64,000 nucleotides of DNA from a virus (IMGVR_UViG_3300022752_005671:123070-187069); one strand, 5' to 3'. Numbered from the stretch's first letter, positions 1 through 64,000 are shown. Notes: a model not told the origin generated them from the letters alone. Made by a program: numbers and translations.

Positions 1-1
1 A

Positions 2-2140
2 CCAACTACTGAATTTAGAAAAGCATTTGGAGCATATGATACAAGATTCTCGTCTCCAAAAACTTCTTATTTCATTTCTCAACCTTTCGGAACAACAGAA
101 TATGATTTGTTCCAAATTGAGTCTCTTGATGATGGAGCTTATGCTAATAGCCTCTATAAGGTTTCTATTTCAAATCTTAAAGTTTCTGAAAATGAAGCTT
201 ATGAATATGGAACATTCAACGTTCAAATTCGCGATTGGAACGATACCGACATCAATCCTTCTGTCATCGAAGAATTTGTAAATTGTTCATTAGATCCTGA
301 TTCAGATAACTACATCGGAAAAGTTATTGGTGATCGTAAGGTAACTTACGATTTTGATCAAGATATAGTTTCTGAAAGAAGAATTATCACGAGTGGTAAG
401 TATGATAACGTTTCAAAGTACGTTAGAGTTGTCATTTCTCAAGATGTTGAAGATAAGAAAGTTCCTGCTAAATCACTACCATTCGGATTTAGAGGTCCAG
501 AACTTTTGAAGACTAATGATGCTTTAACTGATGGAGCCACAAGCGCAAAGAGATTAGCTGGAGTGTTTAGCGTTGACGCTGTAGGAATTCTATCACAATC
601 AATTCTTCCACCGGTTCCATTTAGATTTAAGGTTACAAAAGGACCGATGACGTCTCCTGCTTGGGACGGTGATCCAGGACCTCAAGAAGTAGCTTCTCCT
701 CAATTCTATTGGGGCGTCAAATTTGAAAGAAATGATGTTCCACTTAACGTAAACCTTTCTGAAGTAAAAAATTCGCTTCTAGAGAGCTATACAAAATTTG
801 CAGGTATCAAAAAGCTTGATGTTCTTGTAACTGGATCTGGAGCAGATACATTTAACAACAACAAGTTCTCATTGTCTAAGGTTGCATTCTCTGCTGGAAC
901 GATTGCTGGATTAACAGGAACCGTTCGATCTCACATGAAAGAAGCAGCTTATATCAGAAATGCAAAAGTTGATCCAACAGCATATACGATAAATGATCCT
1001 ACTCTAGGAAACAGAATAACATTTGCATCTCTGCTATCAAACGGAGAACCTTATGAGTTCAACAAATATTCATCATTTGCTAAATTCACGACATTTATGC
1101 AAGGCGGATTTGATGGATTAAACATTCTAGACCCTGCAGCGTCAAGAATGAATGATAAGGCAACATCATTTGAAACTCCTCTTGGCGGAGCTTCATCAAC
1201 ATTTGTATCACCTGGAATGTTGACAAACCTTGCCGGCGTTGGTGTTGATAACAACGCCGTCAATTCTTACATAACTGCAGTTGATGTTATGACAGATCCT
1301 CTTCAAGTTAATGTCAACTTGTTAGCACTTCCTGGTATCCGTGAAGATTACATCACAAATTACACTGCAAAGAAAGTTCGTGATTATGGCCTTTCAATGT
1401 ACGTAATGGATCTTCCAAATTATGATGATAATGATGGTAGAATTTATGATGATTCAACAAATAGAATTAACATAGAAAACACCGCCGCGACATTTGAAGC
1501 AAGATCATTCGACAACAACTACGTTGCTGCTTACTTCCCAAATGTTTACGTAAATGATGAAACTAACAAACGTTATGTTAAAGTTCCTTCATCAGTTGCT
1601 GCTTTAGGAGCTTTAGGATTCAATGACAGAGTTGCATATCCATGGTTTGCACCAGCAGGATTTAATAGAGCAGCTCTAGATTTCGTCAACAACGTTGAAG
1701 TTAGATTGAATGTTTCTGATAGAGATAGACTTTATGATGCTAGAATCAATCCGATTGCAACATTCCCACGATTGGGATTTGTGATTTACGGACAAAAGAC
1801 TCTTCAAATAAGAAAGTCTGCTCTTGATAGAGTCAACGTTCGTAGACTTCTTCTTGAAGTTAAGAGATTAATCATTAACATTGCAAATAGAATCGTGTTT
1901 GAACAAAACACCCCCGCCGTTAGAAACAAGTTTGTTGCTGATTCAGTTCTTCAATTAGGACTTATTCAAGCGCAAGCTGGTATCGAGGCATACCAAGTTG
2001 TGATGAATGAAACAAACAATACGCAAGAAGACGTCGATCTAAACAGATTGAACGGTAGAATCGTTGTTGTTCCAACTAGAGCAATAGAATTCATTGCAAT
2101 TGACTTTATTGTCACAAATGCAGGAGTTCAGTTCGTTTGA
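2..2140 (+). CDS. Tail sheath protein 1 (5'-truncated by window edge)
   Basis: Frame is open from base 2 (PTTEFRKAF...) into the 107..2140 ORF. The C-terminus has typical sheath motifs: PWFAPAGFNR, RINPIATFP, YGQKTLQ, LDRVNVRRLL, FEQN, VVPTRAIEFIAIDF. Confidence 0.93.
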   Translation, partial: PTTEFRKAFGAYDTRFSSPKTSYFISQPFGTTEYDLFQIESLDDGAYANSLYKVSISNLKVSENEAYEYGTFNVQIRDWNDTDINPSVIEEFVNCSLDPDSDNYIGKVIGDRKVTYDFDQDIVSERRIITSGKYDNVSKYVRVVISQDVEDKKVPAKSLPFGFRGPELLKTNDALTDGATSAKRLAGVFSVDAVGILSQSILPPVPFRFKVTKGPMTSPAWDGDPGPQEVASPQFYWGVKFERNDVPLNVNLSEVKNSLLESYTKFAGIKKLDVLVTGSGADTFNNNKFSLSKVAFSAGTIAGLTGTVRSHMKEAAYIRNAKVDPTAYTINDPTLGNRITFASLLSNGEPYEFNKYSSFAKFTTFMQGGFDGLNILDPAASRMNDKATSFETPLGGASSTFVSPGMLTNLAGVGVDNNAVNSYITAVDVMTDPLQVNVNLLALPGIREDYITNYTAKKVRDYGLSMYVMDLPNYDDNDGRIYDDSTNRINIENTAATFEARSFDNNYVAAYFPNVYVNDETNKRYVKVPSSVAALGALGFNDRVAYPWFAPAGFNRAALDFVNNVEVRLNVSDRDRLYDARINPIATFPRLGFVIYGQKTLQIRKSALDRVNVRRLLLEVKRLIINIANRIVFEQNTPAVRNKFVADSVLQLGLIQAQAGIEAYQVVMNETNNTQEDVDLNRLNGRIVVVPTRAIEFIAIDFIVTNAGVQFV

Positions 2141-2163
2141 TCTAAAAATTCTTATGTAATTTG

Positions 2164-2171
2164 ATACTTAT
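2164..2171 (+). promoter_or_regulatory. Putative late-promoter element ATACTTAT
   Basis: ATANTTA motif 26 nt upstream of sheath 2; the same motif recurs before other structural genes. Confidence 0.5.
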
Positions 2172-2197
2172 CAAGCAAGTTGTAGGAGCGAAAATAA

Positions 2198-5100
2198 ATG
2201 GCACAGCTCAAATTCGGAAGCGCAGGAGTAACGACAAGAGAAATTGATTTAACAGGACCCGTTTCGGCGTCTCCTTCAGGTGTTCCTGCAGGGATAATTG
2301 GAACATCAGTTAAAGGACCGGCATTCGTTCCTTTAACATACGGTACATTGAGCGATTTCTTTGCAAAGTTTGGTGAAAGTGATTCTAAGAAATTTGGACC
2401 GATGGCGGTAGCAGAATGGATGAAGAGAGCTACTTCCGTAACTTACCTTAGAGTTTTAGGCGTAGGTGATGGAAAGAAAAGAGTAGCTAGCGGCCAATCT
2501 GCAGGTGACGTAACAAATTCTGGATTTACTGTTGGTGAACAACTTCCTTCTTCCAATGGAACGTTATCATCTAACACATATGCAAATTCTGAAGGCGTTT
2601 TAGGAAGAACATACTTCTTGGGATGCTTCATGTCAGAATCTGCAGGATCTAACGTCTTTAACGCAGCTGGATTACAAGGAACAGGAAGCGTTAATGGAAT
2701 TGGATTGAACACTGCTGTGCCAATTGTTCGAGGAATTTTAATGGCTCCATCTGGAGTTATTTTAAGATTATCAGCTTCTGCTGTAGGGTTGGATTCAAGC
2801 AAGCCTTCTTCAACTTTGGTCGGAAATGATGAATCTGCAAAAGGAACATCTTTAGGTTCTCTTGTCTTAGGATCAGGAACATCCGCAAAACAAGAATTTA
2901 CCATTTTGCTAAATGGACATAAGGGAACAGACTCTTCATATCCAAATGTTCTTACTGCTTCTTTCGATGTGACTGCAGCAAATTACATCAGCAAAGTTTT
3001 AAATACTGATCCTTATAAGATTCAACAAGCTGGTCATTATCTTGCTGCACACTGGGATATTCATCCAACTTTAGCAGTGGTAACTGGCGTAGGCGTAGTA
3101 TCTGCAGTACCAGTTAATCAAAGCGAAAGATCAGCATTCTTGTTAACTTCATCATTATCAAGAAATGTTGGATCTTCTACTGTTCCTAACTATGAAGGAT
3201 TTAGAGATAGATTCTCTAATGGTAAATCGCCTTGGGTCGTATCACAAAAGTTTGGTGGATCTCAAGTAAACTTATTCAAACTTCATTCATTGGATGCAGG
3301 AGCTGGAATCTCTAATAAGTTTAAGATTTCTATTTATAATATTGTTCCTTCATCAGATCCATTAAACAAATATGGTTCATTTAGCTTAGCTGTAAGAAGC
3401 CTAACTGACACAGACATTGATCAAAAAGTTCTTGAGCGTTGGGAAGGACTTAACCTAGATCCTTCATCTGATAGATACATCGGCAAGGTCATTGGAGACG
3501 TTAATGCTTATTATGACTTTGATAGAGATGATGCAGCTCAAAAGCTTGTCATTGAAGGAAATTATGAACTAAGATCTAGATACATTAGAGTTGAAGTATC
3601 AACCGCAGTTGCTGAACAAGCTGTTGATCCAACAGCTCTTCCAATGGGATTTAGAGGAATTTCTCACTTAGTTACGTCAGGTTCAGCTCCTCTTGCCTCA
3701 CTAGGCGGAGTAGATGCATCTGCATTATCTAATTCTACATTTACAAGAAACACCGTTGAACCTCCTCTTCCATTTAGAAATCATTTAAATGACGGAACCG
3801 GCCAACAAACTCAAGTAAATTCAAGATATCACTGGGGAGCTAAGTTTGAACACATTACAAGCTTAACAGAACAAAACAGTTCAGTTCTTCAAGATAAGTC
3901 TTTCAACAGCTTTACGAAACATTTCCCAGGACATTCAACATCTAATGTCAATTTTGTGGTTGGTGATAATTCTGGTGTAGCTGATACAGCACAAAATGGT
4001 ATCATTGATGCAGACAGGTTCTGCGGCAATTTATTCACATTAGAAAACATCAAGATCACGACTGGATCCAACGGAACAGTCGCTCAAAATGATGATTGGA
4101 AATATGCATCTTATGTCAGAAATGGTAACATAGTTGCAGATGACGTAGCAAAGACTCGTGCTGTTCAAGTCAGTGATCTTTCTAATTCTCAAAATCGTAA
4201 ATTCCTTAAGTTCTCATTCATTATGCAAGGCGGATTTGATGGTGTTAACATTTTTGATAAGGATGAATCAGAGATTAATAACGCAGCAGTAGTTGCGGAT
4301 ATGGATGATGCTAACAGAGGAAGATCATCAGGTCCAAACGTATCTGCATACGTCAAGGCTCTTGAAGTGATGAAGAACACAACCAATGTTGACATCCAAC
4401 TCTTAGCAATTCCAGGAATTCGTGCACCAATTGTTACAGATGAAGCAATAAGAGCAACAGAAGAACGTTTCGATGCACTTTATATCATGGACATTGAACA
4501 AGTTGACAAGGATGGAAATCTTATCAATATCACTTCAAACGTCAAGCCATCCGTCACGGAGACAGTTGCACAACACAAGGCAAGAAACCTTAATACATCA
4601 TTTGCTGCATCTTACTTCCCAGACGTATTAATTAAGGATCCTTCACTTCAAACTAACTCAGTCATTGTTCCACCATCCGTCGTCGTGATGGGAGCATTGG
4701 CATTGAATGACGCCTTAGGATATCCATGGTTTGCACCAGCAGGATTAACAAGAGGAGAACTTCCATCAACGTTAGAGACAAGCATTCAGCTTAAGGATGC
4801 AGATCTTGATTCTCTATATGATGAAGACATCAACCCTCTATATGCTCCTGCAACTGCAACCCGCGGAGGAACAAATCCAAAGGGAGGAGTTGTTGTGTGG
4901 GGACAGAAGACGATGCTTCAATCAGCATCTGCGCTTGATAGAATCAACGTAAGACGTCTTCTCATTGATATTCGCCGTCAAGTTCGTGAGATTGCTCAAA
5001 CAATCATCTTCGAACCAAACCGCGAGGCAACTCTTGCAAGATTCACCGCAGCAGTCACTCCAAGACTTCAAAGAATTCAAGCTCTTGCTGGACTTGAGAG

Positions 5101-5251
5101 ATTCCGCGTTATCATCGACTCTTCTACGACAACGCAACAAGACGTCGAGAATAACACAGTTCGTGGTAAGATCTTCTTACAACCCACCAAGACGATTGAG
5201 TTCGTTTCATTGGACTTCGTTGTGGCCAACAACCTTCAACAAGTACAATGA
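2198..5251 (+). CDS. Tail sheath protein 2
   Basis: N-terminal SAGVTTREID..GPAFVP; C-terminal PWFAPAGLTRG, WGQKT, LDRINVRRLL, FEPN, PTKTIEFVSLDF. AGGAG RBS upstream. Confidence 0.95.
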   Translation: MAQLKFGSAGVTTREIDLTGPVSASPSGVPAGIIGTSVKGPAFVPLTYGTLSDFFAKFGESDSKKFGPMAVAEWMKRATSVTYLRVLGVGDGKKRVASGQSAGDVTNSGFTVGEQLPSSNGTLSSNTYANSEGVLGRTYFLGCFMSESAGSNVFNAAGLQGTGSVNGIGLNTAVPIVRGILMAPSGVILRLSASAVGLDSSKPSSTLVGNDESAKGTSLGSLVLGSGTSAKQEFTILLNGHKGTDSSYPNVLTASFDVTAANYISKVLNTDPYKIQQAGHYLAAHWDIHPTLAVVTGVGVVSAVPVNQSERSAFLLTSSLSRNVGSSTVPNYEGFRDRFSNGKSPWVVSQKFGGSQVNLFKLHSLDAGAGISNKFKISIYNIVPSSDPLNKYGSFSLAVRSLTDTDIDQKVLERWEGLNLDPSSDRYIGKVIGDVNAYYDFDRDDAAQKLVIEGNYELRSRYIRVEVSTAVAEQAVDPTALPMGFRGISHLVTSGSAPLASLGGVDASALSNSTFTRNTVEPPLPFRNHLNDGTGQQTQVNSRYHWGAKFEHITSLTEQNSSVLQDKSFNSFTKHFPGHSTSNVNFVVGDNSGVADTAQNGIIDADRFCGNLFTLENIKITTGSNGTVAQNDDWKYASYVRNGNIVADDVAKTRAVQVSDLSNSQNRKFLKFSFIMQGGFDGVNIFDKDESEINNAAVVADMDDANRGRSSGPNVSAYVKALEVMKNTTNVDIQLLAIPGIRAPIVTDEAIRATEERFDALYIMDIEQVDKDGNLINITSNVKPSVTETVAQHKARNLNTSFAASYFPDVLIKDPSLQTNSVIVPPSVVVMGALALNDALGYPWFAPAGLTRGELPSTLETSIQLKDADLDSLYDEDINPLYAPATATRGGTNPKGGVVVWGQKTMLQSASALDRINVRRLLIDIRRQVREIAQTIIFEPNREATLARFTAAVTPRLQRIQALAGLERFRVIIDSSTTTQQDVENNTVRGKIFLQPTKTIEFVSLDFVVANNLQQVQ

Positions 5252-5305
5252 AAATAATTGATAAAAATGTTTGATATATTCAAGCATTTTAATATCAAAT
5301 AATTT

Positions 5306-5337
5306 TTAAGGGCTTCTTATGAGGCCCTTAATTTTTT
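5306..5337 (+). terminator. Rho-independent terminator
   Basis: TTAAGGGCTTC-TTAT-GAGGCCCTTAA stem followed by a T6 run, after sheath 2. Confidence 0.75.
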
Positions 5338-5373
5338 GTTTTGAAATCTTGGTTATATAGATTAAAAAGCAAC

Positions 5374-5381
5374 ATAGTTAT
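5374..5381 (+). promoter_or_regulatory. Putative late-promoter element ATAGTTAT
   Basis: ATANTTA motif 22 nt upstream of sheath 3, just after a terminator. Confidence 0.5.
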
Positions 5382-5403
5382 GAACCAAGAGAAGTTTATT
5401 TAA

Positions 5404-8400
5404 ATGTCGCAAGTCAAGTATAATAGCCCAGGAGTTACTGTTAATGATGCCGGAGTAATTCCTAGATTAAATAGAAATATAATTTCAACTCCTACTGTTA
5501 TTGTAGGGACTTCTCATATGGGTCCTGCATACGTTCCTGAAGGATTTTCTAAAACCGTTGAATTTCAAGATCTGTTCGGGATTCCTAATATTTCTGGGTC
5601 TATAGTTTCTTCTGATAAACGTTTTACTGATTATGGAGCGTTGGCTGTTCAAGAATGTATAAACAATGGATCTTCTGCAACATTTATTAGAGTTTTAGGA
5701 GCAGGTAATTGTAAAAAAAGAATTGAAACAGGGACGACTGCAGGAGATGTAGTAAACGCTGGATTTACTGTTGGAGAAGAACAACCAGATCAAGCAAACT
5801 TTTCTGGATCTCTTAGTAAAAATCCATACGCAAATGAAGGTGGCGTTTTAGGAAGAACATACTTCTTAGGCTGTTTCATGTCTGAATCAGCAGGTTCGAA
5901 CGTTTTTAATGCCGCGGGCCTACAAGGAACAGGAAGCGTTAACGGCATAGGGATTAATACTTCAGTTCCGATTATTAGAGGTATTTTAATGGCTCCATCA
6001 GGAGTTATTTTAAGGTTATCTTCATCTGCGGTTGCATATGATTCTTCAGGACCTTCTTCTACACAAATCGCTTCTGAAACTTCAGCAAAAGGAACTACAA
6101 TAGGTTCTATCGATCTACTTTCAGCCGGCGACAAATCTCAACAATTTATTATGTTGTTAAACGGCCACAAAGGTTCTGATGATTATCCGAATGTTATAAC
6201 TGCATCTCTAGATATGCAATCTCCATTTTATATAACTAGAGTTTTTAACATGACTGCTTCTTTGATACAAAGGGCAGGACATTATTTAGCTTCTCATTGG
6301 GATATACATCCAGCAGTCGCTACGTTAACAGGGGTCGGTGTAGTGAGCTCCGGCGCAGGAGCGCCGAGCGATTCTTCAAGGGTATTTTCAACTGAAAGAT
6401 CTGTATTTTTATTAACGTCTTCTTTACAGAGAGACGTTGGGTCTTCTACTGTTCCAAATTTTGAAGGATTTAGAGATAGATTTTCTCATGCATCAACTCC
6501 ATGGATTATTTCTCAAAAAATTCATGGAAAGTACGTTAATTTATTTAAATTACATTCATTACATGATGGAGAACAACACAAAAATTATAAGATTGTAATT
6601 CATGATATAACCCCACCATCAGATGAAAAATCTTCAAGATTTGGGACTTTTAGTATTTCTATCAGAGATATTAATGATTTTGATGAAACTTCAAAATCAT
6701 TGCAAACATTTGCTAACGTAGACTTAAACCCATCTTCAGATATGTTTATTTCAAAAGTGATAGGAGATATTAACAAATATTTTGATTTTGACAGACCAGA
6801 TGATGATCAAAGACTGGTCGTAGAAGGAAATTATCCAAATAATTCCGTATATGTTAGGGTTGAAGTATCTGATGAAGTATTAAACAATAAAATTAGTAAT
6901 AATACTCTTCCGATGGGATTTAGAGGGATATCTCACATTGTAACGTCAGGTTCATCAGTATTGGCACCACTAGGAGGCCAAGATTCTTCAGCTTTATTAA
7001 ATTCTTATTTTTTACGAAATTTAGTAACCCCTCCTTTGCCTCTCTGTAATAATATTTTTGTTGTTAACAATTCAAAAAAAGAACCTTCGTCTAACAGAAG
7101 GTGGGGAATAAAGTTCGATCATATAATCAATCAAGAGAAACAAAATAATTTTAAGCATATTGATGAATCAATTCTTAGTTTTATAAAACATTATCCATCT
7201 CATTCTACGGTGAACGTTAATTTTTCAGTTTCTAATAACCATGGGACTTCTGATACGCCTCAGCTTGGAATAATAGATGCTGATAGATTTTGTAACAATC
7301 TTTTTACTCTAGAAAATATAAAAGTTTTGACAGGATCGATTAACGATTCCAATAACACGATAACAGATAATTGGCAATACGCGAGTTATGTTAGAGACGG
7401 TAACATATCAATTAATGACAGCGAGAAGACTAGAAGAGTCAGTGTAGATGATTTAAAAAATCCAATCAATAGAACATTTTTATCATTTCAAACGATGTTA
7501 TGCGGCGGTTTTGATGGAACAAATATCTTTGATTTAAATGAATCTAATTTCACGAATTTAGCAGTAATTGCAGATATGAATGATCAAAAAAGAGGAAAGC
7601 AATCCGCTTCAACAACGGCTGCTTACTTAAAAGTTTTAGAAATGCTAAGAAGTCCTACAGTGACTGACATGCAAATCTTAGCAATACCCGGAATACGATC
7701 TCCTGCAGTTACGGATGAAGCCATTGACGTTGCAGAAAGCAGAATGGACTGTTTGTACATATTGGACATCGAACAAATTGGTAAAAATGATGAACAAGTG
7801 CAAATTTCTGAAATCATTGCATACGATGAACAGTTTAAACCAGACTTACAAAAAACGATTAGAAATTTTGATGATAGAGCATTAAATACTTCTTATGCAG
7901 CAGGATATTATCCAGATGTTGAATTAGAAATTGATGCACCGACATATAAAATTAATTCAATTATCGTACCTCCCTCAGTCGCAGTTGTAGGAGGATTAGC
8001 GGCAAATGATTCTTTAGGAAATGTATGGTTTTCTCCATCTGGAAACTCTAGAGGATCTTTAAGAAAAGTTATCTCGACAACAGTTTCTTTAAGTAAATCA
8101 GATATAGATTCTTTGTATAAAAGCAACATTAACTTTTTATACGCTCCTTCTAACGTCGGAGGTCAAGGAACTGGAGTTATTATAGGAGGACAAAAAACAT
8201 TAAATAGATCAAGTTCTTCTTTGTCTAGAGTTAACGTAAGAAGATTATTAATTGATATCAGGAGCCGTGTAAGAAACGTTGCTTTGAACATATTGTTTGA
8301 TTCAGATAGAGAAACAGCGACAGCTAGATTCATATCAGACGTTTCAGTAATTCTTCAACGAATATCTTCTGCATCTGGATTAGATGATTTTAAAGTAGAG

Positions 8401-8529
8401 GTTGATTCTTCTCAAAATGACATTGATAATCAAACTTTTAAAGGTAGAATCTACATTAGACCAAAAAAATCTATTGATTATCTGTCATTAGATTTTATAG
8501 TGTCAAATAACCTGCAATCAGAAATTTAA
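5404..8529 (+). CDS. Tail sheath protein 3 (divergent paralog of sheath 2)
   Basis: Collinear with sheath 2, with an identical block GVLGRTYFLGCFMSESAGSNVFNAAGLQGTGSVNGIG. C-terminal WFSPSGNSRG, GGQKTL, LSRVNVRRLL. Confidence 0.92.
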   Translation: MSQVKYNSPGVTVNDAGVIPRLNRNIISTPTVIVGTSHMGPAYVPEGFSKTVEFQDLFGIPNISGSIVSSDKRFTDYGALAVQECINNGSSATFIRVLGAGNCKKRIETGTTAGDVVNAGFTVGEEQPDQANFSGSLSKNPYANEGGVLGRTYFLGCFMSESAGSNVFNAAGLQGTGSVNGIGINTSVPIIRGILMAPSGVILRLSSSAVAYDSSGPSSTQIASETSAKGTTIGSIDLLSAGDKSQQFIMLLNGHKGSDDYPNVITASLDMQSPFYITRVFNMTASLIQRAGHYLASHWDIHPAVATLTGVGVVSSGAGAPSDSSRVFSTERSVFLLTSSLQRDVGSSTVPNFEGFRDRFSHASTPWIISQKIHGKYVNLFKLHSLHDGEQHKNYKIVIHDITPPSDEKSSRFGTFSISIRDINDFDETSKSLQTFANVDLNPSSDMFISKVIGDINKYFDFDRPDDDQRLVVEGNYPNNSVYVRVEVSDEVLNNKISNNTLPMGFRGISHIVTSGSSVLAPLGGQDSSALLNSYFLRNLVTPPLPLCNNIFVVNNSKKEPSSNRRWGIKFDHIINQEKQNNFKHIDESILSFIKHYPSHSTVNVNFSVSNNHGTSDTPQLGIIDADRFCNNLFTLENIKVLTGSINDSNNTITDNWQYASYVRDGNISINDSEKTRRVSVDDLKNPINRTFLSFQTMLCGGFDGTNIFDLNESNFTNLAVIADMNDQKRGKQSASTTAAYLKVLEMLRSPTVTDMQILAIPGIRSPAVTDEAIDVAESRMDCLYILDIEQIGKNDEQVQISEIIAYDEQFKPDLQKTIRNFDDRALNTSYAAGYYPDVELEIDAPTYKINSIIVPPSVAVVGGLAANDSLGNVWFSPSGNSRGSLRKVISTTVSLSKSDIDSLYKSNINFLYAPSNVGGQGTGVIIGGQKTLNRSSSSLSRVNVRRLLIDIRSRVRNVALNILFDSDRETATARFISDVSVILQRISSASGLDDFKVEVDSSQNDIDNQTFKGRIYIRPKKSIDYLSLDFIVSNNLQSEI

Positions 8530-10184
8530 ATATCTAATTCAAAAACTAGGTTTCCGCAGCCCCAAATTTTTACAACCCCAGCTGCATCTGCGATTTGAGC
8601 TTCAGTCAATCCTTCTGAAGAGTCTGCCTTAAATTTAAATCGGTTGTATCTATTTTCAAAATCCGTCCACCAGAATCGAGGAGGAGTGACTGAAATTTCT
8701 TTAAATCCGGCATATTTATATCCTTCCCCTGCTCCTCCCCATCGTTTATCAACGTATGTTACAATTTTTTTGTGACCTTTTTGCTTGGACCAAGATTTAG
8801 CGTGGTTTATTAATTTTGTTAATCCGCCTGGAACGTTATAGTTCAATTTTGGACAACACCTTGCAATTTCAATACCTTCATATTTTTTATGAAACGGACG
8901 CCTTACTGAAATTGCATACACAATTTCTCCTGAATAATCAATTAATCCCCAAGCAGTAATTGAAGGAACATCTCCATCAGCATGGTTTTCTTCAAAAAAA
9001 GATTTTCTTTCTTTTCTTGATAATTCTCGAACATCACATTTTCTTGCGTATTCTTTTTTAAAAGAAATTCCTAATCTTGAAAGAATCATCGATTTTATGA
9101 CGTTTTGTTTATCTCTCCATTCGTCCTCAAAAACGTGAACCAACTTTATTCCTGCAGCTTCTGAACTTAAAGTTTTATTGTTGTGATATCCTTGAGTTTT
9201 ATTGACATGGCTGTGCCAATACAACCCGTTGTATTCTACAGCAAACTTTTTATCTTCAACTACAATATCAAGTTCTAATCCTCCCAGCGTTTTTCTTACA
9301 TTTCTTACTACATTAAACCCTAATGATTCTATCCACCGTGCAACCTCTTCTTGGGCTGCAGATCCTCCTGGAGAACAATGATAACAGTGACCGCGTTGAA
9401 GACTACGCAACGAACCTTGGAATTGTTTACTGCATTTATTACATTCAACAACGATGATTTTTTGTGCGTCATTGATGTAATTCTCAAGACCGCTAACGAT
9501 TTTAAGTTGACCTGTATTTTCTATTCTACACCTTATTTCTTCATGACTTAATCTCTTTAGATGATCCAACCTATCCCTGATTTGTTTCTGTTTCATCTTC
9601 AATGAAACTTTTTGCGATAACAATTGGATTCTATCATCTGTGTCTTTGCTAAGTCCTTTGGCCCAAGGAATGATTTCGCCGGATGCAAATTTATTCTTCA
9701 AGTTTTCTTTCACGGAAGCCATCCTAGGATCGGATTCAGCAGTTAATCCTTTATTCCAAGATTGAATTTTTCCTTCGTCAAAACTAGTTTTTCTTCCAAT
9801 CGACGTTTTGATTGCTCTGTTTTCAATTCTTCGATCGGAATTTTTTGTTAATCCTCTCGCCCAACCTGGTTTTCCCTTTAATGACTCTGATCTTTTCTTT
9901 GCAGTTTCTGATGCCCTAATAGGATCCATAACTTTATAAATCGACCCGTTGTGTCCGTTGATAACTTGAGAGTATCCTTTCCACCATCCAATCCATTTTG
10001 TTTGTTTCCCACATCCACATAGACACATTCTAGGACCTTCATTTAATTGATCCCATAATTCCTGTGTTGTAATTTTATGAATTACTTTAAGATGATCCTC
10101 AAATGACGTGAGCCTCTTCGATTCAAAATTGTCACACAACGGACACTTTACGATCCTCAAATTTGTTTTTTTATCAACAGCCAT
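8526..10184 (-). mobile_element. Free-standing homing endonuclease (Vsr/DUF559-like nuclease domain, NUMOD3-like repeats, Hef-like C-terminus)
   Basis: N-terminal CxxC..H..H and CLCGCG; WNKGLT/WAKGLS repeats; ELDIVVEDKKFAVEYNGLYWHS nuclease motif; C-terminal IVTYVDKRW..G..Y...GF. Inserted antisense between sheath and tube. Confidence 0.8.
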
Positions 10185-10268
10185 GCGTTCTTGAGCTTCC
10201 CTGCTACCCTAATATATCTACAAGTGGGAAAAAACTTTAGAAAAAATAGCATCAGTTTTCTTATAAGA

Positions 10269-10276
10269 ATATTTAT
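10269..10276 (+). promoter_or_regulatory. Putative late-promoter element ATATTTAT
   Basis: ATANTTA motif 30 nt upstream of the tail tube gene. Confidence 0.5.
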
Positions 10277-10306
10277 CAATACTCATCCTCATAGGAGATA
10301 ATCACA

Positions 10307-10795
10307 ATGGCTGAGACATTAGACGTTACATCAATGATTCCAAATAAATTCGAGCCAAAGCGTAAGAACCGTTGGGTTCTCATGATCGAAGGCATCGATG
10401 CTTACATCATCAAGACAGCAGCTCGTCCTCAAGTTACGACCGAAGAAGTTGTAATTCCTTTCATCAATTCAACTCGTTATCTCGCTGGCAAGACAACCTT
10501 CAGCGAAATGAGCGTGACGCTTCATGATCCAATCGCTCCATCCGGTGCGCAACAGGTCATGGAGTGGATTCGTCTCCACTTTGAATCAGTTTCTGGTCGT
10601 TCAGGTTATGCAGATTTCTATAAGCGCGACATCCAACTTAAGATGCTTGATCCAGTAGGAACTGTTGTCGAATTATGGGACATCAAGGGTGCATTTATCA
10701 AAGATGCAAACTTCAACGAAGTTACATACGAAGATGGAAATCCAGTTGAAATTACTCTATCTCTTCGTTATGATAACTGCGTTTTGCAATACTGA
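10307..10795 (+). CDS. Tail tube protein (T4 gp19-like)
   Basis: 162 aa; FEPKRKNRW, YLAGKTTF..MSVTLHDPI, WDIKGAF, ITLSLRYD; follows the sheath genes; AGGAG RBS. Confidence 0.93.
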   Translation: MAETLDVTSMIPNKFEPKRKNRWVLMIEGIDAYIIKTAARPQVTTEEVVIPFINSTRYLAGKTTFSEMSVTLHDPIAPSGAQQVMEWIRLHFESVSGRSGYADFYKRDIQLKMLDPVGTVVELWDIKGAFIKDANFNEVTYEDGNPVEITLSLRYDNCVLQY

Positions 10796-10817
10796 TTTAT
10801 TCAAATTCAAAACCCAG

Positions 10818-10848
10818 AAGGCTTGCAATTTTGTTGCAGGCCTTTTTT
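10818..10848 (+). terminator. Rho-independent terminator
   Basis: AAGGCTTGCAA-TTTTG-TTGCAGGCCTT stem running into a T tract after the tube gene. Confidence 0.8.
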
Positions 10849-10933
10849 ATTTATAACTTTATGTTTTCTAACATAAAAAGGTTTACTTTTTTGTGCAATG
10901 ATTACATAATGTAAGCAGATCATTAGGAGATTT

Positions 10934-11800
10934 ATGTCAGACCAGAGAGAAATCAAGAATTCAGTTTTTACCCCCAACACACCTGGTGGAGTTGATCCAC
11001 GAATTACAACTATGTCACAAGCTGAAGCTGTAAAAACTGAGTTTGGTCTTGATATTCCAGCTGAGTTAGTTCCGCTTCCTTCCAACGGAAAGGTTTATCC
11101 TCCAACTTCAACTCTTCATGGTAGAGAGACAGTAGAGATTCGCCCCATGACTGCTAGAGAGGAAGACATTTTGACCAGCAGAGCTCTTTTAAAGAAAGGA
11201 ACTGTTGTAACCGAGTTAATTAAGTCTTGTCTCGTTGACAAATCAATTAACACCTTGGATCTTCTTGCTGGGGATAGAAACGCATTAATGGTCGCAGTCA
11301 GAATCACTGGATACGGTGCAGAGTACACTGCTGAAACTTCTTGCGGAGAATGTGAAGCAAAGAGTCAACAGATGTTCAATCTCGCAGAGTTGCCAATTAA
11401 ACGTCTTGAAATTGATCCTGTCGCCGAAGGTCAAAATTTGTTTGAGTTTGTTCTTCCTCACACAAAGAAGAAAGTAAGATTCAAGTTTACTACTGGAAGA
11501 GATGAAGAAGAACTTTCAGCAACTCAAGAGAAGCAAAAGAAGCTTGGCCTAAAGACAGACACAACAGTTACTACAGCATTGCAACAAGCGATCGTGTCTG
11601 TCGACGGAATAGAGGATAGAGGAAAGATCAATAATTTCATCAAGATGATGCCAGCTAGAGATTCTTTGTCTCTTAGAAATTATATTCGACAAAATGAACC
11701 AGGATTAACCATGAAGCAAGAGATGACATGTCCAGAGTGCGGTCACTCTGAGGAGGTGAATATGCCACTCGGAGTTAGCTTTCTTTGGCCTTCATCCTGA
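10934..11800 (+). CDS. Tail assembly chaperone / baseplate hub assembly protein (T4 gp26-like)
   Basis: LPSNGKVYP, IRPMTAREEDILTS, two CxxC motifs; lies between the tube and tape measure genes. Confidence 0.75.
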   Translation: MSDQREIKNSVFTPNTPGGVDPRITTMSQAEAVKTEFGLDIPAELVPLPSNGKVYPPTSTLHGRETVEIRPMTAREEDILTSRALLKKGTVVTELIKSCLVDKSINTLDLLAGDRNALMVAVRITGYGAEYTAETSCGECEAKSQQMFNLAELPIKRLEIDPVAEGQNLFEFVLPHTKKKVRFKFTTGRDEEELSATQEKQKKLGLKTDTTVTTALQQAIVSVDGIEDRGKINNFIKMMPARDSLSLRNYIRQNEPGLTMKQEMTCPECGHSEEVNMPLGVSFLWPSS

Positions 11801-12053
11801 AAATAAAGCAGATATAATTTTAGAGCCTATCTTTTTGCTTATGTATTATGGAGGCTTTTCATATAAAGAAGCCTATAATATGCCTGTTTCTCATAAGCAA
11901 TGGTTCATACAAAGAATAAGTCGAGAACTATCTAGAACCAGAGAAGAAGGACATACACAATCAAGAGCGCTTCATGATAATCCACCTGACGTAAGGGCAT
12001 TATCAGGACATGCTCGAACAGAAACACCCTCCAGGCTCAGGAGATTTTCTTGA
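11781..12053 (+). CDS. Chaperone extension (gp51/gpT-like), probably reached by +1 frameshift; ORF track starts it at TTG 11835
   Basis: The +1 frame is open from 11760 across the upstream stop and reads FFGLHPENKADIILEPIFLLMYYGGFSYKEAYNMPV. There is no RBS before 11835 or 11841. Confidence 0.6.
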   Translation, partial: FFGLHPENKADIILEPIFLLMYYGGFSYKEAYNMPVSHKQWFIQRISRELSRTREEGHTQSRALHDNPPDVRALSGHARTETPSRLRRFS

Positions 12054-12104
12054 CTTATTTTAATTAATTTGGCATATCTTCTTTTCTATTGTGTAGATAT
12101 ATGC

Positions 12105-12410
12105 ATGGTGAACTGCAAGAAGAATTTAAAAATTTATCTTAATGATCTTGGGGTAAATTTGAACTCTCAAAAATCATTATTTGAATCAATCGCTTATTGG
12201 ATGTCGAATGATGAAGCTACCAATATTGAATTTGTTGGAACGGATGAACAAATTACCGTAATAAAAAACGCAATCCTTGAAACAAAACGTTTTCAAGATG
12301 CTCTCTTTAATGAAAACGCAACATTAGAAAATGTTTTTGATAAATTGCGATCAAAACACTTGGCTGCAAATTCTTTTTCTATTTCTTTCGGCATGAAGTG
12401 GGTCTTTTGA
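12105..12410 (+). CDS. Hypothetical protein
   Basis: ORF between chaperone and tape measure; ATG 12105 preferred over TTG 12069. Confidence 0.55.
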   Translation: MVNCKKNLKIYLNDLGVNLNSQKSLFESIAYWMSNDEATNIEFVGTDEQITVIKNAILETKRFQDALFNENATLENVFDKLRSKHLAANSFSISFGMKWVF

Positions 12411-12425
12411 CTTAGGTGATGTTAA

Positions 12426-15400
12426 ATGGCTACTGAAGATACTAAAAAACCTAAAGGATCATCTAAAAGCGCAAAAGAAGCCCAAGAGCTTACAGGAATT
12501 TTTGCAGACCTTGCGAAAAGCATGGAGTCTTTTTCCCAGCAAAGCTCAGCAAGTTTGTCGATGTTAGATGAATCGATGAAAAAGTTTTCTGATACAGGAA
12601 AACAAGCATTAGAACAATTTGTTGAAAATTCATTAAAGGTAGCAGAAAACCTTGATGAAGTAAATTCATCTTCTAATTCAAGTTCTCAAGGAATTGGAAA
12701 ATTGACAGATTCGATGAAGAATCTCGCAAAAGCTGAAGAAAAAGCTAGCAAAGAAGCTGGATTTAAAAAAGGCGACGGTAAAAATAACATCTTTGAGCAA
12801 ATGGGCAAATCATCGAAGGTCGCCAAGGCAGGAATTTTAGCTTTAAGCGGAGCATTTAGTGTATTAGGAAAAGCAGTAAAAGGAATTGGCGCGATTTTTG
12901 GAACTGTGTTTAATGTCATCAAGTCCGTTTTTGGCTTCATAAAATCGATGATTGGTGGCATCATCGGTTTTATGGGTGACATGCTTGACGGATTGATTGA
13001 AGAATCAGAAAAAGTTCGTGAAATATCTCTTGAACAAGCTAGATCCTTAGAAAAAGTTAAAGAAACATTCGGCGATACGACCTCCGGTATTGGAGCGTCA
13101 ATGAAAAAGCTAGTTCAAGGTTCATTTAAATATTTTTCTCCTACGGGAACAAAAAGCATATTCAGCAGTTTTTCAGAAGCAGGAGAATATACATTAAGTT
13201 TGCTTAACGCAAGTGCTGAAGCTTCAACTAAATTGATCGATCAATTAGACACAGATCAAATGATCATTTTTAGTAAAGCATTTGGACAAACACCACAAGA
13301 TTTTGAAGCCATGCAAATGGCGGCAATAGCGACGGGCGAGTCAATAGCCGAAATGTATACTGACGCTACAAAGTATGCTAAAGGATTTGCACAAGCTTAT
13401 AGACTTGATGAAAAAGTATTAAAAAAGAATTTCAACGCTGCGTTGAAAGACGTGAAGCATTTTGCTAATGTTTCCAGAAAAGAAATGATGGAAGCAGCTG
13501 TTTATGCGAACAAGCTCGGCGTCTCATTAGAAAAAATAACTGGTGTATTAGACGCGTTTGATACATTCGAAGATGCAGCGAACAATGTTTCTAAATTATC
13601 TCAAGCATTCGGGGTCAATTTAGACACGATGGAGTTATTAAAAGCAAAAACCCCAGCAGAAGCATTAGATCAAATAAAACAAGCTTTTAATGCAGCAGGT
13701 AAATCAGCTGCAGATATGAATCGTCAGGAACTTTCCTTGTTGGCTTCTACTTTAAAAATGGATGAAGCTACTGTTAGGGCCACGTTATCTTCTGAGAATC
13801 AAGGTGCTGCTCTTGAAGACATTCAACAATCAGGAGCAAACATGGAAAAGCAAATGTTGAGTACTCAACAAGCCATGTCAGATTCCTTGAAAGAAATTGC
13901 GTATGATTTAAGAAAGAGCGGCAGAGAAGCAAAAGGATTTTTTGCGACGTTCATTGATGGAATAACTGCAGGTATCTTTGAATCTTCTTCTTTAAGAACA
14001 ATTCTTGGTAATTTAGCACAAACGTTAGAGGTAATTTTCCAAGCTGGTAAGAGACTTGGAGGCATGATAGTTTCTTCTTTTCCTGGCTTGAAAAAAATGC
14101 TAGATAGCGTTGCTAGCTTGCTCGACCCATCCAAAATGGAACAAACTCTATCAGGAATTAACAAGTCTTTTGGCAAATTCTTTAATTCTTTAAAAAATGG
14201 AACTGGAGATACAAGAAATTTATTCGCAGATTTATTCAGCGACATAAAATCTTATTTTAATTCTCAAGGAGCAGCCGGCCGCGGATTATTGAGCGGATTA
14301 TCAGAATTTTGGAACGCAATAAGTCAAATCATTTCAACTGCTATTTTAGGTTTAGGAGATTTGATAGCCAATGGATTATCATATATCGCTGATTTTCTAG
14401 AAGGGAAAAGAAAATTACCTACAGGAAAAAATATTCGTGATGCTGCTGGAAAAGGTTTGCAAGATATCAGTAAAGAAATTGAATCTTCTCCAATTGCTAT
14501 AGCTGCGTCAAAATCTTTTGACAAGATAGCTGAACAATTTGGCAGAGTTTGGAAACCTATTAAAGAAGAATTGAAGAAAGCATTAAAAGAAGCATTCGAA
14601 TGGATGATAAATTACCTTAAAGAGCATAAAGGTGAACTGTTGATGGCTTTCGGCATGGCATCAGGACCATCGCTTTTGGGTAAAGCAGGATCTGCTTATT
14701 CAATGTATAAAGGTTATAAGCAAGCAAAGCAAATTAATGAATTGACACAAATGGTCAAAGCAAGCCAAACTGCTTCTCAGGCAGCTCAAGCAGCTCAAGC
14801 AGCTCAAGCAGCTCAGTCTACAGCCGCGGCGCAGGCAGACAAATTGTTTGCTCTTAAGCCTCTTCCTCCGCCTCCTGGGGGATATTCTCCCGCGTTTTTG
14901 TCCCCTGCCGCACCGAGTGCCGTTACCTCAGCCGCGCCGGGCGCGGCTGCCGCTACAACGGGAGGCCTTTCCGCATTTTCTACATCGTTTGGAGGTATGG
15001 CTTTAACCGGCGGCGCAGCTGTAGCAGCTGTTGCCGGCGCCGGCGCAGCGGCCATGGCGGGCATCGCCCTCGCGGCAGATCAATATTCAAAATTGTCTGC
15101 TGAACTTGAAGAAGCAGAAAAACAAAGAAAAGGATTCGAAGATCAAATAGCTGAAATGGTCGAAGACGCAGACCCGCAGCGCCTTATGAATCAGTTTGGG
15201 TTGAAAAAGGACGGAGATGGATACAAATTTGATGACATTAGTATAGAAGAAAAGAAAGCTATATATGAAAGAATCTATGGAAAAAGTTTGTATATTTCCG
15301 ATGATGATTTAAAGAAACTTGAAGCGCATCTTGCTGGTCAAGCAGCTCTTGCTAGAGATAAACAAAAATTAAATCAAGAAACACAAAAAAAATTAATTGA

Positions 15401-16820
15401 AGAACAAAAGAAGAAAGAACGAGAATTAAAACGACTAGCACAAGAGAAAGAACAAGAATCAGAATATGATGCTTTTATGGAATCAATAGGAGCAGGAAAG
15501 GGAAAGAAAGTTAACATCTTGACCTTTAAAGAAAAGATCAAAGAAATTGATTCTATAGCAAAGCAAGTTACAGGTGGAGCAGCAAAATTACAAGAAAATT
15601 TCAATACCATAAGAGAACATCTTTCTAAGATGAATTTTGATCTTTTTGGAGGAACGAAAGAAGAATCCAAAGACAAACGTAAGTCGATGAAAGCTGCTCT
15701 TCAAACAATGTTGAATTTAAAAGGCTTCATTATTACTATGGGAGACATTGCAACAGAATCAGACGTTGCGGCGAAGAAACTTACAAAGTTTGGCGATGTA
15801 AACGAAGAAGGATCTGTTGCTGCCAATATAAAATCATTGGCTGGAAAACAAAAAGATGTCATTGAAACGATAACAAAAGCATTCGTCGTCGAAGAAAAAG
15901 ACATGTACGCTTCTGAAAAAGGGAAAATGTCTGGAGCTGAAGCGTTCAAACAAAGAGCTGCGTGGGCTAAAGAAACAGTCGAAGAGAGTGAAAAGACTTT
16001 TCAAACTTTGTTTGCCCTACGCGACTCTGTAATAAAATTAGGCGATGATAAGATGAAGATAACATCTGCGCAGGAGCAGGCAGCCACCAACACCATTAAT
16101 AGTTTTAAGATTCCTCTCACGACTTTGTATACGGGTATCGGTAGTCAATTTGGCGCCGATGCGCTTCAAAAAGATCAAAAAAATGTGCTAGAACCAGTAA
16201 AAAATTCTTTGGAATATGCTGTAGATACTGTTAAGGACATTGTCGAAAATTATACAGCAGTAGGCACTGCGTTGACTGGATTTAATGATAGATTAACCAT
16301 AGACGGAGTTGAAGGTCTTGCTGGGTCATTACAAACATTATTTGAGCACATAGGAACCGGGGCTTCTAAAATAGATTTAAGTGCCGTCGATAGGTTTACA
16401 CAAAGTTATACTCCTGCGTTTAACAAACTAGAAGATTTCATAAAAACGATGAATGACAAGCTTTCTGGCGTTGTTAAATTAAAAGAAAACATCAAATCGA
16501 TACAAGATTTACGCGCCGAGATTGATAAAGCGATGCAATCTACATATGAAGAGAAGCGTGTAACCGTCACACCCGGTGCGCTCGGCGGCATCGTCGCCAC
16601 ACCGGCAACCGTAAATCCACCTACGATAAACAGCGGAGGAACTCAAATAACATTAAAGTTTGATATCGTCATGGATTCTGAAAAGCTTGATTCCGCAATC
16701 AATGCAAGAGATAATTCTGTCCTTATCCAAACCATGAATCTAGCATTCAAGTCATCACCAATTACGCCAGCTACTAGTGTTGCCTTTGCAGGAAAAACGC
16801 CAACCGTTATAAAACAATGA
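12426..16820 (+). CDS. Tape measure protein
   Basis: 1464 aa, helical and Ala/Lys/Gly-rich, with hydrophobic Gly/Ala segments; canonical position after tube and chaperones. Confidence 0.85.
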   Translation: MATEDTKKPKGSSKSAKEAQELTGIFADLAKSMESFSQQSSASLSMLDESMKKFSDTGKQALEQFVENSLKVAENLDEVNSSSNSSSQGIGKLTDSMKNLAKAEEKASKEAGFKKGDGKNNIFEQMGKSSKVAKAGILALSGAFSVLGKAVKGIGAIFGTVFNVIKSVFGFIKSMIGGIIGFMGDMLDGLIEESEKVREISLEQARSLEKVKETFGDTTSGIGASMKKLVQGSFKYFSPTGTKSIFSSFSEAGEYTLSLLNASAEASTKLIDQLDTDQMIIFSKAFGQTPQDFEAMQMAAIATGESIAEMYTDATKYAKGFAQAYRLDEKVLKKNFNAALKDVKHFANVSRKEMMEAAVYANKLGVSLEKITGVLDAFDTFEDAANNVSKLSQAFGVNLDTMELLKAKTPAEALDQIKQAFNAAGKSAADMNRQELSLLASTLKMDEATVRATLSSENQGAALEDIQQSGANMEKQMLSTQQAMSDSLKEIAYDLRKSGREAKGFFATFIDGITAGIFESSSLRTILGNLAQTLEVIFQAGKRLGGMIVSSFPGLKKMLDSVASLLDPSKMEQTLSGINKSFGKFFNSLKNGTGDTRNLFADLFSDIKSYFNSQGAAGRGLLSGLSEFWNAISQIISTAILGLGDLIANGLSYIADFLEGKRKLPTGKNIRDAAGKGLQDISKEIESSPIAIAASKSFDKIAEQFGRVWKPIKEELKKALKEAFEWMINYLKEHKGELLMAFGMASGPSLLGKAGSAYSMYKGYKQAKQINELTQMVKASQTASQAAQAAQAAQAAQSTAAAQADKLFALKPLPPPPGGYSPAFLSPAAPSAVTSAAPGAAAATTGGLSAFSTSFGGMALTGGAAVAAVAGAGAAAMAGIALAADQYSKLSAELEEAEKQRKGFEDQIAEMVEDADPQRLMNQFGLKKDGDGYKFDDISIEEKKAIYERIYGKSLYISDDDLKKLEAHLAGQAALARDKQKLNQETQKKLIEEQKKKERELKRLAQEKEQESEYDAFMESIGAGKGKKVNILTFKEKIKEIDSIAKQVTGGAAKLQENFNTIREHLSKMNFDLFGGTKEESKDKRKSMKAALQTMLNLKGFIITMGDIATESDVAAKKLTKFGDVNEEGSVAANIKSLAGKQKDVIETITKAFVVEEKDMYASEKGKMSGAEAFKQRAAWAKETVEESEKTFQTLFALRDSVIKLGDDKMKITSAQEQAATNTINSFKIPLTTLYTGIGSQFGADALQKDQKNVLEPVKNSLEYAVDTVKDIVENYTAVGTALTGFNDRLTIDGVEGLAGSLQTLFEHIGTGASKIDLSAVDRFTQSYTPAFNKLEDFIKTMNDKLSGVVKLKENIKSIQDLRAEIDKAMQSTYEEKRVTVTPGALGGIVATPATVNPPTINSGGTQITLKFDIVMDSEKLDSAINARDNSVLIQTMNLAFKSSPITPATSVAFAGKTPTVIKQ
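14781..14816 (+). repeat. 9-bp tandem repeat (GCAGCTCAA x3 + GCAGCTCAG) encoding AAQ repeats
   Basis: Directly visible, in frame within the tape measure gene. Confidence 0.9.
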
Positions 16821-16835
16821 TATAAATTAAAGATA

Positions 16836-17123
16836 ATGAAAACACCGACCAAACAAGAATATTTTAAAATTTTACGTTCTAATCCCGAGTATCTTTCTTT
16901 ATTAAAAAAAATTCCAGAAGCTCATGAAAGAAAGAAGACTATTAATATCGTAGAGTATGTTGCTGGAAATATATACGATGCATTGATTATGATGAATGCT
17001 TCGTCAAAGCAAAATCCTGAAATTTTGGATAAAATATCAGAGGCTTTGAAAACAGGTGATGGCATAATTAAAGAAAACGATGGTAATCCTGTCGTTCAAA
17101 ATCAAGATAAAAAAGAAAAGTGA
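16836..17123 (+). CDS. Hypothetical tail-module protein
   Basis: 95-aa ORF filling the gap between tape measure and the next gene. Confidence 0.65.
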   Translation: MKTPTKQEYFKILRSNPEYLSLLKKIPEAHERKKTINIVEYVAGNIYDALIMMNASSKQNPEILDKISEALKTGDGIIKENDGNPVVQNQDKKEK

Positions 17124-17130
17124 GATTTAA

Positions 17131-20100
17131 ATGTCAGGGACCAAAACAGGAAATAAAGGATTTGTAAATCCGACTGATGGTAAAGTTTATACCGTTGATC
17201 CTGTTTTGAACGGAGAAGACGGCATAAATTCAGATCCAAAGACTTATGATCCCGGTGACATGACTGTCGATAAAAGTGTAAAAGACATCGGCAAAAAAAC
17301 CAAAATAACCTTAGGAACTTATCTTTCAAAAGCCACAAAGGGAGAAGTTGATCCATATACCAACGTTCCTAACAAATATTCGATTGATCCATCGTCATCG
17401 TCAACGCTTCCTCTGTCATTGACAGACAATGGGTACCCCACACCTCCCTCCCCCACTGAAAATTCTGAAAAATTTGCAGGCAATTTACCATCATCATTTT
17501 CCCAAGATTTTGCCTCGTTAAACCAGGATGGCCAGAAGATAAAGAAAGGGTTGTCATCTGTTGACGTACCAGATGGGCATACATTATTGTCTCAAGCTCA
17601 TGGCGTAAGTTCTCCTGTATCATCATATCAAAATCTTGCTTTCTCTCCTCAGCACAGGACTTCTTTCGTTTCTTTTTCAGACTTTAAGTCTCCACCAAAA
17701 AAACTTAATGTATCATTAATAAACCTGCCGAATGAATACTTTAAGAAACCGAATGAAGAAGCCGTCATTCCAGATCTTTTGTCTTTAGATTTAAAAAAAG
17801 CTGTTCAAAAAGTATCAACATTGACGAATGGAGTTGATTTAGAATCACCCGGCGCAAAGAATGTTTATCCAGTTTCAGTTCCTGTTCCTGAAGCTTTTAA
17901 CTTCGAAAATTTAGCATCGTTAACGACTGCAGAAGGAAAGTATCCTGCTCCATTGACAGTACCGACAGGGCAGAATAAAGATATTTTTACAGAGAACCCA
18001 GGAAAATCTACATCGGATACATTTGCCGCGGCAACTTCTAAAGTAGATAAAATAACCACATTAATATCAAAAGGTAAAAAGCCTGAAATAGAAAATTCTA
18101 TTTTATTAGATGGAAATAGATTATTTTTTAAAGCAATTAGTGTCGACTCAAATACTAAAATTGTAAGCCTCGAAGGTCCACTAAAAAATTACACAGAAGA
18201 GGCATTAAAACCGCAGTATAGAACTTCGCAGTTCGTTCCTTCTAATACTGACATATTATCGCCCGGGCCATTTGATCCTTCGTTATTAGATTATTCTAAC
18301 ACAACATTTACAAAACCAGGCGATTCAACAAACGTAAACAGTTTAAACATTAAAAAGCAATTGAAAGATATTTTTTCTATTGCAGGAAGCTTAACAACAA
18401 AAAACTTTTATCCTGTTTCTGTAACTGCGCTTCCATCAATAACGAGCATTAAAGTAAGCGATAGCGAGAGCGCGCCTCTTACAACACCGAATAATCAAAA
18501 TGCTTCGATTTTTTCTAACGACTTAACTTCAGGTTACAGCTATAGCAAAAATTGGCCGTTATTATGGAATGTTATCCCTGCTGAGTCATTTAAAAAAGGT
18601 AAATCAAAAGGCAAAGATGATGCAGCAACAGGAAACAATTTAGTTTCTAAAGAACAGCTTGACAAGCAAGGCAGCACAATTCGTGTTTATCAAGCTTGGT
18701 CGACGGAACCTCAGTACAGAAAATCCTTTGTAAACTTTTCTGACTTTAAAACCCCGCCGAAGACTCTTGATATTTCTCTTATAAATCTTCCGAATGAATT
18801 CTTTAAGAAACCAGACGAAGAAGCCGTCGTTCCTGGCCTTTTAACTTTAGATTTAAAAACTGCTGTTCAAAAAGCAGCAACATTAACTGGCGGTACAGAT
18901 CAAGAATCTCCTGGATTAAAAAACAAGTATTCTATCATCATAAAAGATTTTAAATTAGATGATCTTTTTTCTATAACCACGAATGGATATCCGTCTCCGC
19001 TGACAATCGCTGATTCAAACGAGAAATTTGATAATAATTTACCTTCATCATTTTCTGAAAGATTTAGTAGCGTTTCTTCTCTTCTAAAAAAAGGAAAAAA
19101 AGAGACGGGTATTGCAGATGGTAATGATCTGCTGAAAAATACGATAACTACGGATAAGTTCGGATTCACAAAATTAAACATCGTTTTGCAACCTTATTTT
19201 GAAAAAGTTGCACAAACTAATTTCTTTTATCCAGATATTTCAAACTCAGGTTTATCTAAAGACACTAATCAAGTTTCTTTTTTAGAAAAAGAAATTAACG
19301 TATTATCTCCTACTCCAAATTTTTTCCCCAAGATCAACATCGTAAAAACTTTAGGAAAATACTACGGAAATCCTGGAGACATTATAGAAAAAGATCCTGT
19401 TACGTTAGCAGAATTACGTAATAAACCTGCTGAAATAACTCAACAAAATCAATATGCCGTTTCTCCTCCACCTTCGGGGATATTCGGAAATTTCCTGACG
19501 CCGATAAGCAACCCAGACACGAAACTGCCGATTCCTTTAAGCGATGCTGGAAAAGGAAGCTTCATCTCTAGAGACTTAATTAAACCTTTATCCAAAGATC
19601 CAAGCGTCGAAAACTTTTCAAAAGGGAAAGAAACCCCTGGCTCTTTTGAAGAATCAGCACCCGGTGTTCCTAAAGTTTATAACGGAAATACTCTTCTCGC
19701 AAAAGGAATACCAGGTTCAGACGCAGAAGCGGCAAAGATTGCTGCATCAGGTCAAGTCGTCGGTATGCAGATAACCCCTGGAATTGATCCTGCTAATCCT
19801 CTTTACAATTATGTCGGAGGTAGAGGTTCTTCTATCCTTGAAATAGGAAATAATAGATTTTTGAGAGGAAATCGACCTGCGTCTCAATTTAACGTTGCAT
19901 TGAAGCTTTCAGATGGTCGTGCAGTTTCACATTTAAAAATGGCTCAGGTTGGAACGGGCCTATTGCAACGAGCCGCAGCAGAAATTCCAGCATGGACAGC
20001 CGATAAATTTAATCCAACAGGCATTGAAGCCTCGATCGGATCGATCATTCCTTCGGTCGCTCAGCTTGGAATATTAAAGGTTGACAACGCTCTTCTTGAA

Positions 20101-22413
20101 GCAAAAGATGTTCTTGAATCTTTGACTGGAGTATCTCAATCTGGAGATATTTCGCAAGAAGAAGATTCCATTCCTGGTTCTTCATTAACGTCTATTGCTC
20201 CGCTGGACGGACAATCATGGGGAACTTTCACAACTCCTGATGAAATGTTCGGTACACCAAGCGTGGGATTTACTATATTGTTTTTCCTCCTTATGCTTGC
20301 AGTTATTGTCGCGGCATCAATTTTAGGCTCGCCTCCTAAAACTGCCGTCGACGTTCAAGAATCTAAAAGAAAAGCATCTAGAACTCCTAGTGGTGAACTT
20401 GTTTTAGGAAGTTATAGACTTGACCAAGGATCTTTTATCGTTGAAAATGCAATGGGAATTCGCGCGACGAACAATCCTTTTTCAAGGTGTTTATCAGTCG
20501 GGTTGAAGGCGTTCTTTTTAGGAGTTTCAAATGCAAACATCAGCGACGACGACTTGGCTCTAGGAGTTTTAGGCATAGGAGTAGCTGGTTTGATAGGTGA
20601 TGGATCAAAGATAGGAGCTAGCCTCGTCGTAATGAGAACGATAATACGCTCTGGTTTAGTCGTGGCTCAACGAATTGAACAAATATTGAAATCATCACCA
20701 GATCCTGCTTTAGCAGCAGCACAAATCGCATTGAGCGTGTTCAGCTTATTTAAATCTTCTAAACTTGTCGGAGCAATAAACACTTTTTCTCAACTAGGGG
20801 ACGTGATAATAGACAGGCAAGAGGCAATCAAAGATGGAGTTTTAGCTTCTCTCACAACTGATAGGTCTAGCGTCGTGCCGTTACCGGATTCTTTGGATCC
20901 AGGAAAAGCCAATTCGACTGTGATAAAAAACAGATTGTCTTATTTCGATCCAAAAAAAGGTTTCATTTTCAATTCAGAGCTTGCTTGGGCATCAAAAAGA
21001 GCTCCTTCTTTATATCTCATACCTACATCTATTTTAGGATTGCAAAACTTTTCAAATACGAAGCCTAATGGTAGCTCTTTACAAGCATTTGCAGGTGCCG
21101 CAAAATTGTCTTTAGCAGGTAAAGACGACAAGTCTTATGCAACAAAAGTTTATAATTCTACGATCGACGGAAGGATTTCTAACGACGTTAGAGTGTTGTT
21201 AGAAAACAAGTTAGATGCCGAATATGTTCCGTTTTATTTTCATGACGTAAGAACAAATGAAATAGTTTCTTTCCACGCGTTTTTACAAAGTTTAGGTGAT
21301 AATTTCTCAGTATCTTATGAATCAGTGGAAGGATTTGGTAGAGTAGAACCAGTAAAGATTTATAAAGGAACTCAAAGAAAAATTGATTTTAGCTTTACAA
21401 TAGCTGCAACTAGTAAAGATGACTTTGATCACATGTGGTTTAAAATCAACAAATTAGTCACATTGGCATATCCTCAATACACATCAGGAAGAACCCTTGT
21501 TGGTGAAAACTTTCAATTCAAGGCTCCATTCAGTCAAATGATAGGAGCATCGCCGTTGGTTAGATTACGTTTAGGAGATTTGTTCCACTCTAATTATTCA
21601 AGATTTGCGCTGGCAAGATTGTTCGGCGCCACGGATGGAAACATGTCTATTCCCAAAGTTGACGAGCCCGCCACCGCCGTCGATTTAACTGCAGGTATTT
21701 GGGGGGGAAATGATGAACAAAAAAAGAAAGCAGCAAAATGGGCAGCAGCGCTACAATATTTTGATCCTGGAACTTCGAATGATGAAGGTAATGCAACTCA
21801 ACATTTTATAGATAAAACTGTAGTCATTAAGCAAAAATGCATCGAAGGTGAAGCAGATCTTATAGCTGCTGGATTAACAGACGCCAAACAAGTAGTTGAA
21901 GCAAGAATTGCTACCGCAGTTAATGGAATTTATCTTGTTGACATTAAATTTAAAAAAGGAGCGCCAGCTCAATCATCTAGTCCCGGAGACGTCGAATCTG
22001 CTGCAGTAAGTGAAGAAACTGGTGAATTTAAACAAAAACGATACACTAGACAAGCTTTCGAAAGGTTAACAGATAAATCGCTTCAAGAACTTGTTGGAGG
22101 TGACGCTCCGGTACCAGATCCAGAAGGTGCCCTTAACGCTCTTGTAGACTTTATGAATCCTGATAAAAACGTAATTGTTAAATCGTTCGAATCGGCTGGA
22201 GGTAAGGGGCTGGCTGGTGTGATTGAGTCTATGAGTTTTGACTGGTATTCTGGTACGACATGGGAAGTTGAACCTGGGTCAGTTGCACCGAAAATGTGTA
22301 AAGTAACAGTTTCATTCTCACCGATCCATGATATCACTCCTGGAATTGATAGCAAGGGATATAATAGATCTCCTATTTATCCTGTCGGTAACGCGATGAA
22401 TGGTAGGACATAA
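17131..22413 (+). CDS. Giant tail/baseplate protein with C-terminal tube-like (tube initiator, gp48/gp54-like) domain
   Basis: C-terminal YVPFYFHDVRTNEIVSFHAFL..GRVEPVKIYKGTQRKIDFSF..PLVRLRLGD..PKMCKVTVSFSPIHD. Repetitive N-terminal half and a central hydrophobic helix. Confidence 0.65.
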   Translation: MSGTKTGNKGFVNPTDGKVYTVDPVLNGEDGINSDPKTYDPGDMTVDKSVKDIGKKTKITLGTYLSKATKGEVDPYTNVPNKYSIDPSSSSTLPLSLTDNGYPTPPSPTENSEKFAGNLPSSFSQDFASLNQDGQKIKKGLSSVDVPDGHTLLSQAHGVSSPVSSYQNLAFSPQHRTSFVSFSDFKSPPKKLNVSLINLPNEYFKKPNEEAVIPDLLSLDLKKAVQKVSTLTNGVDLESPGAKNVYPVSVPVPEAFNFENLASLTTAEGKYPAPLTVPTGQNKDIFTENPGKSTSDTFAAATSKVDKITTLISKGKKPEIENSILLDGNRLFFKAISVDSNTKIVSLEGPLKNYTEEALKPQYRTSQFVPSNTDILSPGPFDPSLLDYSNTTFTKPGDSTNVNSLNIKKQLKDIFSIAGSLTTKNFYPVSVTALPSITSIKVSDSESAPLTTPNNQNASIFSNDLTSGYSYSKNWPLLWNVIPAESFKKGKSKGKDDAATGNNLVSKEQLDKQGSTIRVYQAWSTEPQYRKSFVNFSDFKTPPKTLDISLINLPNEFFKKPDEEAVVPGLLTLDLKTAVQKAATLTGGTDQESPGLKNKYSIIIKDFKLDDLFSITTNGYPSPLTIADSNEKFDNNLPSSFSERFSSVSSLLKKGKKETGIADGNDLLKNTITTDKFGFTKLNIVLQPYFEKVAQTNFFYPDISNSGLSKDTNQVSFLEKEINVLSPTPNFFPKINIVKTLGKYYGNPGDIIEKDPVTLAELRNKPAEITQQNQYAVSPPPSGIFGNFLTPISNPDTKLPIPLSDAGKGSFISRDLIKPLSKDPSVENFSKGKETPGSFEESAPGVPKVYNGNTLLAKGIPGSDAEAAKIAASGQVVGMQITPGIDPANPLYNYVGGRGSSILEIGNNRFLRGNRPASQFNVALKLSDGRAVSHLKMAQVGTGLLQRAAAEIPAWTADKFNPTGIEASIGSIIPSVAQLGILKVDNALLEAKDVLESLTGVSQSGDISQEEDSIPGSSLTSIAPLDGQSWGTFTTPDEMFGTPSVGFTILFFLLMLAVIVAASILGSPPKTAVDVQESKRKASRTPSGELVLGSYRLDQGSFIVENAMGIRATNNPFSRCLSVGLKAFFLGVSNANISDDDLALGVLGIGVAGLIGDGSKIGASLVVMRTIIRSGLVVAQRIEQILKSSPDPALAAAQIALSVFSLFKSSKLVGAINTFSQLGDVIIDRQEAIKDGVLASLTTDRSSVVPLPDSLDPGKANSTVIKNRLSYFDPKKGFIFNSELAWASKRAPSLYLIPTSILGLQNFSNTKPNGSSLQAFAGAAKLSLAGKDDKSYATKVYNSTIDGRISNDVRVLLENKLDAEYVPFYFHDVRTNEIVSFHAFLQSLGDNFSVSYESVEGFGRVEPVKIYKGTQRKIDFSFTIAATSKDDFDHMWFKINKLVTLAYPQYTSGRTLVGENFQFKAPFSQMIGASPLVRLRLGDLFHSNYSRFALARLFGATDGNMSIPKVDEPATAVDLTAGIWGGNDEQKKKAAKWAAALQYFDPGTSNDEGNATQHFIDKTVVIKQKCIEGEADLIAAGLTDAKQVVEARIATAVNGIYLVDIKFKKGAPAQSSSPGDVESAAVSEETGEFKQKRYTRQAFERLTDKSLQELVGGDAPVPDPEGALNALVDFMNPDKNVIVKSFESAGGKGLAGVIESMSFDWYSGTTWEVEPGSVAPKMCKVTVSFSPIHDITPGIDSKGYNRSPIYPVGNAMNGRT
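17647..17870 (+). repeat. Internal duplication copy A (~75 codons) in the giant tail protein
   Basis: PQHRTSFVSFSDFKSPPKKLNVSLINLPNEYFKKPNEEAVIPDLLSLDLKKAVQK... matches copy B. Confidence 0.85.
18709..18930 (+). repeat. Internal duplication copy B
   Basis: PQYRKSFVNFSDFKTPPKTLDISLINLPNEFFKKPDEEAVVPGLLTLDLKTAVQK... Confidence 0.85.
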
Positions 22414-22415
22414 AC

Positions 22416-22715
22416 ATGGCAGCATTTAGTCGATACAGGACCTCTCCGAAACTTGGATTTAGCTTTCAGTATGGAACGTATAGAGGAATTGCTGCAGTAA
22501 GAAATGCAGTTGCCGCTGGGCTAATTCCAATAAATCAAACAATAACGTTGGCAGAAAATCAACGATTGGATCAGCTTGCTGCAATATATTACAAAGATGC
22601 AAGATTTTGGTGGGTTCTTGCCGCGGCGTCTGACATCGGGTGGGGCTTGCAAGTTCCTCCTGGGACAATAATAAACATTCCTGATATTAACGCTGTCGCA
22701 GCAATAGTTGCATAA
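22416..22715 (+). CDS. LysM-like baseplate wedge protein (gp53/gpX-like)
   Basis: TLAENQRLDQLAAIYYKDARFWWVLAAASDIG..VPPGTIINIP. Confidence 0.8.
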   Translation: MAAFSRYRTSPKLGFSFQYGTYRGIAAVRNAVAAGLIPINQTITLAENQRLDQLAAIYYKDARFWWVLAAASDIGWGLQVPPGTIINIPDINAVAAIVA

Positions 22716-22724
22716 TAAACGTTT

Positions 22725-25700
22725 ATGAAAAAGCTTGATGAAATCTTAGGTCCTAAAAAATCTTTACAAGATTTATACACGGATTTTAAAACGTCAGATG
22801 AAATTGCTCTAGAAAATTTTGAATCCAATAATCCTGGTGAAGACAGGAGCAAATATGCTTCAATAAAAAATTTGCTATTCCCTAGATCACCGGACGGAAT
22901 ACTTTCCGGAGAAAACTTATGGAAAAAAATTCAAGAGTTAGCAACACCAACTGGTGATGAAGACGATGATGCAAATGCTCAATTTATTGCAAGCAAAATT
23001 AGACTTTATCATTATGGTGGACACAGCGTCGATGGTGATTCTAAAGGAAGTCCAGAAGCAGCAAAGGAAATTTCTGAATTTTATAAAGCCCGCGGAGGAA
23101 GACCATCTGCATATAATTGTGCCCAAGCAAACGGATTTGAACATGTCGATGATCCTTTAACCGAAATAATTAAAAGAGCAGTTTCTGAAGTTTTAAATGG
23201 GCTTGGTGAAGAAGCATATATGAAGTCTGCAGTGACCATGATTTTGGTCGATGAACCATCCATAGACTTAAAAATTAGAAATGCTGGTATAACATCTACA
23301 TTCATCAATTACATGCCAGGAATCATGGCTTCTCAAATGGTTCCATTCTTGGATGTTAGGTTTTCTTTGCAAAGAAATGGTTCTGGAAATCTCGGGCAGA
23401 CAACAATGACGCCTATAAAATTTTTATTAGGTGCACAAGACGTTCCAATAGAAGGAGCTAAAGAAGCGACTCGATACATTTATGATGCTTATACTGCGAA
23501 GAAATTTAAACAACAAATACAAACTAGCATGGGAGATATTGAAGAAAACATAGCGAGAGCTCAAAAAGCTAATGCCGGAGGAAAAGCAGTTCAGGCTAAT
23601 AATCCACAAAAAAATAAAACTAAACCTACAGCTGAGATTAAACAATTTTCTGAACAAATTACAACAACCGGAATGGAAATGTTTTTAATGCCACAAACTT
23701 TGATCAATATGGATTATGATCAAGAAACAGTTCCAAGATACAATCCAGTTTTAAATGCGACTCTTCCATTCGGAACAATACTTTCTTTTACAATAAACGT
23801 TACTTCAGCTGGCCACGGCGTTTTTTCATACAAAACTGGAACTTTAACGTTAAAGATTTTTGATCGATCTCGTTTAGTAGAAATTGCTGATTTTTTAAAT
23901 CCAAAGTTGTATGGAAAAGCCACATTATGGATGACGTATGGATGGAGAGCTCCTCATCAATCCAACGGAGACGATAGAAATGAATATCTAGCGATGATCA
24001 ACGAAAATATGTTGAAAAGAGAAGCTTATGGAATATCAAATTCTTCAATTTCAATTGGAGATGATGGAACTGCAACTGTAACGCTACAGTTGTTTATGAA
24101 ATTTTCTAATGAACTTTCTCAAGCTACTCCGACTCTAGGCTCCGCACAATTTGAAATTGAACAAACAAAAATTGAAAGCAAGATGGCGGAAATTAAATTA
24201 ATAGCTCAAAAGTTGGGTTTAGGATCCACAGACGTTGCAGAAATTAGAGGTGGTATGGTCATCGGCGCAGCGCTGAATGGAACTATTCCAACAGGAGATC
24301 CTGCAGTATTGAGACAAGAACTTCTAACCATCTCAAATGGATTTTCAAATCAAACAGATCCAGACGTAACAAAGTTTCTACAATTAGCTGGAGAACTTTA
24401 TTCCATCGCTCAAGGTTCGAACAAAGCCTCCGGCGCTTCTGCTTTAGATACTGCTGCGCAACAAACGACTGAAAACAGATTTGACGTTATAAAAGGAGGA
24501 AATGATCTTGATGTTTGGTCTGTTCCACACGGCAATGGAAACGATAAATTTAAAGATGATGAAACGGAAAACGGATTCGTTCATCCTTTACAAAAAATGC
24601 AAAAACTTTTGTCGGACAGAAACATAACGTATACTAGAGATGGGCGTCAATTAACAGACAATACATTCGGCGGTTTCGGAACGATTTCTTTTGCAAGGTT
24701 AATCGCAACCTATTTAGCGACAACAGCACTTACGATTCAAAACAATGCTGTCGTAGTAGATGAATATCAAATCATCTTTTATAAACTTAATGATCTCGCA
24801 GGTCCTGTCGCAGGAATAAACATAGGAGAGTTTCCTATTGATATGTCAAGATTACTGAAAGCATATTCAGAAGCAATCGTAAAACAAAAAGGCGAAAATA
24901 TGACTTTCTTAAATTTTTTAGAGATTGTCAGAGGGTCTCAAATTAACAATCAGAGACATCACGCTTACGGATTCAGCGATTTGTATGACGCAGAAGGAAA
25001 ATTAAACAACCAGCAAGGAACTGCATCGTCTAATTTATTACAAAGGCAGCTACAAAATCAAGGATTAGGAGGAAGCTTTGTTCTACCTTCTATAGATTTC
25101 TATGTAGAAACAGTAAATTCTTCTGAAGACAATTCTGTGACGGATTTATTAACAACGTTTGAAGTTTCATCAGTGTTTTCTACAAAAGGATATACTCCCG
25201 AAGGATTTAAAAAAATTCTTAGAATTCACATTTATGATAAAGCAACAATTCCTCATAAAGCTGCATCTAGCATATTAAAAAGTGCCGTTGAAGGTTCGTA
25301 TGTAGAAATTGATAATGCGTACATGAGAAAAATTAGATCCCAAGCCGATGCTGCAATTCAAGAGATTAATGATAAAGAAAGACAAATCTCTGAAAGAAAT
25401 AAAAAAGTTGGAGAACTTACAGATCCTAAATCAAAAAAATTTACTGCTAGCGAAGTAAAAATAAATGAAGATAATGTTACTTTTACAGTAGCTGATAAAC
25501 CATACACGGCAAAAACTCGTCAAATTAGTTTTGAAGATGGAAAAGGCCGTCCTCGTTTCGAGCTGGCTAAAAGAGAAATATCTAGCCTTGTTCCGACAAT
25601 AACAATTGGAACAAATGGAACTACGATTAAAAGCGTAAATTATGGTTCAGAACAAGACGCAAAGCTTGCAACCATCATGATGCTAAGAAACAGTGATGGC

Positions 25701-26072
25701 TCTGAAAATACGTCTTCTCCAAATGGAAGTTCTTCTGGCGACCTGCCCCTTAGGGTCATACCCGGATCATTATCCATTACGACCTTAGGTTGTCCGTTAC
25801 TTGAATACATGCAACAATTTTTTATAGATCTTGGAACAGGAACGACAATTGATAATTTATACAACATAACAAGTTTAACTCACAATATTTCTCCTGGAAA
25901 TTTCACGTCAGATGTAAAGTTCACATTCGCTGATGCTTATGGAAAGTACGAAAGCCCGCAAGACGCCACCACTAAACTTACTGCAGATGTTCAAAGAATT
26001 GCTAAACAAGCTAAAGAAGCAACAGAAGCTAAGGCCCGCGCTGGACAAGGATCCGCCCCGGCTAAAAAATAA
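22725..26072 (+). CDS. Baseplate hub protein (gp27/gpD-like)
   Basis: C-terminal SLSITTLGCPLL..QQFFIDLGTGTTIDNLYNITSLTHNISPGNFTS fits the hub signature; position after the LysM gene. Confidence 0.6.
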   Translation: MKKLDEILGPKKSLQDLYTDFKTSDEIALENFESNNPGEDRSKYASIKNLLFPRSPDGILSGENLWKKIQELATPTGDEDDDANAQFIASKIRLYHYGGHSVDGDSKGSPEAAKEISEFYKARGGRPSAYNCAQANGFEHVDDPLTEIIKRAVSEVLNGLGEEAYMKSAVTMILVDEPSIDLKIRNAGITSTFINYMPGIMASQMVPFLDVRFSLQRNGSGNLGQTTMTPIKFLLGAQDVPIEGAKEATRYIYDAYTAKKFKQQIQTSMGDIEENIARAQKANAGGKAVQANNPQKNKTKPTAEIKQFSEQITTTGMEMFLMPQTLINMDYDQETVPRYNPVLNATLPFGTILSFTINVTSAGHGVFSYKTGTLTLKIFDRSRLVEIADFLNPKLYGKATLWMTYGWRAPHQSNGDDRNEYLAMINENMLKREAYGISNSSISIGDDGTATVTLQLFMKFSNELSQATPTLGSAQFEIEQTKIESKMAEIKLIAQKLGLGSTDVAEIRGGMVIGAALNGTIPTGDPAVLRQELLTISNGFSNQTDPDVTKFLQLAGELYSIAQGSNKASGASALDTAAQQTTENRFDVIKGGNDLDVWSVPHGNGNDKFKDDETENGFVHPLQKMQKLLSDRNITYTRDGRQLTDNTFGGFGTISFARLIATYLATTALTIQNNAVVVDEYQIIFYKLNDLAGPVAGINIGEFPIDMSRLLKAYSEAIVKQKGENMTFLNFLEIVRGSQINNQRHHAYGFSDLYDAEGKLNNQQGTASSNLLQRQLQNQGLGGSFVLPSIDFYVETVNSSEDNSVTDLLTTFEVSSVFSTKGYTPEGFKKILRIHIYDKATIPHKAASSILKSAVEGSYVEIDNAYMRKIRSQADAAIQEINDKERQISERNKKVGELTDPKSKKFTASEVKINEDNVTFTVADKPYTAKTRQISFEDGKGRPRFELAKREISSLVPTITIGTNGTTIKSVNYGSEQDAKLATIMMLRNSDGSENTSSPNGSSSGDLPLRVIPGSLSITTLGCPLLEYMQQFFIDLGTGTTIDNLYNITSLTHNISPGNFTSDVKFTFADAYGKYESPQDATTKLTADVQRIAKQAKEATEAKARAGQGSAPAKK

Positions 26073-26107
26073 AAATTACGTTGAATCTTTCTTTGTTTCT
26101 GTTTTTA

Positions 26108-26136
26108 TGTAAATTTTTTTTGCTTGTTGTTATGAT
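26108..26136 (+). promoter_or_regulatory. Sigma70-like promoter (TGTAAA-17-TATGAT)
   Basis: Located at the switch from tail to replication genes. Similar spaced elements precede HD (27340), SSB (28276), thyX (36287), 39448, IMPDH (43535) and dnaE (47436). Confidence 0.45.
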
Positions 26137-26144
26137 CCATCATA

Positions 26145-27335
26145 ATGAATGTCATTATAGGATCTAATCTTTTAGGATCCAAGAAAAATCTATCGTTATC
26201 TACTGACGGGGTTTCATGGGTAGAAAAAATCCAAAATGATTCTTGGTGTCTGTCAGGAGAGATCAAACAAGATCACGATTTTTGTTTGGACACAGTGAGC
26301 CGACTGAATCACATGCCACCGTCTCCTACGGTTCATGAAAAATATAAAAAGTCCATGCATTCATTGATGGAAGGTAATCCTCCTTGGTCAATGATTCTTC
26401 CTAAACAAGAATATAAAAAGTTTTTTGATGACATCATCAATTACTCCAAAGAACTAAAAAATGCAGAAACAGATTACTATCTAAATGCGTGGGTTCCTGG
26501 AAATAAAATTTTAAACATGATTAAACCAGCCAAAACAGATGCTGGAAAGATCAATGACATCGTTTCAACTTCTGCAGTAAATTCTCATGTCGTTGAAACT
26601 TTTCGTCCTCGATCAGGAGGATATGCTTTTCCCGTAACGTATGATCGGTTTGGAACAGTTACTGGTCGCCTTGTCGTTTCGTCTGGGCCGAGCATTCTGT
26701 TGTTAAAGAAGAATTACAGGAACATCTTAAAGCCTTCATTTCCAGATGGAAAAATTGTATCATTGGATTTTTCTTCTTTAGAAGCAAGAATCTTATTGTA
26801 TGAATCAGGCAACGATTGTTCTGAACCTGATTTATATCAGATGCTTTCGAACAAATTCGGCGGAATGTCAAGGGAGATGGTGAAAGCAGCAGTTCTCGCT
26901 GTTCTGTACGGATCTTCAAAATCAGCTGTCGCCCTTCACCTTGGAACATCTGAAGAAAAGATTGCAAAATTGATTGTTCAAATTGAAGATTACATCAGTA
27001 CAAAGTCTTTATTAAAAAGATTAAAACAAGAACACAAAACGACTGGATTCATCAAAAACAGATTTGGAAGAAAAATTCCTGTTGATCGAATGCAAGACAA
27101 CATATTCATCAACTATTATGCTCAAAGCACAGGCGTTGACGTATCATTGATGGGATTTTCAAATATCATGGATGTTTTAGGAATTGAAGGTATAAGACCA
27201 ATATTTGTTCTTCACGACGCGTTGATTCTTGACGTCCACCCAGATAGACTTGCTGATGTATCCAACGTTTCAAAAACAAAGGTTCATGGGTATGATCAGG
27301 AATTTCCAATAAAATTCGAAGAAATTTCGATGTAA
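26145..27335 (+). CDS. polA: Family A DNA polymerase, polymerase domain only
   Basis: TVTGRL, motif A DFSSLEAR, motif B REMVKAAVLAVLYG, NYYAQST, motif C LHDAL. No exonuclease motifs seen. Confidence 0.85.
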   Translation: MNVIIGSNLLGSKKNLSLSTDGVSWVEKIQNDSWCLSGEIKQDHDFCLDTVSRLNHMPPSPTVHEKYKKSMHSLMEGNPPWSMILPKQEYKKFFDDIINYSKELKNAETDYYLNAWVPGNKILNMIKPAKTDAGKINDIVSTSAVNSHVVETFRPRSGGYAFPVTYDRFGTVTGRLVVSSGPSILLLKKNYRNILKPSFPDGKIVSLDFSSLEARILLYESGNDCSEPDLYQMLSNKFGGMSREMVKAAVLAVLYGSSKSAVALHLGTSEEKIAKLIVQIEDYISTKSLLKRLKQEHKTTGFIKNRFGRKIPVDRMQDNIFINYYAQSTGVDVSLMGFSNIMDVLGIEGIRPIFVLHDALILDVHPDRLADVSNVSKTKVHGYDQEFPIKFEEISM

Positions 27336-27376
27336 AAACTTGTACAGAAATTTAAAAAGAATTACGATATGTCATT

Positions 27377-27961
27377 ATGTCATTAACACCTGAAGATATT
27401 GCTGCGAATTTTGATAAGTTTCGTTCTCTTTGCGAGAAGCTTGGTGATCGATCAGAAGCTGCATTGGCAATGGTTGATCATCTAGGCGAACGATTGGCGG
27501 TTTGTCCTGCTTCAAGTCGAAAAGATTTTCATGCAGCATTTCCTGGTGGGTTGGTTGATCATTCTCTTCGTGTTCTTTCCAATGCGATGAAACTTTGTAA
27601 AGCTTTCGGTTGGGAAGTTCAAAAAGATTCACTCATCATTGGTTGTCTCTTCCACGACCTAGGTAAGGTAGGCGACCATGAAAAGGACTACTACGTCCCG
27701 CAGGATTCAGATTGGCACCGCGAGAAGCTTGGCGAGATGTATAAGCATAATAAGGACATGCAATACATGACAGTTCCAGATCGAGGGGTCTGGTTATGTC
27801 AATATTTTGGGTTGAAGTTGACGCAAGCGGAATGGTTGGCAATCAAGCTGAATGATGGTCAGTATGATGATACAAATGCTCCGTATAAGATGAAAGAGCC
27901 AAAATTAGCTGACATCGTTCACATGGCTGATGTTATCTCTACGAAGCAAGAAAAAGAGTGA
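27377..27961 (+). CDS. HD-domain phosphohydrolase
   Basis: FHAAFPGGLVDHSLRV, LFHDLGKVG, HMADVIS. Confidence 0.85.
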   Translation: MSLTPEDIAANFDKFRSLCEKLGDRSEAALAMVDHLGERLAVCPASSRKDFHAAFPGGLVDHSLRVLSNAMKLCKAFGWEVQKDSLIIGCLFHDLGKVGDHEKDYYVPQDSDWHREKLGEMYKHNKDMQYMTVPDRGVWLCQYFGLKLTQAEWLAIKLNDGQYDDTNAPYKMKEPKLADIVHMADVISTKQEKE

Positions 27962-27966
27962 TCTGC

Positions 27967-27974
27967 ATACTTAA
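27967..27974 (+). promoter_or_regulatory. Putative late-promoter element ATACTTAA
   Basis: ATANTTA motif 6 nt before ATG 27981. Confidence 0.45.
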
Positions 27975-27980
27975 TTGATC

Positions 27981-28265
27981 ATGGATTCAAACTTTAGAGA
28001 TTACGTCAGATTAATAATACAAGAAATTTTATCTGAGAATCCGCGAACTGCTTCGCAACTTGTTTCTGATCCAAAAAAATCAGACGTTAAGTCCAAGCAC
28101 AAAGAGGATGAGGACTTGGAAAAGGAAATTGAAGAGTTCAGCAGCGTTGCTGGAGGATCTATCCAGGGATTTACACTTCCTTTGGGGATGAGCCCAGATA
28201 TGCCCGTTGCAGGTTCTAAAAAGCGCAAGAAAAATCCAAAGCGCAAGAACCCAAGTTGGGTGTGA
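27981..28265 (+). CDS. Hypothetical protein with an xxLII-x-E-IL-x-E leader
   Basis: N-terminal VRLIIQEILSE; EFSSVAGGSIQGFTLPLG segment. Confidence 0.65.
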   Translation: MDSNFRDYVRLIIQEILSENPRTASQLVSDPKKSDVKSKHKEDEDLEKEIEEFSSVAGGSIQGFTLPLGMSPDMPVAGSKKRKKNPKRKNPSWV

Positions 28266-28380
28266 ATAAAAGCGTTGAACACAAAATAAAGTTTGTGGTA
28301 GGGTAATCATTACCTGCAATCAAGCAGGGTAGTATTCCTGCCACAGGTACGGAATAGGAAAAGGAAAAGGAAAAAATATT

Positions 28381-29217
28381 ATGGCAATCGATCTAGAAGC
28401 AATTAAGCGTCGCGTAGCAGAGCTCAGTGGTGTCAAGAAGACTTCTTCAGTCCAACTTTGGAAGCCAAGTCTAGGAGAGCACAAGGTAAGATGTCTTCCG
28501 TGGAAGAATTCACCAGATGGTCAACCATTTGCTGAACGATGGTTTTATTACATCGGTGAAAACGCAGGAATTCTCGCTCCAAATCAGTTTGGTAAGCCAG
28601 ATCCAATTAATGATTTGATTCGTAAGCTGTACAGCAGCGGTAAACCAGATGATCGCGTTCTTGCCAAGAAGCTAGCTCCAAAGATGCGATGCTATGCTCC
28701 TGTCATCGTCCGCGGTGAAGAAGACAAGGGTGTTCAGGTTTGGGCATTCGGCAAACTAGTTTATCAACGAATGCTTGGATTCTTCCTTGATGAGGAGGTT
28801 GGTGATATCCTTTCTCCGACAGAAGGTTTCGATCTAAAGGTCTCCATTACTAAGCAACCAGGTAAGCAATTTAATGACACAACAGTTGATCCTGCGCGCA
28901 GGCCATCAAAACTTCATGAGGACTCAAAGACGATGGAACAATGGCTAAATTCAATTCCAAACATTGACGATATGTATCGTCTCAAGTCGACCCAGGAAAT
29001 TGAAACAGTTCTTAATAATTGGTTGAATGGTGGATCAACTGCTGATGCAACGCCCGAAATGTCCAGAGGCGTTGCAACGACGGATGCGCTAGATGACCTC
29101 GTCGCAGAGGTTAAATCATCTGACGCAAAGACAACTGCCAAGAAGTCAAAGAAAGATGATGATGGAAAAAAGCAATCTCTTGATGATGCATTTGCAGATT
29201 TGATGAATGATGATTGA
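28381..29217 (+). CDS. Single-stranded DNA-binding protein (T4 gp32-like)
   Basis: LWKPSLGEHKVRCLP, APVIVRGEEDKGVQVWAFGK, GFDLKV, acidic tail DAFADLMNDD; sits beside RecA. Confidence 0.85.
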   Translation: MAIDLEAIKRRVAELSGVKKTSSVQLWKPSLGEHKVRCLPWKNSPDGQPFAERWFYYIGENAGILAPNQFGKPDPINDLIRKLYSSGKPDDRVLAKKLAPKMRCYAPVIVRGEEDKGVQVWAFGKLVYQRMLGFFLDEEVGDILSPTEGFDLKVSITKQPGKQFNDTTVDPARRPSKLHEDSKTMEQWLNSIPNIDDMYRLKSTQEIETVLNNWLNGGSTADATPEMSRGVATTDALDDLVAEVKSSDAKTTAKKSKKDDDGKKQSLDDAFADLMNDD

Positions 29218-29234
29218 TGTAGAGATTTAGAATG

Positions 29235-29269
29235 CAAACGCCAGGAATCGACAAGGTTTCTGGCGTTTG
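29235..29269 (+). terminator. Hairpin / probable terminator after SSB
   Basis: CAAACGCCAGGAA ... TTTCTGGCGTTTG inverted repeat; weak U-tract. Confidence 0.55.
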
Positions 29270-29306
29270 TACTATCTGCGTGTTTAAGGAGATAATAACA
29301 AGACAT

Positions 29307-30500
29307 ATGGCAAAGAATAGACTAGAAGAAACGACTACGCATAAGAAGAGCGACGTTGATAATATGATGAAGGAATTAATTTCTTCTATCAATAAAGAAT
29401 ATGGAACTCGCATCGCATATAACTTGTCAGAAATGGATGCTCCTACTGTTGTAAAAAGGTGGATCGACACAGGTTCTATTCAATTGAACTATGCGATTCG
29501 TAATGAACTCGGCGGAGGATATCCAGAAGGTAGAATCATCGAGATTTCTGGATTACCTTCTTCAGGCAAATCTCATCTAGCTTATCATGCTGCAGCAGTT
29601 GCCCAAAAGATGGGAGGATTAGTCGTTTATATCGATACAGAAAATGCTACGCCTGTGCAAAAGCTTGCTGACATGGGAATTGACGTTCGTAAACGATTTG
29701 TCTACTGCGATTCTCACTGCACTGAAGAGGTCTTTTCTATCATCGAGTCTACAATTCTCAAGGCGAAGCAAGTTTTAGAAAAGAACATTCCCATTCTGGT
29801 TATTTGGGATTCTGTCGCAGCTACTTCACCAAAGGCAGAACTCGATGGTGAATATGAACAAAATTCTATCGGCCTGCAGGCTCGAGCTATCTCCAAAGGT
29901 ATGCGTAAGATTACCGGCGTCATTGGTCAGAACAATGTAACCTTATTATGCCTCAATCAAATTCGTGATAATATCGGAGTACTTCACGGAGATCCTCTAA
30001 CAACACCAGGAGGACGTGCAATTCCCTTCCACTCTTCTGTTCGAATTCGTCTTGGAAGCGGAAATCAAGTCAAGGATAAGAACGGCATGCCAATCGGTAT
30101 CCATACAACGGTTACAATTAAGAAGAACAAAGTTGCTCCACCTTTCCGTAAGTGCGAATTTGACATAATTTTCGGTAAAGGTATCGTCGAAGATGAATAT
30201 CTCTTTGATGAAGTTCGATCCCACTGCAAGGAGTCAGGTCCGGTAAAGAGAAGAGGACATACGATCAATATCTCTGGAGAAGGTGCATGGAAAGAATTGA
30301 GCGTCGTCAATGAAAAGACAGGCGAGGTTGTGGTAGAAAAGAAGTTCTATAAGTCTGAGTTTGGAAACTTAATGAGAGACGATATTCACGGGCCATTTAT
30401 CATGGAGGCAATTGATTCAGCTTTGACATTGACTTCAGGACCGGCAACTCCAACAGAGGGTGATGATAACGTTTCAGATGATGGAGGATCAGATGAGTGA
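29307..30500 (+). CDS. recA: RecA/UvsX recombinase
   Basis: GRIIEISGLPSSGKS Walker A, YIDTENA, WDSVAA, NQIR, TTPGGRAIPFHSSVRI, KNKVAPPF. ATG 29307 follows an AGGAG RBS. Confidence 0.95.
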   Translation: MAKNRLEETTTHKKSDVDNMMKELISSINKEYGTRIAYNLSEMDAPTVVKRWIDTGSIQLNYAIRNELGGGYPEGRIIEISGLPSSGKSHLAYHAAAVAQKMGGLVVYIDTENATPVQKLADMGIDVRKRFVYCDSHCTEEVFSIIESTILKAKQVLEKNIPILVIWDSVAATSPKAELDGEYEQNSIGLQARAISKGMRKITGVIGQNNVTLLCLNQIRDNIGVLHGDPLTTPGGRAIPFHSSVRIRLGSGNQVKDKNGMPIGIHTTVTIKKNKVAPPFRKCEFDIIFGKGIVEDEYLFDEVRSHCKESGPVKRRGHTINISGEGAWKELSVVNEKTGEVVVEKKFYKSEFGNLMRDDIHGPFIMEAIDSALTLTSGPATPTEGDDNVSDDGGSDE

Positions 30501-30942
30501 AAGACCAACAAATCCAATTTGGATCAAAGTTTTGACCGATGATGATTCATTAATTCCTGCGTATCAGACTCAAGGATCAGCAGCGTGCGATTTAAGATCT
30601 ACCGATGAAGTCACATTGCCTCCTGGTTCTAGAGTAATCATTGGAACAGGCATTAAGTTAGAAATCCCACGAGGGTTTGGAGCCATGGTGTGTTCTAGAT
30701 CTGGAATGGCTGCAAAGAACGGCATTCAGGTTCTTAATGCTCCAGGGATCATTGACACAGACTACAGAGGAGAAGTAAAAGTAATTCTTCATAACGCAGG
30801 CAAGGAAGAATTTATTATTAAAAAAGGAGATAGGGTTGCACAACTTTTATTTTTCCCAATTTTTCAAGCAATCTTTCAGAAGGCTACAGAAGTTTCAGAG
30901 ACGCATAGAGGTGAGGGCGGATTTGGAAGCACTGGAGTTTGA
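30493..30942 (+). CDS. dut: Trimeric dUTPase
   Basis: SAACDL, RSGMAAK, GIIDTDYRGEV, GDRVAQL, RGEGGFGSTG. Confidence 0.97.
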   Translation: MSERPTNPIWIKVLTDDDSLIPAYQTQGSAACDLRSTDEVTLPPGSRVIIGTGIKLEIPRGFGAMVCSRSGMAAKNGIQVLNAPGIIDTDYRGEVKVILHNAGKEEFIIKKGDRVAQLLFFPIFQAIFQKATEVSETHRGEGGFGSTGV

Positions 30943-31904
30943 GTTTGAATCCTGATCATCCAATTTTGATAATTGATGCGCAGAATCTTTTTTTACGAAG
31001 TTGGGCTGCGTATCCAACAATGAACAAGAACGGGGAACCGATGGGTGGATGCATCGGTTTCCTAAAATCTTTTCAACGAATCGTTCGTGAGATTCAACCT
31101 TCTTGTGTGTATATTGCATGGGAAGGTGGAGGATCTAGACGAAGAAGAAATCTTTATTCAGAATACAAACTGGGGCGTAGGCCTGAAAAACTGAACCGAT
31201 TCTATGGTGACGATATTCCTGACTCAGAAGAGAACAAAAAACATCAGTTGATAACTCTTCTTGGAATGTTAAAATTTGTTCCTGTTTGTCAAATCTACGT
31301 TTCCGACTGTGAAGGTGACGACATCGTAGCTCATCTATGCGAAGGTCCTCTTCGTAACGATGATAAGATCATCGTCTCTTCAGATAAAGACATGTATCAA
31401 TTGCTTGATGACGACACGAAGATTTACAGTCTTCATAAGAAAAAGATCGTCACAGCGGAAGAAATTTTTGAAGAATTTAGAATCAAAACAAAAAATTTTG
31501 CAATAGCAAAAGCAATTTGTGGAGATCCTGGTGACAATGTTCCTGGAGTAAAAGGTATTGGATTTAAAAAGGTTGCATCAAAAATACCAATTCTTGGAAG
31601 CGATCATGAACTAATTTTGCAAGAAGTTTTTGACTTTTGTCAATCCAAAATTGATGAGTCGATTATTTATCGTCGCATTATGGACAGCAAGGATGACATC
31701 AGAAGAAATTGGAAATTAGTTCATCTAGATGGAAGCATGCTGTCAGCAGATCAAGTTTCAAAGGTGCGACATGTTATCGATACATTCGTACCCAGGATGG
31801 ATAGGATGGGATTGATTCGAGCACTAGTTAAAGAAGGTATCGAAGGTTTCGATGTTGAAGGTTTCTTTTACGACCTCAGCTCTTTAATCGCTATTCAACA
31901 CTGA
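30939..31904 (+). CDS. 5'-3' exonuclease / flap endonuclease (T4 RNase H-like)
   Basis: LIIDAQNLF, EYKLGR, EGDDIVA, SSDKDMYQL, GDPGDNVPGVKGIGFK. Confidence 0.93.
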   Translation: MSLNPDHPILIIDAQNLFLRSWAAYPTMNKNGEPMGGCIGFLKSFQRIVREIQPSCVYIAWEGGGSRRRRNLYSEYKLGRRPEKLNRFYGDDIPDSEENKKHQLITLLGMLKFVPVCQIYVSDCEGDDIVAHLCEGPLRNDDKIIVSSDKDMYQLLDDDTKIYSLHKKKIVTAEEIFEEFRIKTKNFAIAKAICGDPGDNVPGVKGIGFKKVASKIPILGSDHELILQEVFDFCQSKIDESIIYRRIMDSKDDIRRNWKLVHLDGSMLSADQVSKVRHVIDTFVPRMDRMGLIRALVKEGIEGFDVEGFFYDLSSLIAIQH

Positions 31905-31913
31905 TTTTTATTT

Positions 31914-33335
31914 ATGACTACACAAAATACCACTCCGACATTCGGCACTTATGGCAAATCTTTTCAAGAAAAGATCATGCAAGCGTTGTTGACTGATTGG
32001 AAGTTTGCCGAACAGATGACGGAAGTATTTGATTCAAATTACTTTGAGTTGAAGTACTTACAGTTTTTATCAGATCGTTATTTTTCTTATTCAAAAAAGT
32101 ATAAAGTTTTCCCAACTTTGCAATTGCTTGTTACGATCATTAGAGAAGATCTTAAGATTGGTACTGATGTCATTCTTCGAGATCAAATCATCGATTACCT
32201 TCAAAGGATGAAGAGCAACCCAGATCCTGGAGATCTTCAGTTTGTCCGCGAAAAATCTCTAGATTTTTGTCGTAAGCAGGCTCTGAAAGCAGCATTAGAA
32301 AATGCGGTTGATCAGATGCAAGCAGACAAATATGAGTCGATTGTAGAATCAATTAAGAAAGCCGTCCAAGTTGGAACAGCTCCATCTGTAGGCCACGACT
32401 TCTTTAATGAGATGGATGCACGATTCACTAGACTTAAGCGTGATACAATTCCAACAGGCATTCCAGAGCTTGACAAAAAAGAACTATTAAATGGTGGATC
32501 AGGAAAGGGAGAACTTCTTTGCGTCGTCGGCGGCTCTGGTTCTGGTAAGTCTCACTTCCTTACGATGATTGGTGCTAATGCTCTTAGAAACGGAAAGAAT
32601 GTTCTTCATTATACCTTTGAGCTATCTGAAACAGCAGTCGGAATCAGATATGATTCAAACCTATGTGATGTTGATTCAAATGAAGTAATGGATCGTAAGG
32701 ATGAAGTAAAGTCATTCTATGAATCAAATAAAAACTTAGGAAGACTTTTTATCAAGGAGTATCCGACGAACACTGCTTCAATCTTTACGATTAGATCGCA
32801 CGTAGAACGTTTAGATCTTAAAGGATTTAAACCAGACATCATCATCATCGATTATGCAGACATCATGAGATCAACGAGACAATTTGACTCTTTGCGGCAT
32901 GAGCTTAAGCTTGTTTACGAAGAACTGCGCGGATTAGCAATGGAATACGGAATTCCAATCTGGACTGCTTCACAATCAAATAAAGAAGGTGCTAATGCAG
33001 AAGTCATTGATATGACGAACATGTCAGAAGCATATGGCAAGGCAATGATTTGTGATTTTATTATCTCTGTGTCTCGTCGTTCGCATGAAAAGGCTAACGG
33101 ATGGGGTAGGTTATATGTCGCGAAGAATCGTGCAGGCCGCGATGGATTAATTTTCCCAGCAAAGATTAACACTGCAAGAAGTCAATTCGAGATCGTCGGC
33201 GCCGCAGACGTTCCTGATGCGGCAACTGTTTCTGATGATGAAGCTCAAAAAAGAGCATTAAGAGCCAAATGGCAAGAATTAAAGAAAGAATTTTCGACAC
33301 AAAAGCCAAACAATTTGGAAGCCAGCGTTATATAA
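31914..33335 (+). CDS. dnaB: Replicative helicase (DnaB/gp41 family)
   Basis: GGSGSGKS Walker A, YTFELS, IIIDYADIM, WTASQSN, KNRAGRDG. Confidence 0.93.
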   Translation: MTTQNTTPTFGTYGKSFQEKIMQALLTDWKFAEQMTEVFDSNYFELKYLQFLSDRYFSYSKKYKVFPTLQLLVTIIREDLKIGTDVILRDQIIDYLQRMKSNPDPGDLQFVREKSLDFCRKQALKAALENAVDQMQADKYESIVESIKKAVQVGTAPSVGHDFFNEMDARFTRLKRDTIPTGIPELDKKELLNGGSGKGELLCVVGGSGSGKSHFLTMIGANALRNGKNVLHYTFELSETAVGIRYDSNLCDVDSNEVMDRKDEVKSFYESNKNLGRLFIKEYPTNTASIFTIRSHVERLDLKGFKPDIIIIDYADIMRSTRQFDSLRHELKLVYEELRGLAMEYGIPIWTASQSNKEGANAEVIDMTNMSEAYGKAMICDFIISVSRRSHEKANGWGRLYVAKNRAGRDGLIFPAKINTARSQFEIVGAADVPDAATVSDDEAQKRALRAKWQELKKEFSTQKPNNLEASVI

Positions 33336-33361
33336 TTAAATTTCCCCACTGAGAGACCAAT

Positions 33362-35941
33362 ATGACTTACACACGTGATGAAGCATACAAGGCATCTTTA
33401 AAGTACTTTAATGGTGACGAATTAGCAGCAAGCGTATTTTGCGATAAATATGCTTTGAGAAATCCTGGAGGTGGATTGTTAGAACTCACTCCATCGGATA
33501 TGCATCGAAGATTAGCTCGTGAGTTTGCTAGAATTGAAGCAAAGTATCCAAATCCTCTTTCTGAGAAAGAGATCTTTTGCCTTCTTGCTGACGTTGAACA
33601 CATCGACATTTCACAACGCGCCGCGATGTCTATTGAGGAACTTGCTAAGGAATCTCGTGGCTTAGGTCCAGTCGTACCCCAAGGTTCTCCAATGTCTGCG
33701 ATCGGAAATGAATTTCAGTATCAGTCGTTATCGAACTGTTTCGTGATTCAGTCTCCTTATGATTCTTACGCAGGAATTCTTAAGGCTGATCAGGAACAAG
33801 CTCAAATCATGAAACGCAGAGGCGGGGTTGGTTTTGACATCTCTACCATTCGACCAAAGGGTATTGTTACTGCGAATGCTGCCCGCACCACTGATGGCAT
33901 CGGCGTCTTTATGGAGAGATTCTCTAACACTTGCCGCGAGGTTGCACAAGGGGGCCGTAGAGGTGCTTTAATGTTAACGATTGATGTTCATCATCCAGAA
34001 ATTAGAACATTCGTTAACATTAAAAGAGACCTTAAGAAGGTGACTGGAGCAAATATTTCCATCCGCCTTACTGATGAATTCATGCAGGCGGTGAAGGACG
34101 GAAGCAAAGTTCAGTTACGGTTTCCTGTTGAGAAGGATGCAAAACACTCAGTCGAAGAAATGGTCGATGCCAAACAACTTTGGCACGAGATCATCGAGGC
34201 AGCATGGGCTTCAGCTGAACCTGGTCTACTTTTTTGGGATACAGTTAAACGAATGACTCCAACAGAAGCATACGCAAGCGTTGGATATGGTTCAACTTCT
34301 ACAAACCCGTGCGGGGAGATTGTTCTATCACCCTATGACTCTTGTCGGTTGCTTCTTGTCAACCTCTACAAGTTTGTCAAGAATCCATTCACGTCAGCTG
34401 CCGCTTATGATAACGAAAAATTCAAAGATGTTGTGGTTAAGGCCCAACGTCTTATGGATGATCTCATTGATCTAGAGATTGAAGCTGTCGATAAGATTAT
34501 TTCAAAGATTAAAAACGATCCTGAACCAGAAGAAGTAAAGCAATCTGAACTCAATCTATGGAAAAAGATTAAAGAAGCAGCTTTAGGTGGTCGTAGAACT
34601 GGATTAGGTATAACTGCTCTCGGCGATACCTTAGCAGCCATGGGATTTGTTTATGGGTCCAAACATTCTATTCAAATGACGGAGTCTCTATATAAGTCCC
34701 TTGCTGTTTCCTCTTATCGTTCAACAATAACAATGGCTGAAGAACGCGGAGCTTTCCCTGTCTTCTCGCACAAGCTCGAGGCGGAACATCCATTTATCAA
34801 ACAAATCCTAGAAGCAAATCCTGAGCTTGTCAAGGACTACAAGAAACATGGCCGTCGTAACATCGCGATTACCACAACAGCGCCGGCAGGTTCTGTCTCT
34901 GTTCTTACACAAACAACATCTGGTATTGAACCGGCATTCATGTTGTTTTATAAACGTCGTAAGAAGGTTAATGGTGATGATCCATCTGCAAGAGTCGACT
35001 TTATTGATCCCCTCGGTGATAAGTGGCAGGAGTACACCGTCTATCACCATGCCTTTAAGAAGTGGATGGAGGTAAATCATAAGACCGAGGAAAACGTTAC
35101 GGAATCTCCATACCATGGTGGTACTGCAAACGAGATCGATTGGGTTGCCAAGGTTGATCTACAGGCCGCGGCACAAAAGTGGATCTGCCATTCAATCTCT
35201 AACACAACAAACATTCCAAACTCAACTTCGGTTGATGTTGTCAAGGACATCTACATGAGAGGTTGGGAGACTGGATGCAAGGGCGTTACCATTTATCGTG
35301 ATGGTTGCCGAACCGGCGTTCTTGTTGCAGAGACATCGAAGGTAGAAACTAAGAATGTTGATGGTCAACCGGAGACATTGGTAGAAAGCCACGCACCAAA
35401 GCGTCCTAAGGAATTAACGTGCGATATTCATAGAATTAACGTGAGGTCAGGAAGCGACAACGAGTCATATCTCGTTCTTGTCGGCAAACTTGAAGATAAA
35501 CCTTATGAGATCTTCTGCGGACTATCACAACATGTTGAGGTTCCAAAGAAAGCCAAAACAGGTACTCTCATTAAGAATGGTAAGAAGGATGGTGTAGCGA
35601 CCTATAATCTCCAGATTCCAATCGGAGATGACGATCATCTTCTTTTTAAGGATGTTGTCGAGCTTTTTTCTAATCCAAACCATGGAGCAATGACGAGGAC
35701 ACTTTCTCTTGCTCTTCGTCACGGAGTACCAGTTCAATATGTCGTTGAACAGTTACAAAAGGACAAGCATAGCGGATTGCAGTCTTTTTCGAAGGCAATT
35801 GCTAGAGTTCTTAAAACATACATTCCAGACGGAACTAAATCGCAATCTGATAAGATTTGTGGATCTTGTGGTCTTGAAGGTATTGTCTATAAGGAAGGGT
35901 GTGCAACTTGTAATTCTTGCGGATGGAGTAAGTGCGGGTAA
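33362..35941 (+). CDS. nrdJ: Class II (adenosylcobalamin-dependent) ribonucleotide reductase
   Basis: LSNCFV, RRGGVG, GGRRGALM, TNPCGEI, TAPAGSVS..TTSGIEP, CKGVTIYRDG, C-terminal TSCPD-like and zinc-ribbon parts. No beta subunit gene nearby. Confidence 0.9.
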   Translation: MTYTRDEAYKASLKYFNGDELAASVFCDKYALRNPGGGLLELTPSDMHRRLAREFARIEAKYPNPLSEKEIFCLLADVEHIDISQRAAMSIEELAKESRGLGPVVPQGSPMSAIGNEFQYQSLSNCFVIQSPYDSYAGILKADQEQAQIMKRRGGVGFDISTIRPKGIVTANAARTTDGIGVFMERFSNTCREVAQGGRRGALMLTIDVHHPEIRTFVNIKRDLKKVTGANISIRLTDEFMQAVKDGSKVQLRFPVEKDAKHSVEEMVDAKQLWHEIIEAAWASAEPGLLFWDTVKRMTPTEAYASVGYGSTSTNPCGEIVLSPYDSCRLLLVNLYKFVKNPFTSAAAYDNEKFKDVVVKAQRLMDDLIDLEIEAVDKIISKIKNDPEPEEVKQSELNLWKKIKEAALGGRRTGLGITALGDTLAAMGFVYGSKHSIQMTESLYKSLAVSSYRSTITMAEERGAFPVFSHKLEAEHPFIKQILEANPELVKDYKKHGRRNIAITTTAPAGSVSVLTQTTSGIEPAFMLFYKRRKKVNGDDPSARVDFIDPLGDKWQEYTVYHHAFKKWMEVNHKTEENVTESPYHGGTANEIDWVAKVDLQAAAQKWICHSISNTTNIPNSTSVDVVKDIYMRGWETGCKGVTIYRDGCRTGVLVAETSKVETKNVDGQPETLVESHAPKRPKELTCDIHRINVRSGSDNESYLVLVGKLEDKPYEIFCGLSQHVEVPKKAKTGTLIKNGKKDGVATYNLQIPIGDDDHLLFKDVVELFSNPNHGAMTRTLSLALRHGVPVQYVVEQLQKDKHSGLQSFSKAIARVLKTYIPDGTKSQSDKICGSCGLEGIVYKEGCATCNSCGWSKCG

Positions 35942-35948
35942 TATTTAG
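35941..35948 (+). promoter_or_regulatory. Putative late-promoter element ATATTTAG
   Basis: ATANTTA motif 5 nt before the 35954 ORF. Confidence 0.45.
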
Positions 35949-35953
35949 TTTTT

Positions 35954-36280
35954 ATGAAAATAAAAGTAAAAGATCTTAAAAGATTAATCAGAGAAAGTTA
36001 TGCGCGCGAAATTCCTCAATATGTTGTTGATGAAATTTACGTCGCAGCTTCAAGATTAGATCCAAAAAAAGCTGGTAAATATTGTAAAGATCAGTTAGAA
36101 CATTATTTTAAGATGCATATTAATTCTACTTCTTCAAACCCAGCTGATATGAGAGCCAAGATCATTAAAATGCATAATGTTCTATCAAACATGGAAGAAG
36201 AGATTAAAGAATTAAAAAACGTTAAAGAAGAATTGAAAGAAATTATTGATCAAAACATTAGACGTTTCTTGTTCATTTAA
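35954..36280 (+). CDS. Hypothetical protein with MKI..L..LI.E leader
   Basis: Starts MKIKVKDLKRLIRESYARE. Confidence 0.7.
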   Translation: MKIKVKDLKRLIRESYAREIPQYVVDEIYVAASRLDPKKAGKYCKDQLEHYFKMHINSTSSNPADMRAKIIKMHNVLSNMEEEIKELKNVKEELKEIIDQNIRRFLFI

Positions 36281-36321
36281 TTCTTGTGTTCAATCAAAAT
36301 AGTACATAGTAATATAGCCTC

Positions 36322-36981
36322 ATGCCTTCTCAACCCAATAAAGTTGAACTAATTGGTTATTACGGTTCTGATGAAACTCATGCTCTTTCTGCTTGGACTT
36401 CAACGTCAAGAGATTTGACTGAGGATAAGAAAGAAAGAATTCCAAAGCTCCTAAAGATGTTGGCTGAAAATTCTCATGAAACTCCCTTCGAAAAGAGTTC
36501 ACTGCATTTTTTGGTTACATCTGACGTGAGCGCCCACATCCACCTCCTCAAACATCGAATCGGCGTTTCAATCAACGCCGAATCTGCGCGATACAAGGAA
36601 CTAAAGGAAGACAAGTATTATGTTCCCACGGATTGGCCAGCGGAAGAAAAAGAGCTCTACATCGAACACATGGAATCCAGTCTACAGAAGTACCACTCAA
36701 CGTTGGAGAGGCTGGTTCAAAAGGGGATGAGTAGAAAGCGCGCCAAAGAATCTGCACGTCTCTACCTTCCTTATGGAAATCAGATCACGGCTGATGTTAT
36801 GTTTAATTTCCGTAGTTTTGTTCATTTTCTAAGGTTAAGATATTCTGAACATGCTCAAGTTGAAATTAGAGACATTGCAAAACAAATGTTGGATTTAGTT
36901 CATTCAACTGGATCTTTTAATCATACGATGGAAGCATTTGGATTGACGGTTGAAGGAAACCTGAGAGGGCCTTTCACATGA
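36322..36981 (+). CDS. thyX: FAD-dependent thymidylate synthase
   Basis: HETPFE, HLLKHRIGVSINAESARY, KESARLYLP, NFRSFVHFLRLR...HAQVEIR. Confidence 0.93.
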   Translation: MPSQPNKVELIGYYGSDETHALSAWTSTSRDLTEDKKERIPKLLKMLAENSHETPFEKSSLHFLVTSDVSAHIHLLKHRIGVSINAESARYKELKEDKYYVPTDWPAEEKELYIEHMESSLQKYHSTLERLVQKGMSRKRAKESARLYLPYGNQITADVMFNFRSFVHFLRLRYSEHAQVEIRDIAKQMLDLVHSTGSFNHTMEAFGLTVEGNLRGPFT

Positions 36982-37571
36982 GTAAGATAATCGTAATTGA
37001 AGGTCCAGATAGAGTGGGTAAACAGACTCAAACTCGTCTATTAAAAAGAAAACTTGGAGAACGAGGATTTTCTTCAATTGTTATTGAAGTACCAATTAAA
37101 TCTGCAGTAACATATCCAATCATTTATTGGATGCTTCAAAATGGCACGGCAAAAAAGTTTCCAAAAATCTTTCAATGGTTTCAATACATGAATAGAAAGA
37201 TTTTTCAAATGTTTAAATTGCCTCGTCTTGAGGAGGATTACGATTGCATCATAATGGATAGATGGAGTTTATCTACCATCGTATATGGTGCAGCAGAAGG
37301 TGTTCCTCTAGAATATACGATAAAGTTGGCTAGAAAATTGAGAGAACCTGACCACACGATCATTCTTCATGGAAATTCTTACGTTCATGAAGCAGAAGAT
37401 TCATATGAAGCAGATTCTGAACTTCAAAAAAATGTTAGAATCGAGTATTCAAAATGGGCAGCGAACAATCCAAATACGACCACACTTATTGATTGTAGAC
37501 AGGAAAAAAAAGTAATTTCAAAGAAAATTAGAGATGTTTTATATAAAAAAGGAATTTTAGAAAGACCTTAA
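36978..37571 (+). CDS. tmk: Thymidylate kinase
   Basis: IVIEGPDRVGKQTQ P-loop, IMDRWSLSTIVY. Confidence 0.85.
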   Translation: MSKIIVIEGPDRVGKQTQTRLLKRKLGERGFSSIVIEVPIKSAVTYPIIYWMLQNGTAKKFPKIFQWFQYMNRKIFQMFKLPRLEEDYDCIIMDRWSLSTIVYGAAEGVPLEYTIKLARKLREPDHTIILHGNSYVHEAEDSYEADSELQKNVRIEYSKWAANNPNTTTLIDCRQEKKVISKKIRDVLYKKGILERP

Positions 37572-37625
37572 TTTTATAATACAAATAGTTTTTTTTATGT
37601 ATGATTTAACTAATTTAGAGGTGTT

Positions 37626-37889
37626 ATGAACTATAAAATTTCTGATTCAGTTGCGATGCGATTCATTCAAATCTTTCAAGAGGCAATTCTTATGGGAGTT
37701 GATGGCGCAGACCTTATGCGACAAGTTCGTCTAACTGTAGATGAGTCGACTCCTGACACATTAACTTTGCATCCCGAATATGAGAAGATGGTCGAAGCTC
37801 AACACAAGAAATATCTAGAAGATGCAGAAAAGCTAAAGTCTCAATCTGAAACTTTACCTAACGTTCCAAAGTTAATTTTTGAAAATTAA
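37626..37889 (+). CDS. Hypothetical protein
   Basis: 87-aa ORF with a GAGGT RBS. Confidence 0.7.
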   Translation: MNYKISDSVAMRFIQIFQEAILMGVDGADLMRQVRLTVDESTPDTLTLHPEYEKMVEAQHKKYLEDAEKLKSQSETLPNVPKLIFEN

Positions 37890-37896
37890 TGTAAAG

Positions 37897-37971
37897 ATGA
37901 AATTTGCGTTATTTGTGATATTGTTTTCTATCATCATCATTATGAAGGCTTCAAACACGAAGGACTATTGA
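37897..37971 (+). CDS. Possible 24-aa hydrophobic peptide (MKFALFVILFSIIIIMKASNTKDY)
   Basis: Fills the gap, and its TGA overlaps the next ATG (TGATG); not in the ORF track. Confidence 0.35.
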   Translation: MKFALFVILFSIIIIMKASNTKDY

Positions 37972-38336
37972 TGGATAAGCTTCAAGAAATGTGGGATCAA
38001 CAAAAACAATTTATGGATTTGTTGCGAGAGCAACGCGACTTTCCTCCATTTCCAGTTGATCCAACCTCTAAGTCTGGTCAAAAACTTCTTAAAGGAATTA
38101 CGCATGAATGTATGCATGAACTTTTTGAAGCGAACCAGACATTAAAGAATTCAAAGGATCATCGTGCGACTGATGTAAAAGAGTTTGATAGAGAGCATTA
38201 TGTTGAAGAGCTAGTTGATGCCCTTCATTATTTTTTTGAAATTGCAATTCTTAGCGGTATAACTTTAAATGAACTTCATAATTCATACATGAAAAAAGGT
38301 AAAACTAACGTAGATAGAATTAAAAACGGATATTGA
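37971..38336 (+). CDS. All-alpha NTP pyrophosphatase (dimeric dUTPase / T4 gp56 dCTPase-like)
   Basis: HECMHELFEA...YVEELVDALHYFFE...YMKKGKTNVDRIKNGY pattern. Confidence 0.75.
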   Translation: MDKLQEMWDQQKQFMDLLREQRDFPPFPVDPTSKSGQKLLKGITHECMHELFEANQTLKNSKDHRATDVKEFDREHYVEELVDALHYFFEIAILSGITLNELHNSYMKKGKTNVDRIKNGY

Positions 38337-38445
38337 TAAAAAAAATACTTTTACCCCTTTTCAAAAATTTAATGATGTTTATCATGTCTCCGTAACGATG
38401 GAATGCAACAAATCCATCGACTTTTATAAAAAAGGAGATAGAAAA

Positions 38446-38805
38446 ATGTTGACTAGATACTATGATAGTATTCGCACGCCTGTGTTTAGTTTATTTGATC
38501 CGTTTAAAGTTTTTAATGATTTTGAAACGTCAAGTCTTCAATCTAGATTAGACTCTATTGATGAAGAAGGAATTAAAGTTGAACTTCCAGGTGTTAAAGC
38601 CGCCGACGTTGACGTAACTGTAGAAGGTAGAACTTTAAAAGTTTCAGGTAAATCTAGGCACGGAAAAGAATTTAGCTATGTTTATAATTTGAGATCGACA
38701 GTAGACGAATCAGGAATTATCGCGAAACTTGAGGACGGTCTCTTGTCAATCTCTTTGCCAAAGAAAAAAGAGAGTTCTGCAAGAAAAATTCAAGTTTCTG
38801 GTTAA
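38446..38805 (+). CDS. Small heat shock protein (Hsp20)
   Basis: VELPGVKAADVDVTVEGRTLKVSG...AKLEDGLLSISLPKK; AAGGAG RBS before ATG 38446. Confidence 0.9.
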   Translation: MLTRYYDSIRTPVFSLFDPFKVFNDFETSSLQSRLDSIDEEGIKVELPGVKAADVDVTVEGRTLKVSGKSRHGKEFSYVYNLRSTVDESGIIAKLEDGLLSISLPKKKESSARKIQVSG

Positions 38806-38827
38806 AGGTTGTTTTTTAGTTGATGCT

Positions 38828-38860
38828 AAAGGTTCGATAAAAAATCGAGCCTTTTTGTTT
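38828..38860 (+). terminator. Rho-independent terminator
   Basis: AAAGGTTCGAT-AAAAA-ATCGAGCCTTT followed by a T-rich tail. Confidence 0.75.
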
Positions 38861-38869
38861 TTGTGGCAT

Positions 38870-38877
38870 ATAATTAA
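38870..38877 (+). promoter_or_regulatory. Putative late-promoter element ATAATTAA
   Basis: ATANTTA motif after a terminator, 23 nt before the 38901 ORF. Confidence 0.45.
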
Positions 38878-38900
38878 TCGTATCAATTTGGAGACATATT

Positions 38901-39425
38901 ATGAAAATAACTGAATCTAAGCTACGCGAAATAATCAAAGAAGAATACCTCAGAGTAACACCAGTCATGCCAGGCGAGATTATGTCTGAAGCCCGCGCGA
39001 TGTACTTGGCAGAAGAAATTGTAAATGAGGGATTTTTTGGTAATGTTTTAGCAGGAATTAAAGGAGCAATTAAAGGAGTAGGTGCAGCAGGAGCTAAAGC
39101 TGGCGAAAAAGCCGCTGGAGCTGCTTCAAGTGTTGGTGGACAGCTTGCTGCAGCTGCTCAAAAATTGACTGCTCCAATCGCTGCTGCAGGAAAAGATGCA
39201 GCCGCAGCAATCAAGGACATTAAAGATGCCGGTGTTAAAGCAGCAGCTGTTGCAGCATCAAATTCGATTAAATCTTCATTAGAAAAAGAAGTAAAAAATC
39301 AAGTCGCTTTGATTATTCAAAAAGAAGTTGCATCTGGAAAAGATGAAGCTGCTGCAAAGGCAGAAGCTGAAGCAGTCGTAGCAAATGCTTTAGCAGCCGC
39401 TCTTATGGGAATTGGCGGAGCTTGA
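38901..39425 (+). CDS. Ala-rich protein with MKITESKLREIIKEE leader (possible internal virion protein)
   Basis: Leader motif, then VNEGFFG and an amphipathic Ala/Gly/Lys-rich region. Confidence 0.7.
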   Translation: MKITESKLREIIKEEYLRVTPVMPGEIMSEARAMYLAEEIVNEGFFGNVLAGIKGAIKGVGAAGAKAGEKAAGAASSVGGQLAAAAQKLTAPIAAAGKDAAAAIKDIKDAGVKAAAVAASNSIKSSLEKEVKNQVALIIQKEVASGKDEAAAKAEAEAVVANALAAALMGIGGA

Positions 39426-39488
39426 TTAACCAATTTGAACTTTATCCTTGTATAATACTTTAACATTATATAAAATGTTGAATGTTAT

Positions 39489-39926
39489 ATGACTGAAGAT
39501 GAAGATAAAGTTCTTTGCGAAAAATATCCAAAGATATTCAAAAACAGAAACGGATCCATACAAGAAACCTGCATGGCATGGGGTTTTGAATGTGGATCCG
39601 GATGGTTTGATATAATCGATATTTTATGTCATGAAATCCAGAACCATGTAGACTGGAAATCAAAAGATTTACCGGAAGAAGAAAAAGAATTTTTTCAAGT
39701 AGTAGCCACTCAGGTTAAAGAGAAGTTTGGCACTCTTCGATTCTATTATGGAGGTGGAGATGATGTCGTCGAAGGCATGGTTTCGATGGCTGAGTCAATG
39801 TCACATCGAATTTGCGAAGAATGTGGATGTCCTGGAGATCCTCGAAAGGGATCATGGATAAAAACTCTTTGCGACAAGTGCGATGACGAAAGAAAGACAA
39901 AGACAGGGGTGATTCGATGCGTTTAG
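39489..39926 (+). CDS. Conserved phage hypothetical protein (QVKEKFGTLRFY type, C-terminal zinc ribbon)
   Basis: GFECGSGWF, QVKEKFGTLRFY, CEECG..W..TLC..C. Confidence 0.75.
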   Translation: MTEDEDKVLCEKYPKIFKNRNGSIQETCMAWGFECGSGWFDIIDILCHEIQNHVDWKSKDLPEEEKEFFQVVATQVKEKFGTLRFYYGGGDDVVEGMVSMAESMSHRICEECGCPGDPRKGSWIKTLCDKCDDERKTKTGVIRCV

Positions 39927-40750
39927 CTTGGATGACCGATATTCATCTTGACATGGCTGGAGATATTTTTAATAAAATATTGTCAATGTCAAGATCCAGT
40001 CATGAGGCTGATGCATTATTGATCACTGGCGACATATCAGTTTCTAATACGCTAACGCAGCATTTGTCTGCTCTTGAAATTGGTTTTAATAAACCAATTT
40101 ATTTTGTTCTTGGAAATCACGACTATTATGGGTCAAATATAATGACCGTAAGAAAAAATGTTGTGAACTATTGTAACTCTTCATCTTTTTTAAGATATAT
40201 GACTTCTATTCCTTACGTCAAGTTGGAAGAAGGAACATACTTGATCGGACATGACGGATGGTATGACGCTCAAAATGGAAATCCGTACAGCGATTCTTTG
40301 TTGATGAATGATTGGATTCAAATTTCTGATTACAATGCAGCGTTAAGATCTTCATTTGGTGGAAAGACTTTAAATAAAAACGTTATCATTAATATTTCAC
40401 AAAAGCTTGCACAATTATCTGCAAATCATGTTGCAAATTCTATTAAGTCTATTATTAAAGAAAGTGAACACATCATCGTAATGACGCATGTTCCTCCATT
40501 TAAAGAGACTTTTAATGCATCTGAAAAATATAAAGGTATGTCTTCTACGGAAATTATGCCGTGGTATACATCTAAGATCATGGGAGATACTTTATTAGCT
40601 GCAGCAAAAACATATCCGCACGTCAAGTTTACAGTATTATCTGGACACGTTCATAGTTATTATGACAACGATTTGCTAAATAACTTAAACGTTAAAGTCG
40701 GAAAAGCCGTTTACGGAAATCCTCAGTTAGCAAGTTTGATATCGGTTTAA
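39917..40750 (+). CDS. Calcineurin-like metallophosphoesterase
   Basis: TDIHLD, ITGDIS, LGNHDYY, THVPP, SGHVH. Confidence 0.9.
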   Translation: MRLAWMTDIHLDMAGDIFNKILSMSRSSHEADALLITGDISVSNTLTQHLSALEIGFNKPIYFVLGNHDYYGSNIMTVRKNVVNYCNSSSFLRYMTSIPYVKLEEGTYLIGHDGWYDAQNGNPYSDSLLMNDWIQISDYNAALRSSFGGKTLNKNVIINISQKLAQLSANHVANSIKSIIKESEHIIVMTHVPPFKETFNASEKYKGMSSTEIMPWYTSKIMGDTLLAAAKTYPHVKFTVLSGHVHSYYDNDLLNNLNVKVGKAVYGNPQLASLISV

Positions 40751-40767
40751 TTATTAGGAGGCGACCC

Positions 40768-41298
40768 ATGAAAAGATCGCTGCTTTTAAATTCAAATGGT
40801 GAACCTCTTCAGTTTATTACTGAAGTTAGGGCAATTAAACTTATGTTAAGTGGTCGAGCTGATCCTCAAACAGGATCTACTGGAGAACTTTCATACTGGA
40901 ATGATGAGTATCAAACTTGTTCAAGTAGTTTCAAATTGCCAGCTATTTTAAGATTGAAAAATTATATCGTTCGTAAAATCGACAGAAAGCCTGCTCGTTT
41001 TCAAAAAAAAGTATTATTCAATAGAGATTCATGGTGCTGTCAATATTGTGGTATAGAATTAAGCTATTCTTCCGTGACTGTAGATCATGTAATTCCTGTA
41101 TGTAAAGGTGGCCCAACAACCTGGTTCAACTGCGTTACTGCATGTAAAAATTGCAATAGAAGAAAAGGTGGAAAAACCCTTGAAGAAACCGGTATGCGCC
41201 TTTCAAAAAGACCTGTTGAACCATCAGCATTACATTTTTGGGATTTATCTAAGTCAACTGCGTGGCACGAAGATTGGTCTATATTCGTCAATACATAG
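40768..41298 (+). CDS. HNH endonuclease
   Basis: RDSWCCQYCG...TVDHVIPVCKGG..TWFNCVTACKNCNRRKG. Confidence 0.92.
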   Translation: MKRSLLLNSNGEPLQFITEVRAIKLMLSGRADPQTGSTGELSYWNDEYQTCSSSFKLPAILRLKNYIVRKIDRKPARFQKKVLFNRDSWCCQYCGIELSYSSVTVDHVIPVCKGGPTTWFNCVTACKNCNRRKGGKTLEETGMRLSKRPVEPSALHFWDLSKSTAWHEDWSIFVNT

Positions 41299-41336
41299 TT
41301 ATTAACTTACATTTACAAAAACTGCGTTTGAACAGA

Positions 41337-41344
41337 ATAGTTAT
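41337..41344 (+). promoter_or_regulatory. Putative late-promoter element ATAGTTAT (second copy at 41295-41302)
   Basis: Two ATAGTTAT copies upstream of the 41363 ORF. Confidence 0.5.
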
Positions 41345-41362
41345 GCTAGGAGTTTTTTACAC

Positions 41363-42415
41363 ATGCGTTTGAAATTATCTGATCTACAGAAAGTTGTCAA
41401 AGAAACCTTGCAAGAAAAGAGCCATACAGAAGCGTTTTGCAATGAGATTAAGAAAGTTTTTGGTCCTTCTGTCGTAGTCAATGACAATCTAGAATCTTTG
41501 GCTGAAGCCGCGAACGAGCGTTTAGATGTTATTGAATATATGGGGAGAGAGACCGTAAACTTTTCTCGTAAAGTTGCATTGGCTATGTCAACGCATGAAT
41601 CTCCTGAAGTAAGAAAATTAGTCGCAAGAGTTCTTCCAGAAAATGCATCTACAATTTTGCTTTTTGATCCTGCTGCTAACGTTCGTCTTGCTGCAGCAAA
41701 AAAAGCAAAGAAAGAAGTTTTAGAAGAAGCAGTAAAGAAGTTTCCAAAAGATACTGCTCTTCAAGATTTATTCGAAGAAAAGAAAAAAGAAAAAGTTTCT
41801 GCTGTTGAAGCAGCTGCTGGACATGACAATGAAGACATGTTGAGTGATAATTGGTATGAAGGTGTAGCCCGTAAATTAATTCAAGATTATGCTAGATCTT
41901 TAGATACAACATGGCAAACATCTGCAGTTAAACAATTTTGCTCATCAGTAAGAGCTACGACAAGAGTTCCAGTTGATCCAATAAAATTAATGGACAAAAT
42001 GTCAGAACTATTAAAGAAACATGATGATGCAAGAGAAGAATATCTCGAGTTGAAAGAAAATGCTCAATTTCAAACGACTATTTCTCAAGATGTAGTTGAT
42101 GATATGATGTGCGAAAGTTTATCGCCACAATTGTTCATAGAACGTTGTGATGATGTTTTTGGTATAAAGTATTCTGAGCTTCCTAGAGCAATTATGAAAT
42201 TTAAGATTGAAGAAGGAACGAAGGTAAGAAAAATACCAGTTTCTTGTACACTTCCTCATGGCAAAGCGCCTAGAAGAATTGACGAGTTAGCTTTAGATTC
42301 TTATGTAAAACATTGGAACGATAAACAAAAGCTGAACGGTGAGCCTTTTGTTATTAGCTGGACTTCTCATCCTGATTCGGCAAACAAAGTTACATTTAAA
42401 GTTGAGCTTAAATAA
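41363..42415 (+). CDS. Hypothetical protein with MRLKLSDLQKVVKE leader and HEAT-like repeats
   Basis: Leader motif; HESPEVRKLVAR and DPAANVRLAAA segments. Confidence 0.7.
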   Translation: MRLKLSDLQKVVKETLQEKSHTEAFCNEIKKVFGPSVVVNDNLESLAEAANERLDVIEYMGRETVNFSRKVALAMSTHESPEVRKLVARVLPENASTILLFDPAANVRLAAAKKAKKEVLEEAVKKFPKDTALQDLFEEKKKEKVSAVEAAAGHDNEDMLSDNWYEGVARKLIQDYARSLDTTWQTSAVKQFCSSVRATTRVPVDPIKLMDKMSELLKKHDDAREEYLELKENAQFQTTISQDVVDDMMCESLSPQLFIERCDDVFGIKYSELPRAIMKFKIEEGTKVRKIPVSCTLPHGKAPRRIDELALDSYVKHWNDKQKLNGEPFVISWTSHPDSANKVTFKVELK

Positions 42416-42975
42416 TGAAAAAAAAGAAATTATCAGAATCCATGGAAATGGTTCTTACAGTTGAACCAAACTTAACAGTAATGACAGATAATATGATTGC
42501 TGAATGGGGAGGTTCTTCATATGCTCCTCTTTCTGTCATTTTAGTGCATCTCAAGTATTTGTATGCGCTTCATCAAAATCATCATTGGACTGCAATGGGA
42601 GATCCTTATTATGGAGATCATTTGTTGTTTCAAAGACTATATGGAAATATAGTTCAAGAAATTGATGGAATCGCTGAAAAAGCAATTGGATTAGGCTCTA
42701 TATCAAACGTAGATTTACAACTTGTAAATTCTCAAGTTCTTAAGCTTATTTGTGGCCAAGGATCCGTGACAATGATTCCTCAATCAACTGACCTTGCGAA
42801 GAAGTCATTGATGGCAGAATTGAATTTTATTAAAGTCATTGATCACGTTATGGTATGTCTTAAAGAGCTTGGTCTTCTCACACACGGACTTTCAAATATG
42901 CTCGAAGGTATTGCCGACGTACACGAAAGTCATGTTTATTTATTAAAGCAAAGGATTTCAAAATCTTTAATCTGA
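42415..42975 (+). CDS. Dps/ferritin-like protein
   Basis: HQNHHWTAMGDPYYGDHLLFQRLY...EIDGIAEK ferroxidase-type motif and C-terminal HESHVYLL. Confidence 0.8.
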   Translation: MKKKKLSESMEMVLTVEPNLTVMTDNMIAEWGGSSYAPLSVILVHLKYLYALHQNHHWTAMGDPYYGDHLLFQRLYGNIVQEIDGIAEKAIGLGSISNVDLQLVNSQVLKLICGQGSVTMIPQSTDLAKKSLMAELNFIKVIDHVMVCLKELGLLTHGLSNMLEGIADVHESHVYLLKQRISKSLI

Positions 42976-42988
42976 AAGAAAATATTAT

Positions 42989-43528
42989 ATGAAGTTAACA
43001 GCTACAAAATTAAAGCAAATTATAGCAGAAGAAATAAAGGCTGCTGTTCAACAAAAGAAAACCATTTCAGAAGCCATGTCTCCTATCACTTCTGATGAAG
43101 TTGAAGCTTGGAAAAGCGGCGATTGGGGATATGTTTCTGGTGATCAAGATAGAATGATGGATGACGGCGACGATCCAGAGAGATTTTTACATGGAGAAGA
43201 TCCTCATGATGATGAAGGATCAATGGTAAAATCTCGTTTGTATTCAATGAAACAAATGAGTGCCGACCTCTGCAGCTTATTAAATCCAGAAGACCAGCTT
43301 CCTGGTTGGGTTCAAGATCATATTTCAGTTGCTCATGAAAATATGCAACAAGTTCATGGATATCTAATGGGAAAACAACATGCCGTTGAACATGAAATGT
43401 CTTCTGGCGACGTTGTTGAATCCAAGAGCCGATTGAATGAATCTCACAATCGAATCACAAAAGAAGAAATGAATGCTTGGATGCGTGGTGATTGGGGATT
43501 TAATTCCGAAGATTCTTCAAACGATTAA
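42989..43528 (+). CDS. Hypothetical protein with MKLTATKLKQIIAEE leader and two AW..GDWG repeats
   Basis: ITSDEVEAWKSGDWG and ITKEEMNAWMRGDWG flank an EGSM...LPGWVQDHIS domain. Confidence 0.7.
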   Translation: MKLTATKLKQIIAEEIKAAVQQKKTISEAMSPITSDEVEAWKSGDWGYVSGDQDRMMDDGDDPERFLHGEDPHDDEGSMVKSRLYSMKQMSADLCSLLNPEDQLPGWVQDHISVAHENMQQVHGYLMGKQHAVEHEMSSGDVVESKSRLNESHNRITKEEMNAWMRGDWGFNSEDSSND

Positions 43529-43569
43529 TATTGTTTGTAAATTCAATAATATAAAGATATTATCAAAGC

Positions 43570-44649
43570 ATGCAACGAACGCTTTGTTTTGATGATGTTC
43601 TTTTGGTTCCCCAATATTCAGAGATTGAGTCTAGAAAAAATGTTGACGTGTCTGTTTCGGGATTTGATGATCTTGATGCAGCGCTGACAAAATTGCATTC
43701 GACTCTAAAATGCCCTATCGTCGGATCACCGATGGATACGGTCATTAGTCCTGAAGTAGCTAGCGTTTTGGAAGACTTTGGCGGATTCGGGGTTTTACAT
43801 CGATATTGCACAATTCAAGATTCAGTAAAAATGTTCAAGGAAACGCTTGAAAAGTGTCCTGGACATCCTTTGCCGAATATCATGGTTGCAATTGGTGCGA
43901 CGGGAGATTATCTTGAGCGTGCTACTGCTTTATACGAATCTGGATGTAGAGCATTTTGCATTGATGTTGCACATGGCCATCATTCATCTGTAAAAAACGC
44001 ATTAAAAGAATTACGTCTTAAATTTGGAGATGAAGTTCATTTAATGTCAGGCAACGTTGCAACTCTAGATGCATTTAATGATCTTGCTGATTGGGGCTCT
44101 AACTCCATAAGAGTTGGTGTGGGTGGTGGAAGCATGTGTTCAACTAGAATTCGAACTGGTCATGGTATTCCAACTTTACAATCTTTGATGGATTGTGCAA
44201 AATCGGATCGTGACGTTTTTATTGTAGCAGATGGTGGAATTAGAAATTCAGGGGATGCTGTTAAAGCTTTGGCTGCAGGTGCAGATATGATTATGCTAGG
44301 ATCTATTTTGGCAGGACATGATGAATGTCCTGGCGATCTTGTAGATTCTCATGGATTGACGTATAAGTCATCGCAACCTATTGGCGTTCCACTTTTTAAG
44401 AAATTTAGAGGAATGGCTTCACGAGAAGCTCAACTTCAATGGAGAGGTAGAGTTTCTGTCGTCGAGGGAGAAAGTACTATGATTCCTTACAAAGGATCTG
44501 TAGCAAACACATTGACAGATTTGCTTGAAGGAATTAAATCAGGAATATCTTATTCAGGTGCTAGAACGATTAGAGAACTTAGAGCAAAGGCTAAGTTTGT
44601 CACAGTGACAGCACAAGGGGTCCGAGAAAATGGACCCCATGGTAAATGA
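43570..44649 (+). CDS. IMP dehydrogenase / GMP reductase family (no CBS domains)
   Basis: [61 protein letters not shown] versus GMPR cannot be resolved by eye. Confidence 0.93.
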
Positions 44650-44675
44650 ATCTGATTTAGAAGTATTTTTTTAAA

Positions 44676-45221
44676 TCACTTTTCGCTCGGCCATTTGCCT
44701 GTTGCTTTATGCATCATCCATGCCGCGGCCGCAGCTGGATCTTCTGCCCAGCTAGAAACTTTTTTCATTTTTTGAGCAAACGTTTTTGTTCCTTTAAGAA
44801 TCTTTTTTGCAGTCTCTTTTGAAGGACCTTTATTTTCTGCCTCACTCATTCCGCATTCACAAGCGGCTTCGCTCATTCCACATTCACCGCAGGTAGAACC
44901 TTCTTCAACTTCATTTAATCCGCAAGAACAAGGCGCATCAAGTTGAACCGGCATCATTCCGCATGTTGGACATACGTTCTTCATATCACATTGGCATTGA
45001 GAAGCTGGAAGTCCGCAACCTTCGCAAGTTTTTTCTTGTTCAGCTTCTGGACATCCACATTTTCCATCAATTGACATCATTCCGCAGGACGGACAAATAT
45101 CTCCTAGATCATCTTCATGCATGTCTCTAACCCCGACAGCGCCAACGGTTGTAATTCCAGGAACTTTTCCAATAGGTTCACCGAACATTTCTAATATTGT
45201 TTTTTCTAGATTATTTTTCAT
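44676..45221 (-). CDS. Cys-rich protein with four CxxCG...CxC units
   Basis: 16 Cys in four repeats. The start is probably MKNNLE at 45221, with ATACTTAA on the minus strand at 45226-45233. Confidence 0.65.
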   Translation of the reverse strand: MKNNLEKTILEMFGEPIGKVPGITTVGAVGVRDMHEDDLGDICPSCGMMSIDGKCGCPEAEQEKTCEGCGLPASQCQCDMKNVCPTCGMMPVQLDAPCSCGLNEVEEGSTCGECGMSEAACECGMSEAENKGPSKETAKKILKGTKTFAQKMKKVSSWAEDPAAAAAWMMHKATGKWPSEK

Positions 45222-45256
45222 GGAATTAAGTATCATCAATACATAGATTATACTCA

Positions 45257-45562
45257 ATGGAATCTATTATTGTTACCACGAACGTGTTGTTGTATGGCAC
45301 GGCTTTTATTCTAGGCTTTATTGTAGGTAGAATAACTGGAAAGCCTGATTTAAGCGACCCAAGAATAGATCCGAAGGGTTCATTTTTTAAACCTGAGATT
45401 CGACAAAAAAAAGCAGTAGAGATTGATGAGAAGAAATTTGTTACGACAGTCTCGACTGATTCTTTGAAGAAAAAAGGAAAAGATTTGGGAACCCAAACTA
45501 TCGTCGATGATGACGTAAGCGCTTCTGCTTCGAAATTGGCGATGTTAAAGAAAAACAAATAG
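45257..45562 (+). CDS. Small membrane-anchored protein
   Basis: N-terminal hydrophobic helix VLLYGTAFILGFIVG and a charged tail; directly upstream of the actin-like gene. Confidence 0.7.
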   Translation: MESIIVTTNVLLYGTAFILGFIVGRITGKPDLSDPRIDPKGSFFKPEIRQKKAVEIDEKKFVTTVSTDSLKKKGKDLGTQTIVDDDVSASASKLAMLKKNK

Positions 45563-45588
45563 TGTATAATTCAATTAGGAGATAAGAC

Positions 45589-46593
45589 ATGGCTAAAGGA
45601 TTAGATGTAGGAACATCATTCATCGTTCTCGCAGAAGAAGGAACGAAAGGGAAAGTTACATATAAAGATTTTCGAGATGCATTTTATGTCATCAAGCCTA
45701 CGACCCCCATTGCTACGAAAATGATTGAAAAGGGTCTGGCAGGAAAAGTATTCGTCAAGGACGCTGACGGTTCTTTCATCATCCTTGGTAAGGATGCCAT
45801 TGAGAAGGCCGTAGAGAGAAATGATTCTGCAAAGCGTCCCATGTATAAGGGAGTTGTATCATCAAAGGAGAAGGATGCACGTAGAATTTTGACCTATATC
45901 CTTAAAGAAGTTGCTGGTACACCTTCTGAGGCAGGAGAAAAATTGGTATTTTGCGTTCCAGCGCAGCCTGTAGATCAGGAAGATGAGGACTTCGACGTTG
46001 GATACCATGAGGACGTTATAGTCAAACTCCTCACCGAAGTTGGTTATTCTGCGAGAGCTATCAATGAAGCAGAAGCTCTTTGCTACTCTGAATTAGAAAA
46101 GGATGACTACACCGGCGTCGCTCTATCATGGGGAGCAGGCATGGTCAACGTTTGCGTTATGTTGAATGGTGAACCTGTCGTTACATTCTCAACAACGAAA
46201 TCAGGAGATTGGGTAGATCGTATGGCTGCTGTCGCAACAGGCGAAGCTGATTCTATCGTTCAGGCAGAAAAGGAACAAGGCGACTTTACGGTTGGCCAAC
46301 CGAACGATAATCAGGTTCTAGCAGCTGTTGCTTCTTACTATGATCGTCTTATTGACTACACAACGAAGCAACTTGCCTCAGCAATGGATGGGCATAAGTC
46401 GATTCCAAAGTTTAAAGATCCTCTTCCGGTGGTTGTTGCTGGTGGAACTTCAAAAGCCAAGGGATTCGTAGACCTATTCGCAAAGAAACTGGAAGAGAAT
46501 GGCTTCCCTCTACCGGTCAAGGAAGTCCGCCATGCAGCAGACCCGCTGCACGCCGTCGCCCGTGGATGCCTCATCGCTGCACAAATTATGTGA
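45589..46593 (+). CDS. Actin-fold ATPase (MreB/ParM/FtsA-like)
   Basis: Phosphate-1 GLDVGT, RPMYKGV, FCVPA, connect INEAEA, phosphate-2 SWGAGMVNV, GDWVD..KE, adenosine VAGGTS, C-terminal AVARGC. AGGAG RBS. Confidence 0.85.
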   Translation: MAKGLDVGTSFIVLAEEGTKGKVTYKDFRDAFYVIKPTTPIATKMIEKGLAGKVFVKDADGSFIILGKDAIEKAVERNDSAKRPMYKGVVSSKEKDARRILTYILKEVAGTPSEAGEKLVFCVPAQPVDQEDEDFDVGYHEDVIVKLLTEVGYSARAINEAEALCYSELEKDDYTGVALSWGAGMVNVCVMLNGEPVVTFSTTKSGDWVDRMAAVATGEADSIVQAEKEQGDFTVGQPNDNQVLAAVASYYDRLIDYTTKQLASAMDGHKSIPKFKDPLPVVVAGGTSKAKGFVDLFAKKLEENGFPLPVKEVRHAADPLHAVARGCLIAAQIM

Positions 46594-46620
46594 CTCGATA
46601 TAAAAATGCTTTTTTTTGTA

Positions 46621-46628
46621 ATACTTAA
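46621..46628 (+). promoter_or_regulatory. Putative late-promoter element ATACTTAA
   Basis: ATANTTA motif 15 nt before the 46644 ORF. Confidence 0.5.
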
Positions 46629-46643
46629 AATACGTGAGGTTTT

Positions 46644-47369
46644 ATGAAGATAACAACGAGCCAGCTTCGAAGAATCATTAGAGAAGAAGTTGAACAAGAG
46701 AAGTTAAGAAGAACAATCAGAGAATCAATTCGTCAAGAGCTGGTTCGTGAAGGGTTCTTTGATAGAGTAAAAGACGTATTTGGTGCCGGAGTGATGAAAG
46801 ATTTTCCTAAACTTCTTGCTGGTGTGCGAACATTGACATCAACTGCAGCCACGCATGGTCCAAATTTGGAAAACCCTCAATATGCTTCTGATTTCTTAGG
46901 AAAAGCAATACATGAATCCGAGTTCGGTGTCGTAAACGTACCCGGAAACAAAGGAAAGGGTTTTGTTCTTTCTAAGATATTCGACGACCAAGGAAATCTT
47001 ATAGACAAGGATTTAAACAAAAAATTGCTTGATTTAGGGAAGCAATATGAAAATAAAAAACTAGACAGAGAAAAATTTGAGAGAAAGGTTTATGATCTAG
47101 TCGGAATAGTTACAACAAGATGGAGCGAATTTGCAGACTTTGCAAAAGATTTGGTTGCTGCGTGTAAAGCAAAAGCAGACAAGCAAAAAAAAGATTCTGA
47201 TGATGCATATGAACAAGGTCAGAAGGAAAAAGCTGCAAGATCAGCAGAAGATCGTGATCTCCGCATGAAAGTTGCTAGGAAGCTTGGTTTAGACCAGGAT
47301 GACCCGAGAGTCGATCAAGAAATGAACCGCATCCGCGGCCGCGTGGATCGCCCGTGGACCGAAGCGTAG
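46644..47369 (+). CDS. Hypothetical protein with doubled MKITTSQLRRIIREE leader
   Basis: MKITTSQLRRIIREEVEQEKLRRTIRESIRQELVREGFFD. Confidence 0.7.
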   Translation: MKITTSQLRRIIREEVEQEKLRRTIRESIRQELVREGFFDRVKDVFGAGVMKDFPKLLAGVRTLTSTAATHGPNLENPQYASDFLGKAIHESEFGVVNVPGNKGKGFVLSKIFDDQGNLIDKDLNKKLLDLGKQYENKKLDREKFERKVYDLVGIVTTRWSEFADFAKDLVAACKAKADKQKKDSDDAYEQGQKEKAARSAEDRDLRMKVARKLGLDQDDPRVDQEMNRIRGRVDRPWTEA

Positions 47370-47409
47370 ATCTTTCGTAAGCCTTTTAATAAAAACATCT
47401 GAGAACATT

Positions 47410-47432
47410 AAAAGCTCCGGAGCTTTTTCTTT
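47410..47432 (+). terminator. Palindromic hairpin / terminator AAAAGCTCCGGAGCTTTT
   Basis: Perfect 18-bp palindrome followed by Ts. Confidence 0.6.
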
Positions 47433-47474
47433 TGGTGTAAAGATCGTTCGACATGGGTTAGATTATGAAGAACC

Positions 47475-47564
47475 ATGTCAAACAACTACACAGGAGGACC
47501 CAAGAATCCCGTGCGAGTGCCTAACCGATTTGTCGGCATGCATTCGCATAGCGGATTCTCGTAA
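47475..47564 (+). CDS. dnaE: DnaE PHP-domain N-terminal fragment, out of frame with the rest of dnaE
   Basis: ATG 47475 reads MSNNYTGGPKNPVRVPNRFVGMHSHSGFS then TAA. The PHP motif resumes 5 nt after the Ser codon as TFDGLDYPQEH. Confidence 0.7.
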   Translation: MSNNYTGGPKNPVRVPNRFVGMHSHSGFS

Positions 47565-47566
47565 CG

Positions 47567-49279
47567 ACCTTTGATGGACTCGACTACCCTCAGGAACACA
47601 TCGATTACGTCTTAGAAAATGGAATGGACGCATGGTCGCTAACTGACCATGGACATATGAACGGATTCTGCCATGCATATCTTCATGCAGAAAAGATGAA
47701 GAAATCAGGTAAGAATTTTAAGTTCATTCCTGGCTGCGAAATGTATGTCCATCCTGATCTGAAACAGTGGCAGATTGATCTTGAAAAGTCAAAGGAGAAA
47801 CCGATCAAGGACGAATCCATCATCACGCCGATCACTGCTGTCGTCGACGGAAACGACGAGACGACCGATCTGGGAACAGATGAAGCATCATTGACTATCG
47901 AAAACGAAGATGAGACCAAGTCAGGCAAGTACAACGATCCTGTCAAACGCAGGCATCATTTGGTTGTCCTACCAAAAACTTCAATTGGTCTACAAAGGTT
48001 ATTTCATCTAGTTTCTCGAGGTTATTTGGAGGGTTTCTACAGGTTCCCAAGAGTGGATTATGGGATGTTGAAGGAAGCGGCTAAGGACGGGCATCTAATG
48101 GTTAGCACTGCATGCCTTGGCGGAGCCCTTAGTTATGATGTCTTTTCAAAGCTTCAAAAGATTAAGTTTGACGATCTGAAGCATCAACTTCTTGAAGATG
48201 ATTCATTGTTGGAATCCGTCTTGCTTGAGATGGGCAACACCTATGATAAGCTTGCTGATGCAGTAGGTAGAGACAATGTGACTTTGGAGCTACAATTCAA
48301 TAAGCTTCCAGCACAACACCTTGTCAATCGTGCTCTGATCGAATTTGCAAGACGAAACTCTTTGACGAATCGGTTGGTTGTTACTTGCGATTCGCACTAT
48401 TCTCGTCCTGATAACTGGAAGGAGCGTGAAATCTACAAGAAGCTCGGATGGCTTAACTATCAAAACTTCGATCCGAACATGCTTCCGAAGTCCAAGGATG
48501 ATCTTAAGTGCGAACTCTATCCGAAGAACGCAACACAGGTTTGGGATTCGTATCGATCAACGACAGAAGGCATGGATTTCTATGATGATGATCTAATTTG
48601 TGAAGCCATTGAACGTACTCATGACATCGTCCACAATGAGTTAGGTGACATCCATCCCGGTAAGGAGATGAAGCTGCCTTCATATGTGATTCCAGAAGGA
48701 TCAACTGAAGATAAGGCTCTTGTTGAAGCCTGTAAGAAGGGATTAATCTGGCGTGGGTTGGACGGCAAAACTGATTATATCGAACGCGTCAAGTATGAAC
48801 TATCAATCATTCGTGGAAAGAAGTTCTCTAGGTACTTCCTCACGATGAAGGCAATCATGGACCTTGCTCGTGAACACATGCTGATTGGTCCGGGCCGCGG
48901 ATCTGCAGCTGGTTCTCTTGTTGCATACGTTCTTGGCGTGACAAACCTAGATCCTGTAGAGTATGACCTTTCATTTGAACGGTTTCTCAATCCTCATAGA
49001 TGTTTGAATCCAGAAACTTTAGTAAAAACTGAAAAAAGTTTTAAAAAAATCAAAGATTTAGAAATTGGTGACTTAGTAGTCGGAGGATCTGGATCATTAA
49101 AGAAAGTTAATAACAGGTTTGTTTCAAAAGCAAAAAGAGTTTATCGATTTACGACTGACGAAGGATGCATTGAGTGTTCGGAAAATCATCTATGGATTGT
49201 TATCCGCAATGATAAAAAAATTGAAGTTCAAGCTAAGGAAATTTTGATTACAGATGAATTATTATCTATCGTTAAATAA
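47567..49279 (+). CDS. dnaE: DNA polymerase III alpha, N-terminal half fused to N-intein (ORF track start 47624)
   Basis: LTDHG, GCEMY, HLVVL, TACLGG, TCDSHY, GPGRGSAAGSLVAY, FERFLNPHR, followed by the intein. Confidence 0.93.
   Translation, partial: TFDGLDYPQEHIDYVLENGMDAWSLTDHGHMNGFCHAYLHAEKMKKSGKNFKFIPGCEMYVHPDLKQWQIDLEKSKEKPIKDESIITPITAVVDGNDETTDLGTDEASLTIENEDETKSGKYNDPVKRRHHLVVLPKTSIGLQRLFHLVSRGYLEGFYRFPRVDYGMLKEAAKDGHLMVSTACLGGALSYDVFSKLQKIKFDDLKHQLLEDDSLLESVLLEMGNTYDKLADAVGRDNVTLELQFNKLPAQHLVNRALIEFARRNSLTNRLVVTCDSHYSRPDNWKEREIYKKLGWLNYQNFDPNMLPKSKDDLKCELYPKNATQVWDSYRSTTEGMDFYDDDLICEAIERTHDIVHNELGDIHPGKEMKLPSYVIPEGSTEDKALVEACKKGLIWRGLDGKTDYIERVKYELSIIRGKKFSRYFLTMKAIMDLAREHMLIGPGRGSAAGSLVAYVLGVTNLDPVEYDLSFERFLNPHRCLNPETLVKTEKSFKKIKDLEIGDLVVGGSGSLKKVNNRFVSKAKRVYRFTTDEGCIECSENHLWIVIRNDKKIEVQAKEILITDELLSIVK
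49001..49276 (+). mobile_element. Split intein N-fragment (92 aa)
   Basis: Begins CLNPETLV; has IKDLEIGDLV and block B CSENHLW; ends at a stop codon. Confidence 0.9.
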
Positions 49280-49283
49280 TTAT
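49276..49283 (+). promoter_or_regulatory. Putative late-promoter element ATAATTAT for the endonuclease
   Basis: ATANTTA overlaps the dnaE-N stop, 4 nt before the endonuclease ATG. Confidence 0.45.
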
Positions 49284-49287
49284 CTGC

Positions 49288-50223
49288 ATGAAGAGAATTG
49301 AGAAAACTTGTGAATATTGCAAAAAGATTTTTTATGTAGAATACGTTGTTAACGGATCTGGTTCTGCAGGTTCAGCAAGAAAGAAATACTGCAGTGTAAA
49401 ATGCAAAAAAGCCTGGTACAAAATTCCTGAAAACGGATCTAAACAAAAAGTTGAATGCAAGATATGCGGTAAAGAATTTTATCTTCCACATTCACAAGCA
49501 AAAAACCGTGTGACATGCTCAAAAAAATGTTATGCAAAGCACATATCATCTGTCAACACACGGCATGCAAAAATTCAAAAACAATGCAATAACTGTCATA
49601 AACATTTTGAGATAAATGAAAATAGTACTCAAAAATTTTGTTCTCCTGATTGTTTTTCAAAAAGTCTTTATGATAGAAAAGATGTTTTTTGCGAAGTTTG
49701 CAACTCTAAACTAACAGTAAAAAAATCTGCAACGACTCGTTTTTGTAATAAAATTTGCTCAAGAAAAGGTCAATCATTAGGATTAATAAAGTCTCATACA
49801 AATGGAAGAACAGGGTGGAGGGTTGACATACAAGATTCTCCTTATTTTAAAAGTTCTCTTGAAGCAGATTACGCAAGGTATTGCATTTATCTAAACATTC
49901 GTTTTGAATATGAAAAAAAAGTTTTTGAAACAGAAGTAAACGGGAAGAAACGATTTTATACCCCCGATTTTTATTTACCAGATTCAGATGAATTTATCGA
50001 ATTAAAAGGTGTTCGAGAAAGTGAAAATCTATTCTCAAAAAAGTTAAATTCAAATTCAGCGGCTAGAGAAAGTTTAAATTCTACAAACACAAAAATAAAA
50101 GTTGTATACATGAACGATTTTTATTCAATGTTGAGATCATCTGATCTCTATGATAAAATCCCAAATTTAGAAAATAAAGATTATGGAAGAACAGCTCATC
50201 TCATTAAAACGCACAAAGATTAA
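49288..50223 (+). mobile_element. Free-standing endonuclease (four CxxC/CxxxC zinc-finger repeats + PD-(D/E)xK domain) between the intein halves
   Basis: Repeats such as CEYCKKIF..YCSVKC; FKSSLEA..FEYE..YTPDFYLP..FIELKG; AT-rich relative to dnaE. Confidence 0.82.
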
Positions 50224-50338
50224 TTCAATTGAGATCGTTGATCTAGAAGATGAAATCGAATTAATTGACATCGAAGTTGACGATGATCACACATTTTTTG
50301 TTTCAGACAAAAATGAAGAATGGTTGTTAACTCATAAT
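50183..50338 (+). mobile_element. Split intein C-fragment (52 aa)
   Basis: LIDIEVDDDHTFFV...LLTHN followed by Ser+1 at 50339. Confidence 0.9.
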
Positions 50339-52420
50339 TCAGGTGCCCCTGATATCGATTCTGATATTTCTGATCGAGACAAGCTTATTGAACTTCTACG
50401 TGAGAACTTTGGTAATAATAACGTCATTCCGATTTCCAACTACAACACATTTAAGTTGAAGAGCCTTATTAAGGACATTGCTCGCTTCTATAACATTCCA
50501 TTCGAAGAAGTTAATGCTGCTCTAGCACCAGTTGAGGATGATGTTAAGAAAGAAGTCTTCAAGCCTGGTGTCGATAAGAACCTTTTCGTGTTGACGTATG
50601 AAGACGCGATGAAGTATTCTAAGTCCATGCAAGATTTCGTTGCTGCACATCCTGAAGTTGCAGAACCCATTGAGATTCTTTTCAAGCAGAATCGTTCCTT
50701 AGGTCGCCACGCCGGTGGCGTTATCGTGTCTGAAGACATTGCTGAACGTATGCCACTCATCCTAGCAAAGGGAGAGCCTCAGACCCCTTGGGTCGAGGGC
50801 ATGCACTACAAGCATCTTGAGGAGTTTGGGTGGATCAAGTTTGATCTACTCGGTCTCGAAACGTTACGCATCATCGAACGTTGCATTTACTTAATCCTAC
50901 AACGACGTGAAGGTGTTTCCAATCCGACATTTCAAGACATCAAGGCATGGTTCGACAAGAACATGGATCCAAAGAACATTGATCTTAATGATCAACGGGT
51001 CTATGAGTACGTCTACCATGAAGGGCGTTTTGCCGGCGTCTTCCAATGTACTCAACCAGGTGCTCAGCGACTCTTCACCAAGGCGAAGCCGCGCAGCATC
51101 ATCGATATTGCTACTTTGACCTCAATCTATCGCCCAGGTCCACTGGCAGCGAACGTCGATAAGATCTATATTGGTGCCAAGAATGAACCTGAAAAGATTG
51201 ATTATCAGCATCCTCTCATTAAGAAGGTGCTTGAACCGACATACGGTTGCATTATTTTCCAGGAGCAAACCATGAAACTTTGCTCAGTCGTGGCGGGATT
51301 CCCTGAGGCAGAGACGGATACAATTCGTCGCAACATCATGAAACGTTCAGCATCTAAGAAGGACGCAGCGGCCGCTGACGCGAAGAAAGCAAAAGAAGAT
51401 TTTGTCGCCGGAGCAATGAAGAATGGCGTACCCAATCATGTTGCTGATGAACTATATGAAAAGATCCTCTTTTTCTCAGGTTACGGGTTTAACGCATCTC
51501 ACGCCGTGTCATATGCTATCGATTCTTACTATTGTGCATGGCTCCTTACTTACTTTGAAGAGGAATGGTTATGCGCATATCTCGAATCGATGTCAGGAAA
51601 CGATGAGAAGCGAGCAAAGGCTTTCTCAGAGGTAAAGGCTCTTGGATACAAGATCGTCAATATTGATGTCAATTATGCGACGAAGAGTTGGACGATTCTT
51701 GAAGGCAAGCGATTTATGCCAAGCTTCCTTTCATGTAAGGGTGTCGGTGAAGCCGCTGTAGATGAAATCATCGAAAATCGTCCATATAAATCCGTGGAGG
51801 ATATGCTGTGGAATGAGGATGGTACCTGGAAGCATTCCAAGTTTAATAAACGCGCGCTTGAAGCCTTGATAGGAATCAAGGCGTTTGATTCGTTAGACTG
51901 TATCGGTATGGACCGAACATTCGCTAGTTATAAACAGATGCACCAGATCTTGATCGATCACAACAATGAAATCAAGAAGCATACGAAGAAGAATCCCCTT
52001 GCAGGAATGGAGGCATTCCGTAACTTTCTCATTGAAACGAAGGATGAGCCTGAATGGACTCGAGCAGAGATGGTTGATAATAGCATTAAATATCTTGGAT
52101 CATTTAATGCGGCGATGCTGATGCCCGATGATATTCTTAGAAAGTTAGAGACTAAAGGTGTTAAGTCAGTCGACGATCTTTCTGAAAGCGACATCTATTG
52201 GTTTATCGTTTCAGATACAAAACCCAAAAAGACTAAAACAGGAAAGAACTATTTGCTTTTGACCATCACCGGTCTCGGTGGACAAAATCATAGATTGTTT
52301 TGTTGGGGATGGGATGGAAACAGAGAAATTCCAAAATACAGCGTATGCCTCTCAGAAATCACAGTCGATGGATACGGTAATAAAACTTTCATGAGTAAGA
52401 TTAAAGTTTTGGATTCATGA
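50183..52420 (+). CDS. dnaE: C-intein fused to DNA polymerase III alpha C-terminal half
   Basis: SGAPDIDSD catalytic motif, RSLGRHAGG, KFDLLGLETL, GVFQ, YRPGP, YGCIIFQEQ, GYGFNASHAVSY, KGVG. Confidence 0.95.
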   Translation: MEEQLISLKRTKINSIEIVDLEDEIELIDIEVDDDHTFFVSDKNEEWLLTHNSGAPDIDSDISDRDKLIELLRENFGNNNVIPISNYNTFKLKSLIKDIARFYNIPFEEVNAALAPVEDDVKKEVFKPGVDKNLFVLTYEDAMKYSKSMQDFVAAHPEVAEPIEILFKQNRSLGRHAGGVIVSEDIAERMPLILAKGEPQTPWVEGMHYKHLEEFGWIKFDLLGLETLRIIERCIYLILQRREGVSNPTFQDIKAWFDKNMDPKNIDLNDQRVYEYVYHEGRFAGVFQCTQPGAQRLFTKAKPRSIIDIATLTSIYRPGPLAANVDKIYIGAKNEPEKIDYQHPLIKKVLEPTYGCIIFQEQTMKLCSVVAGFPEAETDTIRRNIMKRSASKKDAAAADAKKAKEDFVAGAMKNGVPNHVADELYEKILFFSGYGFNASHAVSYAIDSYYCAWLLTYFEEEWLCAYLESMSGNDEKRAKAFSEVKALGYKIVNIDVNYATKSWTILEGKRFMPSFLSCKGVGEAAVDEIIENRPYKSVEDMLWNEDGTWKHSKFNKRALEALIGIKAFDSLDCIGMDRTFASYKQMHQILIDHNNEIKKHTKKNPLAGMEAFRNFLIETKDEPEWTRAEMVDNSIKYLGSFNAAMLMPDDILRKLETKGVKSVDDLSESDIYWFIVSDTKPKKTKTGKNYLLLTITGLGGQNHRLFCWGWDGNREIPKYSVCLSEITVDGYGNKTFMSKIKVLDS

Positions 52421-52429
52421 GGTACTATT

Positions 52430-52954
52430 ATGGGTATGGTCATTTTATTTGATGGCTCAGACAAGGTCGGTAAGACCGAAATGGCCAAAGAATTATCAAG
52501 AAGATTGAATATTCCTTATTTTAAGAATGAATCTGAATGGAACGCTTTTTCAAACGATCCTTCATATTTTAAAAATGCTTTACGATACGGAGATCCATAT
52601 TTTTATAATTTTCTCAAAAAAACTGGAACTTCGACAATTTTAGATCGTTCATATCCATCTGAATGGGTTTATTCTAAAGTTTATGATCGACAAACCGATG
52701 ATGAAGCGTTAAATTACATTGATTCTTTGGCTTCATCCATTGGAGTAAAAATCATCATTCCTTATAGGACTTCGTATGAAGGTTTTCATGATGATATGCA
52801 TGATATTGATTCTCGACAAATGCAAATAATTTCTGACAAATATGCGGATTTTATAAAATGGACGAAGTGCGAAACTCTGCATCTATGTGTAGATTCTGAA
52901 AACCTTGATTGGGAAATGCAAACCATTCTAGAATTTATTAATAAAAAAGGATAG
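52430..52954 (+). CDS. Second deoxynucleoside monophosphate kinase-like protein
   Basis: ILFDGSDKVGKT P-loop, ILDRSYPSEWVY; first gene of the modification cluster. Confidence 0.75.
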   Translation: MGMVILFDGSDKVGKTEMAKELSRRLNIPYFKNESEWNAFSNDPSYFKNALRYGDPYFYNFLKKTGTSTILDRSYPSEWVYSKVYDRQTDDEALNYIDSLASSIGVKIIIPYRTSYEGFHDDMHDIDSRQMQIISDKYADFIKWTKCETLHLCVDSENLDWEMQTILEFINKKG

Positions 52955-52955
52955 T

Positions 52956-53981
52956 ATGAAAATAGGAATCAGTTATTGGGGATTTTGTGAGTCATTTGAA
53001 TCATCAAAAGAGGCCAAAACGCCGGATGGTCATCGTTACGGTAGGCCCATTATGGTTGATTCTTTAATTAGCAGAGGTCATGAGGTATACGCGCTACAAC
53101 AAAAACGAGAAGCAATTTCATACCCTGGGTTGAAGTATGATGAAGGGTTTCCTGATTTGGATGTCTTATTTGTTGAATGGCGTTGGAAAACTTATAAAAA
53201 TTCTGGACCAGATAAATTTGAGCCAGACTTTGATCGACAATTTGCGTTGTTGTCAAAGTATCATGGTAAAATCCCTGTTGTGATTTGGGATTGTGATTAC
53301 AAAGTTACTCATGTCGATGAGATGATGTGGTCAGAGGCCATCATCGCTGATCCAGCATTTGAACCAAGACACCTTAGTAGAAAAAGAGAAAGATTGATGT
53401 TTTGGACGGACTGGAAAAAGTTGATGTCAGTTAATTCAACTTCATTTGAATACGGATATATTGGTAACAATTATGAAAGACCTCAAGCTTTTGAGAGATA
53501 TTATTCGTTACCTTCCGCAGGATTACGCGCTTTAGGTATTCAAACGACTGTCCACGGGAATTGGATGGAAGTGTCTCCTGAAAGGGAATCTCCTAAAATC
53601 TTAATTTCTTCTCATACGAATGTTGCTTTTGCTCCACGATTAAATTTTTATGAATCGATGAAGCGTTTAAATTCTTTTATTTGCACGTCTCATATTACAA
53701 AGCCAGAATATGCTCAACGAGGGTTCGCATCTCCTCGTTATGTTGAGAATATTGTTAGCAACGTCCCAGCTCTTGTTCCTCAAGAGTTCTTAAAATCCGA
53801 TTTGCTTGGGAAAGATTGGATCGTTGGTGGATCTGGATCTGTCGTAGAAAAAGTTAAATTAATTTCTTCCATGACAATCGAAGAAAGAACAGCTCTAATT
53901 TTAGAACAAGAAAATAATTTAAAGTCAAGCGGTGTATTTTCTATTGATGGTGTTGTAGATTTTCTAGAGTCACTTAAGTGA
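52956..53981 (+). CDS. GT-B glycosyltransferase resembling T4 DNA beta-glucosyltransferase
   Basis: MKIGI start; LLSKYHGKIPVVIWD; YGYIGN; HITKPEYAQRGFASPRYVENIVSNVPALVPQEF parallels the T4 BGT segment IIGDKNYNDNFITLRVWETMASDAVMLIDEEF (recalled from memory, not aligned computationally). Confidence 0.65.
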   Translation: MKIGISYWGFCESFESSKEAKTPDGHRYGRPIMVDSLISRGHEVYALQQKREAISYPGLKYDEGFPDLDVLFVEWRWKTYKNSGPDKFEPDFDRQFALLSKYHGKIPVVIWDCDYKVTHVDEMMWSEAIIADPAFEPRHLSRKRERLMFWTDWKKLMSVNSTSFEYGYIGNNYERPQAFERYYSLPSAGLRALGIQTTVHGNWMEVSPERESPKILISSHTNVAFAPRLNFYESMKRLNSFICTSHITKPEYAQRGFASPRYVENIVSNVPALVPQEFLKSDLLGKDWIVGGSGSVVEKVKLISSMTIEERTALILEQENNLKSSGVFSIDGVVDFLESLK

Positions 53982-53988
53982 GGAAAAG

Positions 53989-54978
53989 ATGAAAGTATTA
54001 ATTACAGGTGTTGCAGGTCTTCTCGGCGCGAATTTTTCTCGATATCTTTTGCAAAAAGGATACAAGGTTGTAGGAATCGACGACCTTAGCGGAGGATATG
54101 CGGATTCAGTTCATAAAGACGTAACATTTTATGAACAAGATCTTTGGGATAGAGTTGCAGTTGAGAATATTTTTTCATCTGAAAAGCCTGATTACGTCTT
54201 TCATTTTGCAGCATATGCCGCCGAAGGATTGAGCCCATTTATCAGAAATTACAATTATACAAACAACGTTCTTTCTTCTGCAAACGTAATCAATGCATGC
54301 GTAAATAACAACGTAAAGAAAGTGATTTTTACTTCATCAATGGCTGTATATGGTGTAGGAAAACCGCCGTTTACAGAAGATCAGCTACCAACACCAGAAG
54401 ATCCATATGGAATTGCAAAGTATGCAGTTGAAATGGATTTAAAACTTGCACATGAGATGTTTGGTCTGAGATATAGCATTGTTCGACCCCACAACGTGGT
54501 CGGCATTTATCAAAACATTTGGGATCGATACAGAAATGTCATTGGCATTTGGATTCGCAAAGCCATGAATAATGAACCTCTATCTATTTTTGGCGATGGA
54601 ACTCAAGTTAGAGCATTCTCTGATATTAAGTTTTATATGGAGCCTTTTGAGAAGCTCATGACATCTTATGACGGAGAAATCTTTAATATTGGCGCAGACA
54701 AATATTACACGATTAATGAAGCTGCAGATGTAGTAATTGACGTAGCAAAAGAATTAGGGATTAATGCAAAGAAAGTTCATTTAGAAAAGAGAAATGAAGT
54801 TCATACAGCTTATTGCGATCATACCAAAGCTCATAATCTTTTAGGATTTAATGATCAAACAGATCTTCGAGAAACAGTTTTGAAAATGTTTAAGTGGGCG
54901 TTAGAACAACCAAATCGCCCTACAAAAACGATGGACTACGAAATTGAGAAAAACATGTATTCATTCTGGAAGAAATGA
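53989..54978 (+). CDS. NAD-dependent nucleotide-sugar epimerase/dehydratase (extended SDR)
   Basis: TGVAGLLG, HFAA, TSSMAVYG, PYGIAK, RPHNVVG. Confidence 0.92.
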   Translation: MKVLITGVAGLLGANFSRYLLQKGYKVVGIDDLSGGYADSVHKDVTFYEQDLWDRVAVENIFSSEKPDYVFHFAAYAAEGLSPFIRNYNYTNNVLSSANVINACVNNNVKKVIFTSSMAVYGVGKPPFTEDQLPTPEDPYGIAKYAVEMDLKLAHEMFGLRYSIVRPHNVVGIYQNIWDRYRNVIGIWIRKAMNNEPLSIFGDGTQVRAFSDIKFYMEPFEKLMTSYDGEIFNIGADKYYTINEAADVVIDVAKELGINAKKVHLEKRNEVHTAYCDHTKAHNLLGFNDQTDLRETVLKMFKWALEQPNRPTKTMDYEIEKNMYSFWKK

Positions 54979-54981
54979 CTT

Positions 54982-55764
54982 ATGACAAGTACATCATTGA
55001 CATTTCCTGAGAAAATTTCTGATAGAGAAAAATTTATTTTTGATCAAGTTATGTCAGGAAACTTTGAAGCTTCTTGGTCATCACTTGAATACGCTGTTTC
55101 AGGAAAAAAAGTTAAATTAAACGTGATGTCCGACGCTCTAAAGGTCGGAGGCATTAGAGTGAATGTTTCAGCTACTTTGCAGCAGCAGTTAGCTGACATT
55201 TTTGATGCATCATTACTAACTGCACAAGTTGCTGATTTAATGTATGTTAATGCAAATCATGTTTTAAATCCATCTCCGCAGACAATTTCAACGACTGTCG
55301 CTTCCATGATTTCTCATGATAGTAAAGTCACTAAACAATTGGGCACATATTCAAATGGGATTGTTTCAACTGTTGGAAAACATTGGATTTTGGACAAAAA
55401 GATAGATCAATCTCCAAACCGCGCTTGTAATTATGGATGGCATTTTACTGGATCTAGCTTTCAAGGAATAAATGGATTTCCTTGCGCTTCAACATTTAAA
55501 AGTGTAAACGGGAAACAAGCTAAGGTTATTCAACCTAACGCAGTAGCCCATGATTCAAGGCATAGCGATTACTCACAAATTTGTCAACTGGTTTCACAGC
55601 AATGTTGGATTGATAATGTAGAATATAGATTTTCTGATATTCTTCAAAATCCTTCTTTTTGTGATCTCATCAACCATAATGGAGTTTTGAAAAACATTAG
55701 ACAACCTGGGGTTCAAAAAGTATCAGGACAAATTGTTTTATTTCCAGTCGTAATTACTTCTTGA
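54982..55764 (+). CDS. Hypothetical protein (NYGWH ... HDSRHSDYSQ family)
   Basis: 260-aa ORF; conserved-looking GKHW, NYGWHF and HSDYSQICQLV motifs; function unclear. Confidence 0.65.
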   Translation: MTSTSLTFPEKISDREKFIFDQVMSGNFEASWSSLEYAVSGKKVKLNVMSDALKVGGIRVNVSATLQQQLADIFDASLLTAQVADLMYVNANHVLNPSPQTISTTVASMISHDSKVTKQLGTYSNGIVSTVGKHWILDKKIDQSPNRACNYGWHFTGSSFQGINGFPCASTFKSVNGKQAKVIQPNAVAHDSRHSDYSQICQLVSQQCWIDNVEYRFSDILQNPSFCDLINHNGVLKNIRQPGVQKVSGQIVLFPVVITS

Positions 55765-55771
55765 GGTTAAC

Positions 55772-55981
55772 ATGCCGACTTACGAATATCAATGTGAAGC
55801 TTGCAAACATTTATTGGAAACCTTTCAATCAATAAAAGATGATCCTTTGACTACTTGCCCCAATTGTAATTCAGAGACAATGAAACGCTTAATTTCTGCA
55901 GGTGGAGGTTTTACTTTGAAAGGTGGAGGTTGGTATAAAGATCTTTACGCTTCAAATAAGTCTTCTATTTCTTCTGAATAG
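55772..55981 (+). CDS. FmdB-family zinc-ribbon protein
   Basis: MPTYEYQCEAC...CPNC..MKRLIS..GFTLKGGGWY. Confidence 0.9.
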   Translation: MPTYEYQCEACKHLLETFQSIKDDPLTTCPNCNSETMKRLISAGGGFTLKGGGWYKDLYASNKSSISSE

Positions 55982-56690
55982 AAGGTTGTTTTTTTGTGAT
56001 GTTCCTACTTGTTCTAGCTGCAACATGACTTGGCTTTATTAAGTTATGCTCATCTTCATTTTGTTTTGATTCAAATGTAGGTTTAATTTCGCCGGTTTCA
56101 CAATTTAAAATTATATTATATCCCCCATGTGCAAGCGTAAGAGGAGCTTTTATTGTAGATAGATAATCATATCTTGCTTCATTTATCATTTCTTTATCAA
56201 ACCAAGGATCTAGAACAAAATTTGAAACGCTAACGTTTTTTCCATTGATGTTTATTTCATAAGAGCTATTTTCTACTGGATCGCAAACTTCAACTGCAAC
56301 AAAAGTTTCGTCCCCTCTGTGCGACCAGAGATTTATAAAAGGATTATAAAAAGTTTCAAGAATTTCATGAGAAAGAACGACAGAAACCGACCTAGTTCCA
56401 GTTAAAATTGTTCCTCCATTGTTTAGGATAGGATTTACAAACACTCTACCCCAAACTTTTCCATCAGGATCTTGCGAATGATAACCTAATGCAGTAGCGT
56501 GATCGCTATCATCCATTATGACCATCGGAAATCCATCATTGCCATCAATTTTTATTTCCCATTCAATCCTTCCAAGAAGCGGAGCAGCATGATCTTTTAA
56601 TTGAACTCTGCAAGCTTCAACCATTAGTTCTAAATCTTCTTTTGATATCTTAGATGATTTGTTTATTACGTTGAATGTTTTCATTATCAT
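55965..56690 (-). CDS. Putative zincin-like metallopeptidase
   Basis: LGYH, SHEILE, EVCDPVE, VSNFV motifs. The start is probably M(IM)KTF at 56690 or 56684, not 56936. Confidence 0.55.
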   Translation of the reverse strand: MIMKTFNVINKSSKISKEDLELMVEACRVQLKDHAAPLLGRIEWEIKIDGNDGFPMVIMDDSDHATALGYHSQDPDGKVWGRVFVNPILNNGGTILTGTRSVSVVLSHEILETFYNPFINLWSHRGDETFVAVEVCDPVENSSYEININGKNVSVSNFVLDPWFDKEMINEARYDYLSTIKAPLTLAHGGYNIILNCETGEIKPTFESKQNEDEHNLIKPSHVAARTSRNITKKQPSIQKK

Positions 56691-56739
56691 AATTAATGAA
56701 CTTTTTATGTTTGCGCAGTAATATTTTATTGAAGTTTTT

Positions 56740-57702
56740 ATGAAAAAAGTTTTATTAACAGGCGCCGCAGGTTTTATAGGAAGCAATATTGCTCGTAAAT
56801 TGGAAGAATTAAATTTTGATTTTGATATTGTGGATGATTTGTCAAATGGGTTTATTGAGTTTTTGCCTGAAAACATCAAATCAAAATTGATTCTTGACGA
56901 TTTTTCTTCCGAAGCAATCTTAGAAAAGATACACAATAAAGAGTATGATTATGTAATGCACATCGCTGCTGTTCCAAGAGTAAGTTACTCTGTAGAGTAT
57001 CCCATAAAAACAAATGATATCAACGTTTCAAAGACTTTAAGGTTGATTGAAGCTTGTAAGAATAATGTAAAGAGAATAGTTTTTGCATCGTCGTCATCAG
57101 TTTATGGAAATACTGATGTACTTCCCACAACAATTTCACAAAATAAAAACCCTCAATCTCCATATGCTTTACAAAAATCAATCATAGAAGATTATCTAAG
57201 ACTGTATAGCTCTTTATACGGATTAGATTCAGTTTGCCTTAGGTTTTTTAACGTCTTTGGACCAAATCAACTTGGGGGTTCTCCTTATGCAACAGTCGTT
57301 GGATCTTGGCTCACTGCAATCAAAAGTGGAACCTCAATGAGATCAGACGGAGATGGAACACAGTCTAGAGATATGTGTTACGTAGACAACGTCGTTGATG
57401 CATGCATCAAAGGAATTCAAGTCGATCATGCTTTGAAAGCAGAATGTTTAAATATTGCATGTGGAGACAGGACAACAAATAAAGAAATTCTTCAATACCT
57501 TTTGACCAAATATCCAAATGCTAAGTACCATGATGCACCATGGAGACCAGGAGATGTCATGCATACTCTTGCAGACATTTCAAAAACAGAGGAAATTTTA
57601 GGATACAAACCGTTGGTGAGATTTTGGGAAGGTCTAGATTTAACCATAAAGTGGTATGAAGAAAATTGGGATATGATTAAAACTTTGATTCTTAAGGCAT
57701 AA
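56740..57702 (+). CDS. NAD-dependent epimerase (UDP-hexose/HexNAc 4-epimerase-like)
   Basis: TGAAGFIGS, HIAA, ASSSSVYG, SPYALQK, LRFFNVFGP, DGTQSRD..YVDNVV, RPGDV. Confidence 0.92.
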   Translation: MKKVLLTGAAGFIGSNIARKLEELNFDFDIVDDLSNGFIEFLPENIKSKLILDDFSSEAILEKIHNKEYDYVMHIAAVPRVSYSVEYPIKTNDINVSKTLRLIEACKNNVKRIVFASSSSVYGNTDVLPTTISQNKNPQSPYALQKSIIEDYLRLYSSLYGLDSVCLRFFNVFGPNQLGGSPYATVVGSWLTAIKSGTSMRSDGDGTQSRDMCYVDNVVDACIKGIQVDHALKAECLNIACGDRTTNKEILQYLLTKYPNAKYHDAPWRPGDVMHTLADISKTEEILGYKPLVRFWEGLDLTIKWYEENWDMIKTLILKA

Positions 57703-57703
57703 T

Positions 57704-58705
57704 ATGAAAGCATATAATAACTTCACAGAAGCTTATGTTGACATCATAAAAGATGTCTATTCTAATCCAGAATTTACTTCATCACCTAGAGGTATGAAGG
57801 TTAAAGAAATTTTAGGATATCAATTTAAAATTCTAAATCCTAGAAACAGAATTCCTTATGTTCCTGGTAGAGATTTATCAGTTCATTACATGATTGCTGA
57901 ACTTTTATGGTATTTGAGTGGAAATAATTCCACTGAATGGATTAGCAATTATTCTGCGTTTTGGTCTAAAATTTCTGATGACGGTAGCACAGCTAATAGC
58001 GCTTATGGTGCAAGAATTTTTAAACCTCATGATAGAATTGCATCGACAATCAAGCAAGATTGGACGCAATGGGATTATGTTATCAATGAACTAAAATTTG
58101 ATCCTGATTCAAGACGTGCAGTTGTTCATATTCGTTCCCCACAAGATTCATTGTTAGCACAGCTTGATGTTCCATGTACATTATCATTACAGTTTTTCTT
58201 GCGAAATGATAAAGTACACATGGTTGTTTCTATGAGATCTTCAGATGTAATTCTTGGTTTGGCTTATGACGTACCAGCTTTTACTATTTTTCAAGAACTG
58301 CTCGCTGTTCAACTAACAGAAGAATTAGGTCGTCCAATAGGTCTAGGATCTTATACACACCTCAGCGCATCTCTCCATGTGTACGAGAGGCATTTTAAAA
58401 TGGTCGAAAAAATACTTGATGAAGATATGAAGCAAGATTATCGAAACATTCCTGAGATGCCTCTGATGCCTAGTGATCTTCCTCTTGAGGATCTAATGGC
58501 TGTTGAAAAAGATCTAAGAAAATCTAAAACTTCAAGTTCTTTGATCAAAACTATAGAGAATTTTGGTTTTTCTAATGACTATTGGAAAGATTGGTGTAAA
58601 GTTTTGGCATCTCACAAAGCACTGAAATTAGATGATCAAAAAACGTCAAATGATCTTCTTTCATCAACAATTTTTGAAGGGTATAGGTATTTTACGAAGC
58701 CATGA
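57704..58705 (+). CDS. Thymidylate-synthase-fold enzyme with dCMP-type active site (dCMP hydroxymethylase-like)
   Basis: ELLWYLSG, AYGARI, DSRRAV, DVPCTLSLQF, MRSSDVILGLAYD with Asp (58268-58270) at the position of E. coli ThyA Asn177, SLHVYERH. Confidence 0.85.
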   Translation: MKAYNNFTEAYVDIIKDVYSNPEFTSSPRGMKVKEILGYQFKILNPRNRIPYVPGRDLSVHYMIAELLWYLSGNNSTEWISNYSAFWSKISDDGSTANSAYGARIFKPHDRIASTIKQDWTQWDYVINELKFDPDSRRAVVHIRSPQDSLLAQLDVPCTLSLQFFLRNDKVHMVVSMRSSDVILGLAYDVPAFTIFQELLAVQLTEELGRPIGLGSYTHLSASLHVYERHFKMVEKILDEDMKQDYRNIPEMPLMPSDLPLEDLMAVEKDLRKSKTSSSLIKTIENFGFSNDYWKDWCKVLASHKALKLDDQKTSNDLLSSTIFEGYRYFTKP

Positions 58706-59280
58706 CCACAACATTTACTGTATTTTGCGGGCCGATGTTTTCTGCAAAAACTACTTCTTTATTATCTGTTCTTGATAGATTCAAGTATCAAGGTAAAAAG
58801 ATTGCTGTTTTTAAACCGAAGTTAGATGACAGGTATAGCGAATCTGACGTTTCTACTCATGGGGGATGGAAAATGCCGGCAATTTGCGTAAAGTTAGGAA
58901 CTGATATCTTAGAGCATCTTGCTAATATGGAAGAAAACCCTCAAGTAATTGCTGTTGATGAAGCCTTTATGATACCAGGAGTAGCAGATGTATTGGTTTG
59001 GTTATATAGAAGTGGGTATTCAGTTGTGGTTTCTAGCTTGGATTTATCTGCAACTGGAAAACCATTCTTAGAAGTTGAAAAAATGTTGCCTTGGGCAACG
59101 AAGGTAGAAAAATTAAGCGCAGTTTGTACAGTATGTAATAAAGACGCTTTTTACACGTATAAGAAACAAACAGGTGGAGATGAAATAGAAGTTGGAGGAA
59201 ATGAACTATATGAGCCGAGATGCTCTCGTTGCCATCCTTCAATCTTAAATCGAGATGGAGTTTATTCTACAAGAGGTTGA
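58702..59280 (+). CDS. tdk: Thymidine kinase
   Basis: GPMFSAKTT, FKPKLDDRY, VDEAF, KLSAVCTVC, GGNELYEPRCSRC. Confidence 0.93.
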   Translation: MTTTFTVFCGPMFSAKTTSLLSVLDRFKYQGKKIAVFKPKLDDRYSESDVSTHGGWKMPAICVKLGTDILEHLANMEENPQVIAVDEAFMIPGVADVLVWLYRSGYSVVVSSLDLSATGKPFLEVEKMLPWATKVEKLSAVCTVCNKDAFYTYKKQTGGDEIEVGGNELYEPRCSRCHPSILNRDGVYSTRG

Positions 59281-59282
59281 TT

Positions 59283-59759
59283 ATGTCAAATTCTTTGGAT
59301 CGACATGTAAAAAAGTTGTCAGTTTTTATGAAAATGTGTAATGAATTATCTTCATTGTCATATGACGACAAATACAAAGTTGCTTCAATCATAATCACTA
59401 AAGACTATAGAGAAGTATGCGCAATAGGATATAACGGAGGATATAAGGGAGGTCCTAATAAGAGATCTTCTTTAGACCATGGTAAATCTGGTTTTCTTCA
59501 CGCGGAAGAAAATGCATTGTTTCATTTATGCAAACCATATGAATTAAGAAATGATCTTTTAATGTTATGCACACATAAACCATGTTCGATGTGTGCAAGG
59601 AGGATTGTTAATAGTGGGATCAAGGATATTGTGTATTATGCTGATTATACTGATGCAGAAGCCGCTACCGATCATATTTTTGAGATCACTGGAACTTCTT
59701 GCACTAAATTTGATGATATTTTGCAAAACCCAGCTGCTATCATGAATATTCGAGCGTGA
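59283..59759 (+). CDS. dCMP deaminase family protein
   Basis: AIGYNG, LHAEENAL, THKPCSMCARRIVNSGI. Confidence 0.9.
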   Translation: MSNSLDRHVKKLSVFMKMCNELSSLSYDDKYKVASIIITKDYREVCAIGYNGGYKGGPNKRSSLDHGKSGFLHAEENALFHLCKPYELRNDLLMLCTHKPCSMCARRIVNSGIKDIVYYADYTDAEAATDHIFEITGTSCTKFDDILQNPAAIMNIRA

Positions 59760-59787
59760 TCGATAATTACTTAGACATGGAGATAAC

Positions 59788-60159
59788 ATGAAGCAAAAGC
59801 TTACTGGAAATTACATTATCAATCTTATGAGAGAAGAATGGCAAAAAAAAGTTAATTCTTTACTCTCAGAAACTCCCTCGCAAAAGAAAAAGCCACGAGG
59901 GTTAAAGATGCAAGTCGACGTCGATGGAGATGGAAGTAAAGAGAACGTGATTGATGTTGGTTTGAAGGTACAAAAAAAGATGCCAGATGACAAACGCATA
60001 AATGTTAAAGGTGACCCCACTTCTGGATTAGTTTATACTGTAGTTTCAGTGAACGATCAGGATAAAACGATTACTTTAAGCAGACCAGATTCTGGTAACG
60101 GCGAGAAAACAATAGTTATAACAAAACAAGCTTTTGAGAACGAATATCAAAGAAAGTGA
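59788..60159 (+). CDS. Hypothetical protein (leader NLMREE..LLSE)
   Basis: GGAG RBS; preceded by ATAATTA at 59763. Confidence 0.65.
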   Translation: MKQKLTGNYIINLMREEWQKKVNSLLSETPSQKKKPRGLKMQVDVDGDGSKENVIDVGLKVQKKMPDDKRINVKGDPTSGLVYTVVSVNDQDKTITLSRPDSGNGEKTIVITKQAFENEYQRK

Positions 60160-60169
60160 TGATGCTATC

Positions 60170-60898
60170 ATGAACATTAAATCTTTAGGCGTAGACTTAG
60201 ATAATATCCTCAAGGATGCAGTAAAAAATTCAATTAAAGCACAAACTAAAGAATTGCCTACTGCTGAAAAACTAGATGAAGCTTATGTTGCTGAGCCTAA
60301 GGTTTTTAAGCAAGTTTCTGAATTTTCTACTCAAAAAACAAAAGACGCACATGACACCTTATATAAAGGATATGTCGAATCTTTAAACAAAATTTCCGCA
60401 GAGCTAGATTCTGCAGATCGAAATGCAGCTGATTCTAAACATTCTCAATATCGTTCTTTAAAACTCGATGAAGTTTATAATTTAAATGCGACATGGCTTC
60501 ATGAGCTATATTTTGCAAATGCATTTGATCCTCACTCTGAAATCACCATGGATTCATTATCCTATATGAGACTTGAAAGAGATTTCGGAACGTTTGAAGA
60601 TTGGCAAAAAGATTTCATGGCTTGCGCATTATCTTCAGGGAGTGGATGGGCCGTGTGCGGATATCATCTCTTTTTGCAAAGATACGTCAATACTGTAGTT
60701 AGCCACCACAGCGGAGACGTCATGCTTGGATTATATCCAGTTATCGTTGTTGACATGTGGGAACATGCTTATTATAGAGATTACTTGAATGACAAAAAGA
60801 GTCATCTTGTGGCAAGAATGAGAGAATTTGATTGGGATGTGATTGAGGAAAGAGTAAAGAAAGCTGAGTTAATTTCTCAAGCCATAAAGGTGAAGTGA
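60170..60898 (+). CDS. Fe/Mn superoxide dismutase-like protein with N-terminal extension
   Basis: AHDTLYKGYV, LHELYFAN, DFGTFEDW, SGSGW, VVDMWEHAYYRDY. Confidence 0.88.
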   Translation: MNIKSLGVDLDNILKDAVKNSIKAQTKELPTAEKLDEAYVAEPKVFKQVSEFSTQKTKDAHDTLYKGYVESLNKISAELDSADRNAADSKHSQYRSLKLDEVYNLNATWLHELYFANAFDPHSEITMDSLSYMRLERDFGTFEDWQKDFMACALSSGSGWAVCGYHLFLQRYVNTVVSHHSGDVMLGLYPVIVVDMWEHAYYRDYLNDKKSHLVARMREFDWDVIEERVKKAELISQAIKVK

Positions 60899-61446
60899 TG
60901 AATCGTAAATTAAACGTATCACAATTAAAGAAGATTATTCGTGAGCAAGTAAAATTATTGGTTGAAGGAGACAAGAAAGAATTAAAAGATTCTTTAGACC
61001 AACAAGTCGATGATCTTCTTATATCTTATGAATCAGAAGCAAAAACTAAAAAAAATGAAGGGTTAGATTTCAGGATGATGACCCGCAGGTTTTTATCATC
61101 TTCAACAACACAATTGCTTGAAGCAGACGAAGATAAAGGATCTGATAAGGAAAAAGAAGAAAAAAAGAAATTGAAGATGGAAGATATCGACGTCGAGGAA
61201 TTTGCTGGCAGCGTTTCAAGGTTGATAGACAATTACGACTCTTTATTAGAAGTTAGAAATACGTTGGCAAGAAGAGCTGTTAATTTTTTGATTGAAAATT
61301 ATGAGCAAGATGTTGTTAATGAATTTAAGAACGTTTTAGAAGATTCTTATGATATTACAATTGGAAAATCAAAAATAGAAATTGAAGATGAAAAATTTGA
61401 AGCACCACTTGCAGATAGAGCTGGAGGTTCAGGAGGTGGTGCTTGA
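60895..61446 (+). CDS. Acidic hypothetical protein with SQLKKIIREQ leader
   Basis: NVSQLKKIIREQVKLLVEG; further LLEA and LLE sites. Confidence 0.7.
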   Translation: MMNRKLNVSQLKKIIREQVKLLVEGDKKELKDSLDQQVDDLLISYESEAKTKKNEGLDFRMMTRRFLSSSTTQLLEADEDKGSDKEKEEKKKLKMEDIDVEEFAGSVSRLIDNYDSLLEVRNTLARRAVNFLIENYEQDVVNEFKNVLEDSYDITIGKSKIEIEDEKFEAPLADRAGGSGGGA

Positions 61447-61745
61447 TTAGAACTGATATTTTGCATGATAAAAAATGTATTCATATTAAATTGACAAAAG
61501 ACGTTCATTTAAAATTAAGAGAAAAGTTATTTCAATATCAATTGTCGATGCAATCTATCTTTGACGAATTTGCAAGGCTTGTAATTGAAGATGAAAAATC
61601 TGCAATTAAAGTTTTAGAAGATCTTGCATTAAAAAGAGCTCGTGAGCAAATTGAAAAACCTATAAAAAAGTCTACTTCATATAATCGAGATAGCATAAAT
61701 GAACTAGATCATAATACGTTGTATAATATGATCAACGATGACTGA
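61443..61745 (+). CDS. Possible ribbon-helix-helix DNA-binding protein
   Basis: Alternating strand KCIHIKL followed by helices DVHLKLREKL..SMQSIFDEFA. Confidence 0.45.
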   Translation: MIRTDILHDKKCIHIKLTKDVHLKLREKLFQYQLSMQSIFDEFARLVIEDEKSAIKVLEDLALKRAREQIEKPIKKSTSYNRDSINELDHNTLYNMINDD

Positions 61746-62049
61746 CGAAAAAGAAACTAGCAAACCTAAGATGAAATTGTTTGACTATATTTTTGAGTCA
61801 TCGATTAAATCATCAAAAACTATCTTAAACATAGTTAATGAACTTATTTTATTATCTCAAGACGTTCGCTCTTTAAGAGACACGATTTTAACTTTATCTA
61901 AAGTTCTACAAACTCACCAAGCCATTATAGAAGATATATGTAAAGTTCTTGAAAGTGCAGCTGAACATGTAGAAAAGCAAGAACAAAAACTAGAAAATAG
62001 TTTCTCAGTTTCTTTAACTAAAGATCCAAAAAAAGATAAACCTAATTGA
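61738..62049 (+). CDS. Hypothetical coiled-coil protein
   Basis: 103-aa helical ORF overlapping the previous gene. Confidence 0.6.
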   Translation: MTDEKETSKPKMKLFDYIFESSIKSSKTILNIVNELILLSQDVRSLRDTILTLSKVLQTHQAIIEDICKVLESAAEHVEKQEQKLENSFSVSLTKDPKKDKPN

Positions 62050-62050
62050 T

Positions 62051-62440
62051 ATGATCTGGAATAAAATTATAAATTTAGCAAAAAAATATTGGCAATACAT
62101 TCTTTTGTTTTTTGGAGCAATTTTTACGTTTATTTTGTTTAGAAAAAAAGATTCTCCTGTTGATGATCAAACTCAGTCAAGAAAAGACAAGGATAAGCAA
62201 TTAGACGTCATTGATGATGTGAGAAAAGAAGAGAGAAAAGAGCATGATAATGCCGATAAAAAGCTAAAAGAAGGATTAGAGATTGTAGAAAAACAATATC
62301 AAGAACAAAAAAAAGAACTTGACGAAAAGAAAAAGCAAGAAGTAAAAAATGTTCTTGAAAAATATAAAGATGATCCAACAGGGCTTGCAAAAAAGTTGTC
62401 AGAGGTAACAGGATTCAAGATTATAATGCCAGATGAGTGA
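62051..62440 (+). CDS. N-terminally anchored coiled-coil membrane protein (i-spanin-like)
   Basis: TM segment WQYILLFFGAIFTFILF, then a charged coiled coil. Confidence 0.5.
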   Translation: MIWNKIINLAKKYWQYILLFFGAIFTFILFRKKDSPVDDQTQSRKDKDKQLDVIDDVRKEERKEHDNADKKLKEGLEIVEKQYQEQKKELDEKKKQEVKNVLEKYKDDPTGLAKKLSEVTGFKIIMPDE

Positions 62441-62446
62441 GAGTTT

Positions 62447-63007
62447 ATGAAAAATAAATTAATCCAATTAATTACTTTATTCTCGATAACGTTATCTTCT
62501 ATCACTTTTGCAAGTGAACGAACGATTAGTCCAGAGCCAGACGACCTAGAAGGTCCTATTACAACGACCACAATATTCCCTCCTATACCAGAAATTCCTA
62601 AATCAGAGCCAGATGTTGGTGAAGCAATCTCTCCAATGAGAAAAGGACAAATTGCTCCATTCACTGGATTGTTGTTGTCTCCTGCTGCTGTAGCATCCGT
62701 CATGACTGATTTAGAAACTAAAGACGAATTGATAAGATTAGAAGTTGAACGTGCGACTTCTAGACTTAAATTAAATCATGAACATGAAATGACTATTTTG
62801 AGAATTAGATCAGAGTCTGATTCTAAAATAGATAAATTACGAATTGAAGAACAAAGGAAAGACATCGATAGAATAGATGCTCAATTAAAAAAAGAAAGAG
62901 AGAGCAGGCCTGATCCTTTAGTTTGGGCATCAATAGGGTTGGGGGCCGGCGTCGTTTTGTCAACGTTAACTGCTGCTATAATTGCTGCTGTTTCTAACGT
63001 TAACTAA
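62447..63007 (+). CDS. Signal peptide + coiled coil + C-terminal TM protein (spanin-partner-like)
   Basis: MKNKLIQLITLFSITLSSITFA signal, Pro-rich linker, coiled coil, C-terminal hydrophobic helix. Confidence 0.5.
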   Translation: MKNKLIQLITLFSITLSSITFASERTISPEPDDLEGPITTTTIFPPIPEIPKSEPDVGEAISPMRKGQIAPFTGLLLSPAAVASVMTDLETKDELIRLEVERATSRLKLNHEHEMTILRIRSESDSKIDKLRIEEQRKDIDRIDAQLKKERESRPDPLVWASIGLGAGVVLSTLTAAIIAAVSNVN

Positions 63008-63038
63008 TAAATAAGCTTGTCAATCATAAAGGTGAATT

Positions 63039-63437
63039 ATGCCAAGAAAAGCGCAAGAAAACAAAAAAGTTATACCAACAGAACAACCTGTCGAACAAGC
63101 AACAGAACAAGTAAAAAAAATTGAAGAAGCTAAAGATCACAAACATTCTGAAGCAAAGCATGATAAAGATGTTAAACGTGGATCTAAAGTTCCATGGTGG
63201 TGGATGAGAAATGATAAAGGCGCTCAATCTGTTTCGGTGACATTTGCTTCAATATCATTTTTAGTAACGACAGTAATTTATTTAGGATCAGCATTTGAGA
63301 AAATCGGTTCAGTTACTTTACGCCCATTCGATGTGTCTGCAGCCATGGCGTATTTCATTCCAGCATTATCATTATACTTTGGTAGAAGGCTTACTGATGC
63401 AAAGTATAATGTTTCTCAAAAAAATGACATTGCTTAA
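63039..63437 (+). CDS. Two-TM membrane protein (holin-like)
   Basis: TM1 VTFASISFLVTTVIYLG, TM2 SAAMAYFIPALSLYFG, then RR. Confidence 0.45.
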   Translation: MPRKAQENKKVIPTEQPVEQATEQVKKIEEAKDHKHSEAKHDKDVKRGSKVPWWWMRNDKGAQSVSVTFASISFLVTTVIYLGSAFEKIGSVTLRPFDVSAAMAYFIPALSLYFGRRLTDAKYNVSQKNDIA

Positions 63438-63439
63438 TA

Positions 63440-63447
63440 ATATTTAT
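63440..63447 (+). promoter_or_regulatory. Putative late-promoter element ATATTTAT
   Basis: ATANTTA motif 11 nt before ATG 63459. Confidence 0.5.
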
Positions 63448-63458
63448 CGACATTCAAC

Positions 63459-64000
63459 ATGCGTCAAGTATTAATAACAGAATCATCATTAAGAGAATTA
63501 CTAAAAGAAATGATGGATTCAGAATCCCCAATTAATGTAAATCCAGTCGTGGATCCTTCAGCTGCGGAAACAGATCCTTCAAATATAAATTTTTTGCCAT
63601 CAAATAAGGCAGAACTTATGTCTGCTCTTAGGGTTTTAGTAAATTCAATCGATGATGAAGTTGCAGCCGACATCTACGTCACTGTTCAAGACGCTATGAA
63701 AGAAAAGGAAGACGAAATGAAGAACTCAAATGTTGAAGAATCAATCCGCACTATTGTTAGAAAAATGCTATTAGAAGCACAAAATGATCTTGAAGATGAA
63801 GATGTTCCTATGCCTCCTGTGAAAAAAATACCAGCAGGGGTTCATGGTTCAGAATACATGCAAAGATTTGAAAAAGCAAAGAGCGGACTACAAAAAACTC
63901 TTTCTACTTTGAGAGACGATGAAGAATTTGTTAGCTCAGATGAACCAGAAGAAGGTCGTTCTCGCAAAAATGTAATGATGTCTGACGTCGGCGGAGCGTC
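63459..64000 (+). CDS. Hypothetical protein with ITESSLRELLKE leader (3'-truncated)
   Basis: Open frame from ATG 63459 to the window end; internal second motif EESIRTIVRKMLLEA. Absent from the ORF track because it has no stop. Confidence 0.7.
   Translation, partial: MRQVLITESSLRELLKEMMDSESPINVNPVVDPSAAETDPSNINFLPSNKAELMSALRVLVNSIDDEVAADIYVTVQDAMKEKEDEMKNSNVEESIRTIVRKMLLEAQNDLEDEDVPMPPVKKIPAGVHGSEYMQRFEKAKSGLQKTLSTLRDDEEFVSSDEPEEGRSRKNVMMSDVGGA

Follow-up and report, generated by a model that had tools for sequence, protein, structure and literature searches.

A probable T4-style pathway of cytosine replacement and glycosylation, with a sugar from its own epimerases, in an uncultured DnaE-replicating jumbo phage

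The glucosyl-hydroxymethylcytosine system of the T-even phages comprises the gp56 dCTPase, the gp42 dCMP hydroxymethylase, the gp1 dNMP kinase, cd, tk and the alpha- and beta-glucosyltransferases. A second strategy was described by Pyle, Lund, O'Toole and Saleh (bioRxiv 2023.12.21.572611, Cell Rep 2024), whose "subclass II" glycosyltransferases (GTs) from phage metaviromes act on 5-hydroxymethylcytosine (5hmC) and strictly need an adjacent partner epimerase. The adducts are Hex, HexNAc or HexA (hexuronic acid), and the metagenome survey of the same authors notes GT-B enzymes beside ThyA homologs. Systems with a 5-hydroxy-dCMP synthase and arabinosyl- or hexosyl-5hoC are known from RB69 (gp48), DLP3 (gp80) and Rhizobium phage RL38J1, and those of the Pootjesviridae include a UDP-galactose mutase (PMC13326640). 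A further ThyA-fold enzyme, MilA, is the CMP 5-hydroxymethylase of mildiomycin biosynthesis (PDB 5jnh, 5b6d).

The window analysed here, 64,000 nucleotides of an uncultured aquatic giant phage (contig completeness ~52%), contains a DnaE-type polymerase gene in two halves (47624-49279 and 50183-52420, + strand) with an HNH ORF between them. After it come a small Tmk/dNK-like P-loop kinase of 174 aa (52430-52954), a GT-B glycosyltransferase of 341 aa (52956-53981), two SDR sugar-nucleotide 4-epimerase-type proteins (epimerase 1, 53989-54978; epimerase 2, 56740-57702) and a MilA-like ThyA-fold enzyme of 333 aa (57704-58705), all on the + strand. These are the genes that the original prediction had listed after dnaE, and each was found in its place. 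Three other genes in the span 52430-58705 had gone unmentioned; they encode a C-type-lectin/FGE-like protein of 260 aa (54982-55764, +), an FmdB Zn ribbon (55772-55981, +) and an ORF without assigned function (~55965-56690, minus strand). The three (54982-56690) are missing from the module of more distant relatives and, judged by this sequence comparison, are non-conserved and lie outside its core. A thymidine kinase gene (58702-59280, +; PF00265 E 1e-39), conserved beside the module, overlaps with its start the stop of the ThyA-fold enzyme by 4 bp. It is followed by a dCMP deaminase, the analogue of T4 cd (59220-59759, +; PF00383 E 4.5e-17, phrog_174 E 1.6e-25), which probably begins only beyond 59280, the alignment in relatives starting directly past the thymidine kinase stop. 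Elsewhere in the window are ThyX (36322-36981, +; PF02511 E 1.6e-36), a canonical thymidylate kinase, Tmk (36978-37571, +; PF02223 E 5e-15), and an all-alpha NTP pyrophosphohydrolase of the T4 gp56 family (37968-38336, +).

We think that this phage probably possesses a T4-style pathway of cytosine replacement and glycosylation that uses a sugar made by its own epimerases. Family assignments and diagnostic residues suggest the steps before replication. The gp56-family pyrophosphohydrolase would convert dCTP to dCMP, the MilA-like ThyA homolog would hydroxymethylate dCMP at C5 with methylene-tetrahydrofolate, and the adjacent small kinase would phosphorylate the resulting hm-dCMP. Host NDP kinase would then give hm-dCTP for incorporation by the phage polymerase, dTTP supply being kept separate by ThyX, the canonical Tmk, dCMP deaminase, thymidine kinase and dUTPase. 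After replication, as its fold and conserved gene linkage indicate, the GT-B enzyme would move a sugar from a UDP-sugar onto the hydroxymethyl group of 5hmC in DNA. One or both 4-epimerases would prepare the donor from host UDP-Glc or UDP-GlcNAc, giving a sugar of Gal/GalNAc type and not glucose. The likely role is to shield the phage genome against both restriction enzymes and CRISPR nucleases, and the module would represent a new variation on a known phage strategy for hiding DNA from bacterial nucleases. The novelty first claimed for it was overstated, since epimerase-dependent glycosylation of 5hmC had already been published by Pyle et al.

The locus shares with the T-even system its logic, its gene complement, the active-site pattern of the hydroxymethylase and a gp56-family pyrophosphohydrolase. 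Moreover, GT and hydroxymethylase lie by the DNA polymerase gene, as b-gt, 42 and 43 do in T4. Unlike in T4, the hydroxymethylase is MilA-like, with a C-terminal helical extension and 28% identity to gp42, the kinase is Tmk/dNK-like instead of gp1-like, the GT is without detectable sequence membership of the BGT family, and the phage encodes two sugar-nucleotide epimerases, a DnaE polymerase and ThyX for dTMP. Adjacent GT and epimerase genes are also found in the clusters of Pyle et al., whose tested pathways, however, make 5hmC after replication and at specific sites, by a C5-methyltransferase and a TET-like dioxygenase. The route proposed here is pre-replicative, via the ThyA homolog, and would thus allow genome-wide replacement.

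Kinase, GT and ThyA homolog lie side by side in each of the 15 related viral loci whose flanks are long enough, despite rearrangements, and relatives keep them together down to 28% GT identity. As all 15 belong to related lineages, part of this synteny is inheritance; nevertheless, because the three genes remain adjacent through rearrangements, the cluster goes beyond chance. At locus L016, the partner of these GT and kinase families is a T4-type enzyme, 54% identical to gp42, instead of a MilA-like one. Of the five informative loci with remote members of the GT family (profile E 4e-51 to 1.5e-26; for L031, 5.6e-35), four place the GT beside a ThyA homolog with the hydroxymethylase signature. 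The order is Tmk-GT-ThyA-PolB in L026 and GT-x-UDG-ThyA in L030. A UDP-galactopyranose mutase adjoins the GT in L031 and also occurs in L032, together with a MazG-like gene and a dCMP deaminase. The clustering of the GT with such a ThyA enzyme, seen in the original prediction, is a tight and repeated one.

The GT has no Pfam or PHROG match, and relatives are absent among 50,697 GenBank phage records; by these searches, it belongs to an uncharacterised, metagenome-only family. It has the compact two-domain GT-B fold of the ~350 aa class, superposable on T4 beta-glucosyltransferase (BGT). BGT is its best structural match, in a near tie with GT4 enzymes, over which its lead is only ~1 Z unit. An hhalign comparison with BGT gave a probability of 24% over the C-terminal 79 columns, and in this sole confident block the invariant R261/E264 align with the donor-binding R269/E272 of BGT. 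By topology only, the candidates for the catalytic base Asp100 are the invariant D112/D114, which follow strand 4 in an N-domain whose alignment carries no confidence. The parallel with BGT that had been proposed comes down to the shared fold and this weak profile alignment, short of family membership. PF09198 is not among the families matched by any of 38 GT-family members at E up to 1, and T4 BGT itself matches phrog_7922 at 4e-187. We do not place the GT in the BGT sequence family (CAZy GT63, PF09198, phrog_7922), as profile membership was not detectable.

Gene context alone makes 5hmC in DNA the candidate acceptor. An unlikely but not negligible alternative is that the DNA carries plain or otherwise modified 5hmC, and that GT and epimerases act on a virion protein, the host envelope or a small molecule. 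This would agree with the remaining structural neighbours of the GT, mostly small-molecule or lipid GT4 enzymes (BshA, PimA, TarM), with the match of 21 of the 38 family members to the generic PF13524, and with remote locus L027, where no ThyA homolog lies within 6 kb of the GT-family member. However, the GT sits in a nucleotide-metabolism/replication operon, spaced 1-8 bp from its neighbours, and in at least four divergent lineages, which use different polymerases, its partners are a dNMP-type kinase and a ThyA homolog bearing the hydroxymethylase signature. The pairing even survives the displacement by a T4-type gp42 in L016.

Regarding the donor, epimerase 1 is GalE-like (PF01370 E 3e-49; best PDB match Thermotoga UDP-glucose 4-epimerase 4zrm, E 1e-45), with motifs SSMAVYG and YGIAK. 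Epimerase 2, with motifs SSSSVYG and YALQK, resembles the N-acetylhexosamine group of WbgU, WbpP and TviC (PF01370 E 1e-47; best PDB matches 6dnt, E 2e-58, and WbgU, E 2e-52). Both have the PF01370 fold and the Ser/Thr-Tyr-Lys triad without the dehydratase Asp-Glu pair, and both score far under the NCBIfam equivalog cut-offs (141 and 153.5 vs 262 bits for GalE TIGR01179; 158.8 vs 760 bits for TviC NF011728). Epimerase 1 is confined to the nearer relatives, plus L016 and L017 at ~35% identity. The module of L011-L015 lacks it, and the epimerase that these loci and L017 keep there is epimerase 2. As had been predicted, the two epimerases are plausible sources of the donor sugar. That this sugar is of galactose or GalNAc type is the weakest inference of the scheme, and here the predicted identity is not established.

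It is also rather improbable that 5hmC is glycosylated with host UDP-glucose, as in T4, and that the epimerases serve a glycan island or rebalance the host UDP-sugar pool. The same genome does contain a 26-kb glycan island with many GTs (a dozen) and SDRs, so that the module epimerases could serve another glycan, and such a separate island would also use unusual sugars. The rank of BGT as best structural match points the same way, as do L018, L026 and L030, where GT and ThyA homolog occur with no epimerase within the stretch seen. On the other hand, a type 2 epimerase or a UDP-galactopyranose mutase lies directly beside the GT in most lineages, the island (Ugd, DegT aminotransferase, carbamoyltransferase) has SDR epimerases of its own, and the published subclass II GTs depend on their neighbouring epimerase. 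It is tempting to imagine, as a long shot, that the sugar added to 5hmC is only a primer, from which the island enzymes build on the DNA itself a complex oligosaccharide, aminated or carbamoylated in part. If so, these phage DNA glycan chains would be far larger than the known mono- to trisaccharides.

The 5hmC acceptor of the favoured pathway depends on the ThyA-fold enzyme (PF00303 E 4e-31), which contains the motif MRSSDVILGLAYD. Its closest PDB match is MilA (E 1e-43), followed by ThyA (1e-22) and T4 gp42 (6e-15). The alignment with MilA, its closest solved sequence relative, covers residues 4-313, C-terminal extension included. The active-site residues (E58, R126/127, L143D, C146, T147, S167, D169, N177D, H207 and Y209 in ThyA numbering) form a pattern identical to that of gp42, so the comparison with gp42 and ThyA that had been proposed yields a gp42-type site in a protein nearest to MilA. 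N177D selects dCMP, an acidic residue at L143 (L143D/E) directs the reaction to hydration and a hydroxymethyl product instead of hydride transfer to methyl, and D169N is carried by all tested 5-hydroxy-dCMP synthases (Lee et al. NAR 2026, PMC13326640). Asp189, at the ThyA N177 site, bears out the original reading and, like the active-site pattern as a whole, does not vary across 19 relatives, from 15 viral and 4 remote loci; Asp155 is at the L143 site, where gp42 and MilA also have Asp; and Asp181, corresponding to D169, is retained here and in every linked homolog examined. Unlike MilA, whose Ala176 and Lys133 are ribose marks shared with BcmA, the enzyme has Ser179 and Arg137 at those sites, as in deoxyribose-substrate enzymes. 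Ser/Arg at these positions gives deoxyribose preference, and the MilA A176S/K133R double mutant lost CMP activity (PMC5175136). ThyX and a true Tmk elsewhere in the window take care of dTMP and dTDP, which leaves the ThyA-fold enzyme, as predicted from ThyX, and also the second kinase available for cytosine chemistry. The enzyme is thus, from its sequence, very probably a cytosine-specific C5 modifier relieved of dTMP duty.

Among the products first considered (hmC, 5-hydroxy-C and 5mC), we favour 5hmC on the published diagnostic residues. The 5hoC systems do share with this phage an N177D ThyA homolog, an acidic residue 143, a cognate dNMP kinase, and DNA GTs with phage NDP-sugar enzymes, and the mutases flanking the GT family in L031 and L032 recall that of the Pootjesviridae. 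The ThyA superfamily is also chemically plastic, and the diagnostic residues come from a limited number of tested enzymes. Even so, a 5-hydroxy-dCMP product like that of RB69 and DLP3, or 5-methyl-dCMP like that of Xp12, with an ether-linked sugar or none, seems a very improbable outcome. Retention of D169 disfavours 5-hydroxylation, L143D disfavours methylation, methylases being hydrophobic at that site, and the residue pattern equals that of gp42 and MilA. The lack of D169N here and in every linked homolog examined makes the predicted acceptor 5hmC, with an oxymethyl link, and not 5hoC, with an ether link. That the enzyme is simply a second thymidylate synthase amid unrelated auxiliary genes can practically be dismissed: public sources label its homologs "thymidylate synthase", but the N177 site is Asp, all NCBIfam ThyA equivalog scores are far under cut-off (94.6 vs 327 bits), ThyX is already encoded and the gene linkage is conserved.

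The P-loop protein at 52430-52954 resembles known kinases only weakly (phrog_761 thymidylate kinase, E 5e-11; SPbeta YorR kinase-like protein 2axp, profile E 6e-5), and language-model features place it with viral Tmk/dNK-type clusters. It always adjoins the GT in relatives, and its equivalents at remote loci match PF02223. Synthase and kinase thus come twice in this genome, as ThyX plus Tmk and as the ThyA homolog plus the small kinase. The small kinase is our candidate for phosphorylating hm-dCMP, in the role that gp1 has in T4. The ORF at 37968-38336 is a candidate dCTPase which, if its substrate is that of gp56, would deplete dCTP and supply the hydroxymethylase with dCMP. It matches PF08761 (E 1.2e-5, at the cut-off), PF01503 (E 0.002), phrog_12184 (E 5e-14) and phrog_173 (E 9e-10); T4 gp56 matches the same PHROGs, and a direct BLASTP alignment of the two, covering the C-terminal 42 aa, is 36% identical (E 2e-6). 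This ORF was missing from the original account of the locus. It is conserved in all five related records.

Our analysis supports, in its core, a pathway in which cytosine is specifically modified at C5 and the DNA is then glycosylated with a phage-supplied sugar. To this extent the original prediction stands, now narrowed to 5-hydroxymethylcytosine (5hmC) and with a dCTPase candidate added. The concept of hydroxymethylcytosine carrying a sugar is already established, and such systems have recently been much expanded. All genes described in the prediction were recovered in the window. The two halves of DnaE (47624-49279 and 50183-52420), with an HNH ORF in between, are followed by a P-loop protein of 174 aa (52430-52954), a glycosyltransferase (GT) of 341 aa without match in Pfam, PHROG or NCBIfam (52956-53981), epimerases 1 and 2 (53989-54978 and 56740-57702, both PF01370) and a ThyA-fold protein (57704-58705, PF00303) with the motif MRSSDVILGLAYD. 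A thymidine kinase and then a dCMP deaminase are encoded downstream. Genes in the module overlap or are separated by 1-8 bp, save around one minus-strand ORF. That ORF is one of three interposed genes that had been omitted, together with those for a 260-aa protein and an FmdB Zn ribbon.

The window is the final 64 kb of a 187 kb IMG/VR contig, which is only about 52% complete according to CheckV and so covers part of a jumbo phage genome. Metaviromes contain related contigs of 200-280 kb. All GenBank phage polymerases are less than 30% identical to the DnaE of the window, and at the nucleotide level the module matched GenBank phages over a single stretch of 48 bp only.

MilA, the CMP hydroxymethylase of mildiomycin synthesis, is the closest solved relative of the ThyA homolog (E 1e-43), in an alignment that runs through the C-terminal extension. 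It is nearer than the thymidylate synthases (E 1e-22) and T4 gp42 (E 6e-15). An alignment was built from the ThyA homolog, its counterparts at related loci, and the sequences of E. coli ThyA and T4 gp42 given in annotated records. In ThyA numbering, the homolog of the window presents E58, R126/R127, L143D, C146, T147, S167, D169, N177D, H207 and Y209, which is the pattern of T4 gp42 and is invariant in 19 of the 19 relatives examined. According to Lee et al. (NAR 2026, PMC13326640), dCMP is selected by N177D, an acidic side chain at position 143 accompanies hydroxymethylated and not methylated products, and D169N identifies flavin-dependent 5-hydroxy-dCMP synthases such as those of RB69 and DLP3. 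The ribose preference of MilA depends on Ala176 and Lys133, and its A176S/K133R mutant loses CMP use (Zhao et al., Sci Rep 2016, PMC5175136); in contrast, the ThyA homolog of the window has Ser and Arg at these positions. By these published residue criteria, the protein is a predicted 5-hydroxymethyl-dCMP synthase, while its residues would rule out a CMP enzyme, a 5-hydroxylase, a dCMP methylase and a thymidylate synthase. The proposal that this enzyme acts on cytosine is thus borne out at the residue level. From the three products that had been considered, L143D together with the retained D169 points to 5hmC, and 5-hydroxycytosine and 5-methylcytosine are disfavoured.

ThyX (36322-36981) is directly followed by a canonical thymidylate kinase (36978-37571). 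The genome thus holds two pairs of a synthase and a kinase. This duplication fits a dedicated role of the 174-aa protein beside the ThyA homolog, as a tentative candidate for the hm-dCMP kinase. Concerning the dCTPase, MazG (PF03819) was absent from the source record and from five related records, and a gp56-type family was found instead. An ORF at 37968-38336, kept in 5/5 related records, gave borderline matches to PF08761 and PF01503 and matched two PHROGs (E 5e-14 and 9e-10). T4 gp56 matches the same two PHROGs, and both proteins could be directly aligned over the C-terminal 42 residues. Since a trimeric dUTPase is already present (30460-30942), this ORF is a reasonable dCTPase candidate. 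It adjoins a gene for an Hsp20-like small heat-shock protein (38398-38805; phrog_432, E 4.5e-8).

The GT was modelled with AlphaFold from an alignment of 38 metagenomic homologs (pLDDT 94.1). The model has a GT-B fold, as anticipated. Foldseek searches of PDB and BFVD gave generic GT-B/GT4 lists, with T4 beta- and alpha-glucosyltransferases (BGT and AGT) at ranks 22-38; the SP-15 GTs and DNA alpha-GTs among the BFVD matches had no discriminating power. The parallel with T4 BGT did not extend to membership of its sequence family: a profile search against PDB sequences gave nothing meaningful, PF09198 was not among the families matched by the 38 members (E up to 1), global hhalign failed to align both proteins, and a relaxed local alignment of the N-domain had zero confidence. 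A single C-terminal block was aligned by hhalign (probability 24%), where the invariant R261/E264 lie opposite BGT R269/E272. PF13524 was touched by 21 of the 38 members. At 50% identity, the family falls into 373 clusters in a set of 1.84 billion representatives, and no member was found in 50,697 GenBank phage records.

Gene linkage is the main evidence for the putative function of the GT. The small kinase and the ThyA homolog accompany it in all 15 viral loci with enough flank, usually beside dnaE. The order of the module differs in L011-L018; in L018, GT, ThyA homolog and DnaE follow one another, with stop and start codons that overlap. L016 retains the GT and the kinase (each 45% identical), but in place of the MilA-like enzyme it encodes a protein that shares 54% identity with T4 gp42, an enzyme characterised by experiment. 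We argue from this displacement that both types of ThyA homolog are equivalent in function, and that their product is the one with which the GT and the kinase act. The T4-type hydroxymethylase ORF of L016 (12299-14845 region) is just 216 aa long, and a GIY-YIG/NUMOD homing endonuclease (14012-14845) lies about 0.5 kb downstream, beyond a minus-strand ORF, so this gene may be interrupted. Between its kinase and hydroxymethylase genes, L016 encodes a HAD_SAK_2 phosphatase.

Linkage extends to loci of remote GT-family members from other lineages. L026 presents the order Tmk-GT-ThyA-PolB, plus a gp56-type dUTPase_2 gene and UDG, and L030 the order GT-x-UDG-ThyA. In L031, DnaE is followed by GT, UDP-galactopyranose mutase, a Tmk-like gene, x and ThyA, and L032 contains GT and mutase, then ThyA, a MazG-like gene, dCMP deaminase and DnaE. 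L143D, D169 and N177D are present in the four ThyA homologs of these loci (4/4). L027, also informative, contains no ThyA homolog within 6 kb of the GT, and L028 and L029 were left out of this judgement because their contigs are too short.

Regarding the sugar, both epimerases show the Ser-Tyr-Lys motifs typical of such enzymes, the Asp-Glu pair of dehydratases is missing from each, and both score far below curated equivalog cut-offs. Epimerase 1 is nearest to Thermotoga GalE (E 1e-45). Epimerase 2 is nearest to an archaeal epimerase, followed by WbgU, WbpP and TviC (E 2e-58 to 8e-44), whose substrates are N-acetylated UDP-sugars. In more distant relatives, epimerase 2 is the one kept beside the GT, and in L031 and L032 UDP-galactopyranose mutase takes its place, which tentatively suggests donors of the galactose series. 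The mutase (GLF) genes (L031:7146-8270 and L032:7095-8111) overlap the stop of the remote GT genes, a hint of galactofuranosyl-hmC in these phages. Experiments have shown that, for many phage GTs, attachment of Hex, HexNAc or HexA to 5hmC requires the epimerase encoded next to them, and GT-B/ThyA-homolog neighbourhoods in metagenomes were already noted (Pyle et al.). A further set of sugar genes, all co-directional, forms a glycan island about 55-82 kb upstream of the window (about 41000-68000 of the full contig; L024 and L025). It encodes Ugd (UDP-glucose dehydrogenase), GT2 and GT1 transferases, SDR epimerases, a DegT aminotransferase and a carbamoyltransferase. GT2 genes occur in 5/5 relatives examined, a co-occurrence with the module that does not separate a DNA target from a virion target.

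If cytosine is hydroxymethylated and glycosylated as proposed, the T4 paradigm, in which hydroxymethylcytosine is made before replication and then sugar-coated, would reach DnaE-replicating aquatic jumbo phages, a lineage without cultured relatives. Whether a given restriction, CRISPR or type IV system can stop a phage depends on such bases. The analysis also defines a large, metagenome-only GT family that travels with predicted dCMP hydroxymethylases and varying sugar-nucleotide enzymes (4-epimerases, UDP-galactopyranose mutase), and whose enzymes are candidate new 5hmC-labelling reagents. The practical gain is a short and testable enzyme set.

The three interposed genes, found only in the close relatives L002-L010, are probably outside the pathway. 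The 260-aa protein (54982-55764) gave a confident model (pLDDT 90.7), with no PDB match by Foldseek and weak C-type-lectin/FGE-like matches; its structural relatives are viral hypotheticals and a cluster from bacteria that carries a type IX secretion tail. Given these secreted look-alikes and its absence from distant modules, we rejected it as a pathway enzyme. Many of its His, Cys and Asp residues are invariant (H112, H134, C149, H154, H190, D191, H194, D196, C201 and C208), which suggests a metal site. The minus-strand ORF (about 55965-56690), the sole one of the block, encodes about 241 aa from an internal ATG, contains a HEILE motif, is 65-95% identical across L002-L010 and has no match in Pfam or PHROG.

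DnaE is split (47624-52420) by an HNH endonuclease ORF of 311 aa, its N-fragment having about 90 extra C-terminal residues and its C-fragment about 50 extra N-terminal ones. Both halves align as a single uninterrupted frame, free of insertion, in L009-L015 and L017, and the insert of L002 differs from that of the window. The interruption is consistent with a homing element or a mobile (split-)intein. Finally, the window encodes a protein of 254 aa whose domains are those of Fe/Mn superoxide dismutases (60134-60898; PF02777, E 5e-20). Most related loci keep it (33-89% identity) immediately after the nucleotide module, and it is an unusual cargo for a phage.
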